Shown here in pieces: positions 1 through 64,000 of a stretch of 64,000 nucleotides of DNA; the first letter of the stretch is position 1; every line of letters begins with the position of its first letter. The translations under genes and the position numbers were made by a program. The stretch is from Rickettsiales bacterium (GTDB lineage Bacteria; Pseudomonadota; Alphaproteobacteria; Rs-D84): the NCBI GenBank assembly GCA_031256175.1, contig JAIRRC010000012.1, positions 914 through 64,913 of the forward strand, given 5' to 3'. Under the pieces are notes generated by a model that saw nothing but the letters and a program-made list of their open reading frames with translations, was not told where the DNA came from and did not search any database.

Positions 1-743
1 AAGCCGTTATGGTCGCGCGCGAATATATAATCGGCGTGAAGCCCAACATCGCCTATTGGACGGCCCTTGGCGCCGAGGACGTCTTGGGGGATGTCTTCCG
101 CTTCATCGCCGATGAAGCGCCCGAGCTTGTAAGCATATTGGACGCCAAGTTCGGCGACATCGGCGCGACCCAGGAAATGTCCGCGCTTACCAATTTCAAC
201 CGCTATAAATCCGACATGACGACCATAAACGCCTATATGGGGACCAAGTCCACGCTGGCGCCCTTCATAGTCCCGGGCGAAAAGGACGAAAAGACGCCCG
301 GCCTTTATGAATGGAAGGCGAACCATGCGGGCATAGTCGTCGCCGCAAGCAGCAATCCCGACGCCGCGGAATTCCAGGACATGATGGTCGAAGGCGGGCT
401 ACCGAACTATGTCCATATGGCCATGAACGCCAAGAAATTCTGCCCGGGCAGGGTTATGGCCGTCGTCGGCGCAACCCAGCCCGAAAAGGCCGAACATATC
501 CGCAAGATGGAGGAAGGCCGCGACGACAGGATAATTTTCCTTTGTCCGGGGCTTGGTCCGAAACAAAAGGGCGAGGTGTCGAAATTCGTCGCCGTCGCCG
601 GTTTGGACGCGACGTATCCGGTGTCCAGCGGAATCATGAGCCCGGAATACCGCATGGGAATGTCGGTCAAGGAAGCCGCCGCTTTCTACAAGGGCAAGAT
701 AAACGAAGAGCTGGCGAAGGCCGGACTCGGCAAAACAAGATAA
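1..743 (+). CDS. pyrF: Orotidine 5'-phosphate decarboxylase, type 2 family (5'-truncated by window edge)
   Basis: Motif LDAKFGDIGAT resembles the DxKxxDIxxT OMP-decarboxylase active site. It aligns from about residue 50 of long-form PyrF. The frame is open to position 1, so the N-terminus lies outside the window. Confidence 0.65.
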   Translation, partial: AVMVAREYIIGVKPNIAYWTALGAEDVLGDVFRFIADEAPELVSILDAKFGDIGATQEMSALTNFNRYKSDMTTINAYMGTKSTLAPFIVPGEKDEKTPGLYEWKANHAGIVVAASSNPDAAEFQDMMVEGGLPNYVHMAMNAKKFCPGRVMAVVGATQPEKAEHIRKMEEGRDDRIIFLCPGLGPKQKGEVSKFVAVAGLDATYPVSSGIMSPEYRMGMSVKEAAAFYKGKINEELAKAGLGKTR

Positions 744-753
744 GGGGAACGAT

Positions 754-1422
754 ATGGAAAAGATGTCTTACAGGGAAATCGAAACGAAAAAGGAATTCTT
801 CACAAGGGGATTGTTGGCCAAGGATTTGCTTAAAATCGCGCCCGGCGCGGACGAGGCGGCCTGGTTCAAATTGAAAACGCCCAATCCCGACGGAAGCCCG
901 AACATGTCGCCCTTGTTCTGGAACTTGCAGTTCGCCCAGTCTTATCCCCGGATATTCAAGAACATGATAGACCTTATGGTGGACGCCTTGCAGGAATCGG
1001 GTATAAAATTCGACCATATACTCGGCGTGCCCGAAGGCGGCAAATCGATTGCCGCCGCCATCGGCCTGACCATCGGCGCGCCTATATTGACGCTTCGCAA
1101 GGAAGCGAAAGACCACGGCCAGGGCGGGCTTTTAATCGGCGACTGGAAGCCGGGCGACAGGGTTCTTGTGGCCGAAGACGTCGCGACATCGGGCAGCTCT
1201 ATACATAAGGACGCGGCCGTGAAGCTTCGCGACCTGGGCATGGTTGTCGATTATGCCATCGTCGGCCTGGACCGCCTGTCCGGCGCGGCGAAATATCTCG
1301 GCACCGCCGGCATAAGGCTTGTATCCGCCATGGATGTTTCCGAAGCGGTGAAATTCGTTCCGCGCGACCATCCTATGTATTCCGTCATAACCGAATATGT
1401 CGAAAGGACTATCGTTAGATAG
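754..1422 (+). CDS. pyrE: Orotate phosphoribosyltransferase
   Basis: PRPP-binding motif VLVAEDVATSGSS at the usual position for PyrE. About 220 aa. Sits directly after pyrF. Confidence 0.85.
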   Translation: MEKMSYREIETKKEFFTRGLLAKDLLKIAPGADEAAWFKLKTPNPDGSPNMSPLFWNLQFAQSYPRIFKNMIDLMVDALQESGIKFDHILGVPEGGKSIAAAIGLTIGAPILTLRKEAKDHGQGGLLIGDWKPGDRVLVAEDVATSGSSIHKDAAVKLRDLGMVVDYAIVGLDRLSGAAKYLGTAGIRLVSAMDVSEAVKFVPRDHPMYSVITEYVERTIVR

Positions 1423-1430
1423 GTTGAAAC

Positions 1431-1462
1431 TAGCTCCCCCCTTGCGGGGGAGTTGTTTTTTT
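1431..1462 (+). terminator. Rho-independent terminator; member of the AACTCCCCC..GGGGGAGTT hairpin family
   Basis: gctcccccc-ttgc-gggggagttg stem-loop followed by TTTTTTT, immediately after the pyrE stop. Confidence 0.7.
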
Positions 1463-3476
1463 ACACGAACAGGTCTTTCACGAACTTCGCGTTTTCGGTT
1501 ATGAACTTGAATCGGAACTCGGGCTTTTTGCCCATAAGGTTCGCGACCAATAATTTCGTCTTTTCCGCGTCCTCGTGGCCTTCTTCGGTTTTGGGCGGAA
1601 GCTCCACGCGGATAAGTTTCCGCGTTTTGGGATTCATGGTCGTGTCTTTCAGCTGCGCCGCCATCATTTCGCCAAGGCCCTTGAAGCGCGACACTTCCAG
1701 CTTTTTATTCTTGTATTTTCCGGCTTTCAGCTCTTCCAATTCCTCGTCGCTGGCGACATAGACCGATTCGTTGCCCGCGGACAATTTATAAAGCGGCGGG
1801 CATGACAGATACAAATGTCCGTCCTCTATCATCCCGGGCATGTATTGATAGAAGAACGTCATTAGCAAAGACGCTATGTGCGAGCCGTCGACGTCCGCGT
1901 CGGTCATGATGATTATCTTTTCATAGCGGAGTTTTTCCTCGTCGTAATTTTCGCGCGTGCCGCAGCCCAGCGTTTCAATCAAATCGTTCAGTTCCTTGTT
2001 GTTGTCGAACTTCTCGTCGCTGCCGGTAAGCACGTTCAGGATTTTTCCGCGCAAAGGCAGTATCGCCTGGGTTTCGCGGACGCGCGCCTGTTTGGCGGTG
2101 CCGCCGGCGCTCTCGCCTTCGACTATGAACAATTCCGTGCCGTCTATATGGTGCTTGGCGCAGTCGGCAAGCTTGCTTGGAAGGCGCAGTTTTTTCGAAG
2201 GCGTTTTCCGCGCTATGTCCTTCGCCTTTCTTATCTTTATGCGCGCCTCGGCCAGCTGGTTCGCGAATGCGAGCAGGGCGTTCGAAGTCTTCGGGTCCGA
2301 GCCCAGGAACAAATCGAACGGGTCGCGGATTGCGTTCTCTATATATTTGACCACTTCGGGATTCGAAAGCTTTTCCTTCGTCTGGCCCAGGAACTGCGGC
2401 GTCTTATAGAACAATGACACGATGGCGCAGGCGGAATCGAAGACGTCTTCGGCCATGATGATGTCGCCCGCCTTGTCGCCGACCTTTTGCGCATAGTTTT
2501 TAAGCCCGCGCGTTATGGCGGACTTGAAGCCGCTTTCATGCGTGCCGCCGTCCGTCGTCGCGATGGTGTTGCAGTACGAGTTCAGGAATCCGTCGTCGCT
2601 TGCCGCGCCGTTTTCGTCGGTCAGCCATGTTATTGCGAATTCGACCTTGCCGGAATCGTCCGGGAACGGAATACTGCCCGAGAACATTTTCGGCGTAAGC
2701 TTCGTCTTGCCTTCCGTGTTCTGTTCCAAGAAGTCCGACACGCCGTGCGGGAAATAGAATTCCGCCTGGGCCGGTATGCCCATGTCTTCGGTTATAAGGC
2801 TTGGATTGCAGTTCCAGAATATCCTGACGCCCTTGGACAAAAAGGCTTTCGCCCGCGCCCGGCGGTAAAGTTTCACGGGCTTGAAGGCGGCGCCCTCGCC
2901 GAATATCTGCGTGTCGATTGTGAAGCGGACGGATGTTCCCGTTTCCTTTGTCGACTCGCCCTTTTCTATATGGCCGACCGCTTTTCCGCGCTTGAACTTC
3001 ATGGTCCAGATATGGCCGCCCTTCGCGACCCGGACTATCGTTTCGGACGACAGCGCGTTGACGACGGAAGAACCGACGCCGTGCAGTCCGCCCGATGTCT
3101 TGTAATTGCTGTTGTCGAATTTGCCGCCCGAATGAAGCGTCGTGAATATGATTTCAAGCGCCGATTTGCCCGGATATTTGGGATGCTCGTCCACCGGTAT
3201 TCCGCGGCCGTTGTCCACGATTTCTATCGTGCGCGCGTCTATAAGGTTGACTTCGATTCTGTCCGCGAAGCCGGCGACCACTTCGTCTATGGAATTGTCC
3301 AGGATTTCGGTCGGGAGATGGTGCCAGGCCTTCTCGTCCGTGCCGCCTATATACATTCCGGGGCGAAGCCGGACGGGTTCCAGCCCTTCCAGAACCTGTA
3401 TGTCCGCCGCCGAATAAGATTTGTTGATTTCCTTGGTCATGTTGGGGATATTAACGATTTTTCCCCTTGCGCGCAA
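1461..3476 (-). CDS. parE: Type IIA topoisomerase ATPase subunit B; the 671-aa length favours topoisomerase IV ParE over GyrB
   Basis: GHKL ATPase N-domain, Toprim region with the EGDSA-like motif (EGESAGG) and PLRGKILN motif. It lacks the ~170-aa insertion of proteobacterial GyrB. Confidence 0.8.
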   Translation of the reverse strand: MRARGKIVNIPNMTKEINKSYSAADIQVLEGLEPVRLRPGMYIGGTDEKAWHHLPTEILDNSIDEVVAGFADRIEVNLIDARTIEIVDNGRGIPVDEHPKYPGKSALEIIFTTLHSGGKFDNSNYKTSGGLHGVGSSVVNALSSETIVRVAKGGHIWTMKFKRGKAVGHIEKGESTKETGTSVRFTIDTQIFGEGAAFKPVKLYRRARAKAFLSKGVRIFWNCNPSLITEDMGIPAQAEFYFPHGVSDFLEQNTEGKTKLTPKMFSGSIPFPDDSGKVEFAITWLTDENGAASDDGFLNSYCNTIATTDGGTHESGFKSAITRGLKNYAQKVGDKAGDIIMAEDVFDSACAIVSLFYKTPQFLGQTKEKLSNPEVVKYIENAIRDPFDLFLGSDPKTSNALLAFANQLAEARIKIRKAKDIARKTPSKKLRLPSKLADCAKHHIDGTELFIVEGESAGGTAKQARVRETQAILPLRGKILNVLTGSDEKFDNNKELNDLIETLGCGTRENYDEEKLRYEKIIIMTDADVDGSHIASLLMTFFYQYMPGMIEDGHLYLSCPPLYKLSAGNESVYVASDEELEELKAGKYKNKKLEVSRFKGLGEMMAAQLKDTTMNPKTRKLIRVELPPKTEEGHEDAEKTKLLVANLMGKKPEFRFKFITENAKFVKDLFV

Positions 3477-3520
3477 GGGGTATTTTTTTGTAAAGTTAGG
3501 AAAACAAGGAGTAGTTAGTC

Positions 3521-4642
3521 ATGGAATTTTCAGTTTTTCGCCAAGTCCTTATAAAGGCCATCGGACACATGCAGTCTATTGTGGAGCGGCGCGCCCCGCT
3601 GCCTATCATGATGAATATCAAGATAGAGGCGAAGGAAGACCTTGTCATGACCGCCGCCAACGTCGACCTGGAACTGGTCGAGCGCGTAAAGGCCGATATT
3701 ACCCTTCCGGGCAAAATAACCATCCCGGTTCATCTTCTTTATGACATTCTTCGGAAATTGCCCGAAGAAGCCGAAATCAAATTCAAGCAGGCGAACGAGC
3801 AGCAGCTTATAGTGTCCAGCGGCAAGGCGAAATTCACTTTGTCGACCCTGTCGGCCGACAGCTTCCCGAGCATGGGCGCCGCCAACCTCTCCACCAAATT
3901 CACCATGACGACCGGCGAGCTGGCCCATATGATTGACAAGACCAAATTCGCGATTCCATCCGACGACACCCGCTATCATTTGGCCGGCATATTCTTCCAT
4001 ATAACCGAAGAAGGCGGCAAGAAGATGCTGACATCTGTCGCGACCGATTCTCAGCGCATGGCGGTTTGCACCGCGCTCGCGCCCGCAGGCAGCGAAAATA
4101 TGCCGAGCGTCATTCTGCCGCGCAGAAGCATTGCCGAGCTTTCGAAGCTGCTTGCCGACGCCGATGTCGACGATGTCGTGGTCGAATTGTCCGAAACCAA
4201 GGCGCGCTTCACTTTCGGAAGCGCCGTCCTTACGACGAAATTAATCGACGCCCAGTATCCGAACTATCGCGTGGTTATCCCAAAGAACAACGACAAGCTC
4301 GCGGTTTTCGGAAAGGCCCAGTTCGTCGAGATGATTGACCGCGTTTCCGTCACCAGCACCGAGCGGACGAAATCCGTCATCCTCAATTTCTCGGCCGGGA
4401 AGCTTGTCGCGAACACCTCGACGCCCGAATCCGGCGCCGCGGTCGAGGAAATGGACGTGGAATATAATAATGACGAGCAGTTCCAGATTGTCTTCAATGT
4501 CCGCTTCCTGCTTGACATCGCGACGCAAATCGACGCGGACAAGATGCAGATTGCCATGATGGATTCGCTGTCCCCGACGATTATGCAGGGGCGCGAAAAG
4601 GAAACCGACTGCCTGTTCGTCCTTATGCCGCAACGCATATAA
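3521..4642 (+). CDS. dnaN: DNA polymerase III beta sliding clamp
   Basis: 373 aa with the three-domain clamp pattern. N-terminus MEFSVFRQVLIKAIGHMQSIVERR and C-terminal CLFVLMPQRI are typical of DnaN. Confidence 0.93.
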   Translation: MEFSVFRQVLIKAIGHMQSIVERRAPLPIMMNIKIEAKEDLVMTAANVDLELVERVKADITLPGKITIPVHLLYDILRKLPEEAEIKFKQANEQQLIVSSGKAKFTLSTLSADSFPSMGAANLSTKFTMTTGELAHMIDKTKFAIPSDDTRYHLAGIFFHITEEGGKKMLTSVATDSQRMAVCTALAPAGSENMPSVILPRRSIAELSKLLADADVDDVVVELSETKARFTFGSAVLTTKLIDAQYPNYRVVIPKNNDKLAVFGKAQFVEMIDRVSVTSTERTKSVILNFSAGKLVANTSTPESGAAVEEMDVEYNNDEQFQIVFNVRFLLDIATQIDADKMQIAMMDSLSPTIMQGREKETDCLFVLMPQRI

Positions 4643-4653
4643 ACCTATAATAA

Positions 4654-4708
4654 CCCCGCCCGGCGAAGCGAATAGAACAGCGAAGCCGGGCGGGCTTGAT
4701 TTTTTTTA
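4654..4708 (+). terminator. Rho-independent terminator after dnaN
   Basis: GC-rich inverted repeat ccccgcccggcg...cgaagccgggcggg followed by TTTTTTTT. Confidence 0.7.
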
Positions 4709-4743
4709 TTCGTCCCCTATATCACCATTAAAAAGGATAGACG

Positions 4744-5832
4744 ATGTCGTCGCAGCGCGATTTTTACGAAATTTTGGGCGTCCAAAAGGGCGCGGGTGAA
4801 AGCGATATAAAAAAGGCCTATCACAAGCTTGTCATGAAATACCATCCGGATAAAAATCCCGGCGACAAGGACGCGGAAGCCAAATTCAAGGAAATCAGCA
4901 ATGCTTATGACATCCTGCGCGACCCGCAGAAAAAGGCGGCTTACGACCAGTTCGGGCATTCCGCGTTCCAGGGCGGACAAGGGTTCGGCGGCGGCGCGGG
5001 CGGCAATCCTTTCGGCGGTTTCGATTTCGGCGGCGCGGGATTTTCAGGCGGCTTCGGCGATATGTTCGAGGACATATTCAACCAGATGGGATTCGGCGGC
5101 CGCCGCGCGCAGCCGAGGCAGGCCGACAATTCCGGCCGCGACCTTCTGCATGAAGTAAGGATAACTTTGGCCGAAGCCTTCGCCGGAAAGAATGTCGAAG
5201 TGAAATTCCAAACGAACGCGGCGTGCGAAAAATGCGGCGGCAAAGGCGGCGAGAATGTGAAGACTTGTCCGACTTGCGGCGGCAGCGGAAGCGTCCGCAG
5301 GTCGAACGGATTTTTCGCGGCGGAAACCGCGTGCCACGACTGCGGCGGCTTCGGAAAAAAGCCCGATAAAAAGTGCTCCGCTTGCGGCGGCACGGGCGCG
5401 AAGCGCGCGGCCAAAACCATCGAAGTCAAAATCCCCGCGGGCGTCGAAACCGGCGCGCGTCTGCGGCTTTCCGGGCAAGGCGAGGCGGGCGCGTTCGGCG
5501 CGCCGAGCGGCGATTTATACGTCGATATAATCGTTTTGAAGGACCCGCATTTCTCTCGCGACGGGTCGGATTTGTTAATCAATTTATCGGTGCCTTTCGC
5601 GACTTTGGCGCTGGGCGGAAGCGTCGATGTTTCGGGCGTCGACGGCAAGAATATCGAAGTCAAAATTCCTGCCGGAACCCAGGTCGGAACCAAGCTTCGC
5701 GTGAAGGGAAACGGCATGCCCGAACTTGGCCGCGCGTCGTCCCGCGGCGACCTTTACATAAACGTCATGACCCAAATCCCGACCCGTCTTTCGTCGAAAC
5801 AGAAAAAGCTTCTTGAAGAGTTCGCATCCTAA
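4744..5832 (+). CDS. dnaJ: Chaperone DnaJ
   Basis: J-domain with HPD (YHPDKNP), G/F-rich linker, four CxxCxGxG zinc-finger repeats, and a C-terminal substrate-binding domain. Confidence 0.95.
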   Translation: MSSQRDFYEILGVQKGAGESDIKKAYHKLVMKYHPDKNPGDKDAEAKFKEISNAYDILRDPQKKAAYDQFGHSAFQGGQGFGGGAGGNPFGGFDFGGAGFSGGFGDMFEDIFNQMGFGGRRAQPRQADNSGRDLLHEVRITLAEAFAGKNVEVKFQTNAACEKCGGKGGENVKTCPTCGGSGSVRRSNGFFAAETACHDCGGFGKKPDKKCSACGGTGAKRAAKTIEVKIPAGVETGARLRLSGQGEAGAFGAPSGDLYVDIIVLKDPHFSRDGSDLLINLSVPFATLALGGSVDVSGVDGKNIEVKIPAGTQVGTKLRVKGNGMPELGRASSRGDLYINVMTQIPTRLSSKQKKLLEEFAS

Positions 5833-5833
5833 A

Positions 5834-5870
5834 AACAACTCGACGGCGATTGCGGGGGAGTTGTTTTATT
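5834..5870 (+). terminator. Terminator after dnaJ; degenerate copy of the GGGGGAGTT hairpin family
   Basis: aacaactc...gcgggggagttgtt stem followed by TTTTATT. Confidence 0.55.
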
Positions 5871-5940
5871 AATTGAAATATATTCCTACTTGTGATAAAA
5901 TGTCTTAGTCAACAGGACAAATTCAAAAAAGGACTAGAAA

Positions 5941-6330
5941 ATGAATAAGAAAATATTCCTTGCCGTCGGCCTGACGCTGGCAAGCGCCGCCGCTTTCGCC
6001 GCCCCGCTTAAATTTTTCAAGGGTCTTTCTTGGACCAAATCCGCGGCTTCCCCGTTCGTCTTCGCGGAAAACACCAATCCGGCCGCGCGCGACCAGATGG
6101 TCAAATTCGACAAAATTCTTTCCCAATGCGGCGTGAAATTGGTTTATGCCCGCGCGAACGACGGCATGAAGATAGAGCTGGACGGCATAGGTTCCTTCAA
6201 ATACGACGACAATTTCGCGAATGGAAAAGTCGCGCTTGTGGCGTCGGCCAGGACGCCTTCGCTCTGCCCGAACGGCATCGGCCTGGCCATCGGGGACGAG
6301 GACGCCAACGTCCGCTGGACCGCCCAGTAA
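5941..6330 (+). CDS. Small secreted protein of unknown function (Sec signal peptide)
   Basis: N-terminal MNKKIFLAVGLTLASAAAFAAP signal peptide with an AFA-AP cleavage site. No prepilin G/xxxxE motif, so it is not the pilin of the downstream cluster. A terminator follows at 6335-6361. Confidence 0.5.
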   Translation: MNKKIFLAVGLTLASAAAFAAPLKFFKGLSWTKSAASPFVFAENTNPAARDQMVKFDKILSQCGVKLVYARANDGMKIELDGIGSFKYDDNFANGKVALVASARTPSLCPNGIGLAIGDEDANVRWTAQ

Positions 6331-6377
6331 AAATAAATCCCCCGAAAGGGGGATTTTTCATATGAATTTTATTTTTT

Positions 6378-6422
6378 CGGGGTCCCCATAAAACCGCCCC
6401 GGCACGGGTTGGTTTTATGGGG
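6378..6422. repeat. 45-nt palindromic element CCCCATAAAACC-GCCCCGGCACGGG-TTGGTTTTATGGGG (copy 1 of 2)
   Basis: Perfect 12-bp outer inverted repeat. A second copy at 45811-45856 carries compensatory substitutions. This copy lies ~75 nt upstream of the first pilus-cluster gene. Confidence 0.7.
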
Positions 6423-6495
6423 AAATTCCCTTGCTAGCCGGCGGGCTATTTGTTATAATTTAGGGAAGTATTAGGGGAAGAAAAGGAAATCGATT

Positions 6496-7344
6496 ATGAT
6501 TCAAAGAATTATGCTCGGCATTTTGGCCGTTTTCACGCTTTTTCCGGCGCACGCCGCGTTCGACCAGAGCGACCCTTCGGGCCTTGTCTGGCAAAGCCCC
6601 GACTGGGGTCCGGATACCGGCTGGGGCCCCGAGCCTTCGCTGGACAAGGTGAACAACATGTATCGGTCGGAAAGGCCGGTTATAAAATCGCGTCCATTCG
6701 GCGTCAATAATTCCACTTACCGCGAGCCGGGGCTTAAAGTGAACCACGCCATAACGGGCGAGGGATGGGGCGGCCAATACAGCTTCTCGGGTGGGGCGGA
6801 CCTTATGCACGGCAACAATGCGCCCGCCGGATTCAATGATAATTCCAAAGCGAAAATGCCGCTTCTGACCCAGGAAATGATAGAGGACGACGGCGGCGCC
6901 GCGCTTGTCATGTCCGTAAGCGACAGGAAATACAACGACAAAAAAGACGCGGGCGACGGCGTCATGATTGACGGCGGCGACACCGGCGGCGGGCTTTTCG
7001 CCAGCGCGGCCGACCTGTCGGGCAAAGCCGCCGACAAGGCCCAGATTGCGCCGGTCGGCGCGGGCGCCGACGTGGTCCGCAGCTGGGTCGTCGTAAGCGG
7101 CAAGACGCTGAGGCAAGTTTTGGAGGAATGGGCCCAGGCCGCCGGATGGGAGCTTGTATGGAACACTTCGCGCGAATATCCCGTCGCGGCCAGCGCCGTT
7201 TTCGAAGGCAGGTTCATGGACGTGTCCAGCGCCCTGGTCAGGAATTTCAGCCGCGCGAATCCGGTTCCGTATGCCAGGTTCTACAAGGGGAACAAGGTGC
7301 TGGTCGTAAGCACCTTGGATGAAGGGGAGAATAATGGCCATTAG
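6496..7344 (+). CDS. Periplasmic pilus-assembly protein with a C-terminal TcpQ/STN-like domain (putative secretin partner or pilotin-like protein)
   Basis: Sec signal peptide. The C-terminal ~80 aa (KTLRQVLEEWAQAAGWELVWNTSREYPVAASAVFEGRFMDVSSALVRNFSRANPVPYARFYKGNKVLVV) matches the STN/TcpQ-type fold pattern. First gene of the pilus operon. Confidence 0.45.
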   Translation: MIQRIMLGILAVFTLFPAHAAFDQSDPSGLVWQSPDWGPDTGWGPEPSLDKVNNMYRSERPVIKSRPFGVNNSTYREPGLKVNHAITGEGWGGQYSFSGGADLMHGNNAPAGFNDNSKAKMPLLTQEMIEDDGGAALVMSVSDRKYNDKKDAGDGVMIDGGDTGGGLFASAADLSGKAADKAQIAPVGAGADVVRSWVVVSGKTLRQVLEEWAQAAGWELVWNTSREYPVAASAVFEGRFMDVSSALVRNFSRANPVPYARFYKGNKVLVVSTLDEGENNGH

Positions 7345-8887
7345 AAAATACGTGCTTATGGCATGTATTTTTTCGGCGGCGGCGCTTGGCGCCGCCTGCA
7401 ATAAAACGCAGTCCGCGAAAGTCGCGGCCGCGGTCGACGACGATTTCGTGAACGCCAGCATAGCGCTGGACAGCACGCGCCAGCCGCAAAGCCGCGTGAC
7501 TTCCGACACCATTTCGGCGTCTGATGGCGTATGGCTGGGCTCGCGCTCGACCGCGGTGCGGCGCGGTTTCGATTTGCCCGCGCGCTTCGAGACCGGAAAC
7601 GGAATCACCATCATCATGGACGAGCCCGCGACGCTTCAACAGCTTTCGAACAGCATATACGAGATAACCGGAATAAACGTATCGATAGACGGGCAGGTTT
7701 CTTCGGAAAAATTGGGCAAGACGATTTCGCTTAGCCATAGCGGAAAATTAAGCGACATGCTGACCCGCGTCGCGACCGATTTGGATTTGCTTTGGCAATA
7801 CGACAGGGAAGACATAGTTTTCTACGAGACCGAAACCAAGACTTACAATCTTTACGCTCTCGGCACCGACATCAGTTTTTCTTCGCGCATATCGACCGAC
7901 GATTCGAATCAGGTTTCGCTTGAATCCAACCTCCGCGAATGGGACGAGATAGAGCGCAGCATAACGGGAATCCTGGACGGCGTGCCGAATGCTAAATTTT
8001 CCGTGTCGCGTTCCTTGGGCACGATTACCCTTACCGCGGGCCCAAGCGTCCAGAAGCGCGTGGCTGGTTATATCTCACGCCAGAACCGCCGCCTGTCCCA
8101 GCAGATTTCGATAGACGTCAAGGTCTTGCAGGTTTCGATTACGAACACCAACGCGGTCGGCCTGAATCTTACCGCCGCGATTTCGAGCGTCGCCGGATTG
8201 CAAATAGCGTCCAACGCTTCGAACAATATCACGGGCGCGTCCGGCCTTAACGTCGCGGTCGCCGAAGGCGCCAGCGGCGCGCTTGCGCCTGCGGCGGGGT
8301 CGAGCGCGCTTATCCAGGCACTGGCGCGCCAGGGCAAGGTGTCGCTTATGACCAACGCTTCGGTCACGACGCGCAACAACCGCGTGGCGCCAGTCAGCAA
8401 CGTCCGCAACACCGGATACATCAAGCGCATAGAATCCCGCACCTTCACCGCGGTCGAAAGTTCGAGCGTCGAGCAGGACACGCTTGAAACCGGATTTTCC
8501 ATGCAGCTGCTTCCGAACATCTTGGACGGCGGCCGCGTTCTTCTGCTTTTCAAGATGTCGCTTCGCGAGCTTATCCGCATGAACACCGAAACCATCGGCG
8601 GCGACAATGGAATCACCATCCAGATGCCCGACGTCGAAGAGCGGTCCTTCATGCAGGAAGTGATTTTGGAAACGGGGCAGATGCTTGTTATCTCGGGCTT
8701 CGAGCGCCAGGCGAACGACGACACGCGCTACGGCGTGGGCGAGGCGGACTTCATGGCGCTTGGCGGCTCGCGCGAGTCGACGTCCCAGCGCGACGTGCTG
8801 GTCGTGATTCTGACGCCGCAGGTGCATGTTTCCCCGATGGATTCCGAAAGGGCGATTATGCGCGAGGTCGGGGCGCCGCTTAATTAA
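7334..8887 (+). CDS. Outer-membrane secretin lipoprotein of the type IVb / R64 PilN / TcpC / BfpB class
   Basis: Lipobox LGAAC after the signal peptide (start taken at MAIRKY; an alternative start lies 15 nt upstream at 7319). C-terminal secretin domain (LMTNASVTTRNNRVAPVSNV...GFSMQLLPNILDGGRVLL). About 520 aa. Confidence 0.75.
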   Translation: MAIRKYVLMACIFSAAALGAACNKTQSAKVAAAVDDDFVNASIALDSTRQPQSRVTSDTISASDGVWLGSRSTAVRRGFDLPARFETGNGITIIMDEPATLQQLSNSIYEITGINVSIDGQVSSEKLGKTISLSHSGKLSDMLTRVATDLDLLWQYDREDIVFYETETKTYNLYALGTDISFSSRISTDDSNQVSLESNLREWDEIERSITGILDGVPNAKFSVSRSLGTITLTAGPSVQKRVAGYISRQNRRLSQQISIDVKVLQVSITNTNAVGLNLTAAISSVAGLQIASNASNNITGASGLNVAVAEGASGALAPAAGSSALIQALARQGKVSLMTNASVTTRNNRVAPVSNVRNTGYIKRIESRTFTAVESSSVEQDTLETGFSMQLLPNILDGGRVLLLFKMSLRELIRMNTETIGGDNGITIQMPDVEERSFMQEVILETGQMLVISGFERQANDDTRYGVGEADFMALGGSRESTSQRDVLVVILTPQVHVSPMDSERAIMREVGAPLN

Positions 8888-8909
8888 ATTCGCAGCAGGG
8901 GGAAATCTT

Positions 8910-10178
8910 TTGACGGCACAGATAGTTTCCGTTTCAAGAAAAAAATACGCGGTCGGGCTTTTCTGGCAGCCCGTCGCCGCCGCGCACGCCGCCAAGGGCG
9001 TCGCCGAAAGAATCTCGAAGTCCGCGCCCCAGGCGAGATTCAGATACTATGCGCAATACAGGAACCTTGTCGGCCTTGGCAGTCCCGCGCTTAAACATTA
9101 TTCGGGCCTGTCCGCGCTTGCGCCCGAAGTCATGGAATCCTTCGGCGACGCGCCTTCCTTCGCCGCGGTTTTCAAGGTCGGCGGCGGATACTGGATGATT
9201 GCCGTCAGGAACGGAATAATCCTGTCCGACCAGGACAGGTTGTTCGCGGTCGAAAAGGACGCGCGCGAGGCATTCGACAAACTATTGCAGCTTCCCGACT
9301 GGTCGCTTAAAGTCGCGCCGGAATCCTGGGGGATAACGGGCGCCCAGGAACGGAATATCGACGACGTCATATCGGGCAAAGTCCGAAGCGCGCTGCGTCC
9401 GATTGGCGAAACTTCCGGCCTTATGTTGAAGCTGCTTGTTTTCGGCGCCGCCGCGATAGCGCTTGTGTATTTTTTCGAGGCGGACATAAACAGGTTCCTT
9501 TCGCCCGGGCCCGCCGCGTCCCAAATGACCGAGGAATCCGCCCGCTTGTATAAAGAGCAATTGGCGCTTATGAAATCCGACCTGGCCGCGCCTGAAACTA
9601 TTGCGCCGGCGGGTCCCGTCATGCCGTGGGAAACTATTCCGCCGGCGAACGAAGTCGCCGCCCTTTGCACCAAGGCCATCGCCTTCATAATGCAGCCGGT
9701 CTATGGCTGGAACGTCGTTTCCGCCGACTGCGCCAATGGAAAAATCCACGCGGTAATCCGCCGCGACTACGGCACCATCCAGGAATTATACGAAGCGGTC
9801 GGCGGCCTTATGCCCGGCGTGGAAATCAAGACTTCGGGCGCGGGCGGAAGCGATGCGGAATTGTCGGGAACCTGGCCGCTGGCCGCCGCCGTCGCGAATG
9901 CCCCGGCTGAAAACATCGCCGCTGTCGAGCGCCGCGTCCGCAGCGTCTTTCAAATGGCGAACATGCCGGCCGCCATTTCCGTCGGCAAGGAAATCGTCGC
10001 GTCCCAAGGCGGCGATGTCAAAAGGACCGCGGAATATGTCCTTGTCCGCGCCGATTCCAAAATCATGCCGGAAGAATTCATGAAATTCCTTGAAATCCCG
10101 GCCGTCGAATTGCTGTCGGTTTCATGGGACATGGGAAAAAGCCAATGGAGCTATGAGGTGAGGGTGTATGCTTTGTAA
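8910..10178 (+). CDS. Pilus biogenesis protein, R64 PilO-like by position and size (single TM segment)
   Basis: Plausible TTG start at 8910 with RBS cagggggaa, directly after the secretin stop; the ORF track gives an ATG at 8826 that overlaps the secretin. One hydrophobic segment LMLKLLVFGAAAIALVYFF. Size and position match R64 PilO / ICE pilO. Confidence 0.4.
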   Translation: MTAQIVSVSRKKYAVGLFWQPVAAAHAAKGVAERISKSAPQARFRYYAQYRNLVGLGSPALKHYSGLSALAPEVMESFGDAPSFAAVFKVGGGYWMIAVRNGIILSDQDRLFAVEKDAREAFDKLLQLPDWSLKVAPESWGITGAQERNIDDVISGKVRSALRPIGETSGLMLKLLVFGAAAIALVYFFEADINRFLSPGPAASQMTEESARLYKEQLALMKSDLAAPETIAPAGPVMPWETIPPANEVAALCTKAIAFIMQPVYGWNVVSADCANGKIHAVIRRDYGTIQELYEAVGGLMPGVEIKTSGAGGSDAELSGTWPLAAAVANAPAENIAAVERRVRSVFQMANMPAAISVGKEIVASQGGDVKRTAEYVLVRADSKIMPEEFMKFLEIPAVELLSVSWDMGKSQWSYEVRVYAL

Positions 10179-10797
10179 GAAATATTTGATTGCCGCGCTG
10201 CTGTCCGCGCTTGCCGCGCCGGTCTTCGCGGACGATATAAACCTGGACGAATTCGACGCCGAAGGTTCGGTCTTCCTTCGCATAACCGCGCTGGAACAGG
10301 ACAAGGTCCTGATGAGGCTTGAAAAGGAGCGCGCGCAGCTTGCGCTCGACCTAAGCCGCATAGAGGCCGAAAAGTCGCGCCTTGCCGGAAGCGAAAGCGC
10401 GCCCGCGGGCGACGCCTCGGCCGAGCTTGCCGCCCAGTTCGACGAAGAGCGCAGGAAGATGAACGAGGAATTGGAGCGTTTCCGCCGCCAGCTCGACGAA
10501 GTCAAAACCGCGCCGCGCGAACCTGCCGATGCGCCCGCCCGCGCCGCCGATGTCGCCGCGGCTTCGGACGACGGCGAATTCGACATAGCCGACCATTACC
10601 GCCTTGTTCACATAACCGGGACCGAAGGCAATCTTAAAGCCATGGTCGAAATCGTCGCGAACGGCCACAGGCAGCGCGTCGGCGAAGGCCACGCATTCGA
10701 CGGATTCGTCGTGCAGGGAATTTCAAGCGGCGATGGCGTTCGGCTGGAGCGGGACGGCGAAGTCTTCCAGCTTCGCATGGTGAACGCCGCGAGATAA
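10168..10797 (+). CDS. Pilus biogenesis protein, PilP-like (signal peptide, coiled coil, C-terminal beta domain)
   Basis: Signal peptide MLCKKYLIAALLSALAAPVFA, a coiled-coil stretch, and a C-terminal HR-like beta domain YRLVHITGTEGNLKAMVEIVANGHRQRVGEGHAFDGFVVQGI. The start overlaps the previous gene by 11 nt. Confidence 0.4.
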   Translation: MLCKKYLIAALLSALAAPVFADDINLDEFDAEGSVFLRITALEQDKVLMRLEKERAQLALDLSRIEAEKSRLAGSESAPAGDASAELAAQFDEERRKMNEELERFRRQLDEVKTAPREPADAPARAADVAAASDDGEFDIADHYRLVHITGTEGNLKAMVEIVANGHRQRVGEGHAFDGFVVQGISSGDGVRLERDGEVFQLRMVNAAR

Positions 10798-10824
10798 AAT
10801 AACGCCATAAGTGGGAGAGAGCGA

Positions 10825-12450
10825 GTGGCAATATCGGCTAAGAACATCATAAGGGATATGAAGGAATCCGTGCCTGCGCGCATGGCGGATTCCGATTCGA
10901 AAAAAATCGTGGAATATCTTTTTTCCGAAGGCAACCAATTGCTGACGGGATTCCGCGGGCGGCTCGAACTGCCCAAAGACACCCAGAATTTGATAGCTTA
11001 TTTTTCCGGCGGCGAATTGATAATTTCGCGCACGCACAGATACGACGGCCGCGTGCTTGCCTTCGTTTCATTGGCCCAGCGCGAAAATCTTCCCCTTAAA
11101 GAGCCGTTTTACAGCGACATGGGCCTGCTGTCCGCCATATACAAGCAGGGCGAGGGCGCTTCGGGCGCCGCCGCGAAATCCCGCCTTGACTACGACAACC
11201 AGATGCAAAAGGACTTCGTCGACATAGTCGCCAAGGCCGCTAGCGCGAAAGTGTCCGACATACATATCGAAGTCGCGAACCATACGACCATATATTTCCG
11301 GAAAGACGGCGGAATGCAGACCATGCTTGAATACAGCGCCGCCTGGGGCGAAAGCTTCATCCGCGCGGCCTTCGCAAGCGCCGACATATCGAGCAGCAAC
11401 TATGCCAAGAACGAATACCAAAGCGCGCAAAAAGACGGCAGGACCCCGCTTCGCGGAACCAAGGATTTATATCTTCCCGCCGGGGTCCTCGGCATCCGCA
11501 TGCAGTTCAATCCAATCGCTTTCGGCTCGCGCTATGTGGTCATGCGCCTTCTTTACGAGAACCCGAGCGAAGGCATTCGGATAGAGCAGGAATTCACCGA
11601 TTTCGAGCAGCGCCTGTTGGCGCGCCTGCGTTCCTTCCCGACCGGCCTTGTGATAGTCGCGGGCCCGACGTCCAGCGGTAAATCGACCACGCTTTTCCAG
11701 AACATGACCATGATGCTGGGCGAGCGCGACTATGAAATAAACTTGATAACCGTCGAAGACCCGGCGGAAAGAAAAATCTTCGGCAGTCGCCAGATGCCGG
11801 TCGTGAACGCCACGACCGAGGAAGCCCGCGACGAAAAATTCACCGAAGCCTTGGCCGCCGCTTTGCGAAGCGACCCGGACGTCCTGATGGTCGGCGAAAT
11901 CCGCACGCTTAGCGCGGCCGAGCTTACCTTGAAGGGCGCGCTTTCGGGACATTCCGTCTGGACGACGCTTCATGCGAATTCCGCGATAGGCGCGCTTAAC
12001 CGCCTTATCGACATGGGCGTCGAGGCCTTCAAACTTAAAGACGAAACCATGATGCGCGGCCTTATGTCCATGCGCCTGTTCAAGCAGCTTTGCCCGCACT
12101 GCAAGGAACCATTGGCGCGTCATCCCGAGCTTGCCGTTCATGCGCGCGCCCTGGATTATTTCGGCGAAACCGGACTTGCGCAGATTTTCATCCGCGGCCA
12201 TGGGTGCGAGCAATGCGGCGGCAAGGGCACCATCGGCCGCGTCAAAGCGGGCGAAATCGTTCTGTGCGACGGAAAAATTTTAGAGCTTGTCGCCAAGGGA
12301 AGCAAACTGGAAGCCCAGGATTATTGGCTGAACGCTTTGGGCGGGCGCACGCTTAAAGAAGCCGCCGGCGAGCTTATGCTTAAAGGCCGCGTCGGCGCGG
12401 ACGAGCTTGAACGCTGGGTCGGCCTTATAGACCAGCCGGGGATTTACTGA
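10825..12450 (+). CDS. Type II/IV secretion-system ATPase (GspE/PilB/TcpT/R64 PilQ family)
   Basis: GTG start with RBS gggagagag. Walker A GPTSSGKST, Asp box, Walker B DPDVLMVGEIR, His box GHSVWTTLHANSA, and the tetracysteine motif CPHC...CEQC. Confidence 0.9.
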   Translation: MAISAKNIIRDMKESVPARMADSDSKKIVEYLFSEGNQLLTGFRGRLELPKDTQNLIAYFSGGELIISRTHRYDGRVLAFVSLAQRENLPLKEPFYSDMGLLSAIYKQGEGASGAAAKSRLDYDNQMQKDFVDIVAKAASAKVSDIHIEVANHTTIYFRKDGGMQTMLEYSAAWGESFIRAAFASADISSSNYAKNEYQSAQKDGRTPLRGTKDLYLPAGVLGIRMQFNPIAFGSRYVVMRLLYENPSEGIRIEQEFTDFEQRLLARLRSFPTGLVIVAGPTSSGKSTTLFQNMTMMLGERDYEINLITVEDPAERKIFGSRQMPVVNATTEEARDEKFTEALAAALRSDPDVLMVGEIRTLSAAELTLKGALSGHSVWTTLHANSAIGALNRLIDMGVEAFKLKDETMMRGLMSMRLFKQLCPHCKEPLARHPELAVHARALDYFGETGLAQIFIRGHGCEQCGGKGTIGRVKAGEIVLCDGKILELVAKGSKLEAQDYWLNALGGRTLKEAAGELMLKGRVGADELERWVGLIDQPGIY

Positions 12451-13523
12451 TGGCGACCAAGCTCGATATAATTTATTCGAAAATCATGTTCCGGTTCGAT
12501 ACGGCGAAGCGCCTTAACGCGTATCGGAAATTGTCGTCGCTGCTTCGGAACGATTTCACCTTGATTGAATCGTTGGACCGGCTTGTCGCGATAGAAAGCC
12601 GCGAGGGGAAAAAACCCAGCGAGCCCTTCGCCGTCGCTTACGCCGACTGGCAGGCCAAGCTGGAACGCGGATACACTTTTTCCGAAGCCATATCCGGCTG
12701 GGCGCCCGAGATAGAAGTCCTTATGCTTTCGGCGTCCGACATTTCGAAGCTTTGGGTCGCGCTTGAAAACGCCGTCAGGGTGGTCGAGGGCGGAAATAAA
12801 ATCAGCGGCGCGTTGGTGTCGGCGCTTTCCTATCCTTTGTTTTTGCTGGCCGCGACATTCGCGATAGTCGTCATGGTCGGGACGTATTTACTGCCGCCCA
12901 TGCTGGAAGCCGCGGGCAGGGACGTCATATGGCGCGGCGCCGCGCGCACCCTTGTAAGCGTGTCGGAATTCTTCGGCGCGAACTGGATTGTCATGGCGGG
13001 CGGGCTTGTCGGCGCCGCGGCATTGATTGCGTTTTCCATGCCGGTTATGCGCGGTCGCCTGCGGACCATGCTGGACAATATTCCGCCCTGGTCGCTTTAT
13101 AAGATTTCCGCAAGCGCCGGCTGGCTGGTGAGTCTTGCGTCGCTTATCAAGGCGGGCGCGACATTGCCCGAAGCGCTTAAAATGATGTCGCAGAATTCGA
13201 ACGGCTATCTGGCCGATGTGTCGGACAAGGCGCTTAACAATGTTATCGCCGGGCACAATCTCGGCGACGCTTTGGACGCCGCAGGTTTGCATTTCCCGAA
13301 CGATGAAATCATAGGCGATTTGAAAATCTATGCGGACATGGACGAATTCGACAAGAACCTTATGAATGTCGCGACTGAATACATGGATAATTCCGTCAAA
13401 AGCATAGAAACGACGGCGAACCTTTTGAATTCGATAGGCGTGCTTCTGATTTCGGTCGTCATAGCGTGGGTCGTCTTCGGCACCTTCGAAATGCAGGACC
13501 AAGTCGCCGCCGCTATCAGCTGA
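12450..13523 (+). CDS. Inner-membrane platform protein (GspF/PilC/TcpE/R64 PilR family)
   Basis: 357 aa with three hydrophobic segments in the GspF-like arrangement. The start overlaps the ATPase stop (TGATG). Confidence 0.7.
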   Translation: MATKLDIIYSKIMFRFDTAKRLNAYRKLSSLLRNDFTLIESLDRLVAIESREGKKPSEPFAVAYADWQAKLERGYTFSEAISGWAPEIEVLMLSASDISKLWVALENAVRVVEGGNKISGALVSALSYPLFLLAATFAIVVMVGTYLLPPMLEAAGRDVIWRGAARTLVSVSEFFGANWIVMAGGLVGAAALIAFSMPVMRGRLRTMLDNIPPWSLYKISASAGWLVSLASLIKAGATLPEALKMMSQNSNGYLADVSDKALNNVIAGHNLGDALDAAGLHFPNDEIIGDLKIYADMDEFDKNLMNVATEYMDNSVKSIETTANLLNSIGVLLISVVIAWVVFGTFEMQDQVAAAIS

Positions 13524-15998
13524 TTATTTCGCCCTTATATAATCCGGGTCGATGGCGCGAAGCGCTTCCGCCTCGTCGAACTTGGCGCCTTTTGGCGTCG
13601 CTATGACGCTTAGCGGACGTGATTCGGAAGACGAATTCCTGAACAGAATCTGCATGGACGCGCCCGTGCCTTCCGCCATGACGGCGGCGTCCCCGGAGAT
13701 TGTCGCGCTGTCCGTTTTAAGGACGAAGGGCGCGCTTGATATGATTTCGCTTCCGCTTATGCGCACCGGAATCGAAAGGGTCTTGATTTCCATCGACGCT
13801 TTGGGCGAAAACGCCCTTTCCAAAAATTCGCCTATATTCGCGCGGGTCAGGCCCTTGCCGAATATCTGGCGCGTGTCTATGCCGACGATTTTTCCGCCGG
13901 TTATGCTTATGTCCGCGCTGCCCTCCATATTTTCCGATATGTCGTTCGCGACCAGGCCGAATGTCGTAAGCAGCGCTTCGCCGGTTATGCTCGCGTCCAT
14001 GATGTCAAGGCCGAGTCTGCCGATAAGCGCGCCCGGAACGGCAAAGCCGCTTGCCTTGGCCGAAATTTCGAATTCGCTTCCGCCGCGCCGCGTTATTTCG
14101 GCGAAGCCCGTGCCGCCGCCCGTGCTTTCCACTGAAATTTTCTGCACGTTTCCGGCCTTGGAGAATACAAGGTTCTTGTATTCCTGTCCGTCGAATATCA
14201 CGACCTTGTCGGCGACCAATGAAAAATCGGGGGCGATTTTGAACAGGCCCATAAGCGGCGCCTGGTGCAGAAACTGCATTTGCTCGTAATTCATAATCCA
14301 ATGGTTCGAAAGCAGGGTGTCGATGTTAAGCTCCGCCGTTTTGAACGCGAAGCTTGTGTCCGCGCCGCGGCCGTAAATCGTCTGCGCGAAAACGCCCTTT
14401 GTCGTAAGCCGCAGGTTCTCGAAGTTTCCAAGCCTGTATTCGCCGGAAAAATCGAATCCTATGCCGCTTTTCATGAAGGCGGTGTCGAAGCCCGGGAACA
14501 TAAGCTGCAATGTTTCCGCCAGGTCGGCGCCCGACAAGACGAATCGGATTTCGCCGCCGGATTCATAGAGCGCGACGCCCATGTTTTCGCTTTTGACGAA
14601 AAGCGTCTGGTCTTTTCCGTCCGTTTCCGCGGTTATCTCGCCCTTGAATTTGGCGCGAAGCGCGGCTGGGATTTTTTCGATTGCGCTCATCTTGAACGGG
14701 ATTTCGGCCAAGGTCCCGGATATATTCCTGTATTTGTGCGAAGCGCCCGCGCGGCTGGCCTTATAGAATCCGATTGTGTCCGAAAGGATTATATGGATGT
14801 CGCCCGCGGCTTCCTTCTTGATTTTTTTTATGACGGCGGCGGTGTCCTGGCCTTCGGTCTTTTCCAGCCAAACCATAAGGCCGCCTTCCCCCATCCCTGC
14901 GCTGCCGGATATGCGCAGGTTTTCCGTATTGATGGAAAGCCCGTTGCAGCCCCAGTCGTCCGCCGATTTCCAGGACAGCGAATTGCACCTGATGGAAACC
15001 GGTTCCGCTATGCCGATTATATCGCTTCCGTCTTTCTTGTATAGGGATACTTCGATGTCCTTCGGCAGTCCGTCCTTCAATTTTCCGCGCGCGCGGAGCG
15101 AAAAATCCTCGCCCTGGATTTCGGCCTTTTGGATTTCGTCCCCGTTCGCGCGGATTTCGAATTTCCTGATTGTCCGCTCGCCGAATTTGAATTTTCCCTC
15201 GCCCGAGATATTGACCGAAGCGGCGGCCGGCGCGCTTTCAAGTATGCCCAAATCGCCCTCTATCATCGTAAGGTCGAGCGTCGATGTTTTTCCGAATGTC
15301 GCATTGCCCTTCATGATGGTGTCGGTGGACGACAGCGTCATGTCGGTAAGTTTCAGGGAATTTTCGGACAGGACGAAATTCGCGTCTATGCCGAGTGGCC
15401 GCGCCGCGGCCGCGCCGAAGCTGTATCCGAAGCCCTGCAAAAATTCTTCAAGATTCGGAAAGCTGCCGCGGAAATGCCCCGCCGCCGTTGTCTTGCCGCC
15501 CGAAAATTTATAGTCGAATTCGGTTTCGAGCGACAGGGCGGAGTTTTCTATCTTGGCGCGCCCGTCCTTTATATCGGCCGTGAACCGCCTGTCGTTATGG
15601 ACGAAGGAACCGGTGAACCGCCGCCCGTCCAAAGTCAGGCGCCCGTTTATGTTTTTGAAGTCGCCGAAGATGGCGCCGCGCACCGACACCGCGCCTGGCA
15701 CCGATATATTGGCCGGATTCAAAAAGTCCGTTATCCTTATCGGGAACTGGACGCTTTCGGCCCGGATGTCCCCGGCCGACACAAGGTGCGCGCGCAAGAT
15801 GGGCCGCGGCAATAATGTTATCCGGACCGCGCCGTCTATCTTCGCGTCCCTTCCTGATTGCTCGGATATGGCGGCGGCGAGACCCGGTTTAAGATACGAA
15901 AAGTCCATAAATGCCGGGAAGATTAGGATACTAATCCCAACGGCGGCGATGATTAGGGTCGAAAACCAGATTATCCGGGCGCGGGTTTTGCGTTTCAT
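13524..15998 (-). CDS. AsmA-family protein (N-terminal TM anchor, large periplasmic domain)
   Basis: Trimmed to the internal start MKRKTRARIIWFSTLIIAAVGISILIF, a TM anchor preceded by an RBS-like sequence. Length and composition are typical of AsmA/TamB-like proteins. The first 88 codons of the tracked ORF read as non-coding. Confidence 0.65.
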   Translation of the reverse strand: MKRKTRARIIWFSTLIIAAVGISILIFPAFMDFSYLKPGLAAAISEQSGRDAKIDGAVRITLLPRPILRAHLVSAGDIRAESVQFPIRITDFLNPANISVPGAVSVRGAIFGDFKNINGRLTLDGRRFTGSFVHNDRRFTADIKDGRAKIENSALSLETEFDYKFSGGKTTAAGHFRGSFPNLEEFLQGFGYSFGAAAARPLGIDANFVLSENSLKLTDMTLSSTDTIMKGNATFGKTSTLDLTMIEGDLGILESAPAAASVNISGEGKFKFGERTIRKFEIRANGDEIQKAEIQGEDFSLRARGKLKDGLPKDIEVSLYKKDGSDIIGIAEPVSIRCNSLSWKSADDWGCNGLSINTENLRISGSAGMGEGGLMVWLEKTEGQDTAAVIKKIKKEAAGDIHIILSDTIGFYKASRAGASHKYRNISGTLAEIPFKMSAIEKIPAALRAKFKGEITAETDGKDQTLFVKSENMGVALYESGGEIRFVLSGADLAETLQLMFPGFDTAFMKSGIGFDFSGEYRLGNFENLRLTTKGVFAQTIYGRGADTSFAFKTAELNIDTLLSNHWIMNYEQMQFLHQAPLMGLFKIAPDFSLVADKVVIFDGQEYKNLVFSKAGNVQKISVESTGGGTGFAEITRRGGSEFEISAKASGFAVPGALIGRLGLDIMDASITGEALLTTFGLVANDISENMEGSADISITGGKIVGIDTRQIFGKGLTRANIGEFLERAFSPKASMEIKTLSIPVRISGSEIISSAPFVLKTDSATISGDAAVMAEGTGASMQILFRNSSSESRPLSVIATPKGAKFDEAEALRAIDPDYIRAK

Positions 15999-16047
15999 AT
16001 TCCTCTCTCTTGATTTATAAGTATAACACATTAGTATATAGGGAACA

Positions 16048-18030
16048 ATGTTTGAATTGAAATCCGCATTTTCACCGACGGGCGACCAGCCCGCAGCAAT
16101 CAAGGAATTGACAGACGGCCTGATAGCGGGCAAACGCGACCAGACGCTTCTTGGGGTTACGGGTTCGGGCAAGACCTTCACCATGGCGAATATAATCGCG
16201 AACCTTGACCGGCCGGCGCTTGTCATGGCGCCGAATAAAATCCTGGCCGCCCAGCTGTTCACCGAAATGAAATCGTTCTTTCCGAAGAACCATGTCGAAT
16301 ACTTCGTGTCCTATTACGATTACTACCAGCCCGAGGCATACGTCCCGACGACCGACACTTATATAGACAAGGACGCCGCGATAAATTCGGATTTGGAGCG
16401 CATGAGGCATTCCGCGACCCGCTCGCTTTTGGAATACCGCGATACGATTGTGGTTTCGTCGGTTTCGTCGATTTACGGCCTTGGCGACCCGGCCGAGTAT
16501 AAATCGATGTGCCGGACTTTTTCGGTCGGGCAGAAAATCGAAATGATGAAAATGCTGATGGAGCTTGTGGCGCTTCAATACAAAAGGAACGACATAGGCT
16601 TTTCCCGCGGCGACTTCATGGTTTCCGGCGACGCGGTCCAGATTTTTCCGCCCCATTCCGAAGACCGCTGCGTCCGCGTTTCATTCTTCGGCGACGAGAT
16701 AGAGGCCATCTATGAAATCGACGGCCTTACCGGAAAAACCATCGCCCAGGTCGGCCATATTTCCGTTTATCCGAACAGCCATTATGCGACGGAAAATTCC
16801 ATAATAACGAACGCTATAAAAAGCATCCGCGTCGAATTGGCCGACCGCCTTGCCTGGCTTGCGGAGAACAAAAAATTGCTGGAAGAACAGCGCCTTAAAG
16901 AGCGCACCAATTTCGATTTGGAAATGATGTCGGCGACGGGAACCTGCAAGGGGATAGAGAATTATTCGCGCTATCTTTCCGGCCGCGCGCCCGGCGAAGC
17001 GCCGCCTACGCTTTTCGAATATCTTCCCAAAGATTCGCTTCTGTTCATCGACGAATCGCACGTGTCGGTTCCGCAAATCGGCGCGATGTATAAGGGCGAC
17101 CGGTCGCGGAAGCAAACGCTTGTGGATTACGGCTTCCGTTTGCCCAGCGCGCTTGACAACCGCCCCATGAAGTTCGAGGAATGGGACGCCATAAGGCCGC
17201 AGACCATTTATGTATCCGCGACGCCGAACGATTATGAAATCGGATTGTCGAAAGGCGTCGTCGCCGAACAGGTAATCCGCCCGACCGGACTTCTCGACCC
17301 GGTGTGCGAAATAAGGCCGACCGCGTCCCAGGTGGACGACCTGCTTGGCGAATGCAAAAAAGTCGCGGCGAACGGGGGCAGGGTGCTGATTACCACCCTT
17401 ACCAAAAAGATGGCGGAACAGCTTACGGAATACCTTGCGGAAAACGGAATCCGCGCGCGCTATCTTCATTCGGACGTCGAAACATTGGAGCGCATAGAAT
17501 TGATTCGGCAGTTGCGCGCGGGCGATTACGACGTCTTGGTCGGAATCAATCTATTGCGCGAAGGGCTGGACATTCCCGAATGCGAGCTTGTCGCGATTAT
17601 GGACGCGGACAAGGAAGGGTTCTTGCGTTCGGCGCGCTCGCTGATTCAGACGATAGGCCGCGCGGCGCGGAACGCGGACGGCCGCGTGATTCTTTATGCC
17701 GATACCGAAACGCGAAGCATGAAGGATGCATTGGCGGAAACTTCGCGCCGGCGCGAAAAGCAGATGGCTTATAATAAGGCGAACAATATAACGCCGAAAA
17801 CCATAACCAAAACCATCTTCGATAAAATCGGCGAAGATTTGAAAGACCGCAAAAAGACCCGGTATATCTATACGCAAAAAGGCGCGCTTACGGCGGACGA
17901 CGTGAAGAAGGAAATCGCGGCGCTTGCGAAACAGATGAAGAAATTGGCCGAAGATTTGGAGTTCGAGCGCGCCGGACTAGTCCGCGACCGATTGAATTCT
18001 CTTAAAGAGGATTTATTGTATTTGGAATAA
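16048..18030 (+). CDS. uvrB: Excinuclease ABC subunit B
   Basis: 660 aa. Helicase Walker [10 protein letters not shown], the beta-hairpin region, and a C-terminal UVR coiled-coil domain. Confidence 0.95.
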
Positions 18031-18036
18031 TCCATT

Positions 18037-18062
18037 GTCATTCCGACCTTCGTCGGAATGAC
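18037..18062. repeat. Palindromic element GTCATTCCGAC-CTTC-GTCGGAATGAC (family copy)
   Basis: Perfect 11-bp inverted repeat. A 23-nt identical core recurs at 33459-33481, and related copies lie at 41613-41636 and 45123-45146. Confidence 0.75.
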
Positions 18063-18162
18063 TAGGGTGGTTTGTTAGGCGCAAGCGGCCGGGAATGGCG
18101 GACGAATTCATACCTATCGAAAAAAATTTCCTTGCATATATAATGCGGGCAGAGGTGATGCC

Positions 18163-18426
18163 ATGAGGAAGATTTTTTTTATATCGATTATATTTTCAAG
18201 TTTTATAGTCTTGGGGGCTCGCGCCGAAGATTCTGACTGCGGCGAGGGGATGTATTCGTTCGAAAATATGTGCATAGACCGGAAGCATGCTTACGCATTG
18301 GCCGGGACGGAATGCGCGATAGACGCGGAAGACGCCGACATGGGCGAGGCGCGCCTCGGCGTATACGCGGTGAATGAAAACTCGGTCGAATGCGTGGAAT
18401 TATGGCAGGGCCAGCTGCCGGAATAA
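18163..18426 (+). CDS. Small secreted cysteine-containing protein, unknown function
   Basis: Signal peptide MRKIFFISIIFSSFIVLGARA and four Cys residues. 87 aa. Confidence 0.4.
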   Translation: MRKIFFISIIFSSFIVLGARAEDSDCGEGMYSFENMCIDRKHAYALAGTECAIDAEDADMGEARLGVYAVNENSVECVELWQGQLPE

Positions 18427-18429
18427 AAA

Positions 18430-19056
18430 CTATTTCGGATTGTAGCCGAAGATGTCGCGCTCGCCCCAGTCCAGGTCGAGAAGCACGCGCGTCTTCAAAA
18501 ATTCGAAGCAGCTTTGGGCCAGCGCGGCGCGGTTCTTGTCCCGCAGTCCGTCTTCCAGAACTTTCTTCAAATCGTGCAGGTGAAGCACGTCTTCCGCCGC
18601 ATAGGCCTGCTGCTGTTCGTTCAAATCCAGGCTCCAATCCGACATGCATTCCTTCTTGTCCAACTCGATTTTGAAAATCTCGCGCAGGGAATTCGCAAGG
18701 GTGTGCCCGCCCTTTGGCCGCGCGAGCAGGACGCCGATTTTCGTGCAGAAAACCGGTGTGGCCCAGACGCCCAGGTATTTGTAAATCATCAGCAAATCCA
18801 TCCGCGCATAATGGAAAATCTTCGCCGAATTCGGGTTCGACAGAACCTTCGCAAGGTTCGGATACCGCAATTCGTCCCGCATCTGGACCAGATAAACATC
18901 CGGGCCGGCGCCCTTAATCTGCACAAGCCAAAGCCGGTCGGTCTTCACGTTCAGGCCGCTTAGCTCGGTATCGACCGCGAGTTCGGGCTCGGCCATAAGC
19001 GCGGCGGTTTCGGCTTCGTTCAGGTCGCGCCGAAGATAATTTATTCTAGGCGGCAT
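18430..19056 (-). CDS. 3'-5' exonuclease, short RNase D-like (DEDDy family)
   Basis: Exo motif pattern (DTE...; Y..D region HYARMDLL). About 200 aa, as in the short alphaproteobacterial RNase D homologues. Confidence 0.6.
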   Translation of the reverse strand: MPPRINYLRRDLNEAETAALMAEPELAVDTELSGLNVKTDRLWLVQIKGAGPDVYLVQMRDELRYPNLAKVLSNPNSAKIFHYARMDLLMIYKYLGVWATPVFCTKIGVLLARPKGGHTLANSLREIFKIELDKKECMSDWSLDLNEQQQAYAAEDVLHLHDLKKVLEDGLRDKNRAALAQSCFEFLKTRVLLDLDWGERDIFGYNPK

Positions 19057-19483
19057 CCTTCATCCTTTTCAAAAATTCGTCCAGCACCACAAGCGCCGCG
19101 ACGCTGTCCGACTTGCCCTTTTGCTGTTTCGTATTAAGGCCCGCCTCGTGAAGCAAATCTTCCGCCGCCTTGCTGCTTAAATGCTCGTCGTAAAGCAGAA
19201 TCGGCGTGTCGGTCCGGGCGGCGAGCGACGCTGCGAAAGCCCGAATCTCGTCCGCGGTTTTGCCCGCCGGCGGCAGGCCGACCAGGATTCCGACAACGTT
19301 GTCTTCCGCGGCCGTCCGCGCGATTTGCGCCGCGTCCGGCGAAACTTGCGGACGCGGGAACGTCCATTCGCGGGCGGCGTCCGATATGGCGATTCCTGTG
19401 CGCGCGGCGCCCCAATCGACCGCCATGATTTTCCCGCTTGGCGGCAGTTTTCCTATAAAATCCTTGAAATCCGAATATATCAA
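19046..19483 (-). CDS. ruvX: Putative Holliday-junction resolvase / pre-16S rRNA nuclease YqgF/RuvX
   Basis: RNase H-like motif MAVDWGAARTGIAISD; about 145 aa. Confidence 0.75.
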   Translation of the reverse strand: MIYSDFKDFIGKLPPSGKIMAVDWGAARTGIAISDAAREWTFPRPQVSPDAAQIARTAAEDNVVGILVGLPPAGKTADEIRAFAASLAARTDTPILLYDEHLSSKAAEDLLHEAGLNTKQQKGKSDSVAALVVLDEFLKRMKDAA

Positions 19484-19519
19484 TGTTATATTCCCATAGC
19501 TTGTTTATAAGGATATATT

Positions 19520-19816
19520 ATGGCGTTTTCAAAAGCAACATTAAAAAAATTCGCAAGCCTGGCGCGCATCCGCGTGTCGGAAGAAGAGCTTGATAATATG
19601 AACATAAGCGGGATAATCGACTGGATAGAAAAATTGCAGAAAATCGACACGTCGGGCGCGGCGCCCCTGCTGTCCCCGGTCGGGCATGACCTTCCGCTCC
19701 GCGACGACGCGGCGACCGACGGGAATTTGCGCGACGCGGTCTTGGCGAACGCGCCCGACGCCGCCGGCAAATCGCGCGGATATTTCGCGGTGCCCAAGAT
19801 GATGGAGGGCGAATAA
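19520..19816 (+). CDS. gatC: Glu/Asp-tRNA amidotransferase subunit C
   Basis: 98 aa, typical GatC N-terminus, directly upstream of gatA. Confidence 0.85.
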   Translation: MAFSKATLKKFASLARIRVSEEELDNMNISGIIDWIEKLQKIDTSGAAPLLSPVGHDLPLRDDAATDGNLRDAVLANAPDAAGKSRGYFAVPKMMEGE

Positions 19817-21268
19817 ATGGAACTGACCGACCTTACCCTTTGCGAAATAATGTCCTGCCTGGACCAAAAGGAATTTTCAAGCGTCGAACTGACCAAGGCT
19901 TATTTGGCGCGCATGGAAAAATTCAGGAGCGAAATAAACTGCTATATAACGGAAACGCCCGAGCGCGCCCTGGCGGACGCGGCCGCAAGCGACGCGCGCC
20001 GCGCCAAGAACCGGGCGTTATTGCTGGACGGAATTCCGATAGGGATGAAGGACCTGTTCTGCACGAAGGGAATCCGCACGACGGCGGCCAGCCGCATGCT
20101 TGAAAACTTCGTCCCGCAATACGAAAGCACCGTATCGCAAAAATTGGCGGACGCGGGGATGGTGCTTCTCGGCAAGCTGAACATGGACGAATTCGCGATG
20201 GGCGGAACAAGCAAGACGTCCTTCTTCGGCGCGCCGGTCAATCCTTGGAAACGCGAACTTAGACTAACCGCGGGCGGAAGCAGCGGCGGGTCGAGCGCCG
20301 CTGTCGCGGCCGGACTATGCGCGGCGGCCACGGGCACGGACACGGGCGGAAGCATAAGGTTCCCGGCGGCTATAACCGGGCTGGTCGGGCACAAGCCGAC
20401 TTACGGATTATGCTCGCGCTTCGGCTGCATCGCGTTCGCTAGCTCGCTCGATACCCCGGGAACCATAACCCGCACCGCGTCCGACGCCGGGTTCATGCTT
20501 AACGAGATGTCCGGCTTCGACCCGTTTGAGGCGACTTCGGAATCGCGGAAAGTGTTTCCGGAAAAACCAATCAAGAATCTTAGAATCGGAATCATAAAGG
20601 AATTCGGCGATATAAAAATCTCGGCCGACATGAAGGCGCTTTTCGAAAGGCGCGTCGCGGAATTGAAATCGCTCGGCTGCGAGGTCGTCGAAGTGTCCGT
20701 CCCGCTCGCGCTCGAGGCGTTGGCGGCGTATTATATAGTCGCGCCGGCCGAGGCTTCGTCGAATTTGGCGCGCTATGACGGCGTGCGATACGGATTCCGC
20801 GCGGACGCGGACAATATAATCGACATGTATGAGAAGACGCGCGCGGAGGGTTTCGGCACGGAAGTGAAGCGCCGCATAATCGTCGGCACCGCGGTTCTGT
20901 CCAGCGAATCATACGAGAAATATTTCATGCAGGCCGCCCGCGTCCGGCGCCTGCTTTCCGATTCGATGGACGCGGCGTTCGAAAAATGCGATTTGATTCT
21001 GACGCCGGCTTCGGCCGACGCGGCGTTTCCGCTTTCGGAAGATTTGGCGCCCCTGTCCGCATACGCGCTCGATGTGTTCACGATTCTGGCGAATCTTACG
21101 GGAATGCCCGCGACAAGCGTTCCCGCCGGGCTGAACGCCGCCGGATTGCCGCTTGGGATACAGATAATCGGCAAACGATTCGACGATTGGAACTGCCTTA
21201 TGCTGGCGCGGGAAATCGAAAAAATCACGGGCTTTTCATTTAGGCCCGGCGAAATAACGGGGGCCTGA
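19817..21268 (+). CDS. gatA: Glu/Asp-tRNA amidotransferase subunit A (amidase)
   Basis: Amidase signature GGSSGGSSAAVAAG. 483 aa. Confidence 0.95.
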   Translation: MELTDLTLCEIMSCLDQKEFSSVELTKAYLARMEKFRSEINCYITETPERALADAAASDARRAKNRALLLDGIPIGMKDLFCTKGIRTTAASRMLENFVPQYESTVSQKLADAGMVLLGKLNMDEFAMGGTSKTSFFGAPVNPWKRELRLTAGGSSGGSSAAVAAGLCAAATGTDTGGSIRFPAAITGLVGHKPTYGLCSRFGCIAFASSLDTPGTITRTASDAGFMLNEMSGFDPFEATSESRKVFPEKPIKNLRIGIIKEFGDIKISADMKALFERRVAELKSLGCEVVEVSVPLALEALAAYYIVAPAEASSNLARYDGVRYGFRADADNIIDMYEKTRAEGFGTEVKRRIIVGTAVLSSESYEKYFMQAARVRRLLSDSMDAAFEKCDLILTPASADAAFPLSEDLAPLSAYALDVFTILANLTGMPATSVPAGLNAAGLPLGIQIIGKRFDDWNCLMLAREIEKITGFSFRPGEITGA

Positions 21269-21269
21269 C

Positions 21270-22697
21270 ATGTTCGCGATAAACGGATGGGAAATCGTAG
21301 TCGGGCTTGAAACGCATATGGAAGTCCTGTCGCATTCGAAGCTGTTTTCGGGCGCGTCGGCGGATTACAATCCGCAGATTCCGGCGAATACCCAGGTGTC
21401 GTTCATAGACGCCGCGATGCCCGGAATGCTTCCGGTGCCGAACAGGTTCTGCGTCATGCAGGCGATTAAAATGGGGCTTGGGATAAACGCCGAAATAAAC
21501 AAGAAATCGGTCTTCGCGCGCAAGCAGTATTTCTATCCCGACCTGCCCGCGGGCTACCAGATTTCGCAGACGATTCCGGTCGTGGGCAACGGCTATCTCG
21601 ACATCCTGGACGATGAAGGAAACACCAAAAGAATCAGAATCGAACGCATTCATCTGGAACAGGACGCGGGGAAAAACCTGCACGACAGGAATCCTTCGAA
21701 ATCGTTCGTGGACCTTAACCGCGCGGGCGTGGCGCTGATGGAAATCGTGTCGTTTCCCGACATAAGCTCGCCTGCCGAGGCGGCGAATTATCTGAAAGGA
21801 TTGCAGGCAATCGCGCGGGCCCTCGGGACTTCGAACGGCAATATGGACGAGGGAAGCATGCGCGCCGACGTCAATGTGTCCGTCAGAAAAATCGGCGAAA
21901 AGGAATTCCGCACAAGGTGCGAAATAAAAAACATGACCAGCTTCCGCTTCATACAAACGGCGATAGAATTCGAGGCGAAGCGCCAGATTGCAATTTATGA
22001 AGCGGGCGGTTCGGTTGACCAGGAAACCCGCCGGTTTTCCGCGGACACCGGCGAAACATCGACTTTGCGCAGCAAGGAAAACGCGCTGGATTACAGATAT
22101 TTTCCGGACCCGGATTTATTGCCCTTGATTATAACGGACGAAGAAATAGAAAGCGCGCGAAGGGATATGCCCGAACTTCCGGCCGAGAAAAAAGCGCGCT
22201 TCATCAAGGAATTTTCGCTGCCCGAATACGACGCGGAATTGCTTACCGAAAAGCCAGAAACTTCCGCATGGTTCGAAGCGGCGGTCGCGGGAAAAGCCGC
22301 GCGCGCGAAACCCGTCGCGAACTGGATGATTTCGGAACTCTTCGCCCACCCCGGGCATAATATAAAGCCCGAAGATTTGGCGCGGCTTGTCGATTTGATT
22401 TCAGACGGGACCATCAGCGGCAAAATCGCGAAGGACGTTTTCGCCATAATGCTTGAATCCGGCGGAAATCCGGCCCAAATCGTGGAATCGCGCGGCCTGG
22501 AACAGATGACCGACACGGGCGCCATAGAAAAAATAATCGATGAAGTAATCGCGGCGAATCCCGAACAAGCGGCGCTTTACAGGGGCGGCAAGACGGGCGT
22601 CATGGGCTGGCTTGTCGGACAAGTCATGAAACAGACCGGCGGGCGCGCGAATCCGGCGGCGCTTAACAAACTCATGGCGGAAAAACTGGCCTCATGA
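21270..22697 (+). CDS. gatB: Glu/Asp-tRNA amidotransferase subunit B
   Basis: 475 aa with a GatB/YqeY C-terminal domain. Confidence 0.95.
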   Translation: MFAINGWEIVVGLETHMEVLSHSKLFSGASADYNPQIPANTQVSFIDAAMPGMLPVPNRFCVMQAIKMGLGINAEINKKSVFARKQYFYPDLPAGYQISQTIPVVGNGYLDILDDEGNTKRIRIERIHLEQDAGKNLHDRNPSKSFVDLNRAGVALMEIVSFPDISSPAEAANYLKGLQAIARALGTSNGNMDEGSMRADVNVSVRKIGEKEFRTRCEIKNMTSFRFIQTAIEFEAKRQIAIYEAGGSVDQETRRFSADTGETSTLRSKENALDYRYFPDPDLLPLIITDEEIESARRDMPELPAEKKARFIKEFSLPEYDAELLTEKPETSAWFEAAVAGKAARAKPVANWMISELFAHPGHNIKPEDLARLVDLISDGTISGKIAKDVFAIMLESGGNPAQIVESRGLEQMTDTGAIEKIIDEVIAANPEQAALYRGGKTGVMGWLVGQVMKQTGGRANPAALNKLMAEKLAS

Positions 22698-23959
22698 AGT
22701 TTTTCATGCGAACCTTCGGCTGCCAGATGAACGTCTATGACGGCCAGAGAATCGCAAGCCTTCTCGAAAAATCAGGATACGCCGAAACATCCGAAATCCC
22801 GGAAGCCGACGTCATAATAATAAACACCTGCGCGGTGCGCGAAAAGGCGTCGGAAAAAATATTCTCGCTTTTGGGAAAAATTTCGAAAACGAAAAAGGCG
22901 GGCGCGCTGCTCGGCATAGTCGGCTGCGTCGCGCGGGCCGAGGGCGCAAACGCGTTCCGCCGCATAAAGGGCCTGAACTTCGCGCTCGGGCCGCAGTCGT
23001 ATCACAAGCTGCCCGAAGTATTGCGCGAATCGAAATATATGGACGTAGATTTGTCCGGCCTGGAAAAATTCGACGCGCTGCCGACGAACACGCGCAGCAC
23101 CGCAATCGCATACGTGCCCGTTCAGGAAGGCTGTTCGCATTGCTGCACCTATTGCATAGTGCCCTTCACGCGCGGGCCGGAAGTGTCGCGCGATATGGAT
23201 TCGGTCATGTTCGAGGCCCTCGCCGCCGCGGCGCGCGGCGCGGTCGAAATATGCTTCCTTGGCCAGAACGTGAACGGATACAAGCCGGGCTTGGCCGAAC
23301 TTATCCGCCGCGCGGCGAAGATAGAGGGGGTCCGGCGCATAAGATACACTTCGTCCTATCCGACCGAAATGACGGACGATTTAATCGCGCTTCACGGGAC
23401 GGAAGAAAAATTACTGCCCTTCGTGAATATGCCGCTTCAATCTGGTTCGCTCGAAATTCTGAAACGCATGAACCGGCCTTATGACATCGAACAATACCTC
23501 GGCGTTATGGAAAAGTTCAAAGCCGCGCGGCCGGACATAAAAATTTCAAGCGACTTCATAGTGGGATTTCCGGGCGAAACCGAAAAAGATTTCGAAATGA
23601 CGATGGAAATAGTGCGCCGGTGCGGCTTCATAAATTCCTATCCTTTCAAATATTCCCCGCGCCCGCGCACCGCCGCGGCCCTTATGGACGGCCAGGTCGC
23701 CGAAGACGTGAAATCGCGGCGCCTTGAAGAGCTGGACAATCTTCTTAATGAAAACAACCGGGAATTCAACGAAAGTCTGGTCGGGCGCACTTTGACGTGT
23801 CTGGTCGGCGAGGCGGGAAAAAAATCCGGCCAGGTTATAGCGCGCACGCCTTGGACGCAGCAGGTTGTCCTTGACGGCGCCGGCGCGCTCATGGGAAAAT
23901 TGGTCGACATCAAAATAACTTCCGGAAACAAAAGCAGTCTGCGGGGCGAAATCAAATGA
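22694..23959 (+). CDS. miaB: Radical-SAM methylthiotransferase of the MiaB/RimO family (MTTase, radical SAM and TRAM domains)
   Basis: N-terminal MTTase domain (FGCQMN), radical SAM motif CSHCCTYC, and a C-terminal TRAM region. Its position ahead of ybeY-lnt matches the conserved miaB neighbourhood. Confidence 0.65.
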   Translation: MKFFMRTFGCQMNVYDGQRIASLLEKSGYAETSEIPEADVIIINTCAVREKASEKIFSLLGKISKTKKAGALLGIVGCVARAEGANAFRRIKGLNFALGPQSYHKLPEVLRESKYMDVDLSGLEKFDALPTNTRSTAIAYVPVQEGCSHCCTYCIVPFTRGPEVSRDMDSVMFEALAAAARGAVEICFLGQNVNGYKPGLAELIRRAAKIEGVRRIRYTSSYPTEMTDDLIALHGTEEKLLPFVNMPLQSGSLEILKRMNRPYDIEQYLGVMEKFKAARPDIKISSDFIVGFPGETEKDFEMTMEIVRRCGFINSYPFKYSPRPRTAAALMDGQVAEDVKSRRLEELDNLLNENNREFNESLVGRTLTCLVGEAGKKSGQVIARTPWTQQVVLDGAGALMGKLVDIKITSGNKSSLRGEIK

Positions 23960-25746
23960 CGAAAGTTCTTGTTCAAATCCACGACAAAAGATGGAACGGC
24001 GTCAAGCTGGACTATGAAAAAATCATAAATTCCGCTTTGAAAAACAATGCCGAGGTTTCGGTTCTTCTTACGGACGACAAGGAAATCCGCGCGCTTAACA
24101 AGAAATACCGGAACATCGACAAGCCCACCAACGTCCTTTCGTTCGAAACCGGCGACCCCGAGATAATGGGCGACATAGTCCTGTCGTTCGACACGATTCT
24201 GCGCGAATCCGATGAAAAAAAATTCGCGGCGCACGCGACGCATATGCTTGTCCATGGCGCGCTACACTTGGCCGGATACGACCATATAAAGGATTCCGAC
24301 GCCATCATAATGGAATCGCGCGAGGCGAAAATTCTGCGGAAAATAAGATGGGGAAAATGGGTCCGGCGCGCGGCGCTTTTCGCGCTTGGCGGTTTGGCGA
24401 CACTCGGCTTCGCGCCGCATTATTTCTGGTTCATGACCATCTTCGCCATCGGCCTGGCGTATAAGACGGCGCGCGGATACAAGGACGGGTTCTTCTTCGG
24501 CGCGGGATACGCCGCGTTCGCCCTAAGCTGGATGATAAATTCATTCTTCGTGGACGAAGCGGCCGCCGCGATTTTCGGATTTTTGGCGCCGGTCGCCTTA
24601 ATCGGACTTGCAATCGGCGGCGGAATCATATTCGGCCTGCCATTCGCGCTTACGGCCGCGACAAAAGATTACAGCTGGCGAAGGCCGTTTTATTTCGCCG
24701 CGTTCTCTGCGCTCGTCCTTTGGCTGCGCGGCTGGCTTTTCAGCGGATTCCCATGGAATCCCCTTGCCGGAATATTGTTGGAATACGAATCCGCCGCGAA
24801 CATGACTGGCGTCATAGGGGTCGTCGGAACAAGTTTCTTAATCGCCGGAATTTCCGCCGCGATTTTTTCAAAAAAACTAATTCCGATTTTATTTTTCACC
24901 TTGATATTCGCGGCGCTTTCGGTCGTCGGATTCGGAAGGACGATGTCCTATATACCGCTGGCGCCGACCGGAAAGACGGCGCGAATTGTCCAGCCCGCCA
25001 TAGCGCAAGCCTTCAAATCCGACCGCGCAATGGCCGAAGAAAATTTGAAAATCGTCTTGAAATTATCCGACCTGCCGGGCGAATTCGACTTCATAGTATG
25101 GCCGGAAAGCGCGTATCCATATCTTGTGAACGAATTCCAGCGGCTGGATTTTTCCTTCGAAAAACCCCTTGTATTCGGCGGCCTGCGCCGCGGCGCGTCC
25201 GGCTATTACAATTCGATGTTCGTTTTGGAGAACGGAAAAATAACGGCCGTCTACGACAAGCGCCACCTGGTTCCGTTCGGCGAATACAGCCCGCTTGGAC
25301 CGCTTGTGCCGGTGCCCGGGACATTCATGTTCGGCGATGAAAACCAAGGCGCCATGGGCGGTTTCGCGCCGTCTATCTGCTACGAGATAATTTTCCCGGA
25401 TACGGCGGGCGCGGCCGCGGCGGACTTTATAATAAACATTACGAACGACGGATGGTTCGGCAAGTCCAAGGGGCCGCACCAGCACCTTGCGATGGCGCGG
25501 CTGCGCGCAATCGAATCGGGCCTTCCGGTAATCCGCGCGAATTATTCGGGCATATCGGCGGTCATCAATCCGCTGGGCGAAATAACGGCGCGGCTTCCGA
25601 TAGGCGAGCGCGGAATCATAGACGCGCCGGTGCCGCCAAAAATGGAATCAAGCGCGCCGTCGCCGAACGCCGCGATTATAACAATACTGCTTATGGCCGC
25701 CGCGATTCGTTTAACAAGAAGACGCGCAAAGCCGAAGAGAGATTAG
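23956..25746 (+). CDS. ybeY-lnt: In-frame fusion of endoribonuclease YbeY with apolipoprotein N-acyltransferase Lnt
   Basis: The N-terminal ~125 aa carry the YbeY Zn-site motif HGALHLAGYDH. They continue without a stop into multi-TM segments and a CN-hydrolase domain with the Lnt catalytic E/K/C (WPESAYP, YDKRHLVPFGEY, SICYEIIF). Confidence 0.8.
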   Translation: MTKVLVQIHDKRWNGVKLDYEKIINSALKNNAEVSVLLTDDKEIRALNKKYRNIDKPTNVLSFETGDPEIMGDIVLSFDTILRESDEKKFAAHATHMLVHGALHLAGYDHIKDSDAIIMESREAKILRKIRWGKWVRRAALFALGGLATLGFAPHYFWFMTIFAIGLAYKTARGYKDGFFFGAGYAAFALSWMINSFFVDEAAAAIFGFLAPVALIGLAIGGGIIFGLPFALTAATKDYSWRRPFYFAAFSALVLWLRGWLFSGFPWNPLAGILLEYESAANMTGVIGVVGTSFLIAGISAAIFSKKLIPILFFTLIFAALSVVGFGRTMSYIPLAPTGKTARIVQPAIAQAFKSDRAMAEENLKIVLKLSDLPGEFDFIVWPESAYPYLVNEFQRLDFSFEKPLVFGGLRRGASGYYNSMFVLENGKITAVYDKRHLVPFGEYSPLGPLVPVPGTFMFGDENQGAMGGFAPSICYEIIFPDTAGAAAADFIINITNDGWFGKSKGPHQHLAMARLRAIESGLPVIRANYSGISAVINPLGEITARLPIGERGIIDAPVPPKMESSAPSPNAAIITILLMAAAIRLTRRRAKPKRD

Positions 25747-25894
25747 TTTTCCTGCCTTCGTCGATACCGGCCACAAGCTTCGCGACGGAAATTTTCCTTT
25801 GCCCCGCGGCGGCGCGAAGGGCTTCCCAGAATTCGGGTTCAAGGCTGAATGAAGTCTGATGGCCTTTTATAGAGACCGAATATTTTTTCATCAC
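25691..25894 (-). CDS. Ribbon-helix-helix (Arc/MetJ-like) small DNA-binding protein
   Basis: YSVSIKGHQTSFSLEPEFWEALRAAAGQRKISVAKLVAGIDE matches the RHH beta-strand plus two-helix pattern. Last gene of the four-gene operon. Confidence 0.5.
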   Translation of the reverse strand: MMKKYSVSIKGHQTSFSLEPEFWEALRAAAGQRKISVAKLVAGIDEGRKTNLSSALRVFLLNESRRP

Positions 25895-26313
25895 ATCGCA
25901 CCGACAAGCAGGCAGTCGCGAATCGCGGCAAGCGCGTCGTCATAAGCTTTCACCGGCCGCATGGTGTAGAAATCGAGCAGCGAATATTTCAAGTCTTCGC
26001 CCACAACCAGCAGGAACAGGCCGTTGCGGCCGAATATGGTTTTCTTCGCAAGCTGTGGCGTGTTCGAAAAATCGCCGTTCGTCTCCATAAGCGTCCTGGC
26101 GCGCGTCTTGCCCACGGCCGCCGGAAGAAGGCCGAAAATTTCCGCGTCGCCCAAAACCATGCCGCCCGCATTCTCGTAGAATTCGACCAGGCCGCGCGGC
26201 ATCATGATTTTGCCGCTTGCCTGCAAGGCGGCCTGGGTCCGCACGATTTCGCCAGCCGCGCGCGGCAGGAAAACCGCGCCGTATTTTTTAAGCTCTGTCA
26301 GGAATTCGTTCAT
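25891..26313 (-). CDS. Hypothetical protein, possibly SMI1/KNR4 (SUKH)-like
   Basis: The motif MPRGLVEFYENAGG resembles the SUKH LPxxYxxFLxxxNGG signature. 140 aa. ATGA overlap with the downstream RHH gene. Confidence 0.3.
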   Translation of the reverse strand: MNEFLTELKKYGAVFLPRAAGEIVRTQAALQASGKIMMPRGLVEFYENAGGMVLGDAEIFGLLPAAVGKTRARTLMETNGDFSNTPQLAKKTIFGRNGLFLLVVGEDLKYSLLDFYTMRPVKAYDDALAAIRDCLLVGAM

Positions 26314-26317
26314 TCGA

Positions 26318-26836
26318 TTACTCCCTGCTTCCGCTTATCGCGCTCATGACGTCGCTTGCCAGGACGTCGGACATGCGGTCGCTTGTCGCGTTTCCGCCCG
26401 GCGAATTCATGGACGACATGGACGTTAGATAAATCGGTTTTTTCGGATTCGGATAGAAGAATTTTTCCGCGCCGGCCTGGGCCGCTATGAAAACGTCTAT
26501 TGCGCGGCCTTCGCTTGCGGCGCGGCAGACGAACATATTGTCCGGCGAAATCGCGCCGCCGAAAATCGGCGGAACGCGGAATTTCACGGAAACATTTGCC
26601 GGAATCCTTTCGCCTTTAAGCATGGCCATGATGTCGTCCATCGGCAGGTCCATCATCATAAGCTCGTCCCTGTAATCCTGGATGATATTCGTCAGAAGCG
26701 CGCGCCGCGCGGCGCGGTATGCCGCGAACCAGTCGCGCGGCAAGGGGCGCGGGCGGGCGTCGACATCCGCCACCGGCAAATCCGACAATCCCATCGAAGC
26801 CAAAATCCGTTCCGCGTCCGCCTGCGATTTCATCAT
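26318..26836 (-). CDS. Hypothetical protein (172 aa), no recognisable domain
   Basis: Start trimmed to MMKSQADAERIL, which overlaps (ATGA) the stop of the upstream membrane-protein gene. The upstream 48 codons of the tracked ORF lie inside that gene. Confidence 0.4.
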   Translation of the reverse strand: MMKSQADAERILASMGLSDLPVADVDARPRPLPRDWFAAYRAARRALLTNIIQDYRDELMMMDLPMDDIMAMLKGERIPANVSVKFRVPPIFGGAISPDNMFVCRAASEGRAIDVFIAAQAGAEKFFYPNPKKPIYLTSMSSMNSPGGNATSDRMSDVLASDVMSAISGSRE

Positions 26837-27834
26837 TTCTTGTCCCCGCCGTAATACCAAAGAATCGTGTCCATATATTCCACGAAGGATTCGTTCTTCG
26901 GAAGCTTTTCGATTTCGCGCGCGAAGGCTGTCAGCTCGGGCACGCCATGGTTCATGACCTTGACGCCGAGGGCCGCCCATATGCTGGAAAGCTTTTCGTA
27001 ATTTTCGATGTTGCCGTCGGCCATGACGACGAAGGGAACGATTTTTATCTGCATTCCGGCGTCGAGGGTTTCGGCGAACAGGGCTTGCAAAGCCTCGACC
27101 GCGGAATAGATTTCGGAAACCGGCGACTTGAATCCGCCGTCTATGTCGGAAGACCAGATATTCTTTCCGCCCTCGTGCGCCATGACGCGGCCGTGCGCGC
27201 CGCAGACTATTCCTATGTATAATTCCTCGCCATTCAGGGCCCAGACGTCGAGCTGAACGCCTTCGATTTTCGGCGCCTTGCCGATGGTGAATCCGGCGGA
27301 TTCCAGCTCGCGCAGGACTTCGGGCGCGGCGTTCGATTTTATTTCCTCGTCCGTGTTGGCGGGCGCCGGGGTGGGCGACAGGACAGGTTGATAAGTCGGA
27401 ACCGCGGGCGGCGTCGCCGGGCGATACATGGGCTGGGCAAGCGGCGCCATTCTGCGCGGCCTTTCCAAGGCGGTGGCGGCGGCCGAAATTTCCACCGGCT
27501 TTATGTCGAGCACGGGCGAAGCCGCGGGCGAAGCGACAAGCAACGGCATATAATTATCGGCGGGCGCATTCGCTTTCGCGAATCGAATCCGGCGGCGCGG
27601 GCGAACAAGCGCGAACCATACGACCGCTACGGAATAGACCGCGAAAAACAGCATCGCGATATAAAAGCCCCCGGCAATCGCCTGTCCGTCCAGCTGCATG
27701 TCCATGAAATACCGCCAGTGCGCGACCGACAGAATATTGAAGCCGAACGCAAGGTTCGCATAGGCGGAAAATCCCATGACGCCTATGGTCTGCAAAAATG
27801 CGAATTCGAGAAATTTCCGAAGGGATTTCATCAT
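26833..27834 (-). CDS. Membrane protein with a Pro/Ala-rich linker and a C-terminal domain showing weak NERD (PD-(D/E)xK-like) similarity
   Basis: Three predicted N-terminal TM helices. The C-terminal LDVWALNGEELYIGIVCG...NIWS...SPVSEIY...IKIVPFVVMAD follows the NERD pattern, but the catalytic E/K positions appear substituted. Confidence 0.45.
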   Translation of the reverse strand: MMKSLRKFLEFAFLQTIGVMGFSAYANLAFGFNILSVAHWRYFMDMQLDGQAIAGGFYIAMLFFAVYSVAVVWFALVRPRRRIRFAKANAPADNYMPLLVASPAASPVLDIKPVEISAAATALERPRRMAPLAQPMYRPATPPAVPTYQPVLSPTPAPANTDEEIKSNAAPEVLRELESAGFTIGKAPKIEGVQLDVWALNGEELYIGIVCGAHGRVMAHEGGKNIWSSDIDGGFKSPVSEIYSAVEALQALFAETLDAGMQIKIVPFVVMADGNIENYEKLSSIWAALGVKVMNHGVPELTAFAREIEKLPKNESFVEYMDTILWYYGGDKK

Positions 27835-27877
27835 AAAGCAATTATAGCAAAAACGCCCGCGATATGCTAGAATAAGT

Positions 27878-28585
27878 TTGATGGAACAAATGGACTTTCA
27901 AAGCACTTTGTCGGAAATAAGGCCGCACCTGGACCTTTGCTGCTGGAACGCGCCCGACGCATCGGCGCTGATACAGGCGGCGGCGCTGGCCGCGCAGTTC
28001 GAGTTGCGGCGCATTTCGGTCGACGCTTCGTCCGTCGCCAGCGTGTGGAGCTGGCTGGAAAAATCGCGCGTCGCGCTTTCGGCGATGGTCGCGTGGAATT
28101 CGGACAAGGCGGACGCGGCCGCATTGGCGCGCGATATAACGGCGCCATTGAAGCGCGGCGCGGACAGCGTGCAATTATTCGTCAGATGGAAGGATTTGCC
28201 GAAAGCGGCCGAGGCGCTCCGCGAAATAAAATCCGAAATTTTCTTCGACAAGAAATTGTCCGTCGCGCTATCCCTGGACGAAGCGCCATACGACGGCTGG
28301 CCGGCCGCGTTCGATTGCATGGACGATTTGGCCGCGGACAATATAATGCTTATCGCGAAGAATATAAAAACCGCGGGCCAGAAATATTACAGCTTTTTGG
28401 ACGCGCTGGACGCGCCGCGGAAATGGGGGATAGAGGTCTGCGTCGCGTCGGACGCGGTGAAGCCTTTGGAAGACCTTTACCGGCTTACGAACAAAATGCT
28501 TCCGGACGGGATGAATAATCTGCGCATGATAGTCCGGCCGGAATTCATGAAAAATTTTCAGGCGGTGGAACATGAGGATTTATAG
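27878..28585 (+). CDS. Hypothetical protein, possibly a DeoC-like TIM-barrel aldolase-family fold
   Basis: Weak pattern similarity to deoxyribose-phosphate aldolase (alternating beta/alpha segments; IAKNIKTAG near the expected Schiff-base Lys). Low confidence. Confidence 0.3.
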   Translation: MMEQMDFQSTLSEIRPHLDLCCWNAPDASALIQAAALAAQFELRRISVDASSVASVWSWLEKSRVALSAMVAWNSDKADAAALARDITAPLKRGADSVQLFVRWKDLPKAAEALREIKSEIFFDKKLSVALSLDEAPYDGWPAAFDCMDDLAADNIMLIAKNIKTAGQKYYSFLDALDAPRKWGIEVCVASDAVKPLEDLYRLTNKMLPDGMNNLRMIVRPEFMKNFQAVEHEDL

Positions 28586-29360
28586 CATATCGGCTTGCCT
28601 AATCGCCGGCATATCGGCCGAGGCGCCCAAACTTTGCGGCGTCGCGGAACAAGGCGGAATACTATACGGCGAATCGGAAACCCACAGCGTCTATTTTAAC
28701 GGCGAAAACGTGTCGAAGGACGGCGTCTTCGTAATTGGCCTGGCCATGGACGCGCCGGAAAAAGTGTCGCTTAAATTCTGCCCCTCGGGATTCTTCAAAT
28801 CGTGCGAAACATTCGAATATAAAGTCGCGCAAAGGCAGTGGCAGGAACAGCATGTGAAAGTCGCGGACAAATTCATAAACTATCCGAAGGAAACGGCGGA
28901 CAGGATAGCGCGCGAGCGGAAAGTCATAAAGAAAGCGCGAAGCGGCTGGACGGACGGGCTGGCCTTCATGGACATGAAGCCTCCGCTTTCACCCGAACAA
29001 TTCAAGATTTCAAGCGTCTATGGAAGCCGCCGCGTGTTCAACGGAACGCCGAAAAATCCGCATAACGGAATCGATTTCGCCGCGCCTGCCGGAACGCCGG
29101 TGGCGGCTGCGGCGCCCGGCGTCGTGGTGCTTGCCGCAAATTTGTATATGACCGGGAACACGATATTCATCGACCATGGGAACCGGATTTTTTCGGCCTA
29201 TTTCCATTTAAGGAAACTGGACGTCGGCGCGGGCGACGAAGTGTCGGCGGGCACGATTATCGGCGAAGTCGGCAGCACCGGGCGGTCGTCCGGCGCGCAT
29301 CTGCACCTTTCGATTTACTGGGCCGGCACCGCCCTGGACCCCGCGTTTTTCATCGAATGA
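28572..29360 (+). CDS. M23 family (LytM-type) metallopeptidase
   Basis: HxxxD motif region NPHNGIDFAAPAGTPV and HxH motif SGAHLHLSIY. Signal peptide present. Confidence 0.8.
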   Translation: MRIYSISACLIAGISAEAPKLCGVAEQGGILYGESETHSVYFNGENVSKDGVFVIGLAMDAPEKVSLKFCPSGFFKSCETFEYKVAQRQWQEQHVKVADKFINYPKETADRIARERKVIKKARSGWTDGLAFMDMKPPLSPEQFKISSVYGSRRVFNGTPKNPHNGIDFAAPAGTPVAAAAPGVVVLAANLYMTGNTIFIDHGNRIFSAYFHLRKLDVGAGDEVSAGTIIGEVGSTGRSSGAHLHLSIYWAGTALDPAFFIE

Positions 29361-29364
29361 TTTT

Positions 29365-30309
29365 TTAGAATTCGAATCTGAATCCGGCGAGCACCATGCC
29401 GTATATCACGGGCGACGATGTCGCGACGACGGCTTTTTCCATTCCGGTGTTCGGATTCGTCATGTTCCATTCTACCTTGTTCGCCATTATGACCTTGGCG
29501 CCGAAGTCCAGAAATGCGAACTGGTTTATTCCATACGATATGCCGAAAGCCGCGCCCGCCGCCAGCCCGTTCGAATAGTTTTCCGAAAAATAGAATCCGC
29601 CCGTCGACTGGTCGACGAAATCCGCGAATGCGCCGGTGTCTTCCAGCGTCCCGTTCGAATCGATAAGCGACATCGATGTGCGGCTCTGCGCGTATCCAAG
29701 CCCGAGCCCGATATAAGGAATCGCCTGGCGCGCCGGTTTTTGGCGGCCTTGGAAGAAATCGAAATAAGCCATCATCATGAATATGTCGGTCTGGACGCCG
29801 GATGTTATCGCGCCCGTGTCCATGACGCTTATCGGAACGTTCTCGCTTGTTAGGGTTTCGCCGGCGACGAAGGGCGAGGCGTTGTAGGATACTTCGGAAA
29901 TCCTGTCCCACGAGCCCTCTATCCGCGTGCCCGGCATTCCGGGCAGAACCACGCCGACGCCGATATTTGTGTTCCATGTCATGACGCTGAATTTTTCGCT
30001 GACGGGCAGGCCGCCCAATGGCACGACGCCGATGAATTCATAGTCCGGGTCGCTTGTGTTTATCATGTCTTCGGTGGATATATAGTCGGTGCAGACGCCG
30101 TCCGGGCAATAAAGGAAAAGCCCCGAAGACGATACCGAGCCCAGCTTGTTTTCCATATATCCGCCTATGCCGAAAGCCGCGCCGCCGCGGACGGCGAAAT
30201 AGAATCGCCCGCCGTCGTCCGCGTCGCTTATGCGCGACCAGTTGGCGTTCGCCGTGCTTGCGAAAAACGCTATGGCTGCCGCCGCCAGAAATCCGGTTGG
30301 TTTCTTCAT
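29365..30309 (-). CDS. Outer-membrane beta-barrel protein (OmpA/Omp25-like porin family)
   Basis: Signal peptide MKKPTGFLAAAAIAFFASTANA, alternating amphipathic beta-strands, and a C-terminal aromatic terminus ...FRFEF. Confidence 0.6.
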   Translation of the reverse strand: MKKPTGFLAAAAIAFFASTANANWSRISDADDGGRFYFAVRGGAAFGIGGYMENKLGSVSSSGLFLYCPDGVCTDYISTEDMINTSDPDYEFIGVVPLGGLPVSEKFSVMTWNTNIGVGVVLPGMPGTRIEGSWDRISEVSYNASPFVAGETLTSENVPISVMDTGAITSGVQTDIFMMMAYFDFFQGRQKPARQAIPYIGLGLGYAQSRTSMSLIDSNGTLEDTGAFADFVDQSTGGFYFSENYSNGLAAGAAFGISYGINQFAFLDFGAKVIMANKVEWNMTNPNTGMEKAVVATSSPVIYGMVLAGFRFEF

Positions 30310-30327
30310 ATGGCATTATACCATATT

Positions 30328-30921
30328 TTACAGGACTTTCAAAGCCTTCATGATTATCTGGTCGAGCGGAAGGTCGGGACCCGCGTCCAAAATCTCGCGC
30401 ACGGCCGGTATGGCCGAAGCGCGCTTGTAGCCAAGCCCTTCAAGCGCCGATACCGCGTCCGCGAAGGCCGCGGAATTGTTTCCCGCTCCCGCTTCCAGCT
30501 CGGCCCCGGCGGCCGCCGACAATTTCTTGATTTGCGATTTAAGTTCCGTGGTAATGCGTTCCGCGACCTTTGGCCCGACGCCCGGCGCCGCCGTGAACGC
30601 CGCCTTGTCGCCCGCGATTACCGCGCGGATTATAGTCGGAACCGGCAATGTCCCGAGTATCGACATCGCGGCTTTGGGTCCTATGCCCTGGACCTGCGTC
30701 AGCATATTGAACATATTCTTGTCGTCGCTGCTGGCGAAGCCGTAAAGGTTGATTGCGTCCTCGCGCACATTGGTTTCTATCCATAAGGTTGCGGCTTCGC
30801 CTTTTTTTAATTTCGAAAGCGTGCCGGTGTCCATGAAGACCAGGTATCCTACGCCGCCCGCCATGACTATGGCGCTGTTGTCCGTAATGGTGTCAATAAT
30901 GCCTTGAATTTTTCCAATCAT
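30328..30921 (-). CDS. ruvA: Holliday junction DNA helicase RuvA
   Basis: MIGKIQG...GVGYLVF N-terminus, HhH domain II, and a C-terminal domain III. Confidence 0.9.
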   Translation of the reverse strand: MIGKIQGIIDTITDNSAIVMAGGVGYLVFMDTGTLSKLKKGEAATLWIETNVREDAINLYGFASSDDKNMFNMLTQVQGIGPKAAMSILGTLPVPTIIRAVIAGDKAAFTAAPGVGPKVAERITTELKSQIKKLSAAAGAELEAGAGNNSAAFADAVSALEGLGYKRASAIPAVREILDAGPDLPLDQIIMKALKVL

Positions 30922-30973
30922 TTGCTATCCTTTTCCCGTCATTATAATATAAAAAACTAAAAAGAGTAGAAAA

Positions 30974-31687
30974 ATGTCGGGACATTCGAAATGGCATAAC
31001 ATAATGCATCGAAAGGGCGCGCAGGACGCGGCGAAAGCCGGCCAGTTCACGAAACTTGCGCGCGAAATAACCATGGCCGCCAAATTGGGCGACGCCAATC
31101 CGGACAATAATCCGCGCCTTCGCCTGGCAATACAAAGCGCGCGCAAACTCAATATGCCGGGCGACAATATCAAGCGCGCGATAGAAAAGGCCGCGGCCGC
31201 GGGTGGCGACAGCTATGTGTCCGTCAGATACGAAGGCTACGGCCCGGCGAGCGTCCCCGTCATAGTCGAGGCCATGACCGACAATCCGCGCAGAACCGTT
31301 CCCGAAGTCCGCAGCGCCTTCACGAAAAACGGCGGCAACATGGGCGAAAGCGGAAGCGTCGCCTTCATGTTCAACCATGCCGGCATGATAGTTTATCCGA
31401 AATCGGCCGCCGCGGAAGACGCCATGTTTGAAGCCGCGATAGACGCCGGCGCCGAAGATTTGGACGGCAGCGACGAAGCGGCTTATGTTATAACGACTTC
31501 GGTCGATAATTTCATGCCCGCGGTCGCGGCGCTTGCGAAAAAATTCGGCGAGGCTGAAAAGGCCGAGCTTACATGGCTTGCGACAACGCCGGCCGAATTG
31601 TCGGACGAAGCCATGGCCCAGGTCGAGAAATTGGTCGAAGCGCTGGAAGATTTGGACGACGTCCAAAAAGTTTTCATAGGGGCTTGA
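30974..31687 (+). CDS. yebC: YebC/PmpR family DNA-binding regulator
   Basis: N-terminus MSGHSKWHNIMHRKGAQDAAKAGQFTKL is the hallmark of YebC. Confidence 0.9.
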   Translation: MSGHSKWHNIMHRKGAQDAAKAGQFTKLAREITMAAKLGDANPDNNPRLRLAIQSARKLNMPGDNIKRAIEKAAAAGGDSYVSVRYEGYGPASVPVIVEAMTDNPRRTVPEVRSAFTKNGGNMGESGSVAFMFNHAGMIVYPKSAAAEDAMFEAAIDAGAEDLDGSDEAAYVITTSVDNFMPAVAALAKKFGEAEKAELTWLATTPAELSDEAMAQVEKLVEALEDLDDVQKVFIGA

Positions 31688-31711
31688 CAAAATAAATAAT
31701 CAGCATATAAT

Positions 31712-32047
31712 ATGGGAATAATAACCCAACATAAAGCTGAAATTATGACAATCAAAGAACTTCCCGTATTGAACAGCAAATTTACGATAGCGGCGTTCAT
31801 ATTCGCGTCCGCTGGCGCGGCATTTCTGATAGTGGACAATTTCGAAACCATCGCGAAAATATTGTCTTATCCGGGCAATCTTCATCATAACGGAAAGATG
31901 TGCGGCGAAACAAGCGGCTCCGCGAAAGTCGCGACCGGCGTCGTTATAGCGATGCTGACGCTCCCGGCGGCCGTCGGCGTGTTCAACATAGGCATGCGCG
32001 TCAAACATGGAATTAACAAAATGCTTCTAAGGAACAAATCCCGGTAA
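31712..32047 (+). CDS. Small membrane protein, unknown function
   Basis: Two hydrophobic helices. 111 aa. Confidence 0.35.
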   Translation: MGIITQHKAEIMTIKELPVLNSKFTIAAFIFASAGAAFLIVDNFETIAKILSYPGNLHHNGKMCGETSGSAKVATGVVIAMLTLPAAVGVFNIGMRVKHGINKMLLRNKSR

Positions 32048-32051
32048 TAAA

Positions 32052-32086
32052 AAAACTCCCCCCTTGCGGGAGAGTTGTTTTATTAC
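32052..32086. terminator. Bidirectional terminator hairpin of the AACTCCCCCC..GGGAGAGTT family
   Basis: A-run, aaactcccccc-ttgc-gggagagttg, T-run. It lies between convergent genes. Confidence 0.7.
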
Positions 32087-33366
32087 CAGCTTAAACTGCG
32101 TGTGGTCGATTGGGATTTCCTGTCGCCGAACATGTCGCGTTCGGTCTGTCTTAGAACTTTGAACTGGTCCGTCGATATGACGCGCAAGACGAACGAGCCG
32201 TCCGCCCTGTCGACCAGGACCGGTATGATGCGGCTTTCATGCACGCCCGAATCTATCAGCACCTGGTTGATTATCGCAAGGCGCCGCGCCGCCAGGCGTT
32301 TCGCCTCGGTGTTCGAAACCGCGTCTTCGGACACGGAAATTTGAATCGCGCGCTTCGGATTGTTCGCAATCATCGAGGCGTATTCGGACAGCAGATTGAA
32401 ATTGTCCTTGGTAAGCGCGCTGTCGTTGTCGGCGAAGCTCATCCTGATTTCGAGGGTTTTGGGCATGGATGCGTTCGCATTAATCGAATTGTCGCCGACG
32501 AATCCTTCCTGCGTTACGATTTCCCAATTGTCCGAGCTTAAAGAATCGAAATCTTCGTTCGAATATGCGGAAAGATGCTTGTTTTCCGATATGTAGGATT
32601 TATAGAACGCTTGTTTGAGTTCGCGCGGGGACAGCCTGTTCATCGGAACTTCGCCCGTGTCTTTCGGCGCGAATTCGTCGGTCGTGTTTCGCGCGATTAT
32701 GCGCGCCGGCCTGTCCGCCGGAGCATTTGCGAAGGCGGGCACCGGCTCTGGCGCGGCGACGGCGAATTGTTTATCATCTGACATACCGCGGCTTGACCGC
32801 GGTATCCCGGCATTGTTTATATTATTGGAAAATTTTTCCACGGCCGATTTCGCGCGGCTCGCTTTCTGCTGGCGGTTCTTTTGTTCAATCATGCGCGCGA
32901 TGGAATTGTCGATTTGCGCCTTGCGCTCCGCGTTCGATTGCTTGGGCGCTTGGCGGACCGGCTCGGGCGCGTATGCGATTTTGCTTTTATCTATGTATTC
33001 TTCCGGAAGCGAAAATTCTTCCGCGTCCAGCCGCACGATTTCACCCGCCCGCGGCATGCGGATTTTTTGTTCCGAATATGTTTCGGGTTTTTTGCCCGTA
33101 TTCGCCCAAAGCTCGGAATTCGGCCTGCGCGGCACAAGGACTTCGTTCGCGCCGCTATACTTGGGCGTGCTTGCGGGCTTGCCCGCCGAAGCCTTGGCGA
33201 AGGCGGGCGCGGGTTTCGCGAGAATGGTTTTTTGCGCGCCGAACAATTCCTTGGCCGACACGCTGCCGCGTTCGTATGAAACGCTTGGCAGCTGCGCCGC
33301 CGCGGCCGCATTGTGCGATATAAGCGCGGCAAGAACCGCGAAAATGCCGATTGAATTCCCCTTCAT
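32083..33366 (-). CDS. Secreted protein with a degenerate OmpA-like C-terminal domain
   Basis: Start trimmed to MKGNSIGIFAVLAALISHNAAAAA (signal peptide). The C-terminal AIQISVSE...EAKRLAARRLAIINQVLIDSGV..SRI follows the OmpA_C pattern but lacks GHTD. Confidence 0.4.
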   Translation of the reverse strand: MKGNSIGIFAVLAALISHNAAAAAQLPSVSYERGSVSAKELFGAQKTILAKPAPAFAKASAGKPASTPKYSGANEVLVPRRPNSELWANTGKKPETYSEQKIRMPRAGEIVRLDAEEFSLPEEYIDKSKIAYAPEPVRQAPKQSNAERKAQIDNSIARMIEQKNRQQKASRAKSAVEKFSNNINNAGIPRSSRGMSDDKQFAVAAPEPVPAFANAPADRPARIIARNTTDEFAPKDTGEVPMNRLSPRELKQAFYKSYISENKHLSAYSNEDFDSLSSDNWEIVTQEGFVGDNSINANASMPKTLEIRMSFADNDSALTKDNFNLLSEYASMIANNPKRAIQISVSEDAVSNTEAKRLAARRLAIINQVLIDSGVHESRIIPVLVDRADGSFVLRVISTDQFKVLRQTERDMFGDRKSQSTTRSLSW

Positions 33367-33455
33367 GCAAGGATTGTATCTTAAATCGGCCGGGCGGGTC
33401 AATGGCAAAATAGTTGCATTCGGGGCGCCGTCGGCGTATAATGAATATACGATTT

Positions 33456-33481
33456 GAGATTCCGACCTTCGTCGGAATGAC
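33456..33481. repeat. Palindromic element ..ATTCCGACCTTCGTCGGAATGAC (family copy)
   Basis: 23-nt identity with the 18037-18062 copy. Confidence 0.7.
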
Positions 33482-33490
33482 AAGGAAAAA

Positions 33491-34219
33491 ATGCAAAAAT
33501 TTATAGTTAAGAAAAGATTGTCGATGTATCAGATGGACCCTGCCGGAAGCCTGCGGCCGCTGATGTTGATGAACGAATTGCAATCTGTCGCGGGCGACCA
33601 TGCGGAAATTCTTGGCGTCGGAATGAGTTTTTGCATAAAGAACAACCTTGCCTGGGTTGCGCTGTTCTTCCATGTCGACATAATAAGGATGCCCGCCGGT
33701 CAGGAAGAAATCACAATCGAAACCTGGCCGTCGTCGCGCGACGCTTTGCGCACCACCAGGGATTATATTATAAAGGACGCCGCGGGCGAAACCCTTGTCC
33801 GCGCGACGAGCCAATGGGTTATGATTGATATAGAAAAACGCCGCCCGGCTCCGCTTGCGGGCAGATTGCCCGAATTCGAATTGTCGGGCGAGCGCGCCTT
33901 GGAAACGCCGTTCGACAAATTCCCGGACTTCGCGCCTGACTTTTCCGAAAGCGTGAAGCCGCGCTATGACGACTTCGACATCAACCAGCATTTGAACAAC
34001 GCCGTCTATGCCGTCTGGGCGACCGAGGCGCTTGGCATAGAATTCCGCGAAAAGCATAAACTGCGCGGAATATCTTTGAACTTCAAGAAGGAAATCCCGA
34101 TGGACGGGGCCGATATAAAGGTCGAAACCCTGCGCGAAGGCCTTAAAACCAGGCACCGGATAGTAAGCGGCGACGCGGTGAACGCATACGTGATGTGCGA
34201 ATGGAACAATGCCAATTAA
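33491..34219 (+). CDS. Acyl-ACP thioesterase (double hotdog fold)
   Basis: 242 aa with two hotdog halves. N-terminal MDPAGSLRPLMLMNELQSVAGDHA and C-terminal DINQHLNNAVY match the acyl-ACP TE family pattern. Confidence 0.7.
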   Translation: MQKFIVKKRLSMYQMDPAGSLRPLMLMNELQSVAGDHAEILGVGMSFCIKNNLAWVALFFHVDIIRMPAGQEEITIETWPSSRDALRTTRDYIIKDAAGETLVRATSQWVMIDIEKRRPAPLAGRLPEFELSGERALETPFDKFPDFAPDFSESVKPRYDDFDINQHLNNAVYAVWATEALGIEFREKHKLRGISLNFKKEIPMDGADIKVETLREGLKTRHRIVSGDAVNAYVMCEWNNAN

Positions 34220-34240
34220 GTCCTTGATTCAAGCAGGTTT

Positions 34241-35554
34241 TTAATACCCCCCCCCGGCTTTTTCTGCAAGGGAAATCACATTGTTCAAGACGGCGGATTT
34301 GAACCGCGCGTATATGCGCTGGGACTTTTTCGGCGCGACGATTGAGACGATTTTCCAGAATGCCCGGCGTGTCTTGGGCCAATTGGCCAGCTGGGACAAA
34401 TTCATCAGGTCGGCGGCTTCGATTTGATTTCCCTTCTGGTTTATCAAATCATAATAATGTTCCGTCGTCGAATACATATATAGATAGCGGCGCAGAAATT
34501 CGCGCGCGTGCCTTTCGGGCCGGAATTTTATTCCGCAGTCGTCCATATTGTTGTCCTTGAAGAATTCGCGAAGGTGCTTCGTCATGCCGATTATGAAGGG
34601 CCCGTCCGAATGCGCGACCCGGATGAAATTATGGTATGCTTCGATTGTGGTCGAATCCGCGCCGGCCGCCTCGTCCAGCATGGGCTGGATATTCATGATT
34701 TCCGTGCGGTTGAGCGCGATGACGCGCTTTTTTTCGGTCGTGCCCGCCGCGAATAAAATATTGTGGAGCGCCGTGCCGCTGATTCCCGCGATTTCATCCG
34801 CGCCCTTTATGGCGGCGATTTGGCCGGCAAGGCTCAGCTTTTCGGGACATATCGATTTGAATCCGTTCTTATTGAAGGCGCGCTCGACTTCCTTTTCGCC
34901 TATGACATAAGCCTTATGGTCTTCCCATGCGCTCCGCGACAAGTATATTTTCTTGTCGCGTCCCGCCGGAACTTTTTCGGCCGCGTTTTTGAACGGCAGA
35001 AGGAAATCGTCCGTCCAATCCCAGCAGTTGTAGCAGGAAAGCGTCGGCACCGCAAGTTCCCGGACTTTAAGAACCTGATTCGTTATTTTGACTTCATCAA
35101 GGGGAATTCCGGCAAGTTGGAAGAAATCCAGCATATACTGCGGCAGGCCGAAGTTCCAAAGCCATACGAAGAGTATCCCGTCGAACTTGTCCCTGTTTTG
35201 AAGGTAATAATAAATGCGCGCGGTGCTTTGCGTCAGGAAATGGCCGTAATGGTTTAGAAGCTCTCCGCCCCAGACGAACTTGGCGTCCGCGACCGGCATA
35301 TATTCGGGCAGCTGCGCTGTCATCTCTTCATGCGCCATCCACATATTGCTGCCCATGACGTAGGTGCGGTCCTTTCGGAACACGCCGACGTCGGTGCGCT
35401 TGAAGCCCTGGATTTTCGCATGATGCACGACGGGCTGTATTATAGCATCGGTCAGGATTTCGGCTGAATTTTCTCTATCCGATTTATAAGGCCGGTTCAA
35501 TCTGTCGAAACTTCCCCGTAAATCGTCCGATATGTATGCGGAAACTTTTCTCAT
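34241..35554 (-). CDS. Cytoplasmic glycosyltransferase-like protein, GT61/DUF563 family
   Basis: Trimmed to MRKVSAY, whose ATG overlaps the tolB stop (ATGA). Motifs HYGHFLTQS and ISGTALHNILFA resemble the DUF563 signatures. Confidence 0.5.
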   Translation of the reverse strand: MRKVSAYISDDLRGSFDRLNRPYKSDRENSAEILTDAIIQPVVHHAKIQGFKRTDVGVFRKDRTYVMGSNMWMAHEEMTAQLPEYMPVADAKFVWGGELLNHYGHFLTQSTARIYYYLQNRDKFDGILFVWLWNFGLPQYMLDFFQLAGIPLDEVKITNQVLKVRELAVPTLSCYNCWDWTDDFLLPFKNAAEKVPAGRDKKIYLSRSAWEDHKAYVIGEKEVERAFNKNGFKSICPEKLSLAGQIAAIKGADEIAGISGTALHNILFAAGTTEKKRVIALNRTEIMNIQPMLDEAAGADSTTIEAYHNFIRVAHSDGPFIIGMTKHLREFFKDNNMDDCGIKFRPERHAREFLRRYLYMYSTTEHYYDLINQKGNQIEAADLMNLSQLANWPKTRRAFWKIVSIVAPKKSQRIYARFKSAVLNNVISLAEKAGGGY

Positions 35555-36861
35555 GGGAGAAGCGGCGACCATGACGGCGAGACGGCGTTCCCGGGCGTCT
35601 TTATATGATAGGAATTCTGTCCGGTTATATCGACCGATATTATTTCGCTGCTGCGCTCCATCCCGTCTTTGGACTTGTCCGTCGCATGGAACACGACGCG
35701 CCTTCCGTTCGGCGCCCAGTTCGGAGATTCCATGAACCAGCCGCTGGCCAGTATCTTTTCGGACTTGCCCTTCGGCGTCATGACGCCGATTGAAAAAGTG
35801 TCGGACAGGATTCGCGTGAACGCGATGTAGTCGCCGCGCGGCGACCATGAAGGCGTGGCGTATCGGCCGCTTCCGAATGAAATCCGGTGCGCGTCCAGCG
35901 TCGACAAATCCAGGATGTGAAGCTGCTGCGAACCCGACCGGTCCGAATTGAAGACAAGCGATTTTCCGTCGGGCGAATAGGAAGGCGACGTGTCGATTCC
36001 GTCGTAATAGGTAAGCTGCCGGAGCGTCTTCTTTTCCATGTCGTATTCGTAAAGGTTGATGGCCATATCGTCCACAAGGCTCATCGCGACCTTGTTTCCG
36101 TCGGGCGAAAACGCGGGCGCGAACGTCATGCCGGAAAATTTGCCCAGCTTGCGCTGCTCGCCCGTCGAAAGGTCCAAGGTCCAAACCGCCGGGTCGTCGT
36201 TCCTGTATGAAAGGAAGACGAGGGTGTGCATATTGGGCGAGAAATAGGGCGACGTTACATATACGTCCGGGCTGGAAATATAGCGGTTGTTGTGCCCGTC
36301 CTGGTCCATGATGGCAAGGCGGCGGATTCGCGCTTCGACCGGGCCGGATTCGGCTATATAGACGATTTGCGTGTCGAAATATCCGCCTTCGCCCGTAAGC
36401 CTTTTATAAATCTCGTCGCCGGATATGTGCGCCAGGCGGCGTTTGGATTTTACCGAAGCGACCAAACTCTGCGCCTCTATCTGCTCGCCGCTGTCGACGT
36501 CCCAAAGGAAGAATTGCAGGCGAAGGTTGTTGTTGCTTGCCTTGGATAGTTTCGCCTGGACCAGGGCTTTTGCCTTTATAAGCTTCCAATGTTCGAAGCT
36601 TGGCAGCTCGCCGAATTTAAGCGTTTCGGGAAAGCTTTCCGGGTCCAATATTTTGAACAGGCCGGTGCGTTCCAGATTCTGCGCGAGGACCTGGTTCAGC
36701 ATTTTCGCGTCGGCTTTAAGCGTTGCGTCCGCGGTTTCGAACGGAACTATCGCGACCGGGATTTGCGGAGTGTTTCCCGCGACTATGTCCACGACGATTT
36801 CCGCGCGGGCGCCGGAAAACATGGCGAAAAACAGCGAAAAAACGAATATTTTCTTTATCAT
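35551..36861 (-). CDS. tolB: Periplasmic TolB protein (TolB_N domain plus beta-propeller)
   Basis: Signal peptide, N-terminal TolB domain (VAIVPFE...LNQVLAQNLERTGLF), and a six-bladed propeller pattern with repeated SPDG/SWSP motifs. Confidence 0.85.
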   Translation of the reverse strand: MIKKIFVFSLFFAMFSGARAEIVVDIVAGNTPQIPVAIVPFETADATLKADAKMLNQVLAQNLERTGLFKILDPESFPETLKFGELPSFEHWKLIKAKALVQAKLSKASNNNLRLQFFLWDVDSGEQIEAQSLVASVKSKRRLAHISGDEIYKRLTGEGGYFDTQIVYIAESGPVEARIRRLAIMDQDGHNNRYISSPDVYVTSPYFSPNMHTLVFLSYRNDDPAVWTLDLSTGEQRKLGKFSGMTFAPAFSPDGNKVAMSLVDDMAINLYEYDMEKKTLRQLTYYDGIDTSPSYSPDGKSLVFNSDRSGSQQLHILDLSTLDAHRISFGSGRYATPSWSPRGDYIAFTRILSDTFSIGVMTPKGKSEKILASGWFMESPNWAPNGRRVVFHATDKSKDGMERSSEIISVDITGQNSYHIKTPGNAVSPSWSPLLP

Positions 36862-36915
36862 GCGGGCATTTTAATACTTTGACAGCCAAAAAGCAAATGG
36901 TTATAATCGGGTCAT

Positions 36916-37851
36916 ATGGCAGAAAAAATGCAACCCCTTGTAGTTCCGGCGACCATGGACGGAGTGAAACTGGACAGGTTCCTATTCCGGCACTTTCCCG
37001 CGCTTCCGCGCGCGGTCTTCCACCGGGTCTGCCGCACGGGAGAGCTTCGCGTCGATTCCAAGCGCATGAAGGGCACCGAACGCATAGCAAGCGGCAGCGT
37101 CGTCCGCCTTCCGCCAAGCATGAAGGAATTCGAAAAGCCCGCGATAGAGATTGAAAAAACGAACGACGGCGCCAAATTTTCCATGTCGGATTTGGAGGCG
37201 CTTCGCAAAACCATCATATATAACGACAAGGACATGGTCGTGTTCAACAAGCCCGCGGGACTCGCCGCGCAGGGCGGGACGGGAATTTCGAAATCGATGG
37301 ACAAGATGGCGGGCGCTTTGTTCCCGGCGACGGGCGCGTTTCCGGTCCACCGCCTTGACAAGGAGACCAGCGGTGTAATAGTATTCGCCAAAAGCCTGTC
37401 CGCCGCGCGCTGCTTGTCGGAACAGCTTCAAGACAAGACCGCGGCAAAGGAATATCTGGCCGTCCTTGCGGGCGACGTCAAAAAGAAGAAGGGAATTATA
37501 GAAACCATGATTGCCAAAAAGGGCGATGAAGATTTGAAGGAAGCCGCGACCGAATTCGAAGTCGTCGGCAATATTCCCGGCAAGATGACGCTTGTCCGCT
37601 TTCGTCCTAAGACCGGCCGCACGCACCAGCTTCGCATACACGCCGCGCGGGAACTTAAAGCCGCGATATTCGGCGACGCTGTTTATGGATTCAAGGGCGA
37701 CGCCGAAAAATACCAGTTCGGCAAAATAAAGGGCCTTCATCTGCTGGCGAAGAAATTGTCGGTGAAGCATCCCTCGACGGGCGCGCTTATGGAATTTTCC
37801 GCGCCGGTTCCGGACTTTATGGCGGCGGCTGTCCGCGGGATTCTGGGTTAG
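36916..37851 (+). CDS. rluC: 23S rRNA pseudouridine synthase, RluA family (RluC/D-like)
   Basis: S4-like N-terminal region and catalytic motif HRLDKETSGVIVFAK. Confidence 0.8.
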   Translation: MAEKMQPLVVPATMDGVKLDRFLFRHFPALPRAVFHRVCRTGELRVDSKRMKGTERIASGSVVRLPPSMKEFEKPAIEIEKTNDGAKFSMSDLEALRKTIIYNDKDMVVFNKPAGLAAQGGTGISKSMDKMAGALFPATGAFPVHRLDKETSGVIVFAKSLSAARCLSEQLQDKTAAKEYLAVLAGDVKKKKGIIETMIAKKGDEDLKEAATEFEVVGNIPGKMTLVRFRPKTGRTHQLRIHAARELKAAIFGDAVYGFKGDAEKYQFGKIKGLHLLAKKLSVKHPSTGALMEFSAPVPDFMAAAVRGILG

Positions 37852-37854
37852 GCC

Positions 37855-39921
37855 ATGAAGATTAAATTGTCGAAATTCATTTATAATTTCGCGCTTTGGA
37901 CGCGCCTTTTGGCGCTTACCATAGCCGCGCTCGCGGTGTCCCTTGGCATATATATATATACGACCGACCCTAACGAGTATAAGGACAGGATTGTCGCCGA
38001 AATCCAAAAATCTTCCGGCGTGTCCGTGGACAAATGGGGAAAGGTTTCCTGGGACATATCGCCGCGCCCTGTTATAGTGTTCGAGGACGTGTCGGTGTCG
38101 ATGTCCGGCGCTTCGGCCTCGCTTTCGAAATTGTCCGTCCGGATAAATCTGATTTCGCTTTTCCGCGAGCGCGTGTCGATAGAGCAGATTGCGGTAAGCG
38201 ACCTTAACCTGAATATTTCCGAAAGCCTGTCGGCCGGAGCCTCGGCGAAGGCCGGCGGCGGCGAAAGGCTAATCGAAAGAATCCCCGCGCGCGAGCTTAT
38301 ACTAAGGAATTCCAAATTGAAGTTCGGCGATGAAACCTATAATCCGCAGCTTGTCCGCATAACGATGGACAGGAAGGCCGACGGCGACCTGGCCCAGCTG
38401 AGAATCGTGTCCGGCAAGGATGTCTACGACTTGAAGGCCGTCATGGCGCCGCTTAATACCGAACGCAAAATCTATCCCATCCGCGCGACATTGACCGGCG
38501 CGGGCTTTGACCTTACGGCGGACATCGCGCTTGAAAAGACAAGCCTGGTGCCCATCGATTTCAAGCTTCGCGGCGGCGCCATGGATTCGGCGAAAACCTT
38601 CCGCAAACTGGGCTTTGATTTCCCGAAGCTTATGCCCGTCAGCATCGCGGCCGACGGCGGATTCGGGCGCAAGGATTTGAAGCTGCGCAAGCTTGAAATC
38701 AAGTCGGCGCTTCCGCGCGGCGGCAATGCGCTGGCCGTGTCCGGCGACATATCCTGGGGCGCGCCGCGCCATCGCGCGAAGTTGGATATAAAAACCGACC
38801 GGATGGTTCTGGGCGAAATTTTCCCGACCCTTTACGGCGGGACATGGAAGCGGCCCGCCCGCCCCCTGAACGTTTTCAAGGATACATCGCTGCCTGTCGA
38901 AATTCTTGAAGACTGGGACGCCGATTTGGATTTGGACGTCTTGGCTTTGGTCGTCTATCGCGAGCTTGGAATCAACAATATAAAGGCGAAGATAAAGCTT
39001 AAGGACGCCGCGTTCGGAATAAAGGCGCGGGTCATGATGGGCGGCGGCGATATAGACGCCTTCATGCGCGGCGAAATTATGGATTCCGAAATCCACGCCT
39101 ATGCGGCCGGCCTTGGCGAGCGAATCTATGTCGCGGGAATCCTGAACGAAATCGGCCAGGACAAGCTTGTGTCCGGCGTGCCGATGAATGTCGAATTCGC
39201 CGTCCGCGCGCGCGGCGCCGATTTAAGCCGGGTCTTCGCGACCCTTACAGGAAGGGCCCAGGCGCATTCCGTCGGAAGCGGATATGCCAAGAAGAAGCTG
39301 GTATCGTCCGTCTACGGCCAGGATTTCCTGACGGGCCTGGGCGGCGATTTGCGCGACCTTTTCCGCACCGACAAGGACGAGCATCAGGCCAAAATCGATT
39401 GCGTCGCGGTCAATCTTAAAGTGCGCGACGGGCTTATAGAAACGCGGAACGGCATCGCGCTCGAATCCAGCGTGTTCAATATAAACCTTGCGGGCGATTT
39501 GGATTTCGGCCGCGAAACAATCCGCATAGGCATGACTTCGCGCCCGGCAAGCGGCCTTCGCCTGAGCATAACGGGCGACCTGATAAGCCTTATGGAATTC
39601 GACGGAAGCCTGGCCGAGCCTTCGCTCAGCCTCAACACTTCCGGCCTTATAAAGAAGACGGCCTTGGGCGCGGCGGCCGGCGTCGCCAGCGGTATCGCCC
39701 TCGCGCCCTTTACCGGCGGCGCCAGCATAGTTGTCGGCGTCGCGGGCGGCTGGCTTGGCGGAAACCTGCTGTCCAGCTGGTTCGCCGACAGCCATCCGTG
39801 CGAAACCGCGATGGAAAGCGCAAGCGCGCCGCTTAAAAAATCCGACCCGCGCTTCATGCGCGTTCCTTTAAGCGAAGCGGTTTCCGAAACCGCCGCCGCC
39901 GCGGCTAAGATTCTTGATTGA
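37855..39921 (+). CDS. AsmA-family protein (second paralog)
   Basis: N-terminal TM anchor LLALTIAALAVSLGIYIY and a long periplasmic domain. 688 aa. Confidence 0.55.
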   Translation: MKIKLSKFIYNFALWTRLLALTIAALAVSLGIYIYTTDPNEYKDRIVAEIQKSSGVSVDKWGKVSWDISPRPVIVFEDVSVSMSGASASLSKLSVRINLISLFRERVSIEQIAVSDLNLNISESLSAGASAKAGGGERLIERIPARELILRNSKLKFGDETYNPQLVRITMDRKADGDLAQLRIVSGKDVYDLKAVMAPLNTERKIYPIRATLTGAGFDLTADIALEKTSLVPIDFKLRGGAMDSAKTFRKLGFDFPKLMPVSIAADGGFGRKDLKLRKLEIKSALPRGGNALAVSGDISWGAPRHRAKLDIKTDRMVLGEIFPTLYGGTWKRPARPLNVFKDTSLPVEILEDWDADLDLDVLALVVYRELGINNIKAKIKLKDAAFGIKARVMMGGGDIDAFMRGEIMDSEIHAYAAGLGERIYVAGILNEIGQDKLVSGVPMNVEFAVRARGADLSRVFATLTGRAQAHSVGSGYAKKKLVSSVYGQDFLTGLGGDLRDLFRTDKDEHQAKIDCVAVNLKVRDGLIETRNGIALESSVFNINLAGDLDFGRETIRIGMTSRPASGLRLSITGDLISLMEFDGSLAEPSLSLNTSGLIKKTALGAAAGVASGIALAPFTGGASIVVGVAGGWLGGNLLSSWFADSHPCETAMESASAPLKKSDPRFMRVPLSEAVSETAAAAAKILD

Positions 39922-39981
39922 ACCCAGCCCGAAAATATGGTATAATTCCGCATAGGGAATTACCAGGTTAGGGGGCGTATT

Positions 39982-41610
39982 ATGCAAAAAAAGATAGTAT
40001 TCGGAATCATCGGCGCCATGGCGTTTTCGGCGCAGGTTCATGCGGCGGGCGTGGAAGCCGGCCGGGCCGTTCTTCGCGGCGCGCCCATGCCGGCCGGAAA
40101 TAACGCCAATCTGGCGGACATAGTCCGCGCGAGCGCCGCCGCCAATGTCCGCGCGCCGGGCGACGTCCAGGTCGTGAACCCGAACACCGGAAACATAATG
40201 ACCGAAAGCTTTTTGGCCGACGGCACCATCCTTTACACCGACCCCGTAACGGGTGAAAAATTCGTCATGGCCGGCGGCAAGCTTGTCGCCTATATGGACG
40301 AGGACGACCGCATGGTCCCGGCGCTTAACGTGAACGTCGGCACCGCGCGAAACGTTTGCAACGCCATCGAAGCATACGGCTATCAGGGCGAATTCAACGA
40401 GCTTACGTATGAGTGCATGGTGCCGATAGTCGCGGTCGGAACCGGCGGAAAGATTAGCAGCGGCGACGGCGACGCGGTCGCTTTCTATCCCTTCGGTTCC
40501 TATGTGAAGTGCGACGCCGGCATGTTCGACACCATCAGCGTCATGCGCAGGAATTCCCAATATATCGTTCCCGCGATGATTGTGGGCGGCGGCCTTGCGG
40601 GCGCCGGCATCGGACTTGCGGTCGATAAATATCAGGAAGGCCAGGCCAAGAAAAAAGTCGACGCCAACGCGGCCGCCGCTGGCGCCGAGGCCGGTGTCGC
40701 CGCGGCTTCGTCCGGCTCCAAGCTTTCCACCAAGCAGGATTTCCTTGCCGAGATTGAAAGAATCAAAAAACAGATGGACGCCAACGACACGACTTTCTGG
40801 TGCGCGTCCTTGCCGCGCGACGTCGCGAATAATATAAAGAGCACGATGGCCGCCGGAACCACATGGAACTGCATAGCCCAGTCGGAGCTTAAATATCCGA
40901 ACCAGGGCGACGCCTTCATGTTCGACGTGATAGCGGGCAACCTGAACAATGCGAAGGATATGCTCAGCAGAACCAACCGGGAATGCCAGCCCGCTTTGGA
41001 TATAATGAATTATATAAACAACACCGCGAAGTTCGAATACGCGCCAAGCATTAAATGCGCCGGAAAGACCGGGCCCGCGGTTACCATCAAATATAGCGTC
41101 GACGGCCAATGGAAATACTTCGGCGACAACGAGATACTGGAAGGCAAGCGCCGCGCGAACGAAATGTCGTCTAAGCTCGAAGCTTTGGTGAAGAATCTTC
41201 CGCCGGTCGGAAACTTCGACAAGGCGCAGTATATGGCAGACAGGGCGAACAGGGTTAACGAGCTTAAACTGCTCGAACCGCAAATCGCCGGTTCTAACCT
41301 CAGCCAATCCGAGAAGAACGACCTTTATATAATCATAAACGACCTGTCCAAGCTGTATATAAAGCAGGACGGCGAGAAGCAGTCCATCTTCGGAAAGATT
41401 TGGGACAGCAATGTCGGCAGGGGCGCCATACTCGGAACCGCCGTCGGCGCGGTCGCCGGCACGGCCTATTTCTTCTACGAGGGCGCGAACACCAAATGCG
41501 ACATCGGCGGATTCAAGTCCATCGGCCTTGACGACACCTTCCGCATGCCGAGCTTCCGCGACTTCATCCAAACCAATATGCCGGCCGTTCTTCCCGAGCC
41601 CGAAATATAG
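39982..41610 (+). CDS. Large secreted/membrane protein of unknown function (542 aa)
   Basis: Sec signal peptide MQKKIVFGIIGAMAFSAQVHA and two internal Gly-rich hydrophobic segments. No recognisable domain. Confidence 0.45.
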   Translation: MQKKIVFGIIGAMAFSAQVHAAGVEAGRAVLRGAPMPAGNNANLADIVRASAAANVRAPGDVQVVNPNTGNIMTESFLADGTILYTDPVTGEKFVMAGGKLVAYMDEDDRMVPALNVNVGTARNVCNAIEAYGYQGEFNELTYECMVPIVAVGTGGKISSGDGDAVAFYPFGSYVKCDAGMFDTISVMRRNSQYIVPAMIVGGGLAGAGIGLAVDKYQEGQAKKKVDANAAAAGAEAGVAAASSGSKLSTKQDFLAEIERIKKQMDANDTTFWCASLPRDVANNIKSTMAAGTTWNCIAQSELKYPNQGDAFMFDVIAGNLNNAKDMLSRTNRECQPALDIMNYINNTAKFEYAPSIKCAGKTGPAVTIKYSVDGQWKYFGDNEILEGKRRANEMSSKLEALVKNLPPVGNFDKAQYMADRANRVNELKLLEPQIAGSNLSQSEKNDLYIIINDLSKLYIKQDGEKQSIFGKIWDSNVGRGAILGTAVGAVAGTAYFFYEGANTKCDIGGFKSIGLDDTFRMPSFRDFIQTNMPAVLPEPEI

Positions 41611-41612
41611 TC

Positions 41613-41636
41613 GTCATGCTGGCGCAGGCCAGCATC
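41613..41636. repeat. Palindromic element GTCATGCTGGC-GCAG-GCCAGCATC (variant of the GTCATNCCGAC family with compensatory stem changes)
   Basis: Same outer GTCATGC..GCATC as the 45123 copy, with the inner stem exchanged (ctggc/gccag versus ccgac/gtcgg). Followed by a terminator hairpin and element C. Confidence 0.65.
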
Positions 41637-41648
41637 CAGTTATAGAGC

Positions 41649-41676
41649 GTCGGCCGGAAGGCCGACTTCTTTTTTA
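41649..41676 (+). terminator. Rho-independent terminator after the 542-aa gene
   Basis: gtcggcc-ggaa-ggccgac followed by TTCTTTTTT. Confidence 0.7.
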
Positions 41677-41681
41677 CTGGA

Positions 41682-41705
41682 CCCTGGCTTTCGCCAGGGT
41701 GACGG
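41682..41705. repeat. Palindromic element CCCTGGC-TTTC-GCCAGGGTGACG (element C)
   Basis: Second copy CCCTGAC-CTTA-GTCAGGGTGACG at 45192-45215, again with compensatory stem changes. Confidence 0.65.
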
Positions 41706-41789
41706 ATGGGGTGTCAAGCGCAATTTTTCCGCGCTTGCAATCCTGTTTTTCTATGCTATTATTCAATTCCAAGAAAGGAAAGAAACGAT

Positions 41790-42743
41790 ATGTCAAAAAT
41801 GCTAGTTTTTCCTGGCCAAGGCAGCCAGTTCGTCGGCATGGGTAAAGACCTTGCCGATAAATTCGACGTCGCCAAAAACGTCTTCGCCGAAGTCGACGAC
41901 GCGCTGGGCCAGGACCTGTCCAAGATAATGTTCGACGGAAGCATGGAAGAACTTACCCTTACCGCCAATTCCCAGCCAGCAATCATGGCCGTGTCCATCG
42001 CCGTCCTTAAAGTTTGGATGAACCTTTCGGGCCGCACCATCCGCGACGCTTTCGCTTATGTCGCGGGGCATTCGCTCGGCGAATACACGGCGCTTTGCGC
42101 CGCGGGCTCGTTGTCCCTTCATGACACCGCGAAATTATTGCGCCTGCGCGGCGAAGCCATGCAGCGCGCCGTGCCCGTCGGCCAGGGCGCTATGGCGGTT
42201 CTGCTCGGACTCGACATAGAATCGGTTCAGAAAATCTGCCGCGCTTCGTCCGATTTGGATTTTGGCGTTTGCGATTTGGCGAACGACAATGCGCCCGGCC
42301 AGGTCGTGGTTAGCGGTTCCAAGCCCGCCGTCGACAAAGCCATCGAGCTTGCCAAAGAAGCGGGCGCCAAGCGCGCCATGCTGTTGCCGCTTTCGGTGCC
42401 GCCGCATTCGTCGCTTATGGAGAACGCGCGCATGGAGATGGAAGCCGCGCTTGCCGACATAGTTCTTGTGCCGCCGATTGTCCCGATGATTTCCAACCGC
42501 ACCGCCCAGCCCGTTTTCAATTCGGAAGAAATCAAAAATCTTCTGGTGCAGCAGATGGTGAAGGGCGTTCGCTGGCGCGAAACTATTTTGAACGCGGCCG
42601 AGCTCGGCGTCGACGAAGTCGTCGAATTCGGTCCGGGCAAAGTCCTGACCGGACTTGCGCCGCGCATATCCGAAGGCATGAAGGCCGAAGCTGTCGGCAC
42701 GCCCGATGACATCAAGAATTTCATAGGAGAACAGAATGTTTGA
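41790..42743 (+). CDS. fabD: Malonyl CoA-ACP transacylase
   Basis: Start at MSKMLVFPGQGSQ with RBS aaggaaagaaacg. Active-site GHSLGEYTAL. Confidence 0.9.
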   Translation: MSKMLVFPGQGSQFVGMGKDLADKFDVAKNVFAEVDDALGQDLSKIMFDGSMEELTLTANSQPAIMAVSIAVLKVWMNLSGRTIRDAFAYVAGHSLGEYTALCAAGSLSLHDTAKLLRLRGEAMQRAVPVGQGAMAVLLGLDIESVQKICRASSDLDFGVCDLANDNAPGQVVVSGSKPAVDKAIELAKEAGAKRAMLLPLSVPPHSSLMENARMEMEAALADIVLVPPIVPMISNRTAQPVFNSEEIKNLLVQQMVKGVRWRETILNAAELGVDEVVEFGPGKVLTGLAPRISEGMKAEAVGTPDDIKNFIGEQNV

Positions 42744-43473
42744 TTTGACTGGAAAAGTCGCGCTTATAACGGGCGCCACAGGTGGAATCGGCGAAGGCAT
42801 AGCGCGCGCTATGCACGCGGCCGGCGCGGCCGTCGTCTTGACCGGGCGGAAACTCGACAAGTTGGAATCGCTTAAAGCGGAGCTCGGCGACCGCGCGTTT
42901 TTAATCGCGGCCGACTTGTCGGACGCGGCCGCCGCTGAAAAGCTTGTCGCCGATTCGATTGCCGCCGCGGGCCGCCTTGATATTCTTGTGAACAATGCGG
43001 GCATGACAAAGGACGGCCTGATGATGCGCATGAAGGACGAAGATTTCTTCGAAGTCCTTAATGTGAACCTTGGCTCCGCCTTTCGTCTTTCGAAGGCCGC
43101 GGTTTCGCCGATGATGAAGAACCGCTTCGGCCGAATCATCAATATAACTTCCGTCGTCGGCACCATGGGCAACGCCGGTCAGGCGAATTACGCCGCGTCG
43201 AAGGGCGCCATAACCGCTATGACAAAATCCGTCGCGACGGAAGTCGCCAGCCGCGGCATAACCGCGAACTGCATAGCGCCGGGCTTCATAAAAACCGCTA
43301 TGACGGATGTCTTGTCGGACGATATAAAAAATCTTATGTTGAAACAGATTCCGGCCGGCAGATTCGGCGAACCCGCCGATATAGCCGCCGCCGCCGTGTT
43401 TTTGGCGTCGGGCGAAGCGTCCTATATCACGGGCCAAACCATCCATGTCAACGGCGGAATGCTGAGGGTTTAA
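42736..43473 (+). CDS. fabG: 3-oxoacyl-ACP reductase
   Basis: SDR motif TGATGGIG plus the YxxxK catalytic pair. 245 aa, overlapping fabD by 8 nt. Confidence 0.9.
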   Translation: MFDLTGKVALITGATGGIGEGIARAMHAAGAAVVLTGRKLDKLESLKAELGDRAFLIAADLSDAAAAEKLVADSIAAAGRLDILVNNAGMTKDGLMMRMKDEDFFEVLNVNLGSAFRLSKAAVSPMMKNRFGRIINITSVVGTMGNAGQANYAASKGAITAMTKSVATEVASRGITANCIAPGFIKTAMTDVLSDDIKNLMLKQIPAGRFGEPADIAAAAVFLASGEASYITGQTIHVNGGMLRV

Positions 43474-43474
43474 T

Positions 43475-43819
43475 ATGATGAAAAAACTTCTGATATTTTC
43501 TTTTATTGCGGCTTTCGCGTTCGGCGCTTCGGCCGAAGAATGCAACGAAACCAACTGCTACGCCGACGTTTCCGAATCCGGAATCAATCCGGCGCAAGTC
43601 AGAAGGATTCCCGGCAGCATGCCGCCCGAATGCGAAGTCGACGCCGGCATCGCCAATATGTATGGCGTCATCGACCGGAATTTTTCCGGCGAGGAAAGGG
43701 ACTTCGAAATCGCGGTTTTCAAGAGCGAGCTTAGAAGCATATGCTGCCCGGACCATTCGGACGAGAATATAATTCTGCTGTTCGAAGGCGTGGACAACCG
43801 CGTCCAATGCGCGGAGTAA
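43475..43819 (+). CDS. Small secreted cysteine-rich protein, unknown function
   Basis: Signal peptide MMKKLLIFSFIAAFAFGASA and seven Cys residues. It occupies the slot where acpP usually follows fabG. Confidence 0.4.
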   Translation: MMKKLLIFSFIAAFAFGASAEECNETNCYADVSESGINPAQVRRIPGSMPPECEVDAGIANMYGVIDRNFSGEERDFEIAVFKSELRSICCPDHSDENIILLFEGVDNRVQCAE

Positions 43820-43873
43820 TCCCGGTTTATTTATCCTTGCAATCTGGCTCTGCGCGGTTATAATTCATGCACT

Positions 43874-43960
43874 GCGGATATGGCGGAACTGGTAGACGCG
43901 CTAGTTTCAGGTACTAGTGAACGCAAGTTCATGGAGGTTCGAGTCCTCTTATCCGCACCA
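43874..43960 (+). tRNA. tRNA-Leu (anticodon CAG), class II with a long variable arm
   Basis: Hand-folded cloverleaf: acceptor GCGGATA/TATCCGC, anticodon stem CTAGT/ACTAG with loop TTCAGGT, long variable arm, T-loop GTTCGAGT, 3' CCA encoded. Confidence 0.85.
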
Positions 43961-43978
43961 TTTTTGTCTGTTTTTACT

Positions 43979-44053
43979 GGCCCCATCGTCTAGCGGTTAG
44001 GACGCAAGATTCTCATTCTTGAAACCCGGGTTCGATTCCCGGTGGGGTCGCCA
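43979..44053 (+). tRNA. tRNA-Glu (anticodon CTC)
   Basis: Acceptor GGCCCCA/TGGGGTC (one G-U pair), anticodon stem CAAGA/TCTTG with loop TTCTCAT, T-arm CCGGGTTCGATTCCCGG, CCA encoded. Confidence 0.8.
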
Positions 44054-44060
44054 AAAAATC

Positions 44061-44090
44061 AAATCGCGCGAAAGCGCGGTTTTATTTTTT
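44061..44090 (+). terminator. Terminator after tRNA-Glu
   Basis: aaatcgcgcg-aaa-gcgcggttt hairpin followed by ATTTTTT. Confidence 0.65.
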
Positions 44091-44191
44091 GCCCCCGGGA
44101 AGCGAACCCGGAGGGTTCGACAATGAGTCAGCGAAAACGAGCTTGCGAAGTTTGAGCTGGGACGATTGCCGCGCAGGTGCGAAGCACCGAG

Positions 44192-44216
44192 CGAATCCCG
44201 GTGGGGTCGCCAAAAA
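44192..44216. repeat. Direct repeat of the tRNA-Glu 3' end (25/26 nt: CGAATCCCGGTGGGGTCGCCAAAAA), att-like scar
   Basis: Near-identical to 44033-44058 inside tRNA-Glu, about 135 nt downstream. No cloverleaf upstream of it, so it is not a second tRNA. Confidence 0.7.
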
Positions 44217-44480
44217 TCACTTCTTCTTGTTTTTATCTTCGTCGTTGACCAGTGAAAAAAGCGTTGCGGTTATAAGCGTCTGATACGGGACGCCTTTCGC
44301 CGCCGCAAGCTGTTTCAGCTTGTCGGCGACCGCGCCCGGTATCCGCATATTGATTACCGAATCGCTTTTGTTGAACGCGCGGTAGACGGCGTAGTCCTTC
44401 AAAATATCGTCGCTGTTCATCAGGAAAAGTTGTTGGAGCATATTCGGCATGACCCATGTTTTATACAACAAGTTTTCCAA
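44217..44480 (-). CDS. Ribbon-helix-helix (CopG/antitoxin-like) DNA-binding protein
   Basis: C-terminal INMRIPGAVADKLKQLAAAKGVPYQTLI matches the RHH beta-alpha-alpha pattern. Palindromes sit in its promoter region. Note: my hand indexing around 44455-44462 did not reproduce the tracked frame exactly, so the start codon is uncertain. Confidence 0.45.
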   Translation of the reverse strand: MENLLYKTWVMPNMLQQLFLMNSDDILKDYAVYRAFNKSDSVINMRIPGAVADKLKQLAAAKGVPYQTLITATLFSLVNDEDKNKKK

Positions 44481-44486
44481 ATGTCA

Positions 44487-44515
44487 ATAGATTTATCTAT
44501 ACAAATGTATATACA
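44487..44515. promoter_or_regulatory. Candidate operator: two palindromes ATAGAT-TT-ATCTAT and TGTATATACA in the divergent RHH / DUF2147 intergenic region
   Basis: Perfect inverted repeats in an AT-rich 97-nt intergenic region immediately upstream of the RHH gene start. Confidence 0.35.
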
Positions 44516-44577
44516 ATGAATTTCTGGATTTCCCGCGGCTTTCGGGTATTATTGCCCTAACAAAAAAGGAGTATGTC

Positions 44578-45117
44578 ATGCAGAAGATTTTAACCGCCGC
44601 TTTCGCGGTTTTTATGGCGACCAACGCTTTCGCTACGACCGAACCGGCCGATGTGAAATTCCCTGTGAAGGGATTTTGGAAAACGATAGACGACAAGACG
44701 GGCAATGCGAAATCCATCGTGCGCTTGTATGATTGCGGAGAAAATCTTTGCGGCCGCATAGTCGCGATTTTCAATGTCGAGGGAACCGCCGTCGCCGAAA
44801 CATTGTCCGCGCCGGTGAAGGTCGCCGAAGACGTGAAGGGCAAGCCCAAAATGGTCGGCCTTGATATAATCTGGGACATGGAATGGAACGGAACCGAATG
44901 GAAGGGCGGAAAAATCCTGGACCCGAAATCGGGCAGCGTTTATTCGTCCGTCATTTGGCAGACCAAGGAAGACGTCGACTTCAACCAGCTTCAAGTCCGC
45001 GGGAAAATCGGCCCATTCGGCCGCACCCAGATGTGGAACGCGATGGAAGTGAAGGAACTTCCGAAAGATTTGCAAAAAATCGACGTGTCCGTTTGGACGC
45101 CGGTTATTGTGAAATAA
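44578..45117 (+). CDS. Secreted DUF2147-family protein
   Basis: Signal peptide, then GFWKTIDDKTGNAKSIVRLYDCGENLCGRIVAI matching the DUF2147 signature (GxWxxxDDKTGxxKSxVxIYxxxxxLxGKIV). Confidence 0.6.
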   Translation: MQKILTAAFAVFMATNAFATTEPADVKFPVKGFWKTIDDKTGNAKSIVRLYDCGENLCGRIVAIFNVEGTAVAETLSAPVKVAEDVKGKPKMVGLDIIWDMEWNGTEWKGGKILDPKSGSVYSSVIWQTKEDVDFNQLQVRGKIGPFGRTQMWNAMEVKELPKDLQKIDVSVWTPVIVK

Positions 45118-45122
45118 AAATT

Positions 45123-45146
45123 GTCATGCCGACGGAGGTCGGCATC
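45123..45146. repeat. Palindromic element GTCATGCCGAC-GGAG-GTCGGCATC (family copy)
   Basis: 10-bp stem. Followed by a 45-nt AT-rich palindrome (TCAAATTGT...ACAATTTGA) and element C. Confidence 0.7.
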
Positions 45147-45191
45147 TCAAATTGTAAATATCCTTATAATAATGAATTATACAATTTGAGA

Positions 45192-45215
45192 CCCTGACCT
45201 TAGTCAGGGTGACGA
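45192..45215. repeat. Palindromic element CCCTGAC-CTTA-GTCAGGGTGACG (element C copy)
   Basis: See 41682-41705. Confidence 0.65.
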
Positions 45216-45221
45216 ATTAAA

Positions 45222-45812
45222 TTATATCGGTTTGCTGATGAATTTATTTCCCTTTATGACGAACCGCCAGGGAAGCGCGGCGTCTTTGCCCGCATAATCG
45301 ACGCCGATTCTTTTTCCGCTGGCCGCCGGAAATTTTTTCGGCGACGCTTCCAGCCAAATCACAGCGCCTTCCAAATCTTCGCCGTTGTGCTTCCGCGTTA
45401 TCCCAAGCGCTTGCGTCAGTTTCGCCGGCCCGTTGCAAAGGTTTTTTTCGTCCCGGATTTTTCTGCGCGCCTTCATCGTTTCCAATCCGTCAATCGGTTC
45501 CAAAGCGCGAATCAATATCGCGTTCGCTTCGCCGGCTTTGCTTATCACGACATTCATCATATGGTGCATTCCATAGACGAAATAGACGTATGCGAATCCG
45601 CCCGGGCCGAACATGACCGCGTTGCGCGGAGTTTTCCCGCGCCATGCATGGCAGGCCTTGTCGCCGCGTCCCGTATATAGTTCCAATTCCACTATGCGCC
45701 CGCTGGTCGGTTTTCCGCCGATGTTCGAATGCAATGTCGCGCCCAGCAAATTTTTCGCTACATGAAACGGGTCCTTCAAAAATTCGGATTTTTTTATTTT
45801 CATTTTTCCCAT
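45222..45812 (-). CDS. mpg: DNA-3-methyladenine glycosylase, Mpg/AAG family
   Basis: HVAKNLLGATL...RIVELELYTG...GGFAYVYFVYGMHHMMNVV is the AAG-family core. Start taken at MGKMKIKK. Confidence 0.8.
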   Translation of the reverse strand: MGKMKIKKSEFLKDPFHVAKNLLGATLHSNIGGKPTSGRIVELELYTGRGDKACHAWRGKTPRNAVMFGPGGFAYVYFVYGMHHMMNVVISKAGEANAILIRALEPIDGLETMKARRKIRDEKNLCNGPAKLTQALGITRKHNGEDLEGAVIWLEASPKKFPAASGKRIGVDYAGKDAALPWRFVIKGNKFISKPI

Positions 45813-45856
45813 GGGTCCCCGCAAACCCGCCCGGAACGGGTTGGGTTTGTGGGGCG
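45811..45856. repeat. 45-nt palindromic element CCCCGCAAACCC-GCCCGGAACGGG-TTGGGTTTGTGGGG (copy 2 of 2)
   Basis: Homologous to 6378-6422 with paired compensatory substitutions (T.A to C.G, A.T to C.G, one G.T wobble). It abuts the mpg start on the minus strand. Confidence 0.7.
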
Positions 45857-46094
45857 TGATTCCTATTGAGAGGATGGCCGCGCCGCGCTAAGATTTCAAG
45901 GCAAAAAAGGAGCGCCTATGTCCTTCAAGGAAATAATGGAAATTGTCGCATTGACCATGACGATTACCATATCGTCCTTCGCGCTGCTTGGAATTTTCGC
46001 CGCGCACAAAAAAGGATTCTTCAAGTCCGTCCACACCATCGTCGACTATTACCGCGAATTCATAGAGCGCGAGAAAAAGCCGCGCGGCCGCCGC

Positions 46095-47423
46095 TTATCT
46101 TGAATACGAGAACGTCCCGTTGACGCCGGATATTATGACAGACGGCTTGTCGCTTCCGTTGTGCGCGACCTCGCCGATTATTTTGGACGCGACATTGTAT
46201 CGCATGGCTATGTTCTGGATTTTCTCGGCGGTTTTTTCGTCCTCGACATAAATCTCGAATCCGCATCCCATGTTGAAGTCTTCATACATTCCCTTCCACT
46301 GCGCGCCCGTTTCGGCCTGGATAAGCCCGAAAAGCGCGGGCATGTCGAACAGGTTGTCTTTTATTATCGTCATCGGCCGGGACAGATAGTTCAGGACTTT
46401 CGTCATGCCTCCGCCGCTGTTGTGCACCATGCCCTTGATTTTCCTGTTTCCGATTTCCCTGTATATGTCCCTGCATATCGGCGCATAGGTGCGCGTCGGC
46501 GACAGGGCCAGTTTTCCGAAGGGAATCTGCTCGTCCGTTTCGACCTTTATCAAGTCGGTTAGTTTTTTCGTTCCGTTGTATGCGTTTTCGCCGATTCCGA
46601 CGAATACGTTTTCGATGTGTTTTTCCAAATCGTTTTGAAGGGCGGTCGGAATCCTGTAATTTTTTCTCATGATTTCTTTAAGCTCTTTGATGTGGAGCAT
46701 TCCGAATCCGCCGTTGTATGTTTCCGGATATTTCCATCGGTATTCGGGATGGATAAGGTCGTGCCGCATTCTTGTGTATCCGTTGCTGCGCGCGCCGCCG
46801 TTGTAGGAATCTTCATAGGTCGCCTGCCCGTGCGAGGCCAGTCCCACGACTTTCTGCCCCGGCGCGATGTTTCCATTATTGATGACGTCGCGTTTTTTCA
46901 TGCGGCAGTGCATCGCGTTGTTGATTAGGATTGTAGGCGTCAGGTCCGGGACGTCGGCGGTCTCGCCGCATTGGCCGTTTATGTTTATGCCGAAAAGCCG
47001 CATGGTGTGAAGGAAATAATTCTCGCCGTTTATAAGTTCGGCCAGGACTTCGCCCGGTATCCTTTTCGTATTGCGGTCTATGTTGGACGTCAGATGAAGC
47101 TCGCCCGCGATTCCGCCCGCGCAAAGTATGTCGTCTAGGTTCATGACTATCGAATCCTGAACCACCCCGTGCCATACGGATATGTCGCCGGTTTCCTTCC
47201 AATACATATAGGCCAGGGCGGCTTTGGTTCCGGCGCCGTCCGAAGAATTTATGGATACCAAAGGATTTATCCAGTCGGCTATGCGTCCGAAGAAACCGCC
47301 GCGCGGGGCGGGATTGATTTTGCAGAATGCTTTCGGGAAAAGCCCCTTGTCATTGTCCTTTGTCGCCGCATGGACTTCGGGCTTGGACGAGGATACGTCG
47401 TATTTTTCATAGTCTTTGGACAT
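46095..47423 (-). CDS. AIR-synthase-related (PurM-like fold) protein, atypically long at 442 aa
   Basis: N-domain motif NSSDGAGTKAALAYMYWKETGDISVWHGVVQDSIVMNLDDILCAGG parallels PurM's SGTDGVGTK...DLVAMCVNDL. About 80-90 aa longer than canonical PurM. Confidence 0.5.
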   Translation of the reverse strand: MSKDYEKYDVSSSKPEVHAATKDNDKGLFPKAFCKINPAPRGGFFGRIADWINPLVSINSSDGAGTKAALAYMYWKETGDISVWHGVVQDSIVMNLDDILCAGGIAGELHLTSNIDRNTKRIPGEVLAELINGENYFLHTMRLFGININGQCGETADVPDLTPTILINNAMHCRMKKRDVINNGNIAPGQKVVGLASHGQATYEDSYNGGARSNGYTRMRHDLIHPEYRWKYPETYNGGFGMLHIKELKEIMRKNYRIPTALQNDLEKHIENVFVGIGENAYNGTKKLTDLIKVETDEQIPFGKLALSPTRTYAPICRDIYREIGNRKIKGMVHNSGGGMTKVLNYLSRPMTIIKDNLFDMPALFGLIQAETGAQWKGMYEDFNMGCGFEIYVEDEKTAEKIQNIAMRYNVASKIIGEVAHNGSDKPSVIISGVNGTFSYSR

Positions 47424-47484
47424 GGGAAACTCCTATAAAGTTTGCCCCTCTCCGTCCCTTGGACCAAGGCTACACCTAGAATAT

Positions 47485-47940
47485 CTATATGTCAATCCCT
47501 TCGATTCGCAAAAGGCGCGTCTTGTTGGCAAGGCCCGATGAATATCCGCCGATGGTTCCGTCCGCCGCTATCACGCGGTGGCAGGGGATTATGATTGATA
47601 TGGGATTTTTTCCGTTCGCGTTTCCGACCGCGCGGCAGGCGAGCGGGCGCCCGATGTTGGTCGCAAGCTGCTTATACGAAATGGCTTTGCCGTATGGAAT
47701 CGCAAGAAGCCCCGACCATACGGATTTTTGGAATTTCGTGCCGGCCGGCGCCAACGGGATTGAAAATTCGCGTCGCGCGCCGGAAAAATATTCGGCCAGT
47801 TGCGCGGCGGCGAGCTTTGTGATTTTGTTCCCTTCGGTCGCGGCGTGGCGCCGCCCGAATTCGAGTTCGATAAGCGCGGCGTCATTCGCGACCAGCGTTA
47901 TAATCCCGTTCGGAGAATCTATATATTGGATGTATTTCAT
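47485..47940 (-). CDS. ogt: O6-methylguanine-DNA methyltransferase
   Basis: Active-site PCHRVI, the HTH region, and a GNANGKNP-type loop. Start trimmed to MKYIQY so that it does not run through the tRNA-end repeat. Confidence 0.85.
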   Translation of the reverse strand: MKYIQYIDSPNGIITLVANDAALIELEFGRRHAATEGNKITKLAAAQLAEYFSGARREFSIPLAPAGTKFQKSVWSGLLAIPYGKAISYKQLATNIGRPLACRAVGNANGKNPISIIIPCHRVIAADGTIGGYSSGLANKTRLLRIEGIDI

Positions 47941-47949
47941 TTTTAATTC

Positions 47950-47971
47950 TGGTGGGTGCTGGGGGATTCGA
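47950..47971. repeat. Direct repeat of the tRNA-Lys 3' end (22 nt TGGTGGGTGCTGGGGGATTCGA), att-like scar
   Basis: Identical to 48065-48086 (the tRNA-Lys 3' end on the minus strand), 115 nt away, beyond the tRNA terminator. Confidence 0.7.
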
Positions 47972-47984
47972 GCACGAGCGAATA

Positions 47985-48018
47985 AGCACACAAAAATTTC
48001 CGTTATTAGGAAATTTTT
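47985..48018 (-). terminator. Terminator for tRNA-Lys (minus strand)
   Basis: Perfect hairpin AAAAATTTCC-GTTATTA-GGAAATTTTT. In the minus-strand transcript it is followed by UUUUUGUGUG. Confidence 0.65.
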
Positions 48019-48064
48019 GATGTGCGCGTCGCGAGGGAACGAAGGACGGCGCACCACGGATTAA

Positions 48065-48140
48065 TGGTGGGTGCTGGGGGATTCGAACCCACGACCAAAT
48101 GATTAAGAGTCATTTGCTCTACCAACTGAGCTAAGCACCC
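48065..48140 (-). tRNA. tRNA-Lys (anticodon CTT)
   Basis: Reverse complement folds as acceptor GGGTGCT/AGCACCC, D-arm GCTCAGTTGGTAGAGC, anticodon stem AATGA/TCATT with loop CTCTTAA, T-arm GTGGGTTCGAATCCCCC (one apparent mismatch), ACCA 3' end. Confidence 0.8.
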
Positions 48141-48253
48141 GTATAGGCCGATATTATATTGTATCCCGCCCGGTTTGCAAGCTTAAATTTTGCTTGTATT
48201 CTTATGGTTTTTGGAATAAAATCCCGTCAGTTAAACTAAAAAGGAGATAACTC

Positions 48254-48466
48254 ATGAAAAAACTATCCCTGTTGGCTTTGGCCGCCCTTGTCCTTACCGG
48301 ATGCTACGGTTACACCACCAACAGAACCTTCGACGCCAACGGCAACAAGAAAGATTGCACGGTCGTCGTCGCCAAAACCGGAAACATGGTCTTCGGATAC
48401 GAGGAGAACACCTTCTCGAACATGGCCCGCGGCGAGAAAGACTGCAAGGAATGGATGAAGAAGTAA
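48254..48466 (+). CDS. Small lipoprotein, unknown function
   Basis: Lipobox LTGC after the signal peptide MKKLSLLALAALV. 70 aa. Confidence 0.5.
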   Translation: MKKLSLLALAALVLTGCYGYTTNRTFDANGNKKDCTVVVAKTGNMVFGYEENTFSNMARGEKDCKEWMKK

Positions 48467-48548
48467 TTCTTCCCATACCGGATGAAAGCCCGCGGTTGCG
48501 GGCTTTTTTTTATTTTGTCGTTCCCGCATTTTATGGTATAATTGTCGC

Positions 48549-49220
48549 ATGGATACCAATTCGAAAATGAGCGTAGACGAAATCAGGGAAAGCCTCGGCT
48601 TTTTCCGGCTCGTCATGGACAAGAAAATGGCCGTGGCCGAGCGGCTCCGCTATGTCGCCGAACTTTTCGCGGAATTGGACAGGTTCGTCGCCGCTTCCGG
48701 CGAATACGGCCTCGATTTCAAGAATAAATTCATGCCCGAGGCATACGAGGAATTCTTCAAGGGAAAAATCGCGGCCGTGGATATTCCGGAAAATCTGCTG
48801 GGCGATTCCAATAAGTGGCCCTGGCCGTTCGAATCCAAAAAAGGCGCCGCCGCCAAGGATTTTTACGAAAGGGCTTCGGCCAGGTTCGGCATGATAAAGG
48901 CCGCCGATGCGGCCAAGCCCGAATACGATATAGTCATGCCAAAGCTTACCCCCAGGGAATACGACAATATTTGGAGTTATATTTCCGAATACAGGAAAAT
49001 CATGGACACGGAATTGAACTATGCGAATTCCGCGGTAATCGCGCGGGACCTTGCATTGGCCGCGGATGGTTTGGACGCAAAGATGGCCGCGCTTGGGAAG
49101 GATTCTTCTTCCTATAAGAACCCGGCGGCGCGCATGGGCTTCATGGTCGCCGCAAAGGACGATTCCAGCAAGCTTCCGGTGCCGGTGCAGTTCCGCGTTC
49201 CCGCGAAAATGCAAGGATAG
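48549..49220 (+). CDS. Hypothetical cytoplasmic protein (223 aa), paralogous to the C-terminal half of the next gene
   Basis: Shares several collinear motifs with 49224-50828 (IMDTELNYANS vs YMDMELNYYNS; EAYEEFFKGK..PENLLG vs KLEDEFLSAG..PENPNG). Confidence 0.45.
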   Translation: MDTNSKMSVDEIRESLGFFRLVMDKKMAVAERLRYVAELFAELDRFVAASGEYGLDFKNKFMPEAYEEFFKGKIAAVDIPENLLGDSNKWPWPFESKKGAAAKDFYERASARFGMIKAADAAKPEYDIVMPKLTPREYDNIWSYISEYRKIMDTELNYANSAVIARDLALAADGLDAKMAALGKDSSSYKNPAARMGFMVAAKDDSSKLPVPVQFRVPAKMQG

Positions 49221-49223
49221 GAA

Positions 49224-50828
49224 ATGAAATCCATAAAGACGGAAGACCAGCTTCTTGCCGCATACAAGGCTTGGCGCGCAAGCGATATGTCCGGCAAGAC
49301 TATGGAAAATGACGAATATTCCGCGCAGCTTGGCGGCGAATTCGATTTCAAATTGTCGCCCGACTTGGATTCGGATTTATTGTCGGGCAGGATTCCTGAC
49401 GCCGAAGACTCCGGATTTCTTTTTCTTAACGGACTTGTCCGGAATTCCTTGGACGGGCTTGGGAAAAAGAAGCAGGCCGATTTCATCGACAAGGTTTATG
49501 GCGGAATCGATATGAAGAAAATCGGCGGCGGCTTCGGCAATATGGAAATCCTGGCGCGCGCTTTCAACAAGTATATAAGGGTCAACCAGTATGTCGGCGC
49601 GAAGGCCCAGCTTGTCAACAAGGAATTCTTCGACATCGACCGCGAGCGGCCGGTGAATTTTTCCCCTATGGTTTCGGACGAGAAATACGGCGGATACGAA
49701 TTCAGGAAAACCGCGGTGCTTGAAGATTTGAAAAGAAAAGCCGCGGCTGACGAAAAGAAGATAAAGGATTCTTCCATGCCCGCGCCGCGCGCCTTTCCGC
49801 CCGCCGCCGCGCCGAAAAAGAAATCCGGCGCGGACAGGGAAGCTTTCAAGAAAGACGTCGCGGCCGAAAAGATAGTGGCGTCAGCCCTGCGCGCCCTTGC
49901 GGAATTCAAGTCGGTCGTCGACAAAAAGGTCGCGCTGGCTTACAAGCTTTACGACATACACCAGGAATTCCAGAAGGATTTCGGCAAGCTTCGCGAAATG
50001 GCGCGGGGCTATAAGGGCAAGTTCACCTACGGGTATCCGATTGCCGCCCAGAAGTTGGAGGATGAATTTTTGTCGGCCGGAATCGGAAACGTCGCGGATT
50101 ACGAGGTGCCTGAAAATCCCAACGGCTTTTTCGCCGGAAAGTATGAGAAGGACTTCTATAATAAGTTCGCCGACTTGGCGCAAAGGATAAAGGACAAGGT
50201 TCTCGCCGCCGAGAAGCGGGGCGCGCTTGCCGGCGCCACGGACCCGATGATGCCGGAATTTTCGAACGACGAGCGCGCGGTTATAGGGCTCGCCGAAAGG
50301 AACGTGAACACGTATGTGTCGGCCGCGTTTTTCGGCGAGAACCTTGACGACTATAAGAACAATAGCCGGATAGATGTCAATGTGGGCGACTATGAGCGCT
50401 ATATGGATATGGAATTGAATTATTACAATTCGGGCGACGTCGCCTATCGCTTGGGCGAGAAGGCGCAGTATCTGACCGACCAGGTTTCCCAGGCGGAAAA
50501 ATCTTTGGCGACTTTAAGGACGCGCATAGCCGAAAAGCGCGCCGAAATCGACGCGGCGGACCTTGAAGCGGCCAGGCATGCGGCGCGCGTTGAAGAATTC
50601 AAAAACGAAATCGCGGTGTTTGACCCGGACAAATTCGCGCTCGGCAAATCCGAAACGACCAAAAATTATTTGGAAAAAGCGTCGAAGCGCTTGAAGAACA
50701 AAGCCGCATGGGATAGTTCCCCTTCGGGCGTCGTCCTGCTGGACAGAAAGCTTGCGGAGGAAAAGAAGGCGGCGGCGGAAAATAAAGCCGCGCGCCTGGC
50801 GCTCCATAAATCCCGCAGCGAATTATAA
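49224..50828 (+). CDS. Hypothetical cytoplasmic protein (534 aa) with a Lys/Glu-rich coiled-coil C-terminus, paralogous to the preceding gene
   Basis: No signal peptide or known domain. An internal region is homologous to the upstream 223-aa protein. Confidence 0.45.
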   Translation: MKSIKTEDQLLAAYKAWRASDMSGKTMENDEYSAQLGGEFDFKLSPDLDSDLLSGRIPDAEDSGFLFLNGLVRNSLDGLGKKKQADFIDKVYGGIDMKKIGGGFGNMEILARAFNKYIRVNQYVGAKAQLVNKEFFDIDRERPVNFSPMVSDEKYGGYEFRKTAVLEDLKRKAAADEKKIKDSSMPAPRAFPPAAAPKKKSGADREAFKKDVAAEKIVASALRALAEFKSVVDKKVALAYKLYDIHQEFQKDFGKLREMARGYKGKFTYGYPIAAQKLEDEFLSAGIGNVADYEVPENPNGFFAGKYEKDFYNKFADLAQRIKDKVLAAEKRGALAGATDPMMPEFSNDERAVIGLAERNVNTYVSAAFFGENLDDYKNNSRIDVNVGDYERYMDMELNYYNSGDVAYRLGEKAQYLTDQVSQAEKSLATLRTRIAEKRAEIDAADLEAARHAARVEEFKNEIAVFDPDKFALGKSETTKNYLEKASKRLKNKAAWDSSPSGVVLLDRKLAEEKKAAAENKAARLALHKSRSEL

Positions 50829-50875
50829 TAAATATTTTATAAAAAACTCCCCCGCAAGGGGGAGCTGACAATAAT

Positions 50876-51121
50876 TTACTTCAACTTCTTCGCCAATCTC
50901 GAAACCTTGCGCGCCGCGCGCTTTTTCGGCATGACCTTGTTCTTCATGATTTTGGATTCCGCCGCGCGGACCGCAAGCGCCGCCGCGGCCTTGTCGCCGC
51001 CGGCTATCGCCTTTTCGGCCTTTTTTATAGCGGTTTTGACCGCGGTCTTTTTCGCCGTGTTGCACGCTTTCTTGGTCGCGCTTACCAGGATTCTCTTTTT
51101 CGACGACTTGTGGCTTGCCAT
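50876..51121 (-). CDS. rpsT: 30S ribosomal protein S20
   Basis: MASHKSSKKRILVSATKKACNTAKKTAVKTAIKKAEKA is the typical S20 N-terminus. Start trimmed to MASHK. A terminator hairpin follows at 50841-50866. Confidence 0.85.
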   Translation of the reverse strand: MASHKSSKKRILVSATKKACNTAKKTAVKTAIKKAEKAIAGGDKAAAALAVRAAESKIMKNKVMPKKRAARKVSRLAKKLK

Positions 51122-51192
51122 AATAAATTCCTTTGTTTTGTTTGGTTGCTTCATTATAATGAAAGCGCGTTTATAAATCAAGGGGTTAAGAG

Positions 51193-51771
51193 ATGTATCA
51201 GCTAATCGCGTTGTTGTTCGGCTATTTATTGGGCGGCGTTCCGTTCGGCTATATAATAGTGAAGGCGTCCGGCATGGGCGACGTCAGAAAAATCGGAAGC
51301 AAAAGCACCGGCGCGACGAACGTTTTGCGGACGGGGAAAAAATGGCTGGCGGCTTTGACATTGGCGCTCGATTTCTTGAAGGCTGCTGCGGCCTATTGGA
51401 TTGCCGAATGGATTGTGCCTGGCGCGGGAATTCTGGCGGGCGCCGCCGCGGTCGTCGGGCATTGCTTTCCGGTATGGCTGAAATTCAAAGGCGGCAAGGG
51501 CTTCGCGTCCACGCTTGGATTCTTGTTCGCGGTGTCGCCGCTGCTTTGGCTGATATGCTCCGCGATTTGGCTGATAGTGGCCTTTGCGACGAAAATATCG
51601 TCGGTCGCGGCGCTGTTCGTCTTGGCCGCGGCGCCCAGCGTCGCCTGGTTTCTGGGCCAGGGCTGGGCGGTAGTCTTCGCGATTGCGTTCCTGTCGTTGC
51701 TTGGCATAATAAGGCACCGCGAGAATATAAAGCGCCTGGCGTCCGGCACCGAATCGAAAATCAAATTATGA
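51193..51771 (+). CDS. plsY: Glycerol-3-phosphate acyltransferase PlsY
   Basis: GSKSTGATNVLRTGKKW motif and five TM segments. 192 aa. Confidence 0.9.
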   Translation: MYQLIALLFGYLLGGVPFGYIIVKASGMGDVRKIGSKSTGATNVLRTGKKWLAALTLALDFLKAAAAYWIAEWIVPGAGILAGAAAVVGHCFPVWLKFKGGKGFASTLGFLFAVSPLLWLICSAIWLIVAFATKISSVAALFVLAAAPSVAWFLGQGWAVVFAIAFLSLLGIIRHRENIKRLASGTESKIKL

Positions 51772-52814
51772 TGGGCGATATTTTCCACCGCCTTTGCATA
51801 TATAGGTCGCCGGGAATAGGGGCCGTGAAATTTTCCGCTATTATGGCGAAATACGGCGACGCGGAAGCGGCCGCGGCCAGTTTGGATTTATCGGACTCTT
51901 TCAAGGATTCCGTGAAGCGCGAAATGGATTCGCTGCGCGCGCTGGGCGGATTTTATATTTCGGACGCGGACGATGATTTTCCAAAAAATTTGAAGCACGC
52001 TTACGGCTGCGCGCCGATACTGAGCGTGCTCGGCAACCGCGCGGCGCTGGATAAGAAATCGGTTTCGGTCGTCGGCACGCGGCACGCTTCCGCCGCGGGC
52101 ATGGATATAATCCGGGACATTGCGAAGCGCCTTGCCGAAAACGATGTCGCCGTTGTGTCGGGCATGGCGATGGGAACGGACGCGGCGGCGCACGAAGGCG
52201 CGCTGCGCGCGGACGGCGACGCGAATACGATTGCGGTCCTGGCGGGCGGCGTCGATTATGTATGGCCTTTGGAGAATCGGAAATTGTATGACGATATTGT
52301 CCGGCGCGGCGCGGTGGTATCCGAAATGCCGGTCGGCTTCAAGCCGACTGCGACGCACTTCGCGCAGCGGAACAGGATAGTCGCGGCGCTTGGCGAAAAA
52401 TTGGTGCTGGGCGAATCGAACGAAGGAAGCGGCAGTCTGATTACCGCGAATTTCGCGAAGGATTTCGGACGCAGGATTTTCGCATTGCCCGGACATCCCG
52501 CCGACCCGCGCGCGCACGGCCCGAACAGATTGATTCGTGAAGGCGCGGCGACCTTGTGCATGGGCGCGGACGATTTCTTTCCGAAATTGGAGTTTGGTGG
52601 TAGTATTGACAATACAAAAAAGGCGGTTTTGCGCGCCGAATCGGCGCTTGGGAATAGGATTTTAGACCTTATGGCCGCATCACCCTCGTCCGAATCGGTT
52701 ATCGCGTCCGCCCTTGGCGAAAATATAGCGATAATCAAGAAGGAACTCGTGCTCCTCGAAATATCCGGCCGCGTCGAAAAGGCGAACGGCGGCTTCATTC
52801 GGAAATCATTTTAA
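51768..52814 (+). CDS. dprA: DNA processing protein DprA (Smf)
   Basis: Start at MMGDIFHRL overlapping the plsY stop (ATGA). Rossmann-like DprA core VVGTRHASAAGMDI...VVSGMAMGTDAAAHEGAL. Confidence 0.85.
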   Translation: MMGDIFHRLCIYRSPGIGAVKFSAIMAKYGDAEAAAASLDLSDSFKDSVKREMDSLRALGGFYISDADDDFPKNLKHAYGCAPILSVLGNRAALDKKSVSVVGTRHASAAGMDIIRDIAKRLAENDVAVVSGMAMGTDAAAHEGALRADGDANTIAVLAGGVDYVWPLENRKLYDDIVRRGAVVSEMPVGFKPTATHFAQRNRIVAALGEKLVLGESNEGSGSLITANFAKDFGRRIFALPGHPADPRAHGPNRLIREGAATLCMGADDFFPKLEFGGSIDNTKKAVLRAESALGNRILDLMAASPSSESVIASALGENIAIIKKELVLLEISGRVEKANGGFIRKSF

Positions 52815-52969
52815 CCCCGTTTTTTGGCGGTTTTCAAGGCATTTCCCGCGAATCCGAAAAATCCGCAGAAATCCGTTCAAGCGAAAATTTTTTCCATTTT
52901 TCAAATTAAATTATGGCAAATTCCCCGTCCCCCCTTAAAGTGTCTTATACGAAGGAAGGAAAATCGCAA

Positions 52970-54262
52970 ATGTCCGCTGTTGAACAACCCAAAAATTTGT
53001 TCGAAGACTTTATGGGCTCGGTCGCCGACGCCGTGCGTCCCGCGGAATTCAACACATGGTTTTCCAAAGTGTCGGGCAGCGCCGACGGCGGCAAAATAAT
53101 TTTGCGCGCGCCCAGCGACTTCGTCGCGGGCTGCATAAAGAACAGATACAAATCCGCGTTGGAATTGCTCGCGGCCGAAATGAAGCTTGGCCTTGAAATA
53201 GGCAGCCGCATGAATTCCGCCGCGGCCGAGGCCGCGAATATCAATGACAACAAACCCGCCGTCGCATCCGCGCCCGCGCCGCGCCCGGAAACCGATTCAT
53301 ATTCCTTCGAAAATTTCATAACAAGCGCGGAAAACGAATTCGTCGTCGCGGCTTGCAAAAAACTTTCGGCCGCGAATGTCGGGTTTTCGCCGCTGTTTTT
53401 ATACGGCGCCAGCGGCTGCGGTAAAACGCACTTGGCGCGCGCGGTCAGGAATGAAATCGTCCTTGGCGGCGACCGGAGCGTCGTCATGCTTTCGGGCGAC
53501 AGGTTCGTGTCCGACTTCGTGCGGTCGCTCAAAAACCAGACCAACTTCGCCTTCAAGGATAAAATCGCGTCGGCTGACGTCCTTATAATAGACGGCGTGG
53601 AAAGCTTGATTGGAAAATCCGCGACGCTCGCCGAATTTGAATCGCTTCTGGTTTCCGTAATCGAAAACGGCGGGAATGTGGTGCTGACGGCGTCCCAGGC
53701 GCCGGGCGCGCTTTCGGGAATTTCGCGCCGCTTGCAGTCTTTATTGTCGTCCGGCGTGGTCGCCGATGTCGCGTCGCCGAACGCCGCGGCGAAAATGCGG
53801 ATTCTGAAGACCGCGGGCGCGACCGATGAAGTCGCCCGGTTCGTCGCGGAGAATTCCGCCTGCGACGGGCATGTTGTCGCGGGACTGGCGAAAAAAATAT
53901 CGGTCTGGTGCGAAACCTTCGGAATGAAGATGACCTTGGATGAATCGCGCCGCGTCTTGGGCGATTCGCTTAATGGGAAAAAATCGCCGGAAGATTTCGT
54001 GAAGAAGATGTGCGCGGCGCTTGCGGTGTCGTTCGATGAAATAATGTCCGCGCGGCGCCAGGCGAAAATCGTGCGCGCGCGTCAGATGATGATGCACGTG
54101 CTGAAATCGGAAACGAATATGTCGTTGTCCGAAATCGGCCGCGCGCTTGGCGGCAAGGACCACGCCACGATTATTTATGGAATCAATAATATCGAAAAAC
54201 AGAAACTATCCGACCTTACATTAACGGCGGAATTGGAAACATTGCGCGCCGCGATGAATTAG
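52970..54262 (+). CDS. dnaA: Chromosomal replication initiator DnaA
   Basis: AAA+ Walker A GASGCGKTHL, Walker B DVLIIDGVESL, and the domain IV DNA-binding helix (MSLSEIGRALGGKDHATIIYGINNIEK). Start chosen at MSAVEQ with a strong RBS gaaggaagga; the tracked ORF begins 57 nt upstream at 52913. Confidence 0.9.
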   Translation: MSAVEQPKNLFEDFMGSVADAVRPAEFNTWFSKVSGSADGGKIILRAPSDFVAGCIKNRYKSALELLAAEMKLGLEIGSRMNSAAAEAANINDNKPAVASAPAPRPETDSYSFENFITSAENEFVVAACKKLSAANVGFSPLFLYGASGCGKTHLARAVRNEIVLGGDRSVVMLSGDRFVSDFVRSLKNQTNFAFKDKIASADVLIIDGVESLIGKSATLAEFESLLVSVIENGGNVVLTASQAPGALSGISRRLQSLLSSGVVADVASPNAAAKMRILKTAGATDEVARFVAENSACDGHVVAGLAKKISVWCETFGMKMTLDESRRVLGDSLNGKKSPEDFVKKMCAALAVSFDEIMSARRQAKIVRARQMMMHVLKSETNMSLSEIGRALGGKDHATIIYGINNIEKQKLSDLTLTAELETLRAAMN

Positions 54263-54660
54263 TCTTCGTATGGCGCCTGTGCCGCAGTCGGTGCGGCGGA
54301 CTTGGGCGCCGATAGGTTTCTTTCTTCTACCTTTATGTTTTTTGCGTCCTTGACGACGCATAGATGGTTTTTATTCAATTCGAATCCGGCGTCGCATTCC
54401 TTGACGATTTTCTTTACGCATTCGCCGGTCTTGGCGTCGAAGGTCGTGGTATCCGGGCAGAAATCGACAGGGTCGACGCAGCCGCTTTGCGCGGCGTTCG
54501 GAATCTGTCCGTCCTTGCAGAATACGCAGTGCGTCCCCTTGGATATTTGCGCGGGCCCGCAGGCGACGCAGTCGCCGGCCTTGTTGGTGAATTCGTTCGG
54601 CTCGCACGCCAGGGCGGGCGTTATGATTGTCGTTAAAACCGCAAGGATAAGGAATCGCAT
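54259..54660 (-). CDS. Secreted cysteine-rich repeat protein, unknown function
   Basis: Signal peptide followed by 14 Cys residues in repeated CxxC / CxDG arrangements. 133 aa. Confidence 0.45.
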   Translation of the reverse strand: MRFLILAVLTTIITPALACEPNEFTNKAGDCVACGPAQISKGTHCVFCKDGQIPNAAQSGCVDPVDFCPDTTTFDAKTGECVKKIVKECDAGFELNKNHLCVVKDAKNIKVEERNLSAPKSAAPTAAQAPYED

Positions 54661-54661
54661 T

Positions 54662-55228
54662 TTATTTTCCCTTCTTTATTTTTTGGACGGCTTTGAGAGT
54701 ATATCGGGCCGCGGACAGGACCGAAAGCGCGGCCGCCAGCGCCAGCAGCCCGAGCGCGGCGTAAAGAGCCGCCGAATGCGCGCCGATGGAAATATCGTTC
54801 ATATATATATAGAAGAATCCGAAGAATGCGAAAAGCGCGACAAGCTGCGCGGCGGTCTTTATCTTGCCAAGGTTGTCGACCGGCAATTCCATCTTTTGCG
54901 AGCCCATGAATTCTCGAAGCCCGCTTATATAAAGGTCGCGGATAATCATTGTTATGACAAGGCTGATGACCAGCGGCGTCTGCACCGCCAGCATCGCGAT
55001 GACCATTCCGATTGTCATAAGGAACTTGTCGCCCATATGGTCCAGCACGCCGCCGAGTTTGGACGTCGCTTTGAACTTCCGCGCGAGCCAGCCGTCGAAG
55101 AAATCGCTGGCGGCGGCAAGCGAAAACAATATAAGCGCCGCGCCCCAAAGCTGTTCGAACATGAGAGGCACCAGCGCGAATGCGGCGCCGATTCTGAAAA
55201 TCGATAGTCCGTTTATGAATGCTTTCAT
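54662..55228 (-). CDS. pgsA: CDP-diacylglycerol--glycerol-3-phosphate 3-phosphatidyltransferase
   Basis: CDP-alcohol phosphatidyltransferase motif DFFDGWLARKFKATSKLGGVLDHMGDK. Trimmed to MKAFING with RBS gaggaaatca. Confidence 0.8.
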   Translation of the reverse strand: MKAFINGLSIFRIGAAFALVPLMFEQLWGAALILFSLAAASDFFDGWLARKFKATSKLGGVLDHMGDKFLMTIGMVIAMLAVQTPLVISLVITMIIRDLYISGLREFMGSQKMELPVDNLGKIKTAAQLVALFAFFGFFYIYMNDISIGAHSAALYAALGLLALAAALSVLSAARYTLKAVQKIKKGK

Positions 55229-55245
55229 GTGATTTCCTCTTTTTC

Positions 55246-56718
55246 CTAGTTTATCATATCGGGATGGAAAAACAAAAATATTTTGTTCGCCATGTCCTTT
55301 GATATTCCGGGAACTTTCGCAAGAGCGCCGGCGGGCGCGTCCTTTATAATGGACAGCGCGCCGAAATGCGCGAGAAGCGCGCGGCGCCGCGCGGCGCCGA
55401 CGCCTTCGATTTCGGACAGGACGCTGGAAGTCGCCGACCGCGCCCTTTGCCGGCGATGGAAAGTTATGGCGAACCGGTGCGCTTCGTCGCGGACCGCGCG
55501 CAGCATTAAAAACAGCGGCGTGCCTTTTTCGATTTTTTCTTCCGCGCCCGATGGCATTATGAAATGCTCGTCGCCGCTGCGGACCTCGCCTTTCACTACG
55601 CCCAAAACCGGAATGTCTAAACCGAGCCGCGATAGAACTTTCTTGGCGGCGTTCCATTGCGCGCGGCCGCCGTCGACGATTGTTAATGACGGCGCCGAAT
55701 GGTCGGCTTGAACGCGCGAATATCTTCGGGTCAGGAATTCCTCCATCATGCCGGTGTCGTTTCCGGATACGGACTTGTCTTCCAGTTTATAATGGCGGTA
55801 TTCGCCCTTGGCGAAGCCTTCCTTGGTGAAGACTATCATGGCGCCGACCGGATTTTTCCCGAACAGGTGCGAATTGTCGAACACGTCCGCGCGCTTCAAA
55901 TCTATGCCCAGCCATTTTTCCAAAGCGGCCGCCGGTTCTTCCCATTTTTTCAATTTATACGCGAAGAATTTCGCCTCGGCCGGTTCCGCCCTTTCCGAAA
56001 TCTTCCCCATCTGCGCGGTGGTCTGCAATGATTTCAGCCTGTCGCGAAGGGTCGCCGCGGCCTCATAATCCTGCGTTTCGCTTGCGGCGTTCATCCGCTC
56101 GCGTATGGTTTCCGCGACATTCGCCGAATCGCCCGAAAGCGTGCGCCGCGCCAATTTCACGTCCAGTGCGTAATTTTCTTTCGAAATTTTGCCGCAGCAC
56201 GGCGCGCTGCACCTTTTGATTTGGTGCAATATGCAGGGCCGCGCGCGGTTCTTCATCTGCGCGTCCGAACACGTCCTAAGCCCCGTCGTCTGCTGCAATG
56301 TCTTAATCGCGTCGTGAAGCGCCGCGACGGACGGATAAGGTCCGAACACGTCGCGCCCGCCGGTTATTTTCGCGCGGAACTTCAACAGCCGCGGAAACTC
56401 GGATTTGGTGAGGGTCAGCATAGGATACATCTTGTCGTCCGCCATCAGGATATTGTATTTCGGCTTTTCGCCTTTTATCAAATCCTGTTCCAGCAGAAGC
56501 GCTTCCGCCTCGGTCGGCGTTATCTTTATATCGACGCGGCGGGTTTCGGAAACCATTCCTATCTTGTGCGGTTCAAGCCGCGCATTGTCCGTGTATTGTT
56601 TAAGGCGCGCGGCCAAATCCTTGGCTTTGCCGACATAAAGCAGGCGCCCCGCGGCGTCGTAGAACATATAGATTCCGGACTGCCTGGGCGCGTCTTTTAT
56701 CAAATCGCCGAATTGCAT
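55246..56718 (-). CDS. uvrC: Excinuclease ABC subunit C (490 aa, shorter than usual)
   Basis: GIY-YIG N-terminal domain (SGIYMFYDAAGRLLYVGKAKDL), a Cys-rich region, an RNase H-like domain, and a C-terminal HhH2. Confidence 0.8.
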   Translation of the reverse strand: MQFGDLIKDAPRQSGIYMFYDAAGRLLYVGKAKDLAARLKQYTDNARLEPHKIGMVSETRRVDIKITPTEAEALLLEQDLIKGEKPKYNILMADDKMYPMLTLTKSEFPRLLKFRAKITGGRDVFGPYPSVAALHDAIKTLQQTTGLRTCSDAQMKNRARPCILHQIKRCSAPCCGKISKENYALDVKLARRTLSGDSANVAETIRERMNAASETQDYEAAATLRDRLKSLQTTAQMGKISERAEPAEAKFFAYKLKKWEEPAAALEKWLGIDLKRADVFDNSHLFGKNPVGAMIVFTKEGFAKGEYRHYKLEDKSVSGNDTGMMEEFLTRRYSRVQADHSAPSLTIVDGGRAQWNAAKKVLSRLGLDIPVLGVVKGEVRSGDEHFIMPSGAEEKIEKGTPLFLMLRAVRDEAHRFAITFHRRQRARSATSSVLSEIEGVGAARRRALLAHFGALSIIKDAPAGALAKVPGISKDMANKIFLFFHPDMIN

Positions 56719-56775
56719 TTCGCCGCCTTTTATGGTATCATTGCATAATGATAAAATTAATCGCGGGGGCTTGCA

Positions 56776-57252
56776 ATGTATAAAAACGAATCGGGAAGGT
56801 CCATGATAGAGATGATGGGCGTGCTTGCCGTCATGACTATAATCACAATCGCGGCCTTCACCATGGTGCCGAACCTTCTCAGGAACCAGAAGAAATTGCA
56901 GGTTCGGGACGAAGTGTCCTTGATGGTCCAGAACGTCCGAATGTTGATGGCCGAATACGAGGATTTCAGCAATATCGAAGGCTCTATCATCTTCGGCGCG
57001 ATAGGCATGAGCAAAAAGAATCCATATGGCGGCGAATACGGCATCGCGGCGGATTCAAGCAATCCGCGCCAGTTCGTCATAACCATAGGCGGGCTTCCGG
57101 AAGACGAATGCAAATACTTCAAAATCATGGGCTGGAAGGACTCGGTAGAATACGAGAGGTCGGGCGGTTCGCGCAGCGGCGCCGTGGCCGAGCCTTCGGA
57201 TTGCGGCGACAAGAATGCGGGCAACAAGATAATGATAACCTTCGGACAATGA
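56776..57252 (+). CDS. Type IV pilin-like protein (prepilin with short leader, G/RSMIE cleavage motif, C-terminal disulfide)
   Basis: MYKNESG | RSMIEMMGVLAVMTIITIAAF: Gly at -1, Glu at +5, then a ~20-aa hydrophobic helix. Two Cys (DECKYF...SDCGD) form a D-region-like loop. Confidence 0.6.
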   Translation: MYKNESGRSMIEMMGVLAVMTIITIAAFTMVPNLLRNQKKLQVRDEVSLMVQNVRMLMAEYEDFSNIEGSIIFGAIGMSKKNPYGGEYGIAADSSNPRQFVITIGGLPEDECKYFKIMGWKDSVEYERSGGSRSGAVAEPSDCGDKNAGNKIMITFGQ

Positions 57253-57256
57253 TATT

Positions 57257-57811
57257 ATGAGAAGAATAATCGCAGTTTTTTCCGCGTGCCTTTTGGCAAG
57301 CCCGGCGTTTTCGATGTATTATTTCGGCGATATGTCCGATGATGAAATTTCGGAACTTGCGGCGGAATGCGACGATATTGTTTTCGGCGTGACCCCTGTC
57401 GAAACCATAGAGAAATGCAACGCCTTGGCCGAAGCGCGGTCCGAAGGTTCCGACGACGAAATCGACCTGTCGGGCGCTTACGATGTCGAATTGTCCGAAG
57501 GCATCGAAGCCATTCCCGAAGGCGGCGGCGAATACAGGGAAAGGAACATCGGCGACGAATTGAAGAAGACGAAAAGGACGATAGAGCAGAACACCCGGTT
57601 CGAAGTCCAAAGCGACACCACGAAATACAAGGGCGGCGCGAATCCCTTCGACCGCAAGGCTTATGTCGGGTTGGAGAACGAGAACGTCGCGTTCCAAGTC
57701 TATGGCAAAGTCCACGACGACGATTTGAAAGGCGCGGTCGGAATGGGCGGCGGCGGCAAAAGCAAATCCCAGGTCGGCGCCGGCCTTACATTGCCGATTC
57801 CCGGAACTTAA
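57257..57811 (+). CDS. Secreted acidic protein, unknown function
   Basis: Signal peptide MRRIIAVFSACLLASPAFS, Asp/Glu-rich, with a Gly-rich C-terminus. 184 aa. Confidence 0.4.
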   Translation: MRRIIAVFSACLLASPAFSMYYFGDMSDDEISELAAECDDIVFGVTPVETIEKCNALAEARSEGSDDEIDLSGAYDVELSEGIEAIPEGGGEYRERNIGDELKKTKRTIEQNTRFEVQSDTTKYKGGANPFDRKAYVGLENENVAFQVYGKVHDDDLKGAVGMGGGGKSKSQVGAGLTLPIPGT

Positions 57812-57815
57812 AAAT

Positions 57816-57839
57816 CAACTCCCCCTTTCGGGGGAGTTG
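57816..57839. terminator. Bidirectional terminator hairpin CAACTCCCCC-TTTC-GGGGGAGTTG (family copy)
   Basis: Perfect 10-bp stem flanked by A-run and T-rich sequence, between convergent genes. Confidence 0.7.
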
Positions 57840-57847
57840 GATAATGA

Positions 57848-58804
57848 TTAATACTTCCCGGCGGAATTCATGACGCCGGAATTTTTATCCTTGTAAAGCT
57901 GTTCCATCGTTTCGCGCGCCGCGCCAAGATAGCCGCGCGGGTCGAAAGCGTCGGGTTTCTCGGCCAAAAACTTCCTGACGCCGGCCGTGAACGCAAGACG
58001 CGAATCGCTGTCGACGTTTATTTTGCATACGTTCATTTCTACGGCGCGGCGCAGCTGGTCTTCCGGGATTCCCATCGCGCCGGAAAGTTTTCCGCCGAAC
58101 TTGTTTATTTCCGCGACCAAATCCTGCGGCACGCTCGACGCGCCGTGCAGCACCAGCGGAAAGCCCGGAAGCTTCTTCGCGATTTCTTCCAATATGTCGA
58201 AGCGCAGGGTGTCCGACGCCGACTTCATCTTGAACGCGCCGTGCGATGTGCCGATTGAAATCGCGAGTGAATCGACGCCGGTCGCGCCGACGAATTTCAC
58301 GACATCTTCCGGGTTTGTGTAAGCCGAATGCGCGACATTCACGTCGTCTTCGATTCCGGCCAATGCGCCCAGCTCGCCCTCGACCGACACGTCGAATTGC
58401 TTGGCGTATTCGACCACGCGGCGGGTGAGGGCGATGTTTTCTTCGAACGGCAGATGGGAACCGTCAATCATAACGCTTGAAAATCCGCCGTCGATGCAGT
58501 CCTTGCAAATCTCGAAGCTTTCGCCATGGTCCAGGTGAAGCGCGATTGGCGCGCGCATGCCCAGCTCGGCCGCGTATTTCGTCGCGCCGCCCGCCATCGC
58601 GGCAAGAAGCGTCGCGCCGACATAGTTCCGCGCGCCCTTGCTTACTTGCAAAATCACGGGCGACTGGGACCCGGCGCACGCTTTTATTATCGCTTGCAGC
58701 TGTTCAAGATTGTTGAAATTGTATCCGGGCGCGGCGTATTTTCCGGCTTCGGCTTTCTTTAACATTTCCTTGGTGTTGGACAATCCAAGTTCTTTGAATT
58801 TCAT
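57848..58804 (-). CDS. fba: Fructose-bisphosphate aldolase, class II
   Basis: Zn/catalytic motifs LHLDHG, DGSHLPFEENI and SIGTSHGAFK. Start at MKFKELG with RBS aaaggagtc. Confidence 0.9.
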   Translation of the reverse strand: MKFKELGLSNTKEMLKKAEAGKYAAPGYNFNNLEQLQAIIKACAGSQSPVILQVSKGARNYVGATLLAAMAGGATKYAAELGMRAPIALHLDHGESFEICKDCIDGGFSSVMIDGSHLPFEENIALTRRVVEYAKQFDVSVEGELGALAGIEDDVNVAHSAYTNPEDVVKFVGATGVDSLAISIGTSHGAFKMKSASDTLRFDILEEIAKKLPGFPLVLHGASSVPQDLVAEINKFGGKLSGAMGIPEDQLRRAVEMNVCKINVDSDSRLAFTAGVRKFLAEKPDAFDPRGYLGAARETMEQLYKDKNSGVMNSAGKY

Positions 58805-58842
58805 CGTTTGACTCCTTTTGCGCAATAGTCTAGCATAGGATT

Positions 58843-59418
58843 ATGTTCGATGCAAAATGGTTTTTTGACTTGGAAAAGCGGCTGATAGAGGCGGGCTTGG
58901 ATTCCGATTTGGACAGCTTCGCAGTCATCAAAAAGCGCCTGGGCGCGGCCGGGAAATTTTCGCCGGACGAATTCGCGCGCCAGGCCGCGTATGTCGTCTT
59001 GGCTGGCGGATTTTCGCAGAAAACCGCCAAGAAAATCCATGTCCTTATTATGGAAGCGCTGCGCAAAGGCGCGCCGCTTTCGGACTTGTTCGGGAACGCG
59101 AACAAGACGAAGGCGATTCAGAAAATCTGGGACAATCGCGAAAAATATCGGGATGAATATTATAAGCGGGAAGGCTTGGAGAATAAATTGGTTTATCTGG
59201 CGACCCTTCCGCACATCGGAAAAATCACGGCGAACCATCTTGCGCGCAACCTTGGCGAAGACATAGTGAAATACGATGTTTGGATTGTGCGGCTGGGTGA
59301 AAAATTTCCTGGCGGCGCCGACGCCATGTTCGCGCATCTTGTCCGCGAAACCGGGTTGCCGCGCGGTTATATCGACGTGGTCTTGTGGAAATCGATGCAG
59401 CAGGGGTTTATAAAATGA
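58843..59418 (+). CDS. Hypothetical HhH-motif protein, possibly DNA repair related
   Basis: LPHIGKITANHLARNLG looks like a helix-hairpin-helix. Translationally coupled (ATGA) to ung. Confidence 0.35.
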   Translation: MFDAKWFFDLEKRLIEAGLDSDLDSFAVIKKRLGAAGKFSPDEFARQAAYVVLAGGFSQKTAKKIHVLIMEALRKGAPLSDLFGNANKTKAIQKIWDNREKYRDEYYKREGLENKLVYLATLPHIGKITANHLARNLGEDIVKYDVWIVRLGEKFPGGADAMFAHLVRETGLPRGYIDVVLWKSMQQGFIK

Positions 59419-60080
59419 TAGACGTTAAAATAAACGAATCGTGGAAAAACGCGCTGGCGGCGGAATTCGAAAAGGATTATTTCGTCCAGCTTACGGACTT
59501 CGTGCGCGGCGAATACAAATCGGGCAGGCGGATTTTCCCGAAAGCGTCCGATATTTTCAACGCCTTCGACCTTTGTCCGCTGGATAAGGTTAAAGTCGTT
59601 GTCATCGGACAGGACCCGTATCACGAGCCGGGCCAGGCCCACGGCCTCTGCTTTTCGGTGAAGGACGGCGTGGCGTTCCCGCCAAGCTTGCAGAATATTT
59701 ATAAGGAAATTCGCGCCGACCTTGGCCGCGAATCGAAGACGAAAGGCGACTTGACGGACTGGGCGAAGCAGGGCGTTTTATTGTTGAACTCTACCCTTAG
59801 CGTCCAGGCGCATATGGCCGCAAGCCACGCCGGAAAGGGCTGGGAAGCCTTCACCGACGCGGTTATCCGCGCATTAAGCCATCGCGAAGGAATCGTATAT
59901 TTGTTATGGGGAAGCTATGCGCAGAGGAAGGCGGAATTTGTCGACCCCGGCCGAAATTTGGTTTTGAAGTCGGTTCATCCTTCGCCGCTAAGCGCGGCGC
60001 GCGGCTTCTTCGGCAACAACCATTTTTCCCGCGCGAACGAATACTTGTCCGCCCGCGGCGCGGAACCAATCGACTGGTGA
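59415..60080 (+). CDS. ung: Uracil-DNA glycosylase, family 1
   Basis: Motifs GQDPYH and HPSPLS plus the leucine-loop region. Confidence 0.9.
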   Translation: MIDVKINESWKNALAAEFEKDYFVQLTDFVRGEYKSGRRIFPKASDIFNAFDLCPLDKVKVVVIGQDPYHEPGQAHGLCFSVKDGVAFPPSLQNIYKEIRADLGRESKTKGDLTDWAKQGVLLLNSTLSVQAHMAASHAGKGWEAFTDAVIRALSHREGIVYLLWGSYAQRKAEFVDPGRNLVLKSVHPSPLSAARGFFGNNHFSRANEYLSARGAEPIDW

Positions 60081-60084
60081 AAAC

Positions 60085-60957
60085 ATGAACAAAGACGATA
60101 TAATAAGATACTTGTCGGAAAAATATCCCGCGTCCGACATTCGGTTTTTCGGCGAGGGATGGACTTCCGCGGCCTTCGCCGTGGACGGAAATATTTTGCG
60201 CTTTCCCAAAACCGAAGAATATATGAAGAACTATCATAAGGAAAAAGGCGTATTGTCCCTGATAAGGCCCTTCACCGATACCCCGATTCCCGATGTCGAG
60301 ATTATAGCGGACGAAAAATATCCGCACGCGAAGCATAAATTGCTTCCGGGCGCGCATTGGGATTTGAACGAATTCGAAGCCATGCCGCCCGATATGCAGG
60401 ACGCTTTGGCGCGGGATGCGGCGGCTTTCCTGTGGCAGGTTCACAATACGGATTTGAACGCCGCGCGGCTCGTTTTGAAAATGACGAAAACAATCGAAAC
60501 CCCTTTGGAACCGGTGCGAAAGAGCGATATATGGTCTTTGATTCGGGGTTATGTTCCGGCTGGGGCGTTCGATAATATTTGGGATAAATACATGGAAATC
60601 CGCGATGTCGACATAGGCGGCGACCCCGTCGTCATACACGCCGATTTCAAAGGCACGAACACGGTTATAGATTCGACCGCGCGCTTGGCCGGGGTGTTCG
60701 ATTTCGTGAACGCGAAAATCGCCGCGCGCGAATACGAGTTCAAATATTTCTATAATCCCGCGGCGCCGACGTTCCTTCGGAAGTTTTCCGAGGAATACGG
60801 CAAGCTTTCGGGATTCGTGGTTGATGTGGGGAAATTGAAGATATTGTGCATGCGCCACAATATAGACGGCATGCGGCGGCTTGGCGATTCGTCCCTTGAT
60901 TCAATCCGCGACGGCGCGCTGAAACAGCGCGCGGAGCGGATGATGTTCTTCGCCTAG
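60085..60957 (+). CDS. Aminoglycoside/small-molecule phosphotransferase (APH / eukaryotic-like kinase fold) family protein
   Basis: Brenner motif VIHADFKGTN and DFxxA motif VFDFVNA. 290 aa, 4 nt after ung. Confidence 0.6.
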   Translation: MNKDDIIRYLSEKYPASDIRFFGEGWTSAAFAVDGNILRFPKTEEYMKNYHKEKGVLSLIRPFTDTPIPDVEIIADEKYPHAKHKLLPGAHWDLNEFEAMPPDMQDALARDAAAFLWQVHNTDLNAARLVLKMTKTIETPLEPVRKSDIWSLIRGYVPAGAFDNIWDKYMEIRDVDIGGDPVVIHADFKGTNTVIDSTARLAGVFDFVNAKIAAREYEFKYFYNPAAPTFLRKFSEEYGKLSGFVVDVGKLKILCMRHNIDGMRRLGDSSLDSIRDGALKQRAERMMFFA

Positions 60958-63005
60958 TGCCTCTCGGTCGTGCGTCCCGGCTTGCCGCCGAACGCGGCGG
61001 TTATAAGGACGTTCATTCCGAATTTTCCCTGTATGTCGCCTACTATCCTGTCCAAAACCGCCTTTGGAATATCGGTCGAATTGAACGATGTGAAGTCGCG
61101 CGTGTCCACCGAATTGATTTCGACTTTCGCAAGCTTGCCGTCCTTGAACCGAAGCGGCGTATCGCTTTGCGTCAGCGCGTATGACACGCGCGTGATTTCC
61201 TTGATGTTCATCAGGTCGTTCGCAATCTTTTCGCGTTCCTCATACGAAATATCCATCGGAGAGCCGTCTTGTTCGAACAATCGGACTTCCGCCTGGTAGC
61301 CGTCCACGCGGCTATCGCCTTTCTGTCCGGTCGTCGTGATAGTGTTGCATAATACGCACAGGCTTGCCGCCAAGGCCCCCCATTTCTTGAAATTAACGAG
61401 GTGTCTGTTGCGGAATATATCATTCACCTTTCTGTAAAGGCTGATGGATTTTTCTGATTTTTCTCCGTCTATATATACTCCGTATCCATTGCCTTTCTCG
61501 AAAAATGGTTTTTCCGCGTTGTCTTCGGCGGTGTTCAGGGTCGCCGCGAAGTATTGGCGCGTCTTGTATCCTTTTTCAAGCGGCTTTATCTCGCCGTTTG
61601 TCATAGCCTCTTCCAAGCGATGGCGCACAATCGCGTCGCAGATTCCTGTGAATTCCAGGGAATCCATGTCGATGGTTCCGTCTATGCGGACGCCGAGGCC
61701 GGGTCCGGGGAAGGGAGGCTGCTTGTAAAGCTCCATGTTCAGGCCGAGATGTTGCCCAAGCTCGATGATGTTGTTCTTATACAGCCAATGCAAAGGCTCT
61801 ACTATTTTGATTTCCGATTGTTCCAGACGCTCTTTCAGATAAGGCACTTCGTTGTGGTGCGTTTTTATGTGTCCCGATTTGCCTTTGCCCTTACCGGATT
61901 CCTGCTTGTCGGCCTGGTTGGTTCCTTGGAAGAACCATTGGATGTCGCCGCGTTCGTCGGCCCAGTCCGCGAATATGTCGGCGAAAAGGTTTCCGATTAT
62001 TTGGCGTCGCCCTTTGTTGGTTGCAGGATTGTCGAATCCGTCGGCCTCGGCCAGCGCGCCGATGAAGCGTTCCCGCGCGTCGATTTCATGGACCTCGCCG
62101 AATTGGTCGCGCAGAAGTTTCAGCAGTCTGTTGGTTTCGCGTCCGAATTCCTGTCCTTCGCTTGAAGGATAATCGCGGCGCAGCAGGCCGGTGTTCACGA
62201 ATACCAGCTCCACATTCTCGCGGCCGTAATGCTTGATGACTGCGGCGGCGGTGGCGGTGGAATCGACGCCGCCCGACAGCGCGACCATAAGTTTTTTGCC
62301 GGGTTCCAGCGGATAATTTTTTTCCAAGTCTTGGACGATGTATTCTTCCATCACAGCGGCCGTGAATTCTTCGCGTGCTTCGAAACCCGTCCATTCGCGG
62401 AAAGCCTTGAAGAAGGCGCTTCGCACGGGTTCCTTCGATATTTCGAAATGCGGCTGAACGGCGATGATGTCGCGCCAGTCGTCATAGGCCGCGGCGAATT
62501 TATTGTTGGGCGTGGCTGCCAGCGGCTCGGCGCAGGGCCAGAGTTCGACGACTTCGTCGCCATGGTTCGTGACCACGTCGAATGCCTTGTCCCCGGCCGA
62601 TTCCTGGAAAGTTCTGATGAACGGCGGAAGCTGCGCGAATTGCTCTGTTTGGAATTCCATTTTTTCTACGCCGTTCTCGCGGTTGCTTGCGGGCTGAACC
62701 TTGCCGCCCAGCTGATATGCCGCGTCCTGATATGCGTAGCAGATTAGAAGCTTTTTGACGCCAAGCTCGTAAATTCGCGGGTCAAGGTGTGTTGCGTCTT
62801 CGTCGTAGACGCTGCGCGGGCTGCCGGAAACGATGACGCCTTTAAGGCTTCCGTTGTCCCAGTCGGCCTGGATTTTTTCGAAAAGCGCGGGGTCCGATTG
62901 CTCTATTTCGACGATGGATTTGTGCGGAAAGTCTTGGGACAGCAATGAATGCCGGATGTTGGGGGCGGATTGGCTTCCGTCGACGACGAGATATATTTTT
63001 TCCAT
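60954..63005 (-). CDS. guaA: GMP synthase (glutamine-hydrolysing)-like, long form (683 aa)
   Basis: GATase-like N-domain with a conserved Cys (LLICYAYQ), PP-loop ALSGGVDSTATAA, and the GMP-synthase C-terminal signature HHNEVPYL...KQPPFPGPGLGVRI, plus ~150 extra C-terminal residues. Confidence 0.65.
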   Translation of the reverse strand: MEKIYLVVDGSQSAPNIRHSLLSQDFPHKSIVEIEQSDPALFEKIQADWDNGSLKGVIVSGSPRSVYDEDATHLDPRIYELGVKKLLICYAYQDAAYQLGGKVQPASNRENGVEKMEFQTEQFAQLPPFIRTFQESAGDKAFDVVTNHGDEVVELWPCAEPLAATPNNKFAAAYDDWRDIIAVQPHFEISKEPVRSAFFKAFREWTGFEAREEFTAAVMEEYIVQDLEKNYPLEPGKKLMVALSGGVDSTATAAAVIKHYGRENVELVFVNTGLLRRDYPSSEGQEFGRETNRLLKLLRDQFGEVHEIDARERFIGALAEADGFDNPATNKGRRQIIGNLFADIFADWADERGDIQWFFQGTNQADKQESGKGKGKSGHIKTHHNEVPYLKERLEQSEIKIVEPLHWLYKNNIIELGQHLGLNMELYKQPPFPGPGLGVRIDGTIDMDSLEFTGICDAIVRHRLEEAMTNGEIKPLEKGYKTRQYFAATLNTAEDNAEKPFFEKGNGYGVYIDGEKSEKSISLYRKVNDIFRNRHLVNFKKWGALAASLCVLCNTITTTGQKGDSRVDGYQAEVRLFEQDGSPMDISYEEREKIANDLMNIKEITRVSYALTQSDTPLRFKDGKLAKVEINSVDTRDFTSFNSTDIPKAVLDRIVGDIQGKFGMNVLITAAFGGKPGRTTERH

Positions 63006-63190
63006 TTTGTTCTATCCTTTCGGTTTATTCTCTCTCCCGAAAGCCGGCTCGCCACCCGAAGCCCATTGGGCGAAGGGTGGTGCCCCCAGCAAGAATCGGA
63101 CTTGCGTCTCGTCCTTACCAAGGACGTGTTCTACCATTATACTATGGGGGCGAACCCGTGGATTATAACAGCCGAAACAATAAAGTCAAT

Positions 63191-64000
63191 TTATTTGGAG
63201 CGCCCGTCGGCCATCAAAGCTTTCGCCTTGGTCAGGCAGCAGTCCAGCGTCCTGTGGTTGCTGCATTCGATGCTGCATCTGCCCGCGCATTCCGGGCATT
63301 GCGGCGGCATCCATTTCAGTATCGAATTCATAAGCTCGCGCGTGTGGCCGGAAGTCTGGGCTTTCCTCATCTTTCCGATGTTTTTCAAAAGCTGTTCCAG
63401 TATCGCCTTGTATGCGACGGAATCCACGCCGAATTCCTTCTGGCATTTTTCCAAAAGGTCCAGATAATAGCACATCTGGTTGGCGTAGAATTCGACTATG
63501 CGCATTCCGCGCTCGGCCGAGTCCAGCTTGTTGACCGCGCTTGCCGGATGCTTGCGGTAGACGTATTTGCATTCCGGCGTGTATAAGGCGCGCGTGAAGG
63601 GCATTTTGATGACATAATCGGCGACGAACTTCACGTCTTCGAAATAGGTGTAGGTCGTGTCGAATCGTATGCTTTCGCGGACGACCTTGCCGTCGAATAG
63701 TTTGTTGCAGGAACTTATCTGCTTGTCGTTCCACAGAAGGATGGTTTGTTTTCCCTCCATATTCATGTCTTTGTCGGTTATATAGTATTCCTTCCAGCTT
63801 TCTGGCATATAGACGCCCTTGTCGTCGGTGCGTTTTAGCATGCTTCCCGAAGTCATCCCGATGTCGGGCAGGGCGTATGACCGGCTGTAAAGAGTTTGAA
63901 GGTTGTATTCGCCGGCGAGATAGTCGTCGGAATCCAGGAACATGATTTTCTTTCCGGTGGAATTTTCGATGATGGTGTTCCTTGCCGCGGAAACGCCGCG
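63191..64000 (-). CDS. Family 2 glycosyltransferase with a Cys-rich C-terminus (N-terminus beyond window end)
   Basis: The frame is open to the window edge. RGVSAARNTIIENSTGKKIMFLDSDDYL is the classic GT2 motif. Confidence 0.6.
   Translation of the reverse strand, partial: RGVSAARNTIIENSTGKKIMFLDSDDYLAGEYNLQTLYSRSYALPDIGMTSGSMLKRTDDKGVYMPESWKEYYITDKDMNMEGKQTILLWNDKQISSCNKLFDGKVVRESIRFDTTYTYFEDVKFVADYVIKMPFTRALYTPECKYVYRKHPASAVNKLDSAERGMRIVEFYANQMCYYLDLLEKCQKEFGVDSVAYKAILEQLLKNIGKMRKAQTSGHTRELMNSILKWMPPQCPECAGRCSIECSNHRTLDCCLTKAKALMADGRSK

Follow-up and report, generated by a model that had tools for sequence, protein, structure and literature searches.

A probable type IVb pilus assembly operon among the origin-region housekeeping genes of an uncultured gut alphaproteobacterium

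Positions 6496 to 13523 of the 64-kb stretch of DNA analyzed here (the window) form a six-gene operon that we read, with good confidence and from the genes alone, as the envelope-spanning core of a vertically inherited type IVb (T4b) pilus, most likely one used for adhesion or cell contact. Pili of this type are surface fibers, such as those with which gut pathogens hold on to one another. The operon, the elements upstream of it, and the gene of a candidate pilin are as follows.

6379–6427, no strand: palindromic element of ~45 nt, immediately 5′ of the promoter-like site that precedes the operon
6431–6459, + strand: promoter-like site (TTGCTA, 17-nt spacer, TATAAT, TG extension)
6496–7344, + strand: TcpQ/BfpG-like periplasmic secretin partner, 282 aa (PF10671)
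7334–8887, + strand: PilN/BfpB-type outer-membrane lipoprotein secretin, 517 aa (PF00263, TIGR02520)
8907–10178, + strand: PilO2/BfpC-like bitopic inner-membrane assembly protein, 423 aa (PF06864 PAP_PilO)
10168–10797, + strand: protein in the PilP/BfpU position, 209 aa (TIGR03021 pilP_fam and gene position)
10825–12450, + strand: BfpD/PilQ-class pilus extension ATPase, 541 aa (PF00437)
12450–13523, + strand: GspF/PilC/BfpE-family inner-membrane platform protein, 357 aa (PF00482)
56776–57252, + strand: major-pilin candidate, 158 aa, found by motif scan, divergent from the adjoining uvrC and 43 kb from the cluster

The six ORFs are all intact, co-directional, and tightly packed, with junctions of −11, +19, −11, +27, and −1 nt between successive genes, and the ORFs, junctions, and domain matches agree with the part identities given in the first-pass annotation. 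That annotation placed the start of the cluster at 5941, which is instead the start of a separate adjoining gene (5941–6330) for a 129-aa secreted protein. This gene is equipped with a separate promoter-like site and with a terminator hairpin and T-run at 6338–6352, and it is kept in the two closest relatives only. The palindrome that had been described in the 5′ leader is real, with 19-nt arms that are 89% complementary by inverted-repeat search, an RNA fold of −33 kcal/mol (z = −4.4), and a diverged second copy at 45817–45856. Its location in the leader is unsupported, however, because it sits upstream of the promoter-like site, and it may represent a REP-like element or a protein-binding site. 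The promoter-like site has 10 of 12 consensus matches in a consensus scan and lies 37 nt upstream of the first gene, and the consensus match makes it the putative promoter of the operon.

The ATPase carries a Walker A motif (GPTSSGKST), a Walker B motif (DPDVLMVGEIR), a His box, and a CxxC...CxxC zinc motif, readable as CPHC...CEQC, which is the tetracysteine motif noted earlier. In addition to the T2SSE domain (PF00437, 1.2e-61), it matched BfpD (8dze) over residues 35 to 524 at 4e-78 and 266.6 bits, compared with 163.7 bits for GspE and ~140 bits for PilF/PilB. Its identity is 38% to the ATPase of a Bosea plasmid, 33% to BfpD, and 29% to R64 PilQ. Although the top NCBIfam model for this protein is GspE, the score of 216.8 bits is far under the 630-bit cutoff of that model. 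The platform protein contains two T2SSF stretches (PF00482, 9.9e-21) and shares 34% identity with the Bosea platform, 31% with BfpE, and 26% with PilR.

The secretin possesses a lipobox, LGAAC with Cys22, which is kept in 116 of 120 homologues. While it matched the general secretin domain (PF00263) at 1.2e-12, its best NCBIfam model was the type IVB PilN family (TIGR02520) at 9.3e-74 and 248.8 bits, below the 287.65 cutoff, compared with 104 bits for MshL and 25 bits for GspD. Its sole PDB match was the lipoprotein secretin BfpB (9u5s, 7e-46). The neighboring TcpQ/BfpG-like protein consists of a signal peptide, a Gly/Asp-rich linker, and a C-terminal TcpQ domain (PF10671, 3.6e-20, residues 195–272). 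It matched the BfpG chain 9u5s_R at 7e-14, and over ~80 aa its identity is 37% with BfpG and 47% with the TcpQ protein of the Bosea plasmid. In structure 9u5s, BfpG binds BfpB in a 17:17 ratio (PMC12531336). A lipidated secretin with a TcpQ-like partner had been called uncommon for a free-living chromosome context, whereas in T4b systems this pairing is the norm by which they are defined (PMC12531336). The scores of the ATPase for BfpD and GspE, together with the assignment of the secretin to BfpB and type IVB PilN, uphold the proposed T4b class over T4a, Tad, and type II secretion systems (T2SS).

The PilO2/BfpC-like protein exceeded the PAP_PilO cutoff (PF06864, 32.5 bits against 26.7) and shares 28% identity with the protein named "type 4b pilus protein PilO2" in Bosea (1e-24). 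Its start at 8907 follows the gene call on a Logan contig; the earliest possible ORF start is 8826. The next protein has a signal peptide, a coiled coil, and a C-terminal beta domain, and it matched TIGR03021 pilP_fam at 1.3e-4 and 22.9 bits, under the 34.65 cutoff. Its gene occupies the position of pilP in R64, of bfpU in bundle-forming pilus (BFP) clusters, and of a hypothetical gene in the Bosea cluster, and it is kept in place in 80 of 80 related loci. The subthreshold profile match and the gene position suggest a PilP-like identity, but the earlier description as lipoprotein-like fails on the absence of a lipobox cysteine. Overall, the assembly genes appear to be a complete-looking set for a T4b core.

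The cluster had also been described as lacking its pilin, which holds for the adjacent genes only. The protein encoded at 56776–57252 has the class III signal MYKNESG↓RSMIEM with Glu at +5; its N-terminal helix is long, and its C-terminal part holds two cysteines. Its leader of six to seven residues is short, in contrast to classical T4b pilins, the residue at +1 is predicted to be Arg, and its N_methyl score (PF07963, 16.5 bits) is below cutoff. The family is conserved at ~50% identity across the lineage and is adjacent to uvrC in every case. Its profile matched TcpA (8uhf) at 6.8e-7, 8 of 14 members matched Pfam PilS, and an AF2 model (pLDDT 80) gave TcpA and PilS as top fold matches. Moreover, hhalign against the pilin encoded inside a related metagenomic cluster (L096) returned 98.3% probability. 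Profile, Pfam, predicted fold, and hhalign make this protein a candidate T4b-type pilin, and because the gene is conserved beside uvrC, the system is not without a pilin. Databases annotate it as "type II secretion system protein" or "pseudopilin PulG." A small secreted protein gene (57257–57811) adjoins it. The claim that a prepilin peptidase is lacking stands for the window, and no A24 peptidase was found there or in the 1.65 Mb of sequence from the lineage that surrounds the three loci carrying the pilus parts (tblastn and HMM, E ≤ 10). Genes for a minor pilin, a lytic transglycosylase, and a retraction ATPase were likewise not found in the vicinity.

The DNA comes from an uncultured alphaproteobacterium of the gut, a member of the order Rs-D84 related to Candidatus Enterousia. 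The organism had been taken as free-living, but Rs-D84 members are gut dwellers with reduced genomes of <1 Mb that probably depend on partners (PMC12306168), and nucleotide and amino-acid synthesis are reported to be lacking in their genomes (PMC12306168). The cluster lies in the chromosomal origin region among housekeeping genes only. Upstream of it are dnaN and dnaJ; downstream are uvrB and an AsmA-family gene of convergent orientation, in keeping with the dnaJ and asmA/uvrB flanks given in the first-pass annotation. Integrase, relaxase, and T4SS genes, the first two of which would have pointed to an enclosing ICE, are absent across the 64 kb, and the cluster shows neither a tRNA-site junction nor a GC shift around it. 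The earlier view that it is chromosomal and outside a mobile element is therefore sustained.

Relatives of the system occur in at least 176 species-representative genomes. In most lineage members, three separate housekeeping loci carry the parts (tcpQ-secretin, pilO-P-ATPase-platform, and pilin); the six assembly genes stay together in the clade of the window. Between the window and Enterousia-type genomes, the pilus parts share 70% (ATPase), 60% (secretin), 51% (pilin), and 49% (platform) identity, and the housekeeping proteins DnaN, GatA, DnaJ, UvrC, and DnaA share 64%, 64%, 56%, 54%, and 41%. A GyrB-family protein reaches 71% at best, with a median of only 40% because of a paralogue among the matches. 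The cluster is at local GC in genomes of 35 to 56% GC. Judged by these comparisons, the pilus genes are vertically inherited core chromosomal genes, conserved like housekeeping genes, rather than plasmid or ICE cargo. ATPase identity is at least 67% within the lineage, 52% to the metagenomic cluster L095, 43% to L096, and then <40%, consistent with the distinct T4b clade proposed at the outset.

In the machine that these genes would encode, the hexameric ATPase would power the platform protein, which would draw processed pilin from the inner membrane and polymerize it. The PilO2/BfpC-like and PilP/BfpU-like proteins would connect this motor with the outer-membrane channel, where the self-targeting lipoprotein secretin, surrounded by its TcpQ/BfpG-like partner, would let the fiber pass. 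The TcpA/PilS-like pilin would be the fiber subunit. Pilin maturation would be impossible if a prepilin peptidase were absent, and we infer that the pilus is made with a peptidase presumably encoded elsewhere in the genome. By analogy with BFP, the toxin-coregulated pilus (TCP), and CFA/III, it would serve mainly to attach the cells to, or aggregate them with, the surfaces of a host or of partner cells.

The pilus may also, or instead, take up DNA, although a competence pilus or pseudopilus that captures DNA from outside the cell, either for transformation or to supply nucleotides, is, as the primary reading, unlikely. It would suit the reported lack of nucleotide synthesis in Rs-D84 (PMC12306168). 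The retention of dprA is also in its favor, both in the window (51342–52814, PF02481, 1.8e-60) and in the Enterousia-type genomes of <1 Mb, where it lies within 5 to 7 kb of the tcpQ-secretin pair, but DprA is common in bacteria without known competence. The conservation of the pilin, unusual at ~50% across an order, fits a constrained, non-antigenic role. Characterized DNA-uptake pili, however, are T4a, Com, or Tad-like, and none is known to be T4b; moreover, ComEC, ComEA, and ComF were not seen in the window or the loci, and the retraction ATPase was not found.

Secretion of proteins is known for T4b pili (PMC9565799), and a T2SS-like machine, in which a short pseudopilus drives exoproteins through the secretin as with TCP/TcpF and CFA/III/CofJ, would accommodate the GspE ranking of the ATPase, the database labels of the pilin, and the secreted proteins encoded beside both operon and pilin. 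We consider it quite improbable: BfpD scored much higher relative to the subcutoff GspE match, the secretin strongly preferred PilN over GspD, GspC, GspL, GspM, and GspH-K were not found, and the secreted-protein neighbors are not kept past the closest relatives. A conjugation-associated thin pilus, or a remnant of an integrated R64/ICE-type element stripped of its pilin, peptidase, and transfer genes, is largely refuted and has a very faint chance of being right. While the gene order is that of R64 pilL-R, and the nearest outside relative, L095, adjoins a TrbC/VirB2-type gene and the next, L096, carries PilS, PilM, and shufflon-type PilV, the lack of mobile-element marks around the cluster, the intact ORFs, the housekeeping-level conservation over at least 176 species, the pilin conserved elsewhere in the genome, and the higher scores against BFP than R64 all oppose it.

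Comparing the adhesion-type T4b core proposed here with known systems, the same six-gene order is found in BFP (bfpG-B-C-U-D-E), in R64 (pilL-(M)-N-O-P-Q-R), in the Bosea and E. coli plasmid clusters, and in L095 and L096. Each comparable part gave a higher score with BFP and with the cluster of the Bosea plasmid than with R64 (ATPase, 268, 320, and 173 bits, respectively; platform, 172, 219, and 92 bits), so the label "R64/ICE-type" was too specific. The R64/IncI1 thin pilus (pilI-pilV) and ICE PilL-V have a PilN-type lipoprotein secretin, PilO2, PilP, PilQ, and PilR in the order of the window, but the likeness of R64 is lower than that of BFP (PilL match, 31 bits), and the window lacks PilM, the PilT transglycosylase, the PilU peptidase, the PilV shufflon adhesin, the Rci recombinase, and a linked conjugation system. 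TCP of Vibrio cholerae shares the lipoprotein-secretin pair (TcpQ-TcpC), and among solved structures the window pilin comes closest to TcpA, both by profile and by predicted fold, although the TcpA leader is 25 residues long and position +1 is Met. A pathogenicity island carries TCP together with its pilin, its peptidase (TcpJ), a minor pilin (TcpB), and a secreted protein (TcpF), and TCP, too, is not known to have a dedicated ATPase for retraction.

BFP of enteropathogenic E. coli (pMAR2; bfpA-G-B-C-U-D-E-F-P-H-I-J-K-L) provides the best relatives of solved structure, namely BfpD, BfpB, and BfpG, and its secretin is likewise a lipoprotein paired with an N0-like protein (PMC12531336). The parts are nevertheless only 26 to 37% identical, the TcpQ-like protein of the window is twice as long as that of BFP (282 versus 133 aa), and its pilin leader is shorter. 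BFP is plasmid-borne, and a single operon holds its pilin together with BfpF (retraction ATPase), BfpP (peptidase), BfpH (transglycosylase), and the minor pilins, whereas the window has its pilin 43 kb off and the others were not found. The highest similarity outside the lineage is to Bosea sp. RAC05 pBSY19_1 (NZ_CP016463) and to the uncharacterized metagenomic clusters L095 and L096, and the L096 pilin has the G↓R-T/S-M-I-E-M start in common with the window pilin. Those clusters carry pilin, PilM, shufflon-type PilV, and/or a second ATPase beside the core and are plasmid-borne or T4SS-adjacent, whereas the window cluster, without these extras, sits among origin-region housekeeping genes.

Reading of the + strand between 5941 and 13523 gives seven ORFs, the last six of which form a compact unit whose successive junctions measure -11, +19, -11, +27, and -1 nt.

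Genes of the six-gene pilus assembly unit
6496-7344, + strand, TcpQ/BfpG-like protein (282 aa; TcpQ domain PF10671, 3.6e-20, 72.2 bits against a cutoff of 27)
7334-8887, + strand, lipoprotein secretin (517 aa; Secretin domain; TIGR02520, PilN type IVB, 9.3e-74)
8907-10178, + strand, PilO2/BfpC-like bitopic protein (423 aa; PAP_PilO PF06864, 32.5 bits against a gathering score of 26.7)
10168-10797, + strand, putative PilP/BfpU-like protein (209 aa; pilP_fam, sub-threshold)
10825-12450, + strand, extension ATPase (541 aa; T2SSE, 1e-61; Walker A, Walker B, His box, and CxxC...CxxC readable)
12450-13523, + strand, platform protein (357 aa; T2SSF PF00482 in two stretches, 74.4 bits)

The tcpQ-like gene lies directly upstream of the secretin gene and overlaps its start by 11 nt. 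The operon is flanked by dnaN and dnaJ upstream and by uvrB downstream, and a convergent AsmA-family gene touches the stop codon of the platform gene. The first-pass annotation had described six co-directional, mostly overlapping genes between dnaJ and asmA/uvrB, with a tetracysteine motif in the ATPase, and the ORFs, domains, flanks, and motif were all recovered. Its start of the cluster at 5941 was too early, as the ORF at 5941-6330 falls outside the six-gene unit, with its own promoter-like site (5873-5901) and, after the gene, a terminator-like hairpin with a T-run (6338-6352). The 129-aa product carries a Sec-type signal peptide, had no family match in Pfam and NCBIfam profile searches, and is kept only in the two closest relatives (loci L002 and L003, 60-71% identical); we treated this gene as a neighbor of the pilus operon and not as part of the system. 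Two AsmA/YhdP-family genes are present in this small genome, at 13524-16262 (adjoining the platform gene) and 37855-39921, and in Enterousia-type genomes the pilin locus, too, is followed by a gene of the AsmA family (11477-13561 in locus L084).

Between the terminator of the upstream gene and a promoter-like site at 6431-6459 lies a palindrome (6379-6427) with a fold of -33 kcal/mol (z = -4.4). A diverged second copy at 45817-45856, in which pairing is preserved via G-U pairs and two-sided changes, borders the start codon of an opposite-strand gene for a methylpurine DNA glycosylase; it was found by BLAST with short words, and a strict-pattern search gave none. Both copies (~45 nt) are intergenic. 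The structure and its second copy are as first reported, but the proposed position in the 5' leader is unsupported because the palindrome precedes the promoter-like site. The palindrome has no Rfam family (Rfam gave only tRNAs) and is absent from the related loci, and we regard it as a probable REP-like element or protein-binding site. Separately, a hairpin after dnaJ (5831-5875) shares an 18-22 nt core (GGGGGAGTTGTTTT...) with intergenic sequence at 1442-1459 and 32064-32085, which looks like a recurring terminator-like sequence family.

Component scores and gene order place the machine in the T4b class. Against solved structures, the ATPase matched BfpD best, over its full length (residues 35-524, 266.6 bits), compared with 163.7 bits for GspE and 120-143 bits for PilF/PilB, and its best matches among plasmid relatives were the ATPases of T4b clusters. 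The sole PDB match of the secretin was BfpB, a lipoprotein secretin, and the best profile for the query was TIGR02520 (248.8 bits, under the cutoff of 287.65). The secretin contains a lipobox with Cys22, and 116 of 120 homologues retain the cysteine. Through its C-terminal domain, the TcpQ-like protein matches the BfpG chain of entry 9u5s (9u5s_R) at 7e-14, and in that entry, BfpG binds BfpB at 17:17 (PMC12531336). The pairing of a lipidated secretin with a TcpQ-like partner, initially considered uncommon, is the T4b norm and is to be expected here because a lipoprotein secretin of the PilN/BfpB/TcpC type is the feature that sets T4b apart from T4a and T4c (PMC12531336). The PilO2/BfpC-like protein matches PilO2 of the plasmid T4b cluster of Bosea sp. 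RAC05 at 1e-24. For the 10168-10797 product, TIGR03021 reached 22.9 bits, under the 34.65 cutoff, and no BfpU or PilP match was obtained in PDB or BLAST searches, so that its putative assignment comes from position, size, and signal peptide. Neither the PilO-like nor the PilP-like protein had a significant match in PDB sequence searches.

The gene order equals bfpG-B-C-U-D-E, R64 pilL-(M)-N-O-P-Q-R, and the order in plasmid clusters of Bosea and E. coli, both of which carry the annotation "type 4b pilus protein PilO2." Compared with R64 (NC_005014), the ATPase scored 173 bits versus 268 for the bundle-forming pilus (BFP) and 320 for Bosea, the platform protein 92 versus 172 and 219, and the TcpQ protein 31 versus 63 and 74, respectively; the secretin alone was comparable for R64 (149-165 bits). 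Because the ATPase, platform, and TcpQ proteins all score higher against BFP and Bosea, the initial label "R64/ICE-type (type IVb-like)" is too narrow, although its T4b part stands. The R64/ICE conjugative thin pilus is also marked by physical linkage to a conjugative T4SS, relaxase, or integrase and by the shufflon adhesin PilV; none of the substantial ORFs in the window has Pfam domains of the former kinds, and tblastn gave no PilV match.

Membership in the type II secretion or Tad systems fails because of low scores for GspD (TIGR02517, 25 bits, cutoff 351), GspE (TIGR02533, 216.8 bits, cutoff 630), and the TadA family (TIGR03819, 36 bits, cutoff 373), a single platform gene, and the lack of GspC, GspL, and GspM. 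No genes for these three proteins or for minor members of the GspG-K pseudopilins were found, and a machine dedicated to protein secretion is unlikely. Whereas Tad/Flp (T4c) systems have a CpaF/TadA-type ATPase, paired TadB/TadC platforms, an RcpA secretin, and the Flp pilin, we found a single GspF-type platform, a secretin of PilN/BfpB type, and a globular pilin of 158 aa. The GenBank name "TadA" for this ATPase is a misannotation. The first-pass view that the cluster is neither type IVa nor Tad is borne out by the preference of the ATPase for BfpD over GspE and PilF/PilB and by its TIGR03819 score; likewise, the ATPase and secretin have their best matches in BfpD and BfpB/TIGR02520, not in the Tad/CpaF-RcpA or T2SS families.

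The pilin was sought with a class III signal peptide scan of the window, which gave one pilin gene only, also in relaxed versions.

56776-57252, divergent to the adjoining uvrC, major pilin candidate (158 aa; leader MYKNESG, then RSMIEMMGVLAV...)

Members of this family are ~50% identical across the lineage and always have uvrC as their neighbor. The family profile matches the T4b pilin TcpA at 6.8e-7, and 8 of 14 members match Pfam PilS. An AlphaFold model (pLDDT 80) predicts a long N-terminal helix and an alpha-beta head, with TcpA and S. Typhi PilS as best fold matches, at weak scores. In addition, hhalign gave 98.3% probability for this family against the pilin of L096, one of the two nearest clusters outside the lineage, whose gene lies directly after the platform gene. 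The L096 pilin has the same G↓R-T/S-M-I-E-M start (G↓RTMIEM) after a long leader of ~24 residues. In the window pilin, as in most of 46 homologues, the leader has 6-7 residues; this is a T4a-like length, whereas T4b pilins have leaders of ~15-30 residues. At +1, an Arg is predicted that is nearly invariant in the family. Overall, the 56776-57252 product has the features of a type IVb major pilin encoded apart from the cluster, and the gene has thus been split from the assembly genes in this lineage. The system had first been described as lacking its pilin, which holds only in that none adjoins the cluster. Beginning 5 nt past the stop codon of the pilin gene, 57257-57811 encodes a 184-aa secreted protein; at this position, the closest relative (L094, 10600-11076) has a gene of unrelated sequence, and the slot following the conserved pilin gene looks variable. 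Tandem ~160-aa genes by the Enterousia pilin locus were considered as pilins and turned out to be paralogous lipoproteins. These arrays of two to three genes (L085, 18297-19881; L086, 18295-19803) lie downstream of fba in Enterousia-type genomes, are followed by a large Cys-rich secreted protein, and possibly encode variable surface proteins.

Searches of the 64-kb window and of 1.65 Mb surrounding the three loci in relatives found no A24 prepilin peptidase, either with an HMM built from BfpP, PilU, and a plasmid A24 peptidase (E <= 10) or by tblastn with the E. coli plasmid A24 peptidase (E <= 1e-3). A scan of the window for multi-TM ORFs returned only the platform protein, a YbeY-Lnt ORF, and PlsY, in line with the earlier remark that no peptidase gene is adjacent. 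The TXSScan T4bP model holds the peptidase to be mandatory but classes its gene as a "loner" (PMC6668835), so a location away from the cluster would be nothing unusual. A lytic transglycosylase, a PilT/BfpF-type ATPase, and a second pilin were likewise absent from the window and from the 1.65 Mb of related sequence, and tblastn gave no minor pilin match of the PilV or BfpI-K type; a minor pilin could be encoded elsewhere. The YbeY-Lnt ORF (23956-25746, 596 aa) joins an endoribonuclease domain of the YbeY type (residues 21-129) to the LNT_N and CN_hydrolase domains of apolipoprotein N-acyltransferase; this may reflect a fusion of two genes or a boundary between them that was missed.

The surroundings of the cluster are chromosomal. 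The window contains plsY-dprA-dnaA, dnaN, a gyrB-family gene, uvrB, uvrC, gatCAB, ruvA, tolB, and fabD/G, and the plsY-dprA-dnaA arrangement (51193-54262) identifies it as the chromosomal origin region. A Neisseria-type source of the DNA was discarded, as there were no DUS copies. Pfam domains of integrases, relaxases, or T4SS were absent from every substantial ORF, and no GC shift was seen in the window. The earlier statement that no integrase or relaxase is adjacent thus extends over all 64 kb, in which nothing places the cluster inside an ICE. A remnant of a conjugative element is accordingly an unlikely reading of the cluster.

Relatives of the ATPase, from termite-gut and animal-gut MAGs including Candidatus Enterousia, occur in at least 176 species-representative genomes; the 80 loci retained encode ATPases 67-85% identical to that of the window. 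All six core genes stand together in the window, L002-L004, and L009, and partially in L070. In most relatives, the system is split over three loci: pilO-P-ATPase-platform after lipid A synthesis genes, tcpQ-secretin near plsY, dprA, dnaA, and gyrB, and the pilin beside uvrC. The dprA gene is kept in this reduced-genome lineage, and in Enterousia-type genomes (L088) it lies within 5-7 kb of the tcpQ-secretin pair. Between the window and Enterousia-type genomes, identity is 70% for the ATPase, 60% for the secretin, 51% for the pilin, 49% for both the platform and TcpQ proteins, 34% for PilO, and 32% for PilP. Set beside housekeeping proteins (GyrB-family up to 71%, with a median of 40% and a paralogue among the matches; DnaN and GatA 64%; DnaJ 56%; DnaA 41%), these values indicate that the pilus genes are inherited vertically under strong constraint. 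The 716,531-bp record OZ246409.1 (L014), described as a chromosome and labeled "uncultured Muribaculaceae bacterium," represents a very small genome with an alphaproteobacterial pilO-P-Q-R locus (ATPase 71% identical); its taxonomic label looks wrong.

Outside the lineage, identity of ATPase relatives falls to 52%, 43%, and then <=39%. Both outside clusters inspected, L095 and L096, have the same six-gene order; L095 adjoins a TrbC/VirB2-type gene, and in L096, PilS, PilM, and a shufflon-type PilV come after the six genes. This pattern is consistent with descent from a T4b system of a mobile element that later turned into a core trait of the chromosome. At 15855-19113 of L096 (ATPase 43% identical), the shufflon-type PilV gene of the T4b cluster precedes three genes of radical SAM or SPASM-like type.

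The evidence best supports a working assembly core of a T4b pilus, from whose parts we infer an assembled fiber and its function. Adhesion or cell contact would be the default role, by analogy with BFP, TCP, and CFA/III and it agrees with the partner-dependent lifestyle that has been proposed. As a serious alternative, the pilus may take up DNA, given that dprA is kept and that nucleotide auxotrophy has been reported for the lineage. Enterousia belongs to the GTDB order Rs-D84, with genomes <1 Mb, no respiration, and few transporters, and has been proposed to be an obligate symbiont or parasite with unknown "intercellular connections" (PMC12306168). That paper makes no mention of Rs-D84 pili, and the cervid colonization-factor paper contains nothing on Enterousia pili. 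Protein similarity suggests that the window belongs to this order. Kept at 60-70% identity although the genome is <1 Mb, the pilus is a strong candidate for those connections, and it could double as a marker on the cell surface for enriching or imaging these bacteria.

We tentatively propose, while considering it doubtful, that this pilus is the main cell-to-cell interface of Rs-D84/Enterousia (~0.7-1 Mb, without standard nutrient transporters and most biosynthesis), a domesticated, formerly mobile T4b system under housekeeping-level constraint, which would serve to attach to partner bacteria, protists, or host mucosa and perhaps also to draw in DNA. A parallel would be the part that type IV pili play in episymbiotic Saccharibacteria. 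If true, the pilus would be the first concrete molecular handle on the life of these uncultured gut alphaproteobacteria. Three names given in databases are also corrected by the analysis, namely "TadA," "type II secretion system protein," and "hypothetical protein."

T4b pili are best known from gamma-proteobacterial pathogens, as accessories for virulence or conjugation that are carried on plasmids or islands. Here, the same machine belongs to the ordinary, vertically transmitted core of a gut lineage that is widespread, being known from termites, ruminants, horses, chickens, and humans, and that has genomes among the smallest of gut Proteobacteria. The kind of machine is already known; this member has a notable genomic setting and a pilin with some unusual features.

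Follow-up and report, generated by a model that had tools for sequence, protein, structure and literature searches.

The two hairpins lie at a pilus locus and at the mpg locus

Two copies of a long hairpin are present in the stretch of DNA analysed here (the window, 64 kb), and both are found unchanged in the independent Logan assemblies L001 and L048 of the same organism. Copy 1 lies between two plus-strand units, a gene for a 129-aa protein upstream and a type IVb pilus operon (TcpQ, secretin, PilO, T2SSE and T2SSF) downstream. The 129-aa gene has its own intrinsic terminator (TCCCCCGAAAGGGGGA followed by TTTTT, 6338-6357, hairpin 6338-6352, plus strand) about 25 nt before copy 1, while the strong sigma-70 type promoter of the pilus operon, TTGCTA-17-TATAAT with a TG extension (6431-6459, plus strand), starts 8 nt 3' of the copy and is not part of it. 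The hairpin ends 73 nt ahead of the operon ATG, in good agreement with an earlier note on this DNA, which had placed it about 75 nt upstream of the pilus-cluster start on the plus strand. The pilus operon is chromosomal (3521-13523) and directly follows dnaN-dnaJ syntenically in all relatives (L043, L045 and L047). Upstream of dnaN there is a phage-type integrase gene, immediately so in L045 and at a distance of a few kb, past gyrB, in L043.

Copy 2 is located between the start of mpg, on the minus strand, and the plus-strand promoter of a small ORF of 61 aa. The mpg product matches the Pfam family Pur_DNA_glyco (E=7e-66). Two candidate start codons, ATG 45812-45810 and ATG 45803-45801 (both minus strand), place the hairpin 4 and 13 nt upstream, respectively. 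The statement of the earlier note that copy 2 abuts the mpg start is thus correct for the first of them, but it is ATG 45803 that is chosen by gene callers and conserved in relatives; an exact look-up of the 196-aa Mpg translated from ATG 45812 found it not on record. On the other side, the promoter of the small ORF (TTGAGA-17-TAAGAT, 45866-45894, plus strand) begins 11 nt 3' of copy 2 and, again, does not belong to the element. The ORF itself (45918-46103, plus strand) encodes a conserved small membrane protein of 60-61 aa (L038 9762-9944 in a relative) with one hydrophobic helix, a strong RBS and no Pfam family. It runs divergently from mpg and shares a convergent overlap with the 3' end of a gene for a 442-aa protein. 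That gene (46095-47423, no Pfam match) lies between ogt (47485-48057) and mpg in a minus-strand cluster (45222-48057) which is also present in L038 and is probably a DNA-alkylation repair operon.

Both copies share a nested stem and differ by mirrored substitutions

The complete unit extends over 6380-6428 in copy 1 and over 45813-45860 in copy 2, on the plus strand in both cases, and the hairpin proper occupies 6384-6422 (39 nt) and 45817-45854 (38 nt). The sequences quoted in the earlier note are indeed found in the window and its approximate location of the hairpin holds, but its coordinates are a few bases off and the hairpin is 39 nt long, not 45. Each copy consists of an unpaired GGGT tag (6380-6383 and 45813-45816), a 12-bp outer stem, a small internal loop, an inner stem and a short tail (AAATTC in copy 1, CGTGAT in copy 2). 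The outer arms are CCCCATAAAACC/GGTTTTATGGGG in copy 1 (6384-6395 and 6411-6422) and CCCCGCAAACCC/GGGTTTGTGGGG in copy 2 (45817-45828 and 45843-45854, with one G.T pair), which confirms the 12-bp outer stem previously described for copy 1 and extends it to copy 2; the centres of the arms are 27 bp apart. An inner 4-bp stem, CCCG/CGGG, that the earlier note had missed is present in both copies and is closed by a GNA triloop, GCA in copy 1 (stem 6398-6401 and 6405-6408) and GAA in copy 2.

The outer stems differ at three positions. Position 6 changes from T-A in copy 1 to C-G in copy 2 and position 10 from A-T to C-G, both compensated on both sides, whereas position 5 is A-T in copy 1 and a G.T wobble in copy 2. 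Tabulation of the pairs thus bore out the two full compensations and one wobble noticed before. On the plus strand the predicted folding energy is -33 kcal/mol per copy (z about -4), and the two hairpins are among the strongest of the window in a generic hairpin census, the criteria of which are very permissive. Either strand folds stably (-26 to -33 kcal/mol); on the mpg-sense strand of copy 2 the G.T pair becomes an A.C mismatch and the energy is only -25.6 kcal/mol.

It might be tempting to take such paired changes as a sign of selection at the level of RNA or of a bound protein. However, template switching at quasipalindromes can produce mirrored "compensatory" changes in DNA by mutation as well, and the compensations alone therefore do not point to selection of this kind.

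Members of the family in other genomes

A 20-base degenerate pattern, CCCCNNAAANCCGCCCN{5,8}GGGTTGG, was used to scan a collection of 185,579 species-representative genomes (GTDB), which apparently does not include the source genome. Seven loci were returned, six of them being chance matches without the 3' arm. The remaining one is a third full copy, located at L003 7200-7248 in the MAG "Rickettsiales bacterium Cyl330_bin36". It reads GGGC-CCCCATAAACCC-GCCCTTTTATGGGT-TGGGTTTATGGGG-AAATTT, with a perfect stem (12/12 bp) which may be called "recombinant", as it carries the A and T of copy 1 at positions 5-6 and the C-G of copy 2 at position 10. This copy starts 5 nt past the rpsO stop codon, ahead of pnp, is inverted relative to transcription and is not followed by a promoter. 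A homology search with the PNPase N-terminus for relatives of this spacer gave only partial proteins of about 70% identity.

Within the window, blastn-short aligned just 25 nt of copy 2 (E=0.035), and a structure-aware leave-one-out model was needed to show significance. When a covariance model was made from copy 1 and the L003 copy only, copy 2 scored 44 bits (E=5e-11), the next unrelated match in the window scoring 11 bits, so that the match between the copies is not due to chance. Copy 1 scored 73 bits by covariance model.

Model searches of about 210 kb from seven relatives (samples of 15-41 kb each) produced no match or one match per sample; besides the L003 copy, ascertained by the pattern, there was one short candidate, at L045 17412-17443. 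It reads GGGTCCCCGCGAAC-TT-GTTCGTGGGG-TGTGGAT, has no inner hairpin, shows the same G.T wobble as copy 2 and contains an extra compensated pair at position 7 (A-T to G-C). As MAFFT misaligned it, its stem pairs were tabulated by hand and by script. Its E value is 3e-4 with a model that includes copy 2 and 0.16 with a model that does not, and we tentatively regard it, on its sequence, as a probable member of the family. The variant is sited downstream of T2SSF, within the loop of a REP of the CGTC type, the palindrome TGTC-ATTCCCGC...GCGGGAAT. Indeed, L045 17395-17460 is a set of nested palindromes, with the short GGGT hairpin in the loop of the TGTC-ATTCCCGC/GCGGGAAT repeat, an arrangement suggesting that the variant entered an extruded hairpin at its single-stranded loop.

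The tags of the four members are GGGT, GGGT, GGGC and GGGT. Pairing of the stem is kept throughout, with double compensation at positions 6, 7 and 10. All four are intergenic (only about 9% of the window is intergenic by crude gene calling), and they occupy four non-homologous sites, namely the spacer between the 129-aa gene and tcpQ, the mpg/small-ORF spacer, the rpsO-pnp spacer and the region downstream of T2SSF. With respect to the local transcript, two of them are sense and two antisense. The 64-kb window has two copies, and all members are singletons, in that the model detected no second copy within kilobases of any of them. A looser GC-rich pattern applied to metagenome and viral collections returned no members, only poly-C/poly-G assembly junk and unrelated hairpins, and a BLAST comparison of the element with plasmids gave no match. 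The family is apparently phylogenetically narrow and low-copy.

The hairpin is absent from orthologous sites whose flanks and promoters are conserved

The nearest relatives of the source organism are uncultured "Rickettsiales/Alphaproteobacteria" MAGs, recovered from a JGI and SRA sample series. In the closest of them, JGI Ga0466699 (Mpg 78% and TcpQ 69% identical), both loci lie on one 126-kb contig in the same gene order.

At the pilus site, the hairpin is absent from L043/L044, L047 and L045, relatives of increasing distance, all of which keep the order dnaN-dnaJ-(129 aa)-tcpQ as well as the promoter, conserved in three relatives as CCTTGCW-17-TGTTATAAT. The intergenic region measures 115 nt in L043 and 165 nt in the window. 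In the relatives the -35 hexamer directly adjoins a T-rich tract, whereas in the window the element is wedged between this tract, TTTTATTTTTTCG, and the -35.

The mpg site gives the same picture. L038, in which Mpg is 78% identical, has the synteny ogt/442-aa gene/small ORF/mpg/DUF2147 and retains the mpg start codon and the promoter, RBS and reading frame of the small ORF, the promoter being conserved as TTGAGG-17-TAAAAT without the hairpin. Its empty site reads TTATTTTCAT directly followed by TCCTATTGAGG-17-TAAAAT and, further on, AAAAGGAGCGGTTATG; at the junction of TTATTTTCAT and TCCTATTGAGG the window has about 57 extra nt with the hairpin, and the whole intergenic region is 56 nt in L038 versus 114 nt in the window. 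The bases ATTCC follow both copies, and those after copy 2 belong to the native flank, as they are present at the L038 empty site.

At both loci, filled and empty sites thus differ by clean indels of 50-58 nt with flanking genes and promoters retained. Since the promoters are conserved without the hairpin in relatives, they are older than, and independent of, it. To judge from these alignments, the hairpin behaves as an insertion/deletion unit. No clear direct repeat that could represent a target-site duplication was seen in the filled/empty comparison at either locus. The left flanks of the two window insertions are similarly T-rich (6365-6379, TTTTATTTTTTCG; 45793-45809, TTTATTTTCAT; the L038 empty site, 10000-10014); judged by sequence composition at two sites, this may reflect a target preference.

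One could also imagine that nothing has moved, and that these are ancient intergenic hairpins (for example, terminators lacking the U-tract) which were lost from relatives by palindrome-stimulated deletion and kept similar by gene conversion. DNA palindromes are indeed prone to deletion, the empty-site relatives are distant (55-78% protein identity), there is one informative relative at the mpg site, and, besides a target duplication, no transposase was found: no Y1_Tnp domain is encoded by 20 mid-size ORFs of the window (less than 5% of the genome covered), and a crude motif scan of the loci examined revealed no ORF with a RAYT-type Y..NP motif. On the other hand, three relatives of different depth are without the hairpin at the pilus site, which would require repeated precise losses. 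Moreover, some dispersal must have taken place, the three to four sites being non-homologous, and one copy is nested in the loop of another REP. We thus consider immobility of the hairpins very unlikely.

Function as an operator is highly improbable

The earlier note had proposed, among other possibilities, a shared operator for a dimeric regulator. A lineage-specific operator or architectural site would be bound by a dimeric or cruciform-binding protein co-regulating the pilus operon, the small ORF and, divergently, mpg. Both window copies do lie 8 and 11 nt upstream of a predicted sigma-70 -35 hexamer, in the same orientation, and ATTCC is among the bases that follow each of them. However, the orthologous promoters in L038, L043/L044, L045 and L047 are conserved without any hairpin, and the ATTCC of copy 2 is native flank. 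The spacing to the -35 differs by 3 bp between the copies, and the arm centres are 27 bp apart. Furthermore, the arms differ at 3 of 12 positions, always in a mirrored fashion, so that it is pairing that is preserved and not a recognition sequence. Finally, the L003 copy follows rpsO in the opposite orientation, with no promoter after it. An operator thus appears highly improbable to us, and this part of the earlier proposal finds no support, although, as the empty-site relatives are distant, a lineage-specific regulatory co-option may be conceivable.

Function as an RNA element is unlikely

A different possibility would be a function at the RNA level, as a leader, an attenuator or an mRNA-stability hairpin (in the 5' UTR of mpg, in read-through transcripts of the 129-aa gene or at the 3' end of rpsO). 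The stability of the fold on either strand would be in line with it, and so would the position of the L003 copy 5 nt past the rpsO stop, where 3' stabilisers or processing sites are classically found, and that of copy 2, 13 nt ahead of the ATG in the mRNA of mpg. It should also be mentioned that REPs, in the published accounts cited below, are often transcribed and active in 3' UTRs. Nevertheless, orientation is mixed among the four members, the G.T pairs of copy 2 and of the L045 variant become A.C mismatches on the mpg-sense strand, the element has neither a U-tract nor an Rfam match, and it is missing from the orthologous UTRs of relatives. Copy 1, moreover, lies after a canonical terminator and before a conserved promoter. 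A leader RNA of the pilus operon, as suggested earlier, is incompatible with a position upstream of the conserved -35/-10, and in the case of mpg the only orientation that puts the hairpin into the 5' UTR is the one with A.C in place of G.T, so that it was probably not selected as an mpg leader. An RNA element in general is thus an unlikely explanation, and RNA effects would be by-products of the insertion rather than the reason for its existence.

Several known classes of hairpin were tried as candidates and rejected. Neither strand has the U-tract of an intrinsic terminator, as AAATTC or CGTGAT follows the hairpin and ACCC follows it on the other strand. The terminator scan called the long hairpin at neither site; the sole terminator-like call over copy 1 (6399-6412, plus strand) is a sub-hairpin of 5 bp in which the 3' arm of the element itself was taken for the "T run". 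In a scan of the window at Rfam 15 gathering thresholds only tRNAs passed, and permissive Rfam scans produced generic hairpin noise in which the two copies had no family in common. An attC site was dismissed because there is no R''/R' core, and a MITE because the element has no TIR or TSD and is, as a whole, one hairpin of less than 60 nt. The oriT of a conjugative element does not fit either, as the pilus cluster is chromosomal and syntenic by dnaN-dnaJ in all relatives, where the hairpin is absent.

Other palindromes of the window and its relatives

Extragenic palindromes of other types abound in the host lineage. The window and its relatives contain numerous members of a second, more abundant family of palindromes, with a C/TGTC tag, an 8-bp stem starting with AT and a loop of 4-5 nt, which fits the CGTC-1 REPs as characterised in the cited part of Di Nocera 2013 (see below). 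In the window it reads TGTC-ATTCCGAC-CTTC-GTCGGAAT, the stem (for example, ATTCCGAC) being followed, after the loop, by ATGAC or ATCTCAAATTG, and it is found at 18035-18066, 33454-33485 and 45121-45152, and also at 41615-41650. In the other genomes it occurs at L003 5879, L043 1915, L045 5771, 8313, 9684, 17499 and 19798, and L047 4814, and is thus common to the source, its relatives and the L003 MAG. At 45113-45223 of the window, two adjacent inverted hairpins of this type fill the spacer between the convergent DUF2147 gene (ending at 45117) and mpg (ending at 45222); the pair looks like a head-to-head REP dimer and may act as a bidirectional terminator too. At L003 6388-6420, a palindrome of this family, GATGCCGGGTCAAGCCCGGCATGAC, lies in frame inside truB (5924-6862) and encodes ...DGMPGQARHDN..., which by its sequence is an RPE-like intragenic REP insertion.

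L003 7252-7300 (plus strand) and L045 17344-17390 have a common motif, CCGC(C/T)TCGCGGC(C)ACCCCTCC-NNNN-GGAGGGGAAT, which adjoins the GGGY-hairpin copy in L003 and lies about 25 nt upstream of the short variant in L045. This ACCCCTCC/GGAGGGGAAT motif may be a further repeat family or a type of terminator. Several gene ends of the window (1427-1464, 32049-32086, 57811-57848 and also 5835-5872) carry intrinsic terminators of a nearly identical sequence, AACTCCCCC-TTGC-GGGGGAGTT with a T-run after it.

A REP-like dispersed insertion probably explains the element

Taken together, the element is probably a small, non-coding palindromic insertion (about 43-57 nt), dispersed and low-copy and resembling a REP. 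It has unrelated intergenic locations in related alphaproteobacterial genomes labelled "Rickettsiales", of which there are at least two and probably three, is present or absent at orthologous sites with conserved flanks and promoters, and its pairing is kept by mirrored substitutions. The third suggestion of the earlier note, a REP-like family, fits best, as we are dealing with a dispersed extragenic palindrome that is polymorphic for presence and absence, in a genome that also has CGTC REPs. The dozens of copies that the earlier note had associated with a plain REP were not seen in the sequence searched, which favours a family of low copy number.

We infer that such an element spreads, or once spread, as a single-stranded DNA hairpin, and that the agent would most plausibly be an HUH/Y1 (RAYT- or IS200-like) enzyme or some other function that acts in trans from elsewhere in the genome. 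The active strand may be the one with GGGY and the G.T wobble; that strand tolerates G.T pairs. The GGGY strand is the plus strand for both window copies, and the plus strand is the G-rich one throughout the window; with two copies, this is a pointer only. The compensations would then reflect that a DNA hairpin is maintained, whether through selection for mobilisation or through template-switch correction of the quasipalindrome, and would be no sign of an RNA or protein-binding function. That the copies lie close to the mpg start and to the promoters of the pilus operon and the small ORF can be understood because short intergenic DNA is the only permissive landing place. On the other hand, both window copies have the same orientation and precede a -35 by 8-11 nt, which speaks against the insertion reading, and this shared placement could be more than coincidence, though there are only two copies. 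The apparently low copy number also counts against it, as does the lack of a transposase, a target-site duplication and REPIN/BIME pairing in the sequence examined.

Side effects of the insertion on neighbouring genes are conceivable. At the pilus promoter, the T-rich upstream tract has been moved about 49 bp from the -35, which might influence its activity; at mpg, a hairpin of -26 kcal/mol stands 13 nt before the ATG in the ogt-442aa-mpg transcript and might affect translation. Influences of this kind, whether on the pilus promoter or on the translation of mpg, would be incidental. In read-through transcripts, the element could serve as a 3'-exonuclease barrier or attenuator, as REPs do.

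A bolder version may also be formulated, in which the element would represent a previously undescribed class of GGGY-tagged long-stem REPs with a nested GNA-loop mini-hairpin and a single-strand DNA transposase or nuclease of its own, inserting by T-rich tracts just upstream of promoters, and in which the two source copies would have been recruited to tune or insulate, at one locus, the type IVb pilus promoter and, at the other, the divergent mpg/small-ORF pair. We find this full scenario quite unlikely.

The reading as a dispersed insertion corrects a first impression. Matched hairpins at these two loci look like a regulatory RNA or an operator linking pilus biogenesis and DNA repair, while comparison with relatives points to a dispersed insertion, and annotators should infer no co-regulation of the pilus operon and mpg from them. 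It also adds a GGGY long-stem family without a known REP tag to an uncultured alphaproteobacterial lineage that has CGTC REPs as well. The clean filled and empty sites provide precise insertion junctions, which could help to identify the mobilising activity.

Comparison with known systems

Like intrinsic terminators, the element is a GC-rich stable hairpin in intergenic DNA downstream of genes; unlike them, it has no T/U tract, and copy 1 follows a canonical terminator while copy 2 is at no plus-strand gene end. With operators of dimeric transcription factors it shares dyad symmetry directly upstream of a -35, but its arms are too long and too far apart, their pairing and not their sequence is conserved, and the element is not conserved together with the promoter and is also found in non-promoter contexts.

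The CGTC-1 REPs of Alphaproteobacteria, equivalent to Neisseria dRS3 and Rickettsia RPE-6, are described in the cited part of Di Nocera 2013 (PMC3733652) as having a C/TGTC tag, an 8-9 bp stem starting with AT and a loop of 4-5 nt. Measured against that description, our element differs, with a CCCC... stem of 12 bp, an inner stem-loop and no CGTC tag. Both types of repeat occur in the same host clade and in the same intergenic regions, a CGTC-like REP being present in the dnaJ-tcpQ spacer of L045 and L047, and, as far as that source goes, no dedicated transposase is known for the CGTC REPs either.

The GTAG-tagged REPs and REPINs are, according to the cited portions of Nunvar 2010 (PMC2817692), Bertels & Rainey 2011 (PMC3116915) and Di Nocera 2013 (PMC3733652), mobilised by RAYT Y1 transposases. 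Here the tag is GGGT or GGGC, with no GTAG or CTAC adjacent to any copy, and the stem is longer (12 bp plus the inner 4 bp). The copies are singletons and not REPIN/BIME doublets, no paired inverted arrangement of that kind having been seen, and no cognate RAYT, which is typically REP-flanked, was found in the sequence examined. Classical REPs usually exceed 100 copies per genome in the cited portion of Nunvar 2010 (PMC2817692), a figure next to which two copies in a 64-kb window lean towards a low-copy family. In other respects the resemblance to REPs is close. A REP is generally a palindrome of about 20-40 bp, and the hairpin of 38-39 nt lies at the upper end of this range; REPs are extragenic and dispersed at non-homologous sites, as is the element at its four sites. 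Like the GTAG REPs in particular, it is a short, imperfect palindrome outside genes, has a conserved tetranucleotide left unpaired at one end, lies at unrelated intergenic sites, mostly between unidirectional genes, is present or absent between relatives, and keeps its pairing through mirrored changes.

Follow-up and report, generated by a model that had tools for sequence, protein, structure and literature searches.

An ancient ybeY::lnt gene fusion in uncultured Alphaproteobacteria and its probable origin by operon compaction

Within the stretch of DNA analysed here (64,000 nucleotides; hereafter ‘the window’) lies an open reading frame that begins as the rRNA-maturation endoribonuclease YbeY and finishes as the apolipoprotein N-acyltransferase Lnt. 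A reading of the sequence without database searches (the ‘sequence-only reading’) had left two explanations for it: either a genuine, bifunctional and membrane-tethered YbeY, or a lost stop codon. Our preferred answer, to which we would give a probability of roughly 70%, is that ybeY::lnt is an ancient fusion that came about through operon compaction, and that it encodes one bifunctional inner-membrane protein in which YbeY is anchored to the membrane with no catalytic coupling to Lnt. The first part of this answer, that the fusion is a real and anciently fixed gene and not a sequencing artefact, is confirmed by the comparisons set out below.

One reading frame, two complete enzymes

The features of the locus, in order of position, are as follows.

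22694–23959, + strand: miaB (Pfam UPF0004, Radical_SAM and TRAM)
23956–25746, + strand: the complete ybeY::lnt fusion ORF (ORF list; Pfam and NCBIfam matches to both families)
23956–24348, + strand: YbeY endoribonuclease domain, aa 1–131, predicted to be cytoplasmic (PF02130, TIGR00043 and structure matches)
24253–24285, + strand: YbeY zinc-binding motif H100-x3-H104-x5-H110 (HGALHLAGYDH, aa 100–110; codons verified)
24343–24375, + strand: junction, aa 130–140 (IRWGKWVRRAA), leading from the last YbeY helix into Lnt TM1 (alignment A1; AlphaFold2 model)
24376–24960, + strand: Lnt transmembrane domain, aa 141–335 (LNT_N, TM1 onwards; PF20154 and structure matches)
24961–25650, + strand: catalytic domain of Lnt, nitrilase-like (CN-hydrolase) and placed in the periplasm by homology (PF00795)
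25651–25746, + strand: last Lnt transmembrane helix, basic C-terminal tail (aa 566–596) and stop codon (helix 570–595 in the model)
25691–25894, − strand: convergent RHH_4 gene (PF13467, E 1.1e-21)

The fusion ORF runs on the + strand from an ATG at 23956 to a TAG at 25744–25746, 596 codons that are open throughout, and its 596-aa product comprises a complete YbeY (aa 1–131) followed by a complete Lnt (aa ~141–596). Both domains score above the curated cut-offs, and the single stop-free frame that had been described from the sequence is thus borne out.

Upstream, the stop codon of miaB overlaps the start codon of the fusion by 4 nt (ATGA), and the two genes form the end of a tightly packed gatA-gatB-miaB-ybeY::lnt string in which start and stop codons abut or overlap. 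The earlier claim that miaB directly precedes the fusion and that phoH and corC are lacking holds for the window: phmmer (E ≤ 1e-3) detects no homologue of PhoH or CorC in its 64 kb, nor in the loci of five other genomes that carry the fusion (L002–L006). No second YbeY or Lnt was found within the window either. At the 3' end the convergent RHH_4 gene overlaps the fusion by 56 nt; it is the only one of the conserved downstream ORFs to match a Pfam or NCBIfam family, and Rfam and tRNA scans of the window return only four tRNAs, none of them near the fusion locus.

The YbeY portion is recognised by Pfam (PF02130; aa 21–129, E 1.2e-32, 113 bits against a cut-off of 25, profile positions 12–128 of 129) and by the NCBIfam equivalog TIGR00043 (118 bits against 45), and it matches by sequence the solved YbeY structures 1xm5, 1xax, 1oz9, 1tvi and 7y7o (E 2.3e-10 to 6.7e-20, with values of about 1e-19 for the first three). 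The list returned by Foldseek is filled by matches from the Lnt/nitrilase family, and assignment of the YbeY fold rests on these sequence matches together with the confidence of the AlphaFold2 model, in which pLDDT is mostly 80–90 over the YbeY block.

One could suppose that this domain is a catalytically dead remnant, retained only to cap or stabilise Lnt on its cytoplasmic side whilst a separate gene supplies YbeY, and the last ~12 residues of canonical YbeY are indeed missing in the sub-lineage to which the window belongs. Set against this, the three zinc-binding histidines (H100, H104 and H110) are invariant across 25 diverged fusions (alignment A1), as are the PTNVLSFE motif and R52, the conserved arginine found as R59 in E. 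coli; YbeY is also the most conserved segment of the protein, with a mean pairwise identity in the fused clade of 56.6%, as against 44–50% in the Lnt regions and 38% in the linker; and its score lies well above the equivalog cut-off. To our knowledge, moreover, YbeY is near-universal and normally single-copy in bacteria. We therefore regard a dead remnant as very improbable; the YbeY half is under selection and a predicted RNase, and the fused gene is presumably the only YbeY of the cell.

The remainder of the protein matches Lnt, starting at TM1 of the E. coli enzyme. Pfam places LNT_N (PF20154) at aa 145–301 and CN_hydrolase (PF00795) at aa 404–563, and the lnt equivalog TIGR00546 is matched from end to end (profile positions 1–395 of 395; 233.7 bits against a cut-off of 132.9). 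Foldseek aligns the model to the E. coli and P. aeruginosa Lnt structures with TM-scores of 0.73–0.81 over about 500 columns; by sequence, the protein aligns to Lnt of these two species from chain residue about 17–36, varying with the construct. E. coli Lnt, as seen in its solved structure, has eight transmembrane helices. The catalytic triad had been called intact, and so it proves: E384 (25105–25107), K435 (25258–25260) and C475 (25378–25380), their codons verified, align with E267, K335 and C387 of E. coli Lnt and are invariant in the 25 fusions. So too are W267 (24754–24756), E443, Y476 and E477; in E. coli Lnt, residues W237, E343, Y388 and E389 are reportedly also essential. The protein closes with a basic tail (7 K/R among the last 12 residues). 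Like its partner, the Lnt half is under selection, and is predicted to be an N-acyltransferase.

Recurrence in relatives and a plausible route to fusion

Might the open frame be no more than an error of sequencing or assembly, or the very recent loss of a ybeY stop codon in one genome? Such an event is easy to picture, with abutting ybeY and lnt genes that are separated by a single in-frame stop existing elsewhere (L007, L073), and errors do occur in this region, as seen in the linker frameshift of a low-coverage 1.3 kb contig (L084). The same architecture, however, is widespread. A public collection contains an identical protein (P0001), and a second assembly, that of Logan for a public sequencing run (possibly with the same reads), also yields the window's protein. 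Counted at 90% identity there are at least 120 fusion clusters; the 120 best-matching clusters in the database all combine PF02130, PF20154 and PF00795 in proteins of 596–719 aa, at identities from 100% down to 37%. Comparison with orthologous loci, a check proposed by the sequence-only reading, shows five further genomes (L002–L006) with the fusion as a single unbroken ORF; their GC content is 36–49% as against 55% in the window.

In a neighbour-joining tree of the Lnt domain, built without bootstrap support, all fused sequences fall into one clade, and the window protein groups inside it with P0002 and P0003; with these two it has in common a deletion-type join at the junction, rather than a point change in a stop codon. 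Because fused genes turn up widely and all belong to one clade, we reject the sequencing-artefact reading, the probability of which we consider negligible. The idea of a lost stop codon accordingly survives in one form only: not as a recent or erroneous loss, but as a probable ancient one, in the ancestor of the whole clade.

The clade that maintains the fusion consists of uncultured Alphaproteobacteria, largely from gut or rumen. One fusion-carrying member is Candidatus Enterousia onthequi, the order of which, Rs-D84, is described from animal-gut genomes of under 1 Mb (PMC12306168). A short contig from a close relative (L083) carries a ybeY that stands alone and is not followed by lnt, so the fusion may be neither universal nor irreversible within the group. 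When the YbeY domain only was used as query, full-length fused proteins were not among the listed matches; several of the best ‘stand-alone’ YbeY matches proved to be pieces of fused genes at contig ends, breaking off in the Cys-rich linker, others looked truncated or frameshifted, and the first clearly canonical stand-alone YbeYs appeared at 46–48% identity.

We define the fused family by a single ORF with YbeY N-terminal to Lnt and by a place in one Lnt-domain clade, usually with miaB upstream and/or an RHH_4 cluster downstream; the window has both of these neighbours. The gatA-gatB-miaB-ybeY::lnt order is found again in L004 and miaB-ybeY::lnt in L003, and in L002, L005 and L006 the fusion is immediately followed by an RHH_4 gene. 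Within the fused clade the RHH_4 gene accompanies the fusion and serves as a marker of its context; it is not a functional part of it.

Looking more widely, phoH and corC are both present in 58 of 83 sequences (82 fetched loci plus the window), and the arrangement miaB-phoH-ybeY-corC-lnt is complete in a Bradyrhizobium locus (L014). Three loci (L007, L008 and L026) have miaB-phoH-ybeY abutting lnt, without corC; in the first of these ybeY and lnt are separated only by a TAA and 3 nt, in the same frame, and L073 likewise has a single in-frame stop between abutting genes. Direct adjacency of ybeY and lnt without corC arose several times, and the fused clade does not have the abutting loci as its sister group; these plausibly illustrate the route to fusion, rather than its actual ancestor. 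Along such a route, as suggested by comparison of the loci, an ancestral alphaproteobacterial miaB-phoH-ybeY-corC-lnt string would have lost corC, thus bringing ybeY into contact with lnt; the ybeY stop codon would have been lost next; phoH would also have been removed, leaving miaB-ybeY::lnt; and in the window's sub-lineage the YbeY C-terminal tail and the linker would have been deleted in addition.

The junction and the two sides of the membrane

A junction had been expected at 24300–24330; it exists, but the boundary between domains lies slightly downstream, at about 24343–24375 (aa 130–140). In alignment A1, most fused relatives keep the C-terminal ‘LGIKNPY’ of YbeY and then continue into a variable linker of 10–40 residues, whereas in the window both tail and linker are deleted, a deletion common only to P0002 and P0003; linker length thus ranges from ~0 to 40 residues across the fusions, with little conservation of sequence. 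K/R residues abound in the junction. The AlphaFold2 model of the fusion (mean pLDDT 86.1, pTM 0.81) has a single continuous helix over residues 113–151, which carries YbeY into Lnt TM1.

It is conceivable that two separate proteins are still made, by internal initiation near the junction or by proteolysis of the linker, leaving YbeY soluble. The fused relatives that keep ‘LGIKNPY’ ahead of a cleavable linker lend themselves to this, as does the linker of L002, where GAGG is followed after 5 nt by an ATG at a methionine that resembles an old lnt start (MLKSKK, comparable to MLVKLK at the start of lnt in L007); linker methionines in some fusions are possibly relics of the old lnt start codon. 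Within the window itself the linker is gone, and the model passes from YbeY into TM1 as one continuous helix. From the YbeY core to TM1 the frame offers a single possible start, M119; this methionine is itself an invariant residue of YbeY, and no SD-like sequence lies 4–11 nt before it. This bears directly on the internal Lnt start that had been proposed at MESREAKIL, which finds no backing here: M119 belongs to the YbeY core, as do E120 and E123 of the same motif, which are likewise invariant among the 25 fusions, and MESREAKIL was rejected as a separate Lnt N-terminus. Across six fused loci we found no conserved SD-plus-start combination, nor is there a + strand promoter-like site within the junction. 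A stop codon, finally, should be easily regained, yet at least 120 clusters keep the frame open. Taken together, these points make the production of two proteins distinctly unlikely.

For the single, bifunctional protein that we prefer, topology follows from Lnt. Lnt has its N-terminus in the cytoplasm, so YbeY would be placed at the cytoplasmic side of the membrane; the last YbeY helix would run straight into TM1, and the nitrilase-like domain would face the periplasm. YbeY is probably membrane-anchored in this way across the fused clade. It would be made 1:1 with Lnt and act as a membrane-anchored RNase, so that the membrane surface would be the site of ribosome quality control and of the late maturation of the 16S rRNA 3' end, whilst Lnt would go on N-acylating lipoproteins. 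Maturation of rRNA at the membrane, a prospect raised by the sequence-only reading, would fit this topology. With the two active sites predicted to lie on opposite sides of the membrane, no substrate should pass between them, and operon compaction in streamlined genomes is therefore the best explanation of the fusion.

The same separation of active sites weighs on the idea of a functional coupling (‘Rosetta stone’), according to which YbeY and Lnt act together, with YbeY tied, for instance, to lipoprotein maturation or the state of the envelope. Coupling would account for the linkage of ybeY and lnt in the ybeZYX-lnt operon across Proteobacteria: both genes belong to one gene string in E. coli, Salmonella and most of the alphaproteobacterial loci examined, and their repeated adjacency without corC points the same way. 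Maintenance of the fusion over a deep clade, with a highly conserved YbeY domain, can also be counted in its favour, but the linker, ~0–40 residues long and only 38% identical, indicates that no fixed geometry has been kept, and neighbouring genes in compact genomes commonly become fused as a neutral event. Grouped at 50% identity, furthermore, the fused proteins reduce to about 8–12 representatives, vs 1794 matches (E ≤ 1e-30) that are mostly stand-alone Lnt, and a YbeY-Lnt interaction was not found in the literature searched. Coupling is on this evidence unlikely. A broader version of it, which we hold to be doubtful, would have YbeY normally working beside Lnt at the cytoplasmic face of the inner membrane, thereby linking late 30S maturation and ribosome quality control, or else the processing of particular mRNAs or sRNAs, to lipoprotein and envelope biogenesis; if true, such a partnership would explain the long-unexplained ybeY-(corC)-lnt linkage across Proteobacteria.

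Known systems compared, and what the fusion means

The closest known arrangement is the ybeZ(phoH)-ybeY-ybeX(corC)-lnt operon of E. coli and Salmonella (bioRxiv 10.1101/2023.03.20.533420; PMC12421838). This operon and the alphaproteobacterial miaB-phoH-ybeY-corC-lnt string have the same two enzymes as the fusion, in the same order, downstream of miaB and with conserved catalytic residues. The difference is that the canonical operon has separate ybeY and lnt genes, whereas the window has one ORF, with phoH and corC missing from its 64 kb; and that canonical YbeY is soluble, whereas the YbeY of the fusion is predicted to be membrane-anchored. No description of a YbeY-Lnt fusion was found in the literature searched, nor of a membrane-bound YbeY in those papers.

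Mycobacteria provide a precedent, with Lnt joined to a neighbouring gene's product in some lineages and separate from it in others: in Ppm1 of M. tuberculosis (Rv2051c), an Lnt-like domain and polyprenol-monophosphomannose synthase reportedly form one protein, whereas M. smegmatis is said to encode them in separate adjacent genes. There the partner is a lipid-linked glycosyltransferase, joined to the other end of Lnt and acting on membrane substrates; in the window it is an N-terminal RNA-processing nuclease, having no obvious substrate in common with Lnt.

Nucleases that process RNA at the cytoplasmic face of the inner membrane, as predicted here for YbeY::Lnt, include RNase Y, held by an N-terminal transmembrane helix, and RNase E, which has an amphipathic membrane-targeting helix. 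These enzymes use dedicated anchors, whereas the anchor of YbeY::Lnt would be an entire membrane enzyme with multiple helices, apparently active. Arabidopsis AtYbeY, a chloroplast YbeY with an added C-terminal HAD-like domain, shows that the YbeY core can be joined to another domain and still function in rRNA maturation; unlike Lnt in the window's fusion, this extra domain is soluble and C-terminal, and belongs to a eukaryotic organelle lineage.

One consequence is practical. All of the NCBI and JGI names that we checked for fused proteins read just ‘apolipoprotein N-acyltransferase’, and product-name inventories of reduced gut Alphaproteobacteria would therefore score the near-universal YbeY as missing. 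The family also offers a clean example of operon compaction leading to gene fusion, in which the ancestral, abutting and fused arrangements can all be compared, and it adds some, albeit not decisive, evidence on why ybeY and lnt stay linked. It also constitutes a natural experiment: a clade that apparently lives with a permanently membrane-anchored YbeY and with no adjacent PhoH (YbeZ) or CorC (YbeX), the proteins discussed in the current literature as co-workers of YbeY in ribosome metabolism. In these organisms, both the need of YbeY to be soluble and its need for PhoH and CorC as partners become testable.

Architecture and neighbourhood of the fused gene

The fusion reading frame runs without interruption from an ATG at 23956 to a stop at 25744–25746 of the + strand, a total of 596 codons in our ORF listing of the window, and encodes a complete YbeY domain followed by both Pfam domains of Lnt.

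Features of the fusion protein (residues) and of the adjoining genes (window coordinates, strand)
Residues 21–129: YbeY domain, complete (Pfam, E 1.2e-32, profile positions 12–128 of 129)
Residues 100–110: YbeY metal motif, HGALHLAGYDH
Residues 145–301: LNT_N (Pfam)
Residues 404–563: CN_hydrolase (Pfam)
22694–23959, +: miaB (UPF0004 + Radical_SAM + TRAM), overlapping the fusion ATG by four bases
25691–25894, -: RHH_4 protein
25891–26313, -: orf140, no Pfam/NCBIfam match
26318–26836, -: orf172, no Pfam/NCBIfam match
26833–27834, -: orf333, no Pfam/NCBIfam match
27878–28585, +: orf235, no Pfam/NCBIfam match

The protein passes the curated cut-offs of both NCBIfam equivalogs (lnt, TIGR00546: 233.7 bits against 132.9; YbeY, TIGR00043: 118 bits against 45), and its Lnt triad, E384/K435/C475, aligns with E267/K335/C387 of the crystallised E. 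coli enzyme; each domain carries every testable sequence and structural hallmark of its respective enzyme. The single frame, the matches to both families and the intact triad bear out the in-frame YbeY-Lnt fusion proposed in the sequence-only reading. The join it described also stands, but not its position: the domain boundary lies at ~24343–24375 rather than 24300–24330.

As that reading had it, miaB directly precedes ybeY::lnt, and neither phoH nor corC is found in the 64 kb of the window, nor near the fusion in the DNA fetched for five other fused genomes (L002–L006). Start and stop codons of gatA, gatB, miaB and ybeY::lnt (19817–25746) touch or overlap (TGACATG, ATGA, ATGA), with a gatC ORF before gatA in the Logan gene calls; packing which suggests that, in this compact genome, the genes are transcribed as a unit and coupled in translation. 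The locus is not a canonical ybeZYX-lnt operon: phoH (ybeZ) and corC (ybeX) are missing, and a single gene stands in place of ybeY and lnt. Adjoining the fusion is a block of five genes (25691–28585), the RHH_4 protein plus four ORFs, which among the fetched loci occurs in the fused clade only: at the same position in L002, L005 and L006, and as a partial block (orf172, orf140, RHH_4) ~7 kb upstream in L003.

Recurrence, conservation and origin

The window protein matches exactly an entry in the public collection (MDR0449034.1, 'MAG: apolipoprotein N-acyltransferase [Rickettsiales bacterium]') and is also present in the Logan assembly of run SRR14710886. All of the best 120 clusters (90% identity) share its three Pfam domains, at lengths of 596–719 aa and identities from 100% down to 37%. 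We built one HMM per half, YbeY and Lnt, and scanned them against six-frame ORFs of 82 fetched loci and the window; the halves share an ORF without internal stops in the window, in its contig in the Logan assembly (L001) and in L002–L006. The last five are labelled 'Rickettsiales bacterium' or 'Alphaproteobacteria bacterium' and have a GC of 36% to 49% versus 55% in the window; three were sampled from roe deer, water-buffalo rumen and rumen (RUG). This recurrence rules out a sequencing error or private stop-codon loss, the other outcome that had been allowed for: the fusion is almost certainly genuine, and the probability that the fused ORF is an artefact is negligible. On one 1.3 kb contig (L084 493–1340; ENA ERZ27257348), a fused-clade YbeY and Lnt lie in different frames through a single linker frameshift, which could easily come from misassembly of so short a contig, or else reflect a gene that is genuinely disrupted.

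We searched 1.84 billion representatives (50% identity) exhaustively with HMMER; only ~8–12 fused representatives (P0004, P0121, P0034, P0069, P0122, P0123, P0127, P0131, plus fragments) headed the resulting list. Because nearly all the rest of the 1794 proteins at E<=1e-30, among the matches listed, are Lnt-only (~330–580 aa), the fusion appears confined to one lineage, albeit one well sampled in metagenomes (many ENA and Logan members). A named member of the fused clade is Candidatus Enterousia onthequi; Enterousia belongs to the GTDB order Rs-D84, with genomes <1 Mb from animal guts (PMC12306168). The window's organism is a more distant member of higher GC. Two further proteins, P0171 (816 aa) and P0223 (718 aa), combine a complete Lnt with a long C-terminal extension, and may represent other Lnt fusion architectures, for example of the mycobacterial Ppm1 type. 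A 130-aa query of the YbeY domain only returned no full-length fused protein, missing even its 100% identical source; domain-only architecture surveys in that index can thus overlook fusions.

In an alignment of 25 fused proteins, the invariant YbeY positions include R52, the PTNVLSFE block, H100, H104 and H110, and those of Lnt include W267, E384, K435, E443, C475, Y476 and E477, which we take to be the counterparts of seven residues essential in E. coli Lnt mutagenesis. Mean pairwise identity is highest in YbeY (56.6%), followed by the nitrilase-like domain (49.8%), the Lnt membrane part (44.3%) and the junction (37.9%). With its invariant residues and the highest regional identity, the YbeY domain is no decaying remnant, and it is very improbable that it is catalytically dead; both activities are very probably retained.

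As to origin, phoH and corC are both present in 58 of the 83 sequences (82 fetched loci and the window), and a Bradyrhizobium locus (L014) has the complete order miaB-phoH-ybeY-corC-lnt, which we take as ancestral, Pfam confirming PhoH and CBS + CorC_HlyC. Three loci from alphaproteobacterial MAGs (L007, L008, L026) have miaB-phoH-ybeY abutting lnt, without corC. At L007 (8400–8600), ybeY ends in ...NPYQE-TAA, with the lnt ATG following after 3 nt in the same frame, and in a deltaproteobacterial contig (L073, 200–400) a ybeY TAA is followed after 9 nt by lnt, also in frame, such that one substitution would fuse the genes in either; at L008 and L026 the two overlap in different frames. L007 and L073 are not closely related in the Lnt tree, so this in-frame, single-stop abutment has arisen independently. 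(L007, CAVBCV010000004.1, is titled 'Lachnospiraceae bacterium', a Firmicutes label that apparently stems from a mistake in binning or taxonomy: its miaB-phoH-ybeY-lnt string is of proteobacterial type, and in the tree its Lnt sits with those of alphaproteobacterial MAGs.) Within the fused clade, the order is gatA-gatB-miaB-ybeY::lnt in the window and L004, and miaB-ybeY::lnt in L003; in L002, L005 and L006 the upstream region is rearranged, without miaB.

Neighbour-joining on the Lnt domain alone (106 sequences, 483 columns, no bootstrap support) gathers all fused proteins into one clade, from which we read one ancient fusion; the abutting loci are dispersed among unfused lineages and not sister to that clade. 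Adjacency of ybeY and lnt without corC appears to have arisen repeatedly, an obvious candidate stepping stone: loss of corC would bring ybeY against lnt, and loss of one stop codon would then fuse them. The abutting loci would illustrate this route rather than represent the actual ancestor. On a 2.2 kb contig from a close relative (L083 1386–1805; JGI 3300042593), the gene after miaB is a stand-alone ybeY of 139 aa, stopping after ...NPYRDS and 63% identical to the YbeY domain of the fused P0015, with no Lnt-coding sequence after it on the contig; this may be secondary fission or lnt loss in that relative, or a chimeric contig, and some members may therefore have reversed the fusion or no longer carry lnt.

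Junction, topology and the question of a second product

Most fused relatives in the alignment keep the canonical YbeY C-terminus ('...KILKKLGIKNPY'), followed by a poorly conserved linker of ~10–40 residues and then TM1 of Lnt ('...LGA.A..GFAP'). Tail and linker are both missing in the window protein and its closest relatives, P0002 (74% identity) and P0003 (66%), the window junction reading ...MESREAKILRKI-RWGKWVRR-AALFALGGLATLGFAP. In an AlphaFold2 model built from the same alignment (mean pLDDT 86.1, pTM 0.81), residues 113–151 form a single unbroken helix, the last helix of YbeY passing directly into TM1; the Lnt part superposes on the E. coli and P. aeruginosa structures with TM-scores of 0.73–0.81, and the sequence alignment to solved Lnt structures begins at their TM1. 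Published structures place the Lnt N-terminus in the cytoplasm. Being fused to this end, the YbeY domain is predicted to lie on the cytoplasmic side, where its RNA substrates are; a topology with which the K/R-rich junction is consistent. In one fused subclade (P0026, P0049, P0119, P0120, L005, aa ~160–175; also fragments P0291, P0293, P0296, P0297) the cytoplasmic linker right before TM1 carries a conserved Cys-rich motif, C-x-x-[AS]-x-CCPG[GS] (also read C-x-x-x-x-CCPG[GS]), missing from the window protein, which could be a metal-binding or lipidation-type site.

The proposal that Lnt might start internally, at MESREAKIL, does not survive. Its methionine, M119, is invariant along with E120 and E123, matches the conserved '...EMEALE...' helix of stand-alone YbeY, and has no Shine-Dalgarno-like sequence 4–11 nt before it; the window fusion has no other in-frame ATG, GTG or TTG before TM1, and no promoter-like site on the + strand inside the junction. 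We therefore reject a separate Lnt product in the window. Across the six fused DNA loci there is no conserved combination of start and Shine-Dalgarno sequence; L002 alone has GAGG, 5 nt and an ATG at a linker methionine (MLKSKK), probably a relic, to judge from its resemblance to the true lnt start, MLVKLK, of the unfused L007. That one fused ORF yields two proteins is quite unlikely, even if cleavage or internal initiation is possible in relatives with longer linkers.

Function and precedents

We thus have one ORF with two complete domains, catalytic residues intact in both, in a single conserved fused clade. We infer a bifunctional inner-membrane enzyme, whose periplasmic nitrilase-like domain would carry out the normal Lnt reaction and whose membrane-anchored, cytoplasmic YbeY domain would keep its normal roles in 16S 3'-end maturation and ribosome quality control. 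The simplest explanation, to which we give a probability of roughly 0.7, is operon compaction in streamlined genomes without mechanistic coupling, given how stop and start codons of adjacent genes touch or overlap here; on that view, the anchoring of YbeY to the membrane and its 1:1 expression with Lnt would be by-products that the cell tolerates or draws slight benefit from. True functional coupling of YbeY and Lnt, in the 'Rosetta stone' sense, is unlikely: the bilayer between the two active sites would preclude substrate channelling, and neither the length nor the sequence of the linker is conserved, so no fixed inter-domain geometry is kept. There is no positive evidence for a new mechanism arising from the fusion.

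There are precedents: in M. tuberculosis Ppm1, an Lnt-like domain is likewise joined to the product of the neighbouring gene; RNase Y and RNase E are membrane-anchored ribonucleases; and plant YbeY has an added HAD-like domain. Our full-text search of the literature found no description of a YbeY-Lnt fusion, and in the database entries examined all fused proteins are named 'apolipoprotein N-acyltransferase', although all three domains do appear in precomputed Pfam annotation. The fusion is genuine, conserved and under-annotated, a new arrangement of two familiar enzymes. It is of value for correcting annotation, as a clean evolutionary series, and as an experiment of nature that asks whether YbeY functions when fixed to the membrane and with no PhoH or CorC encoded beside it.
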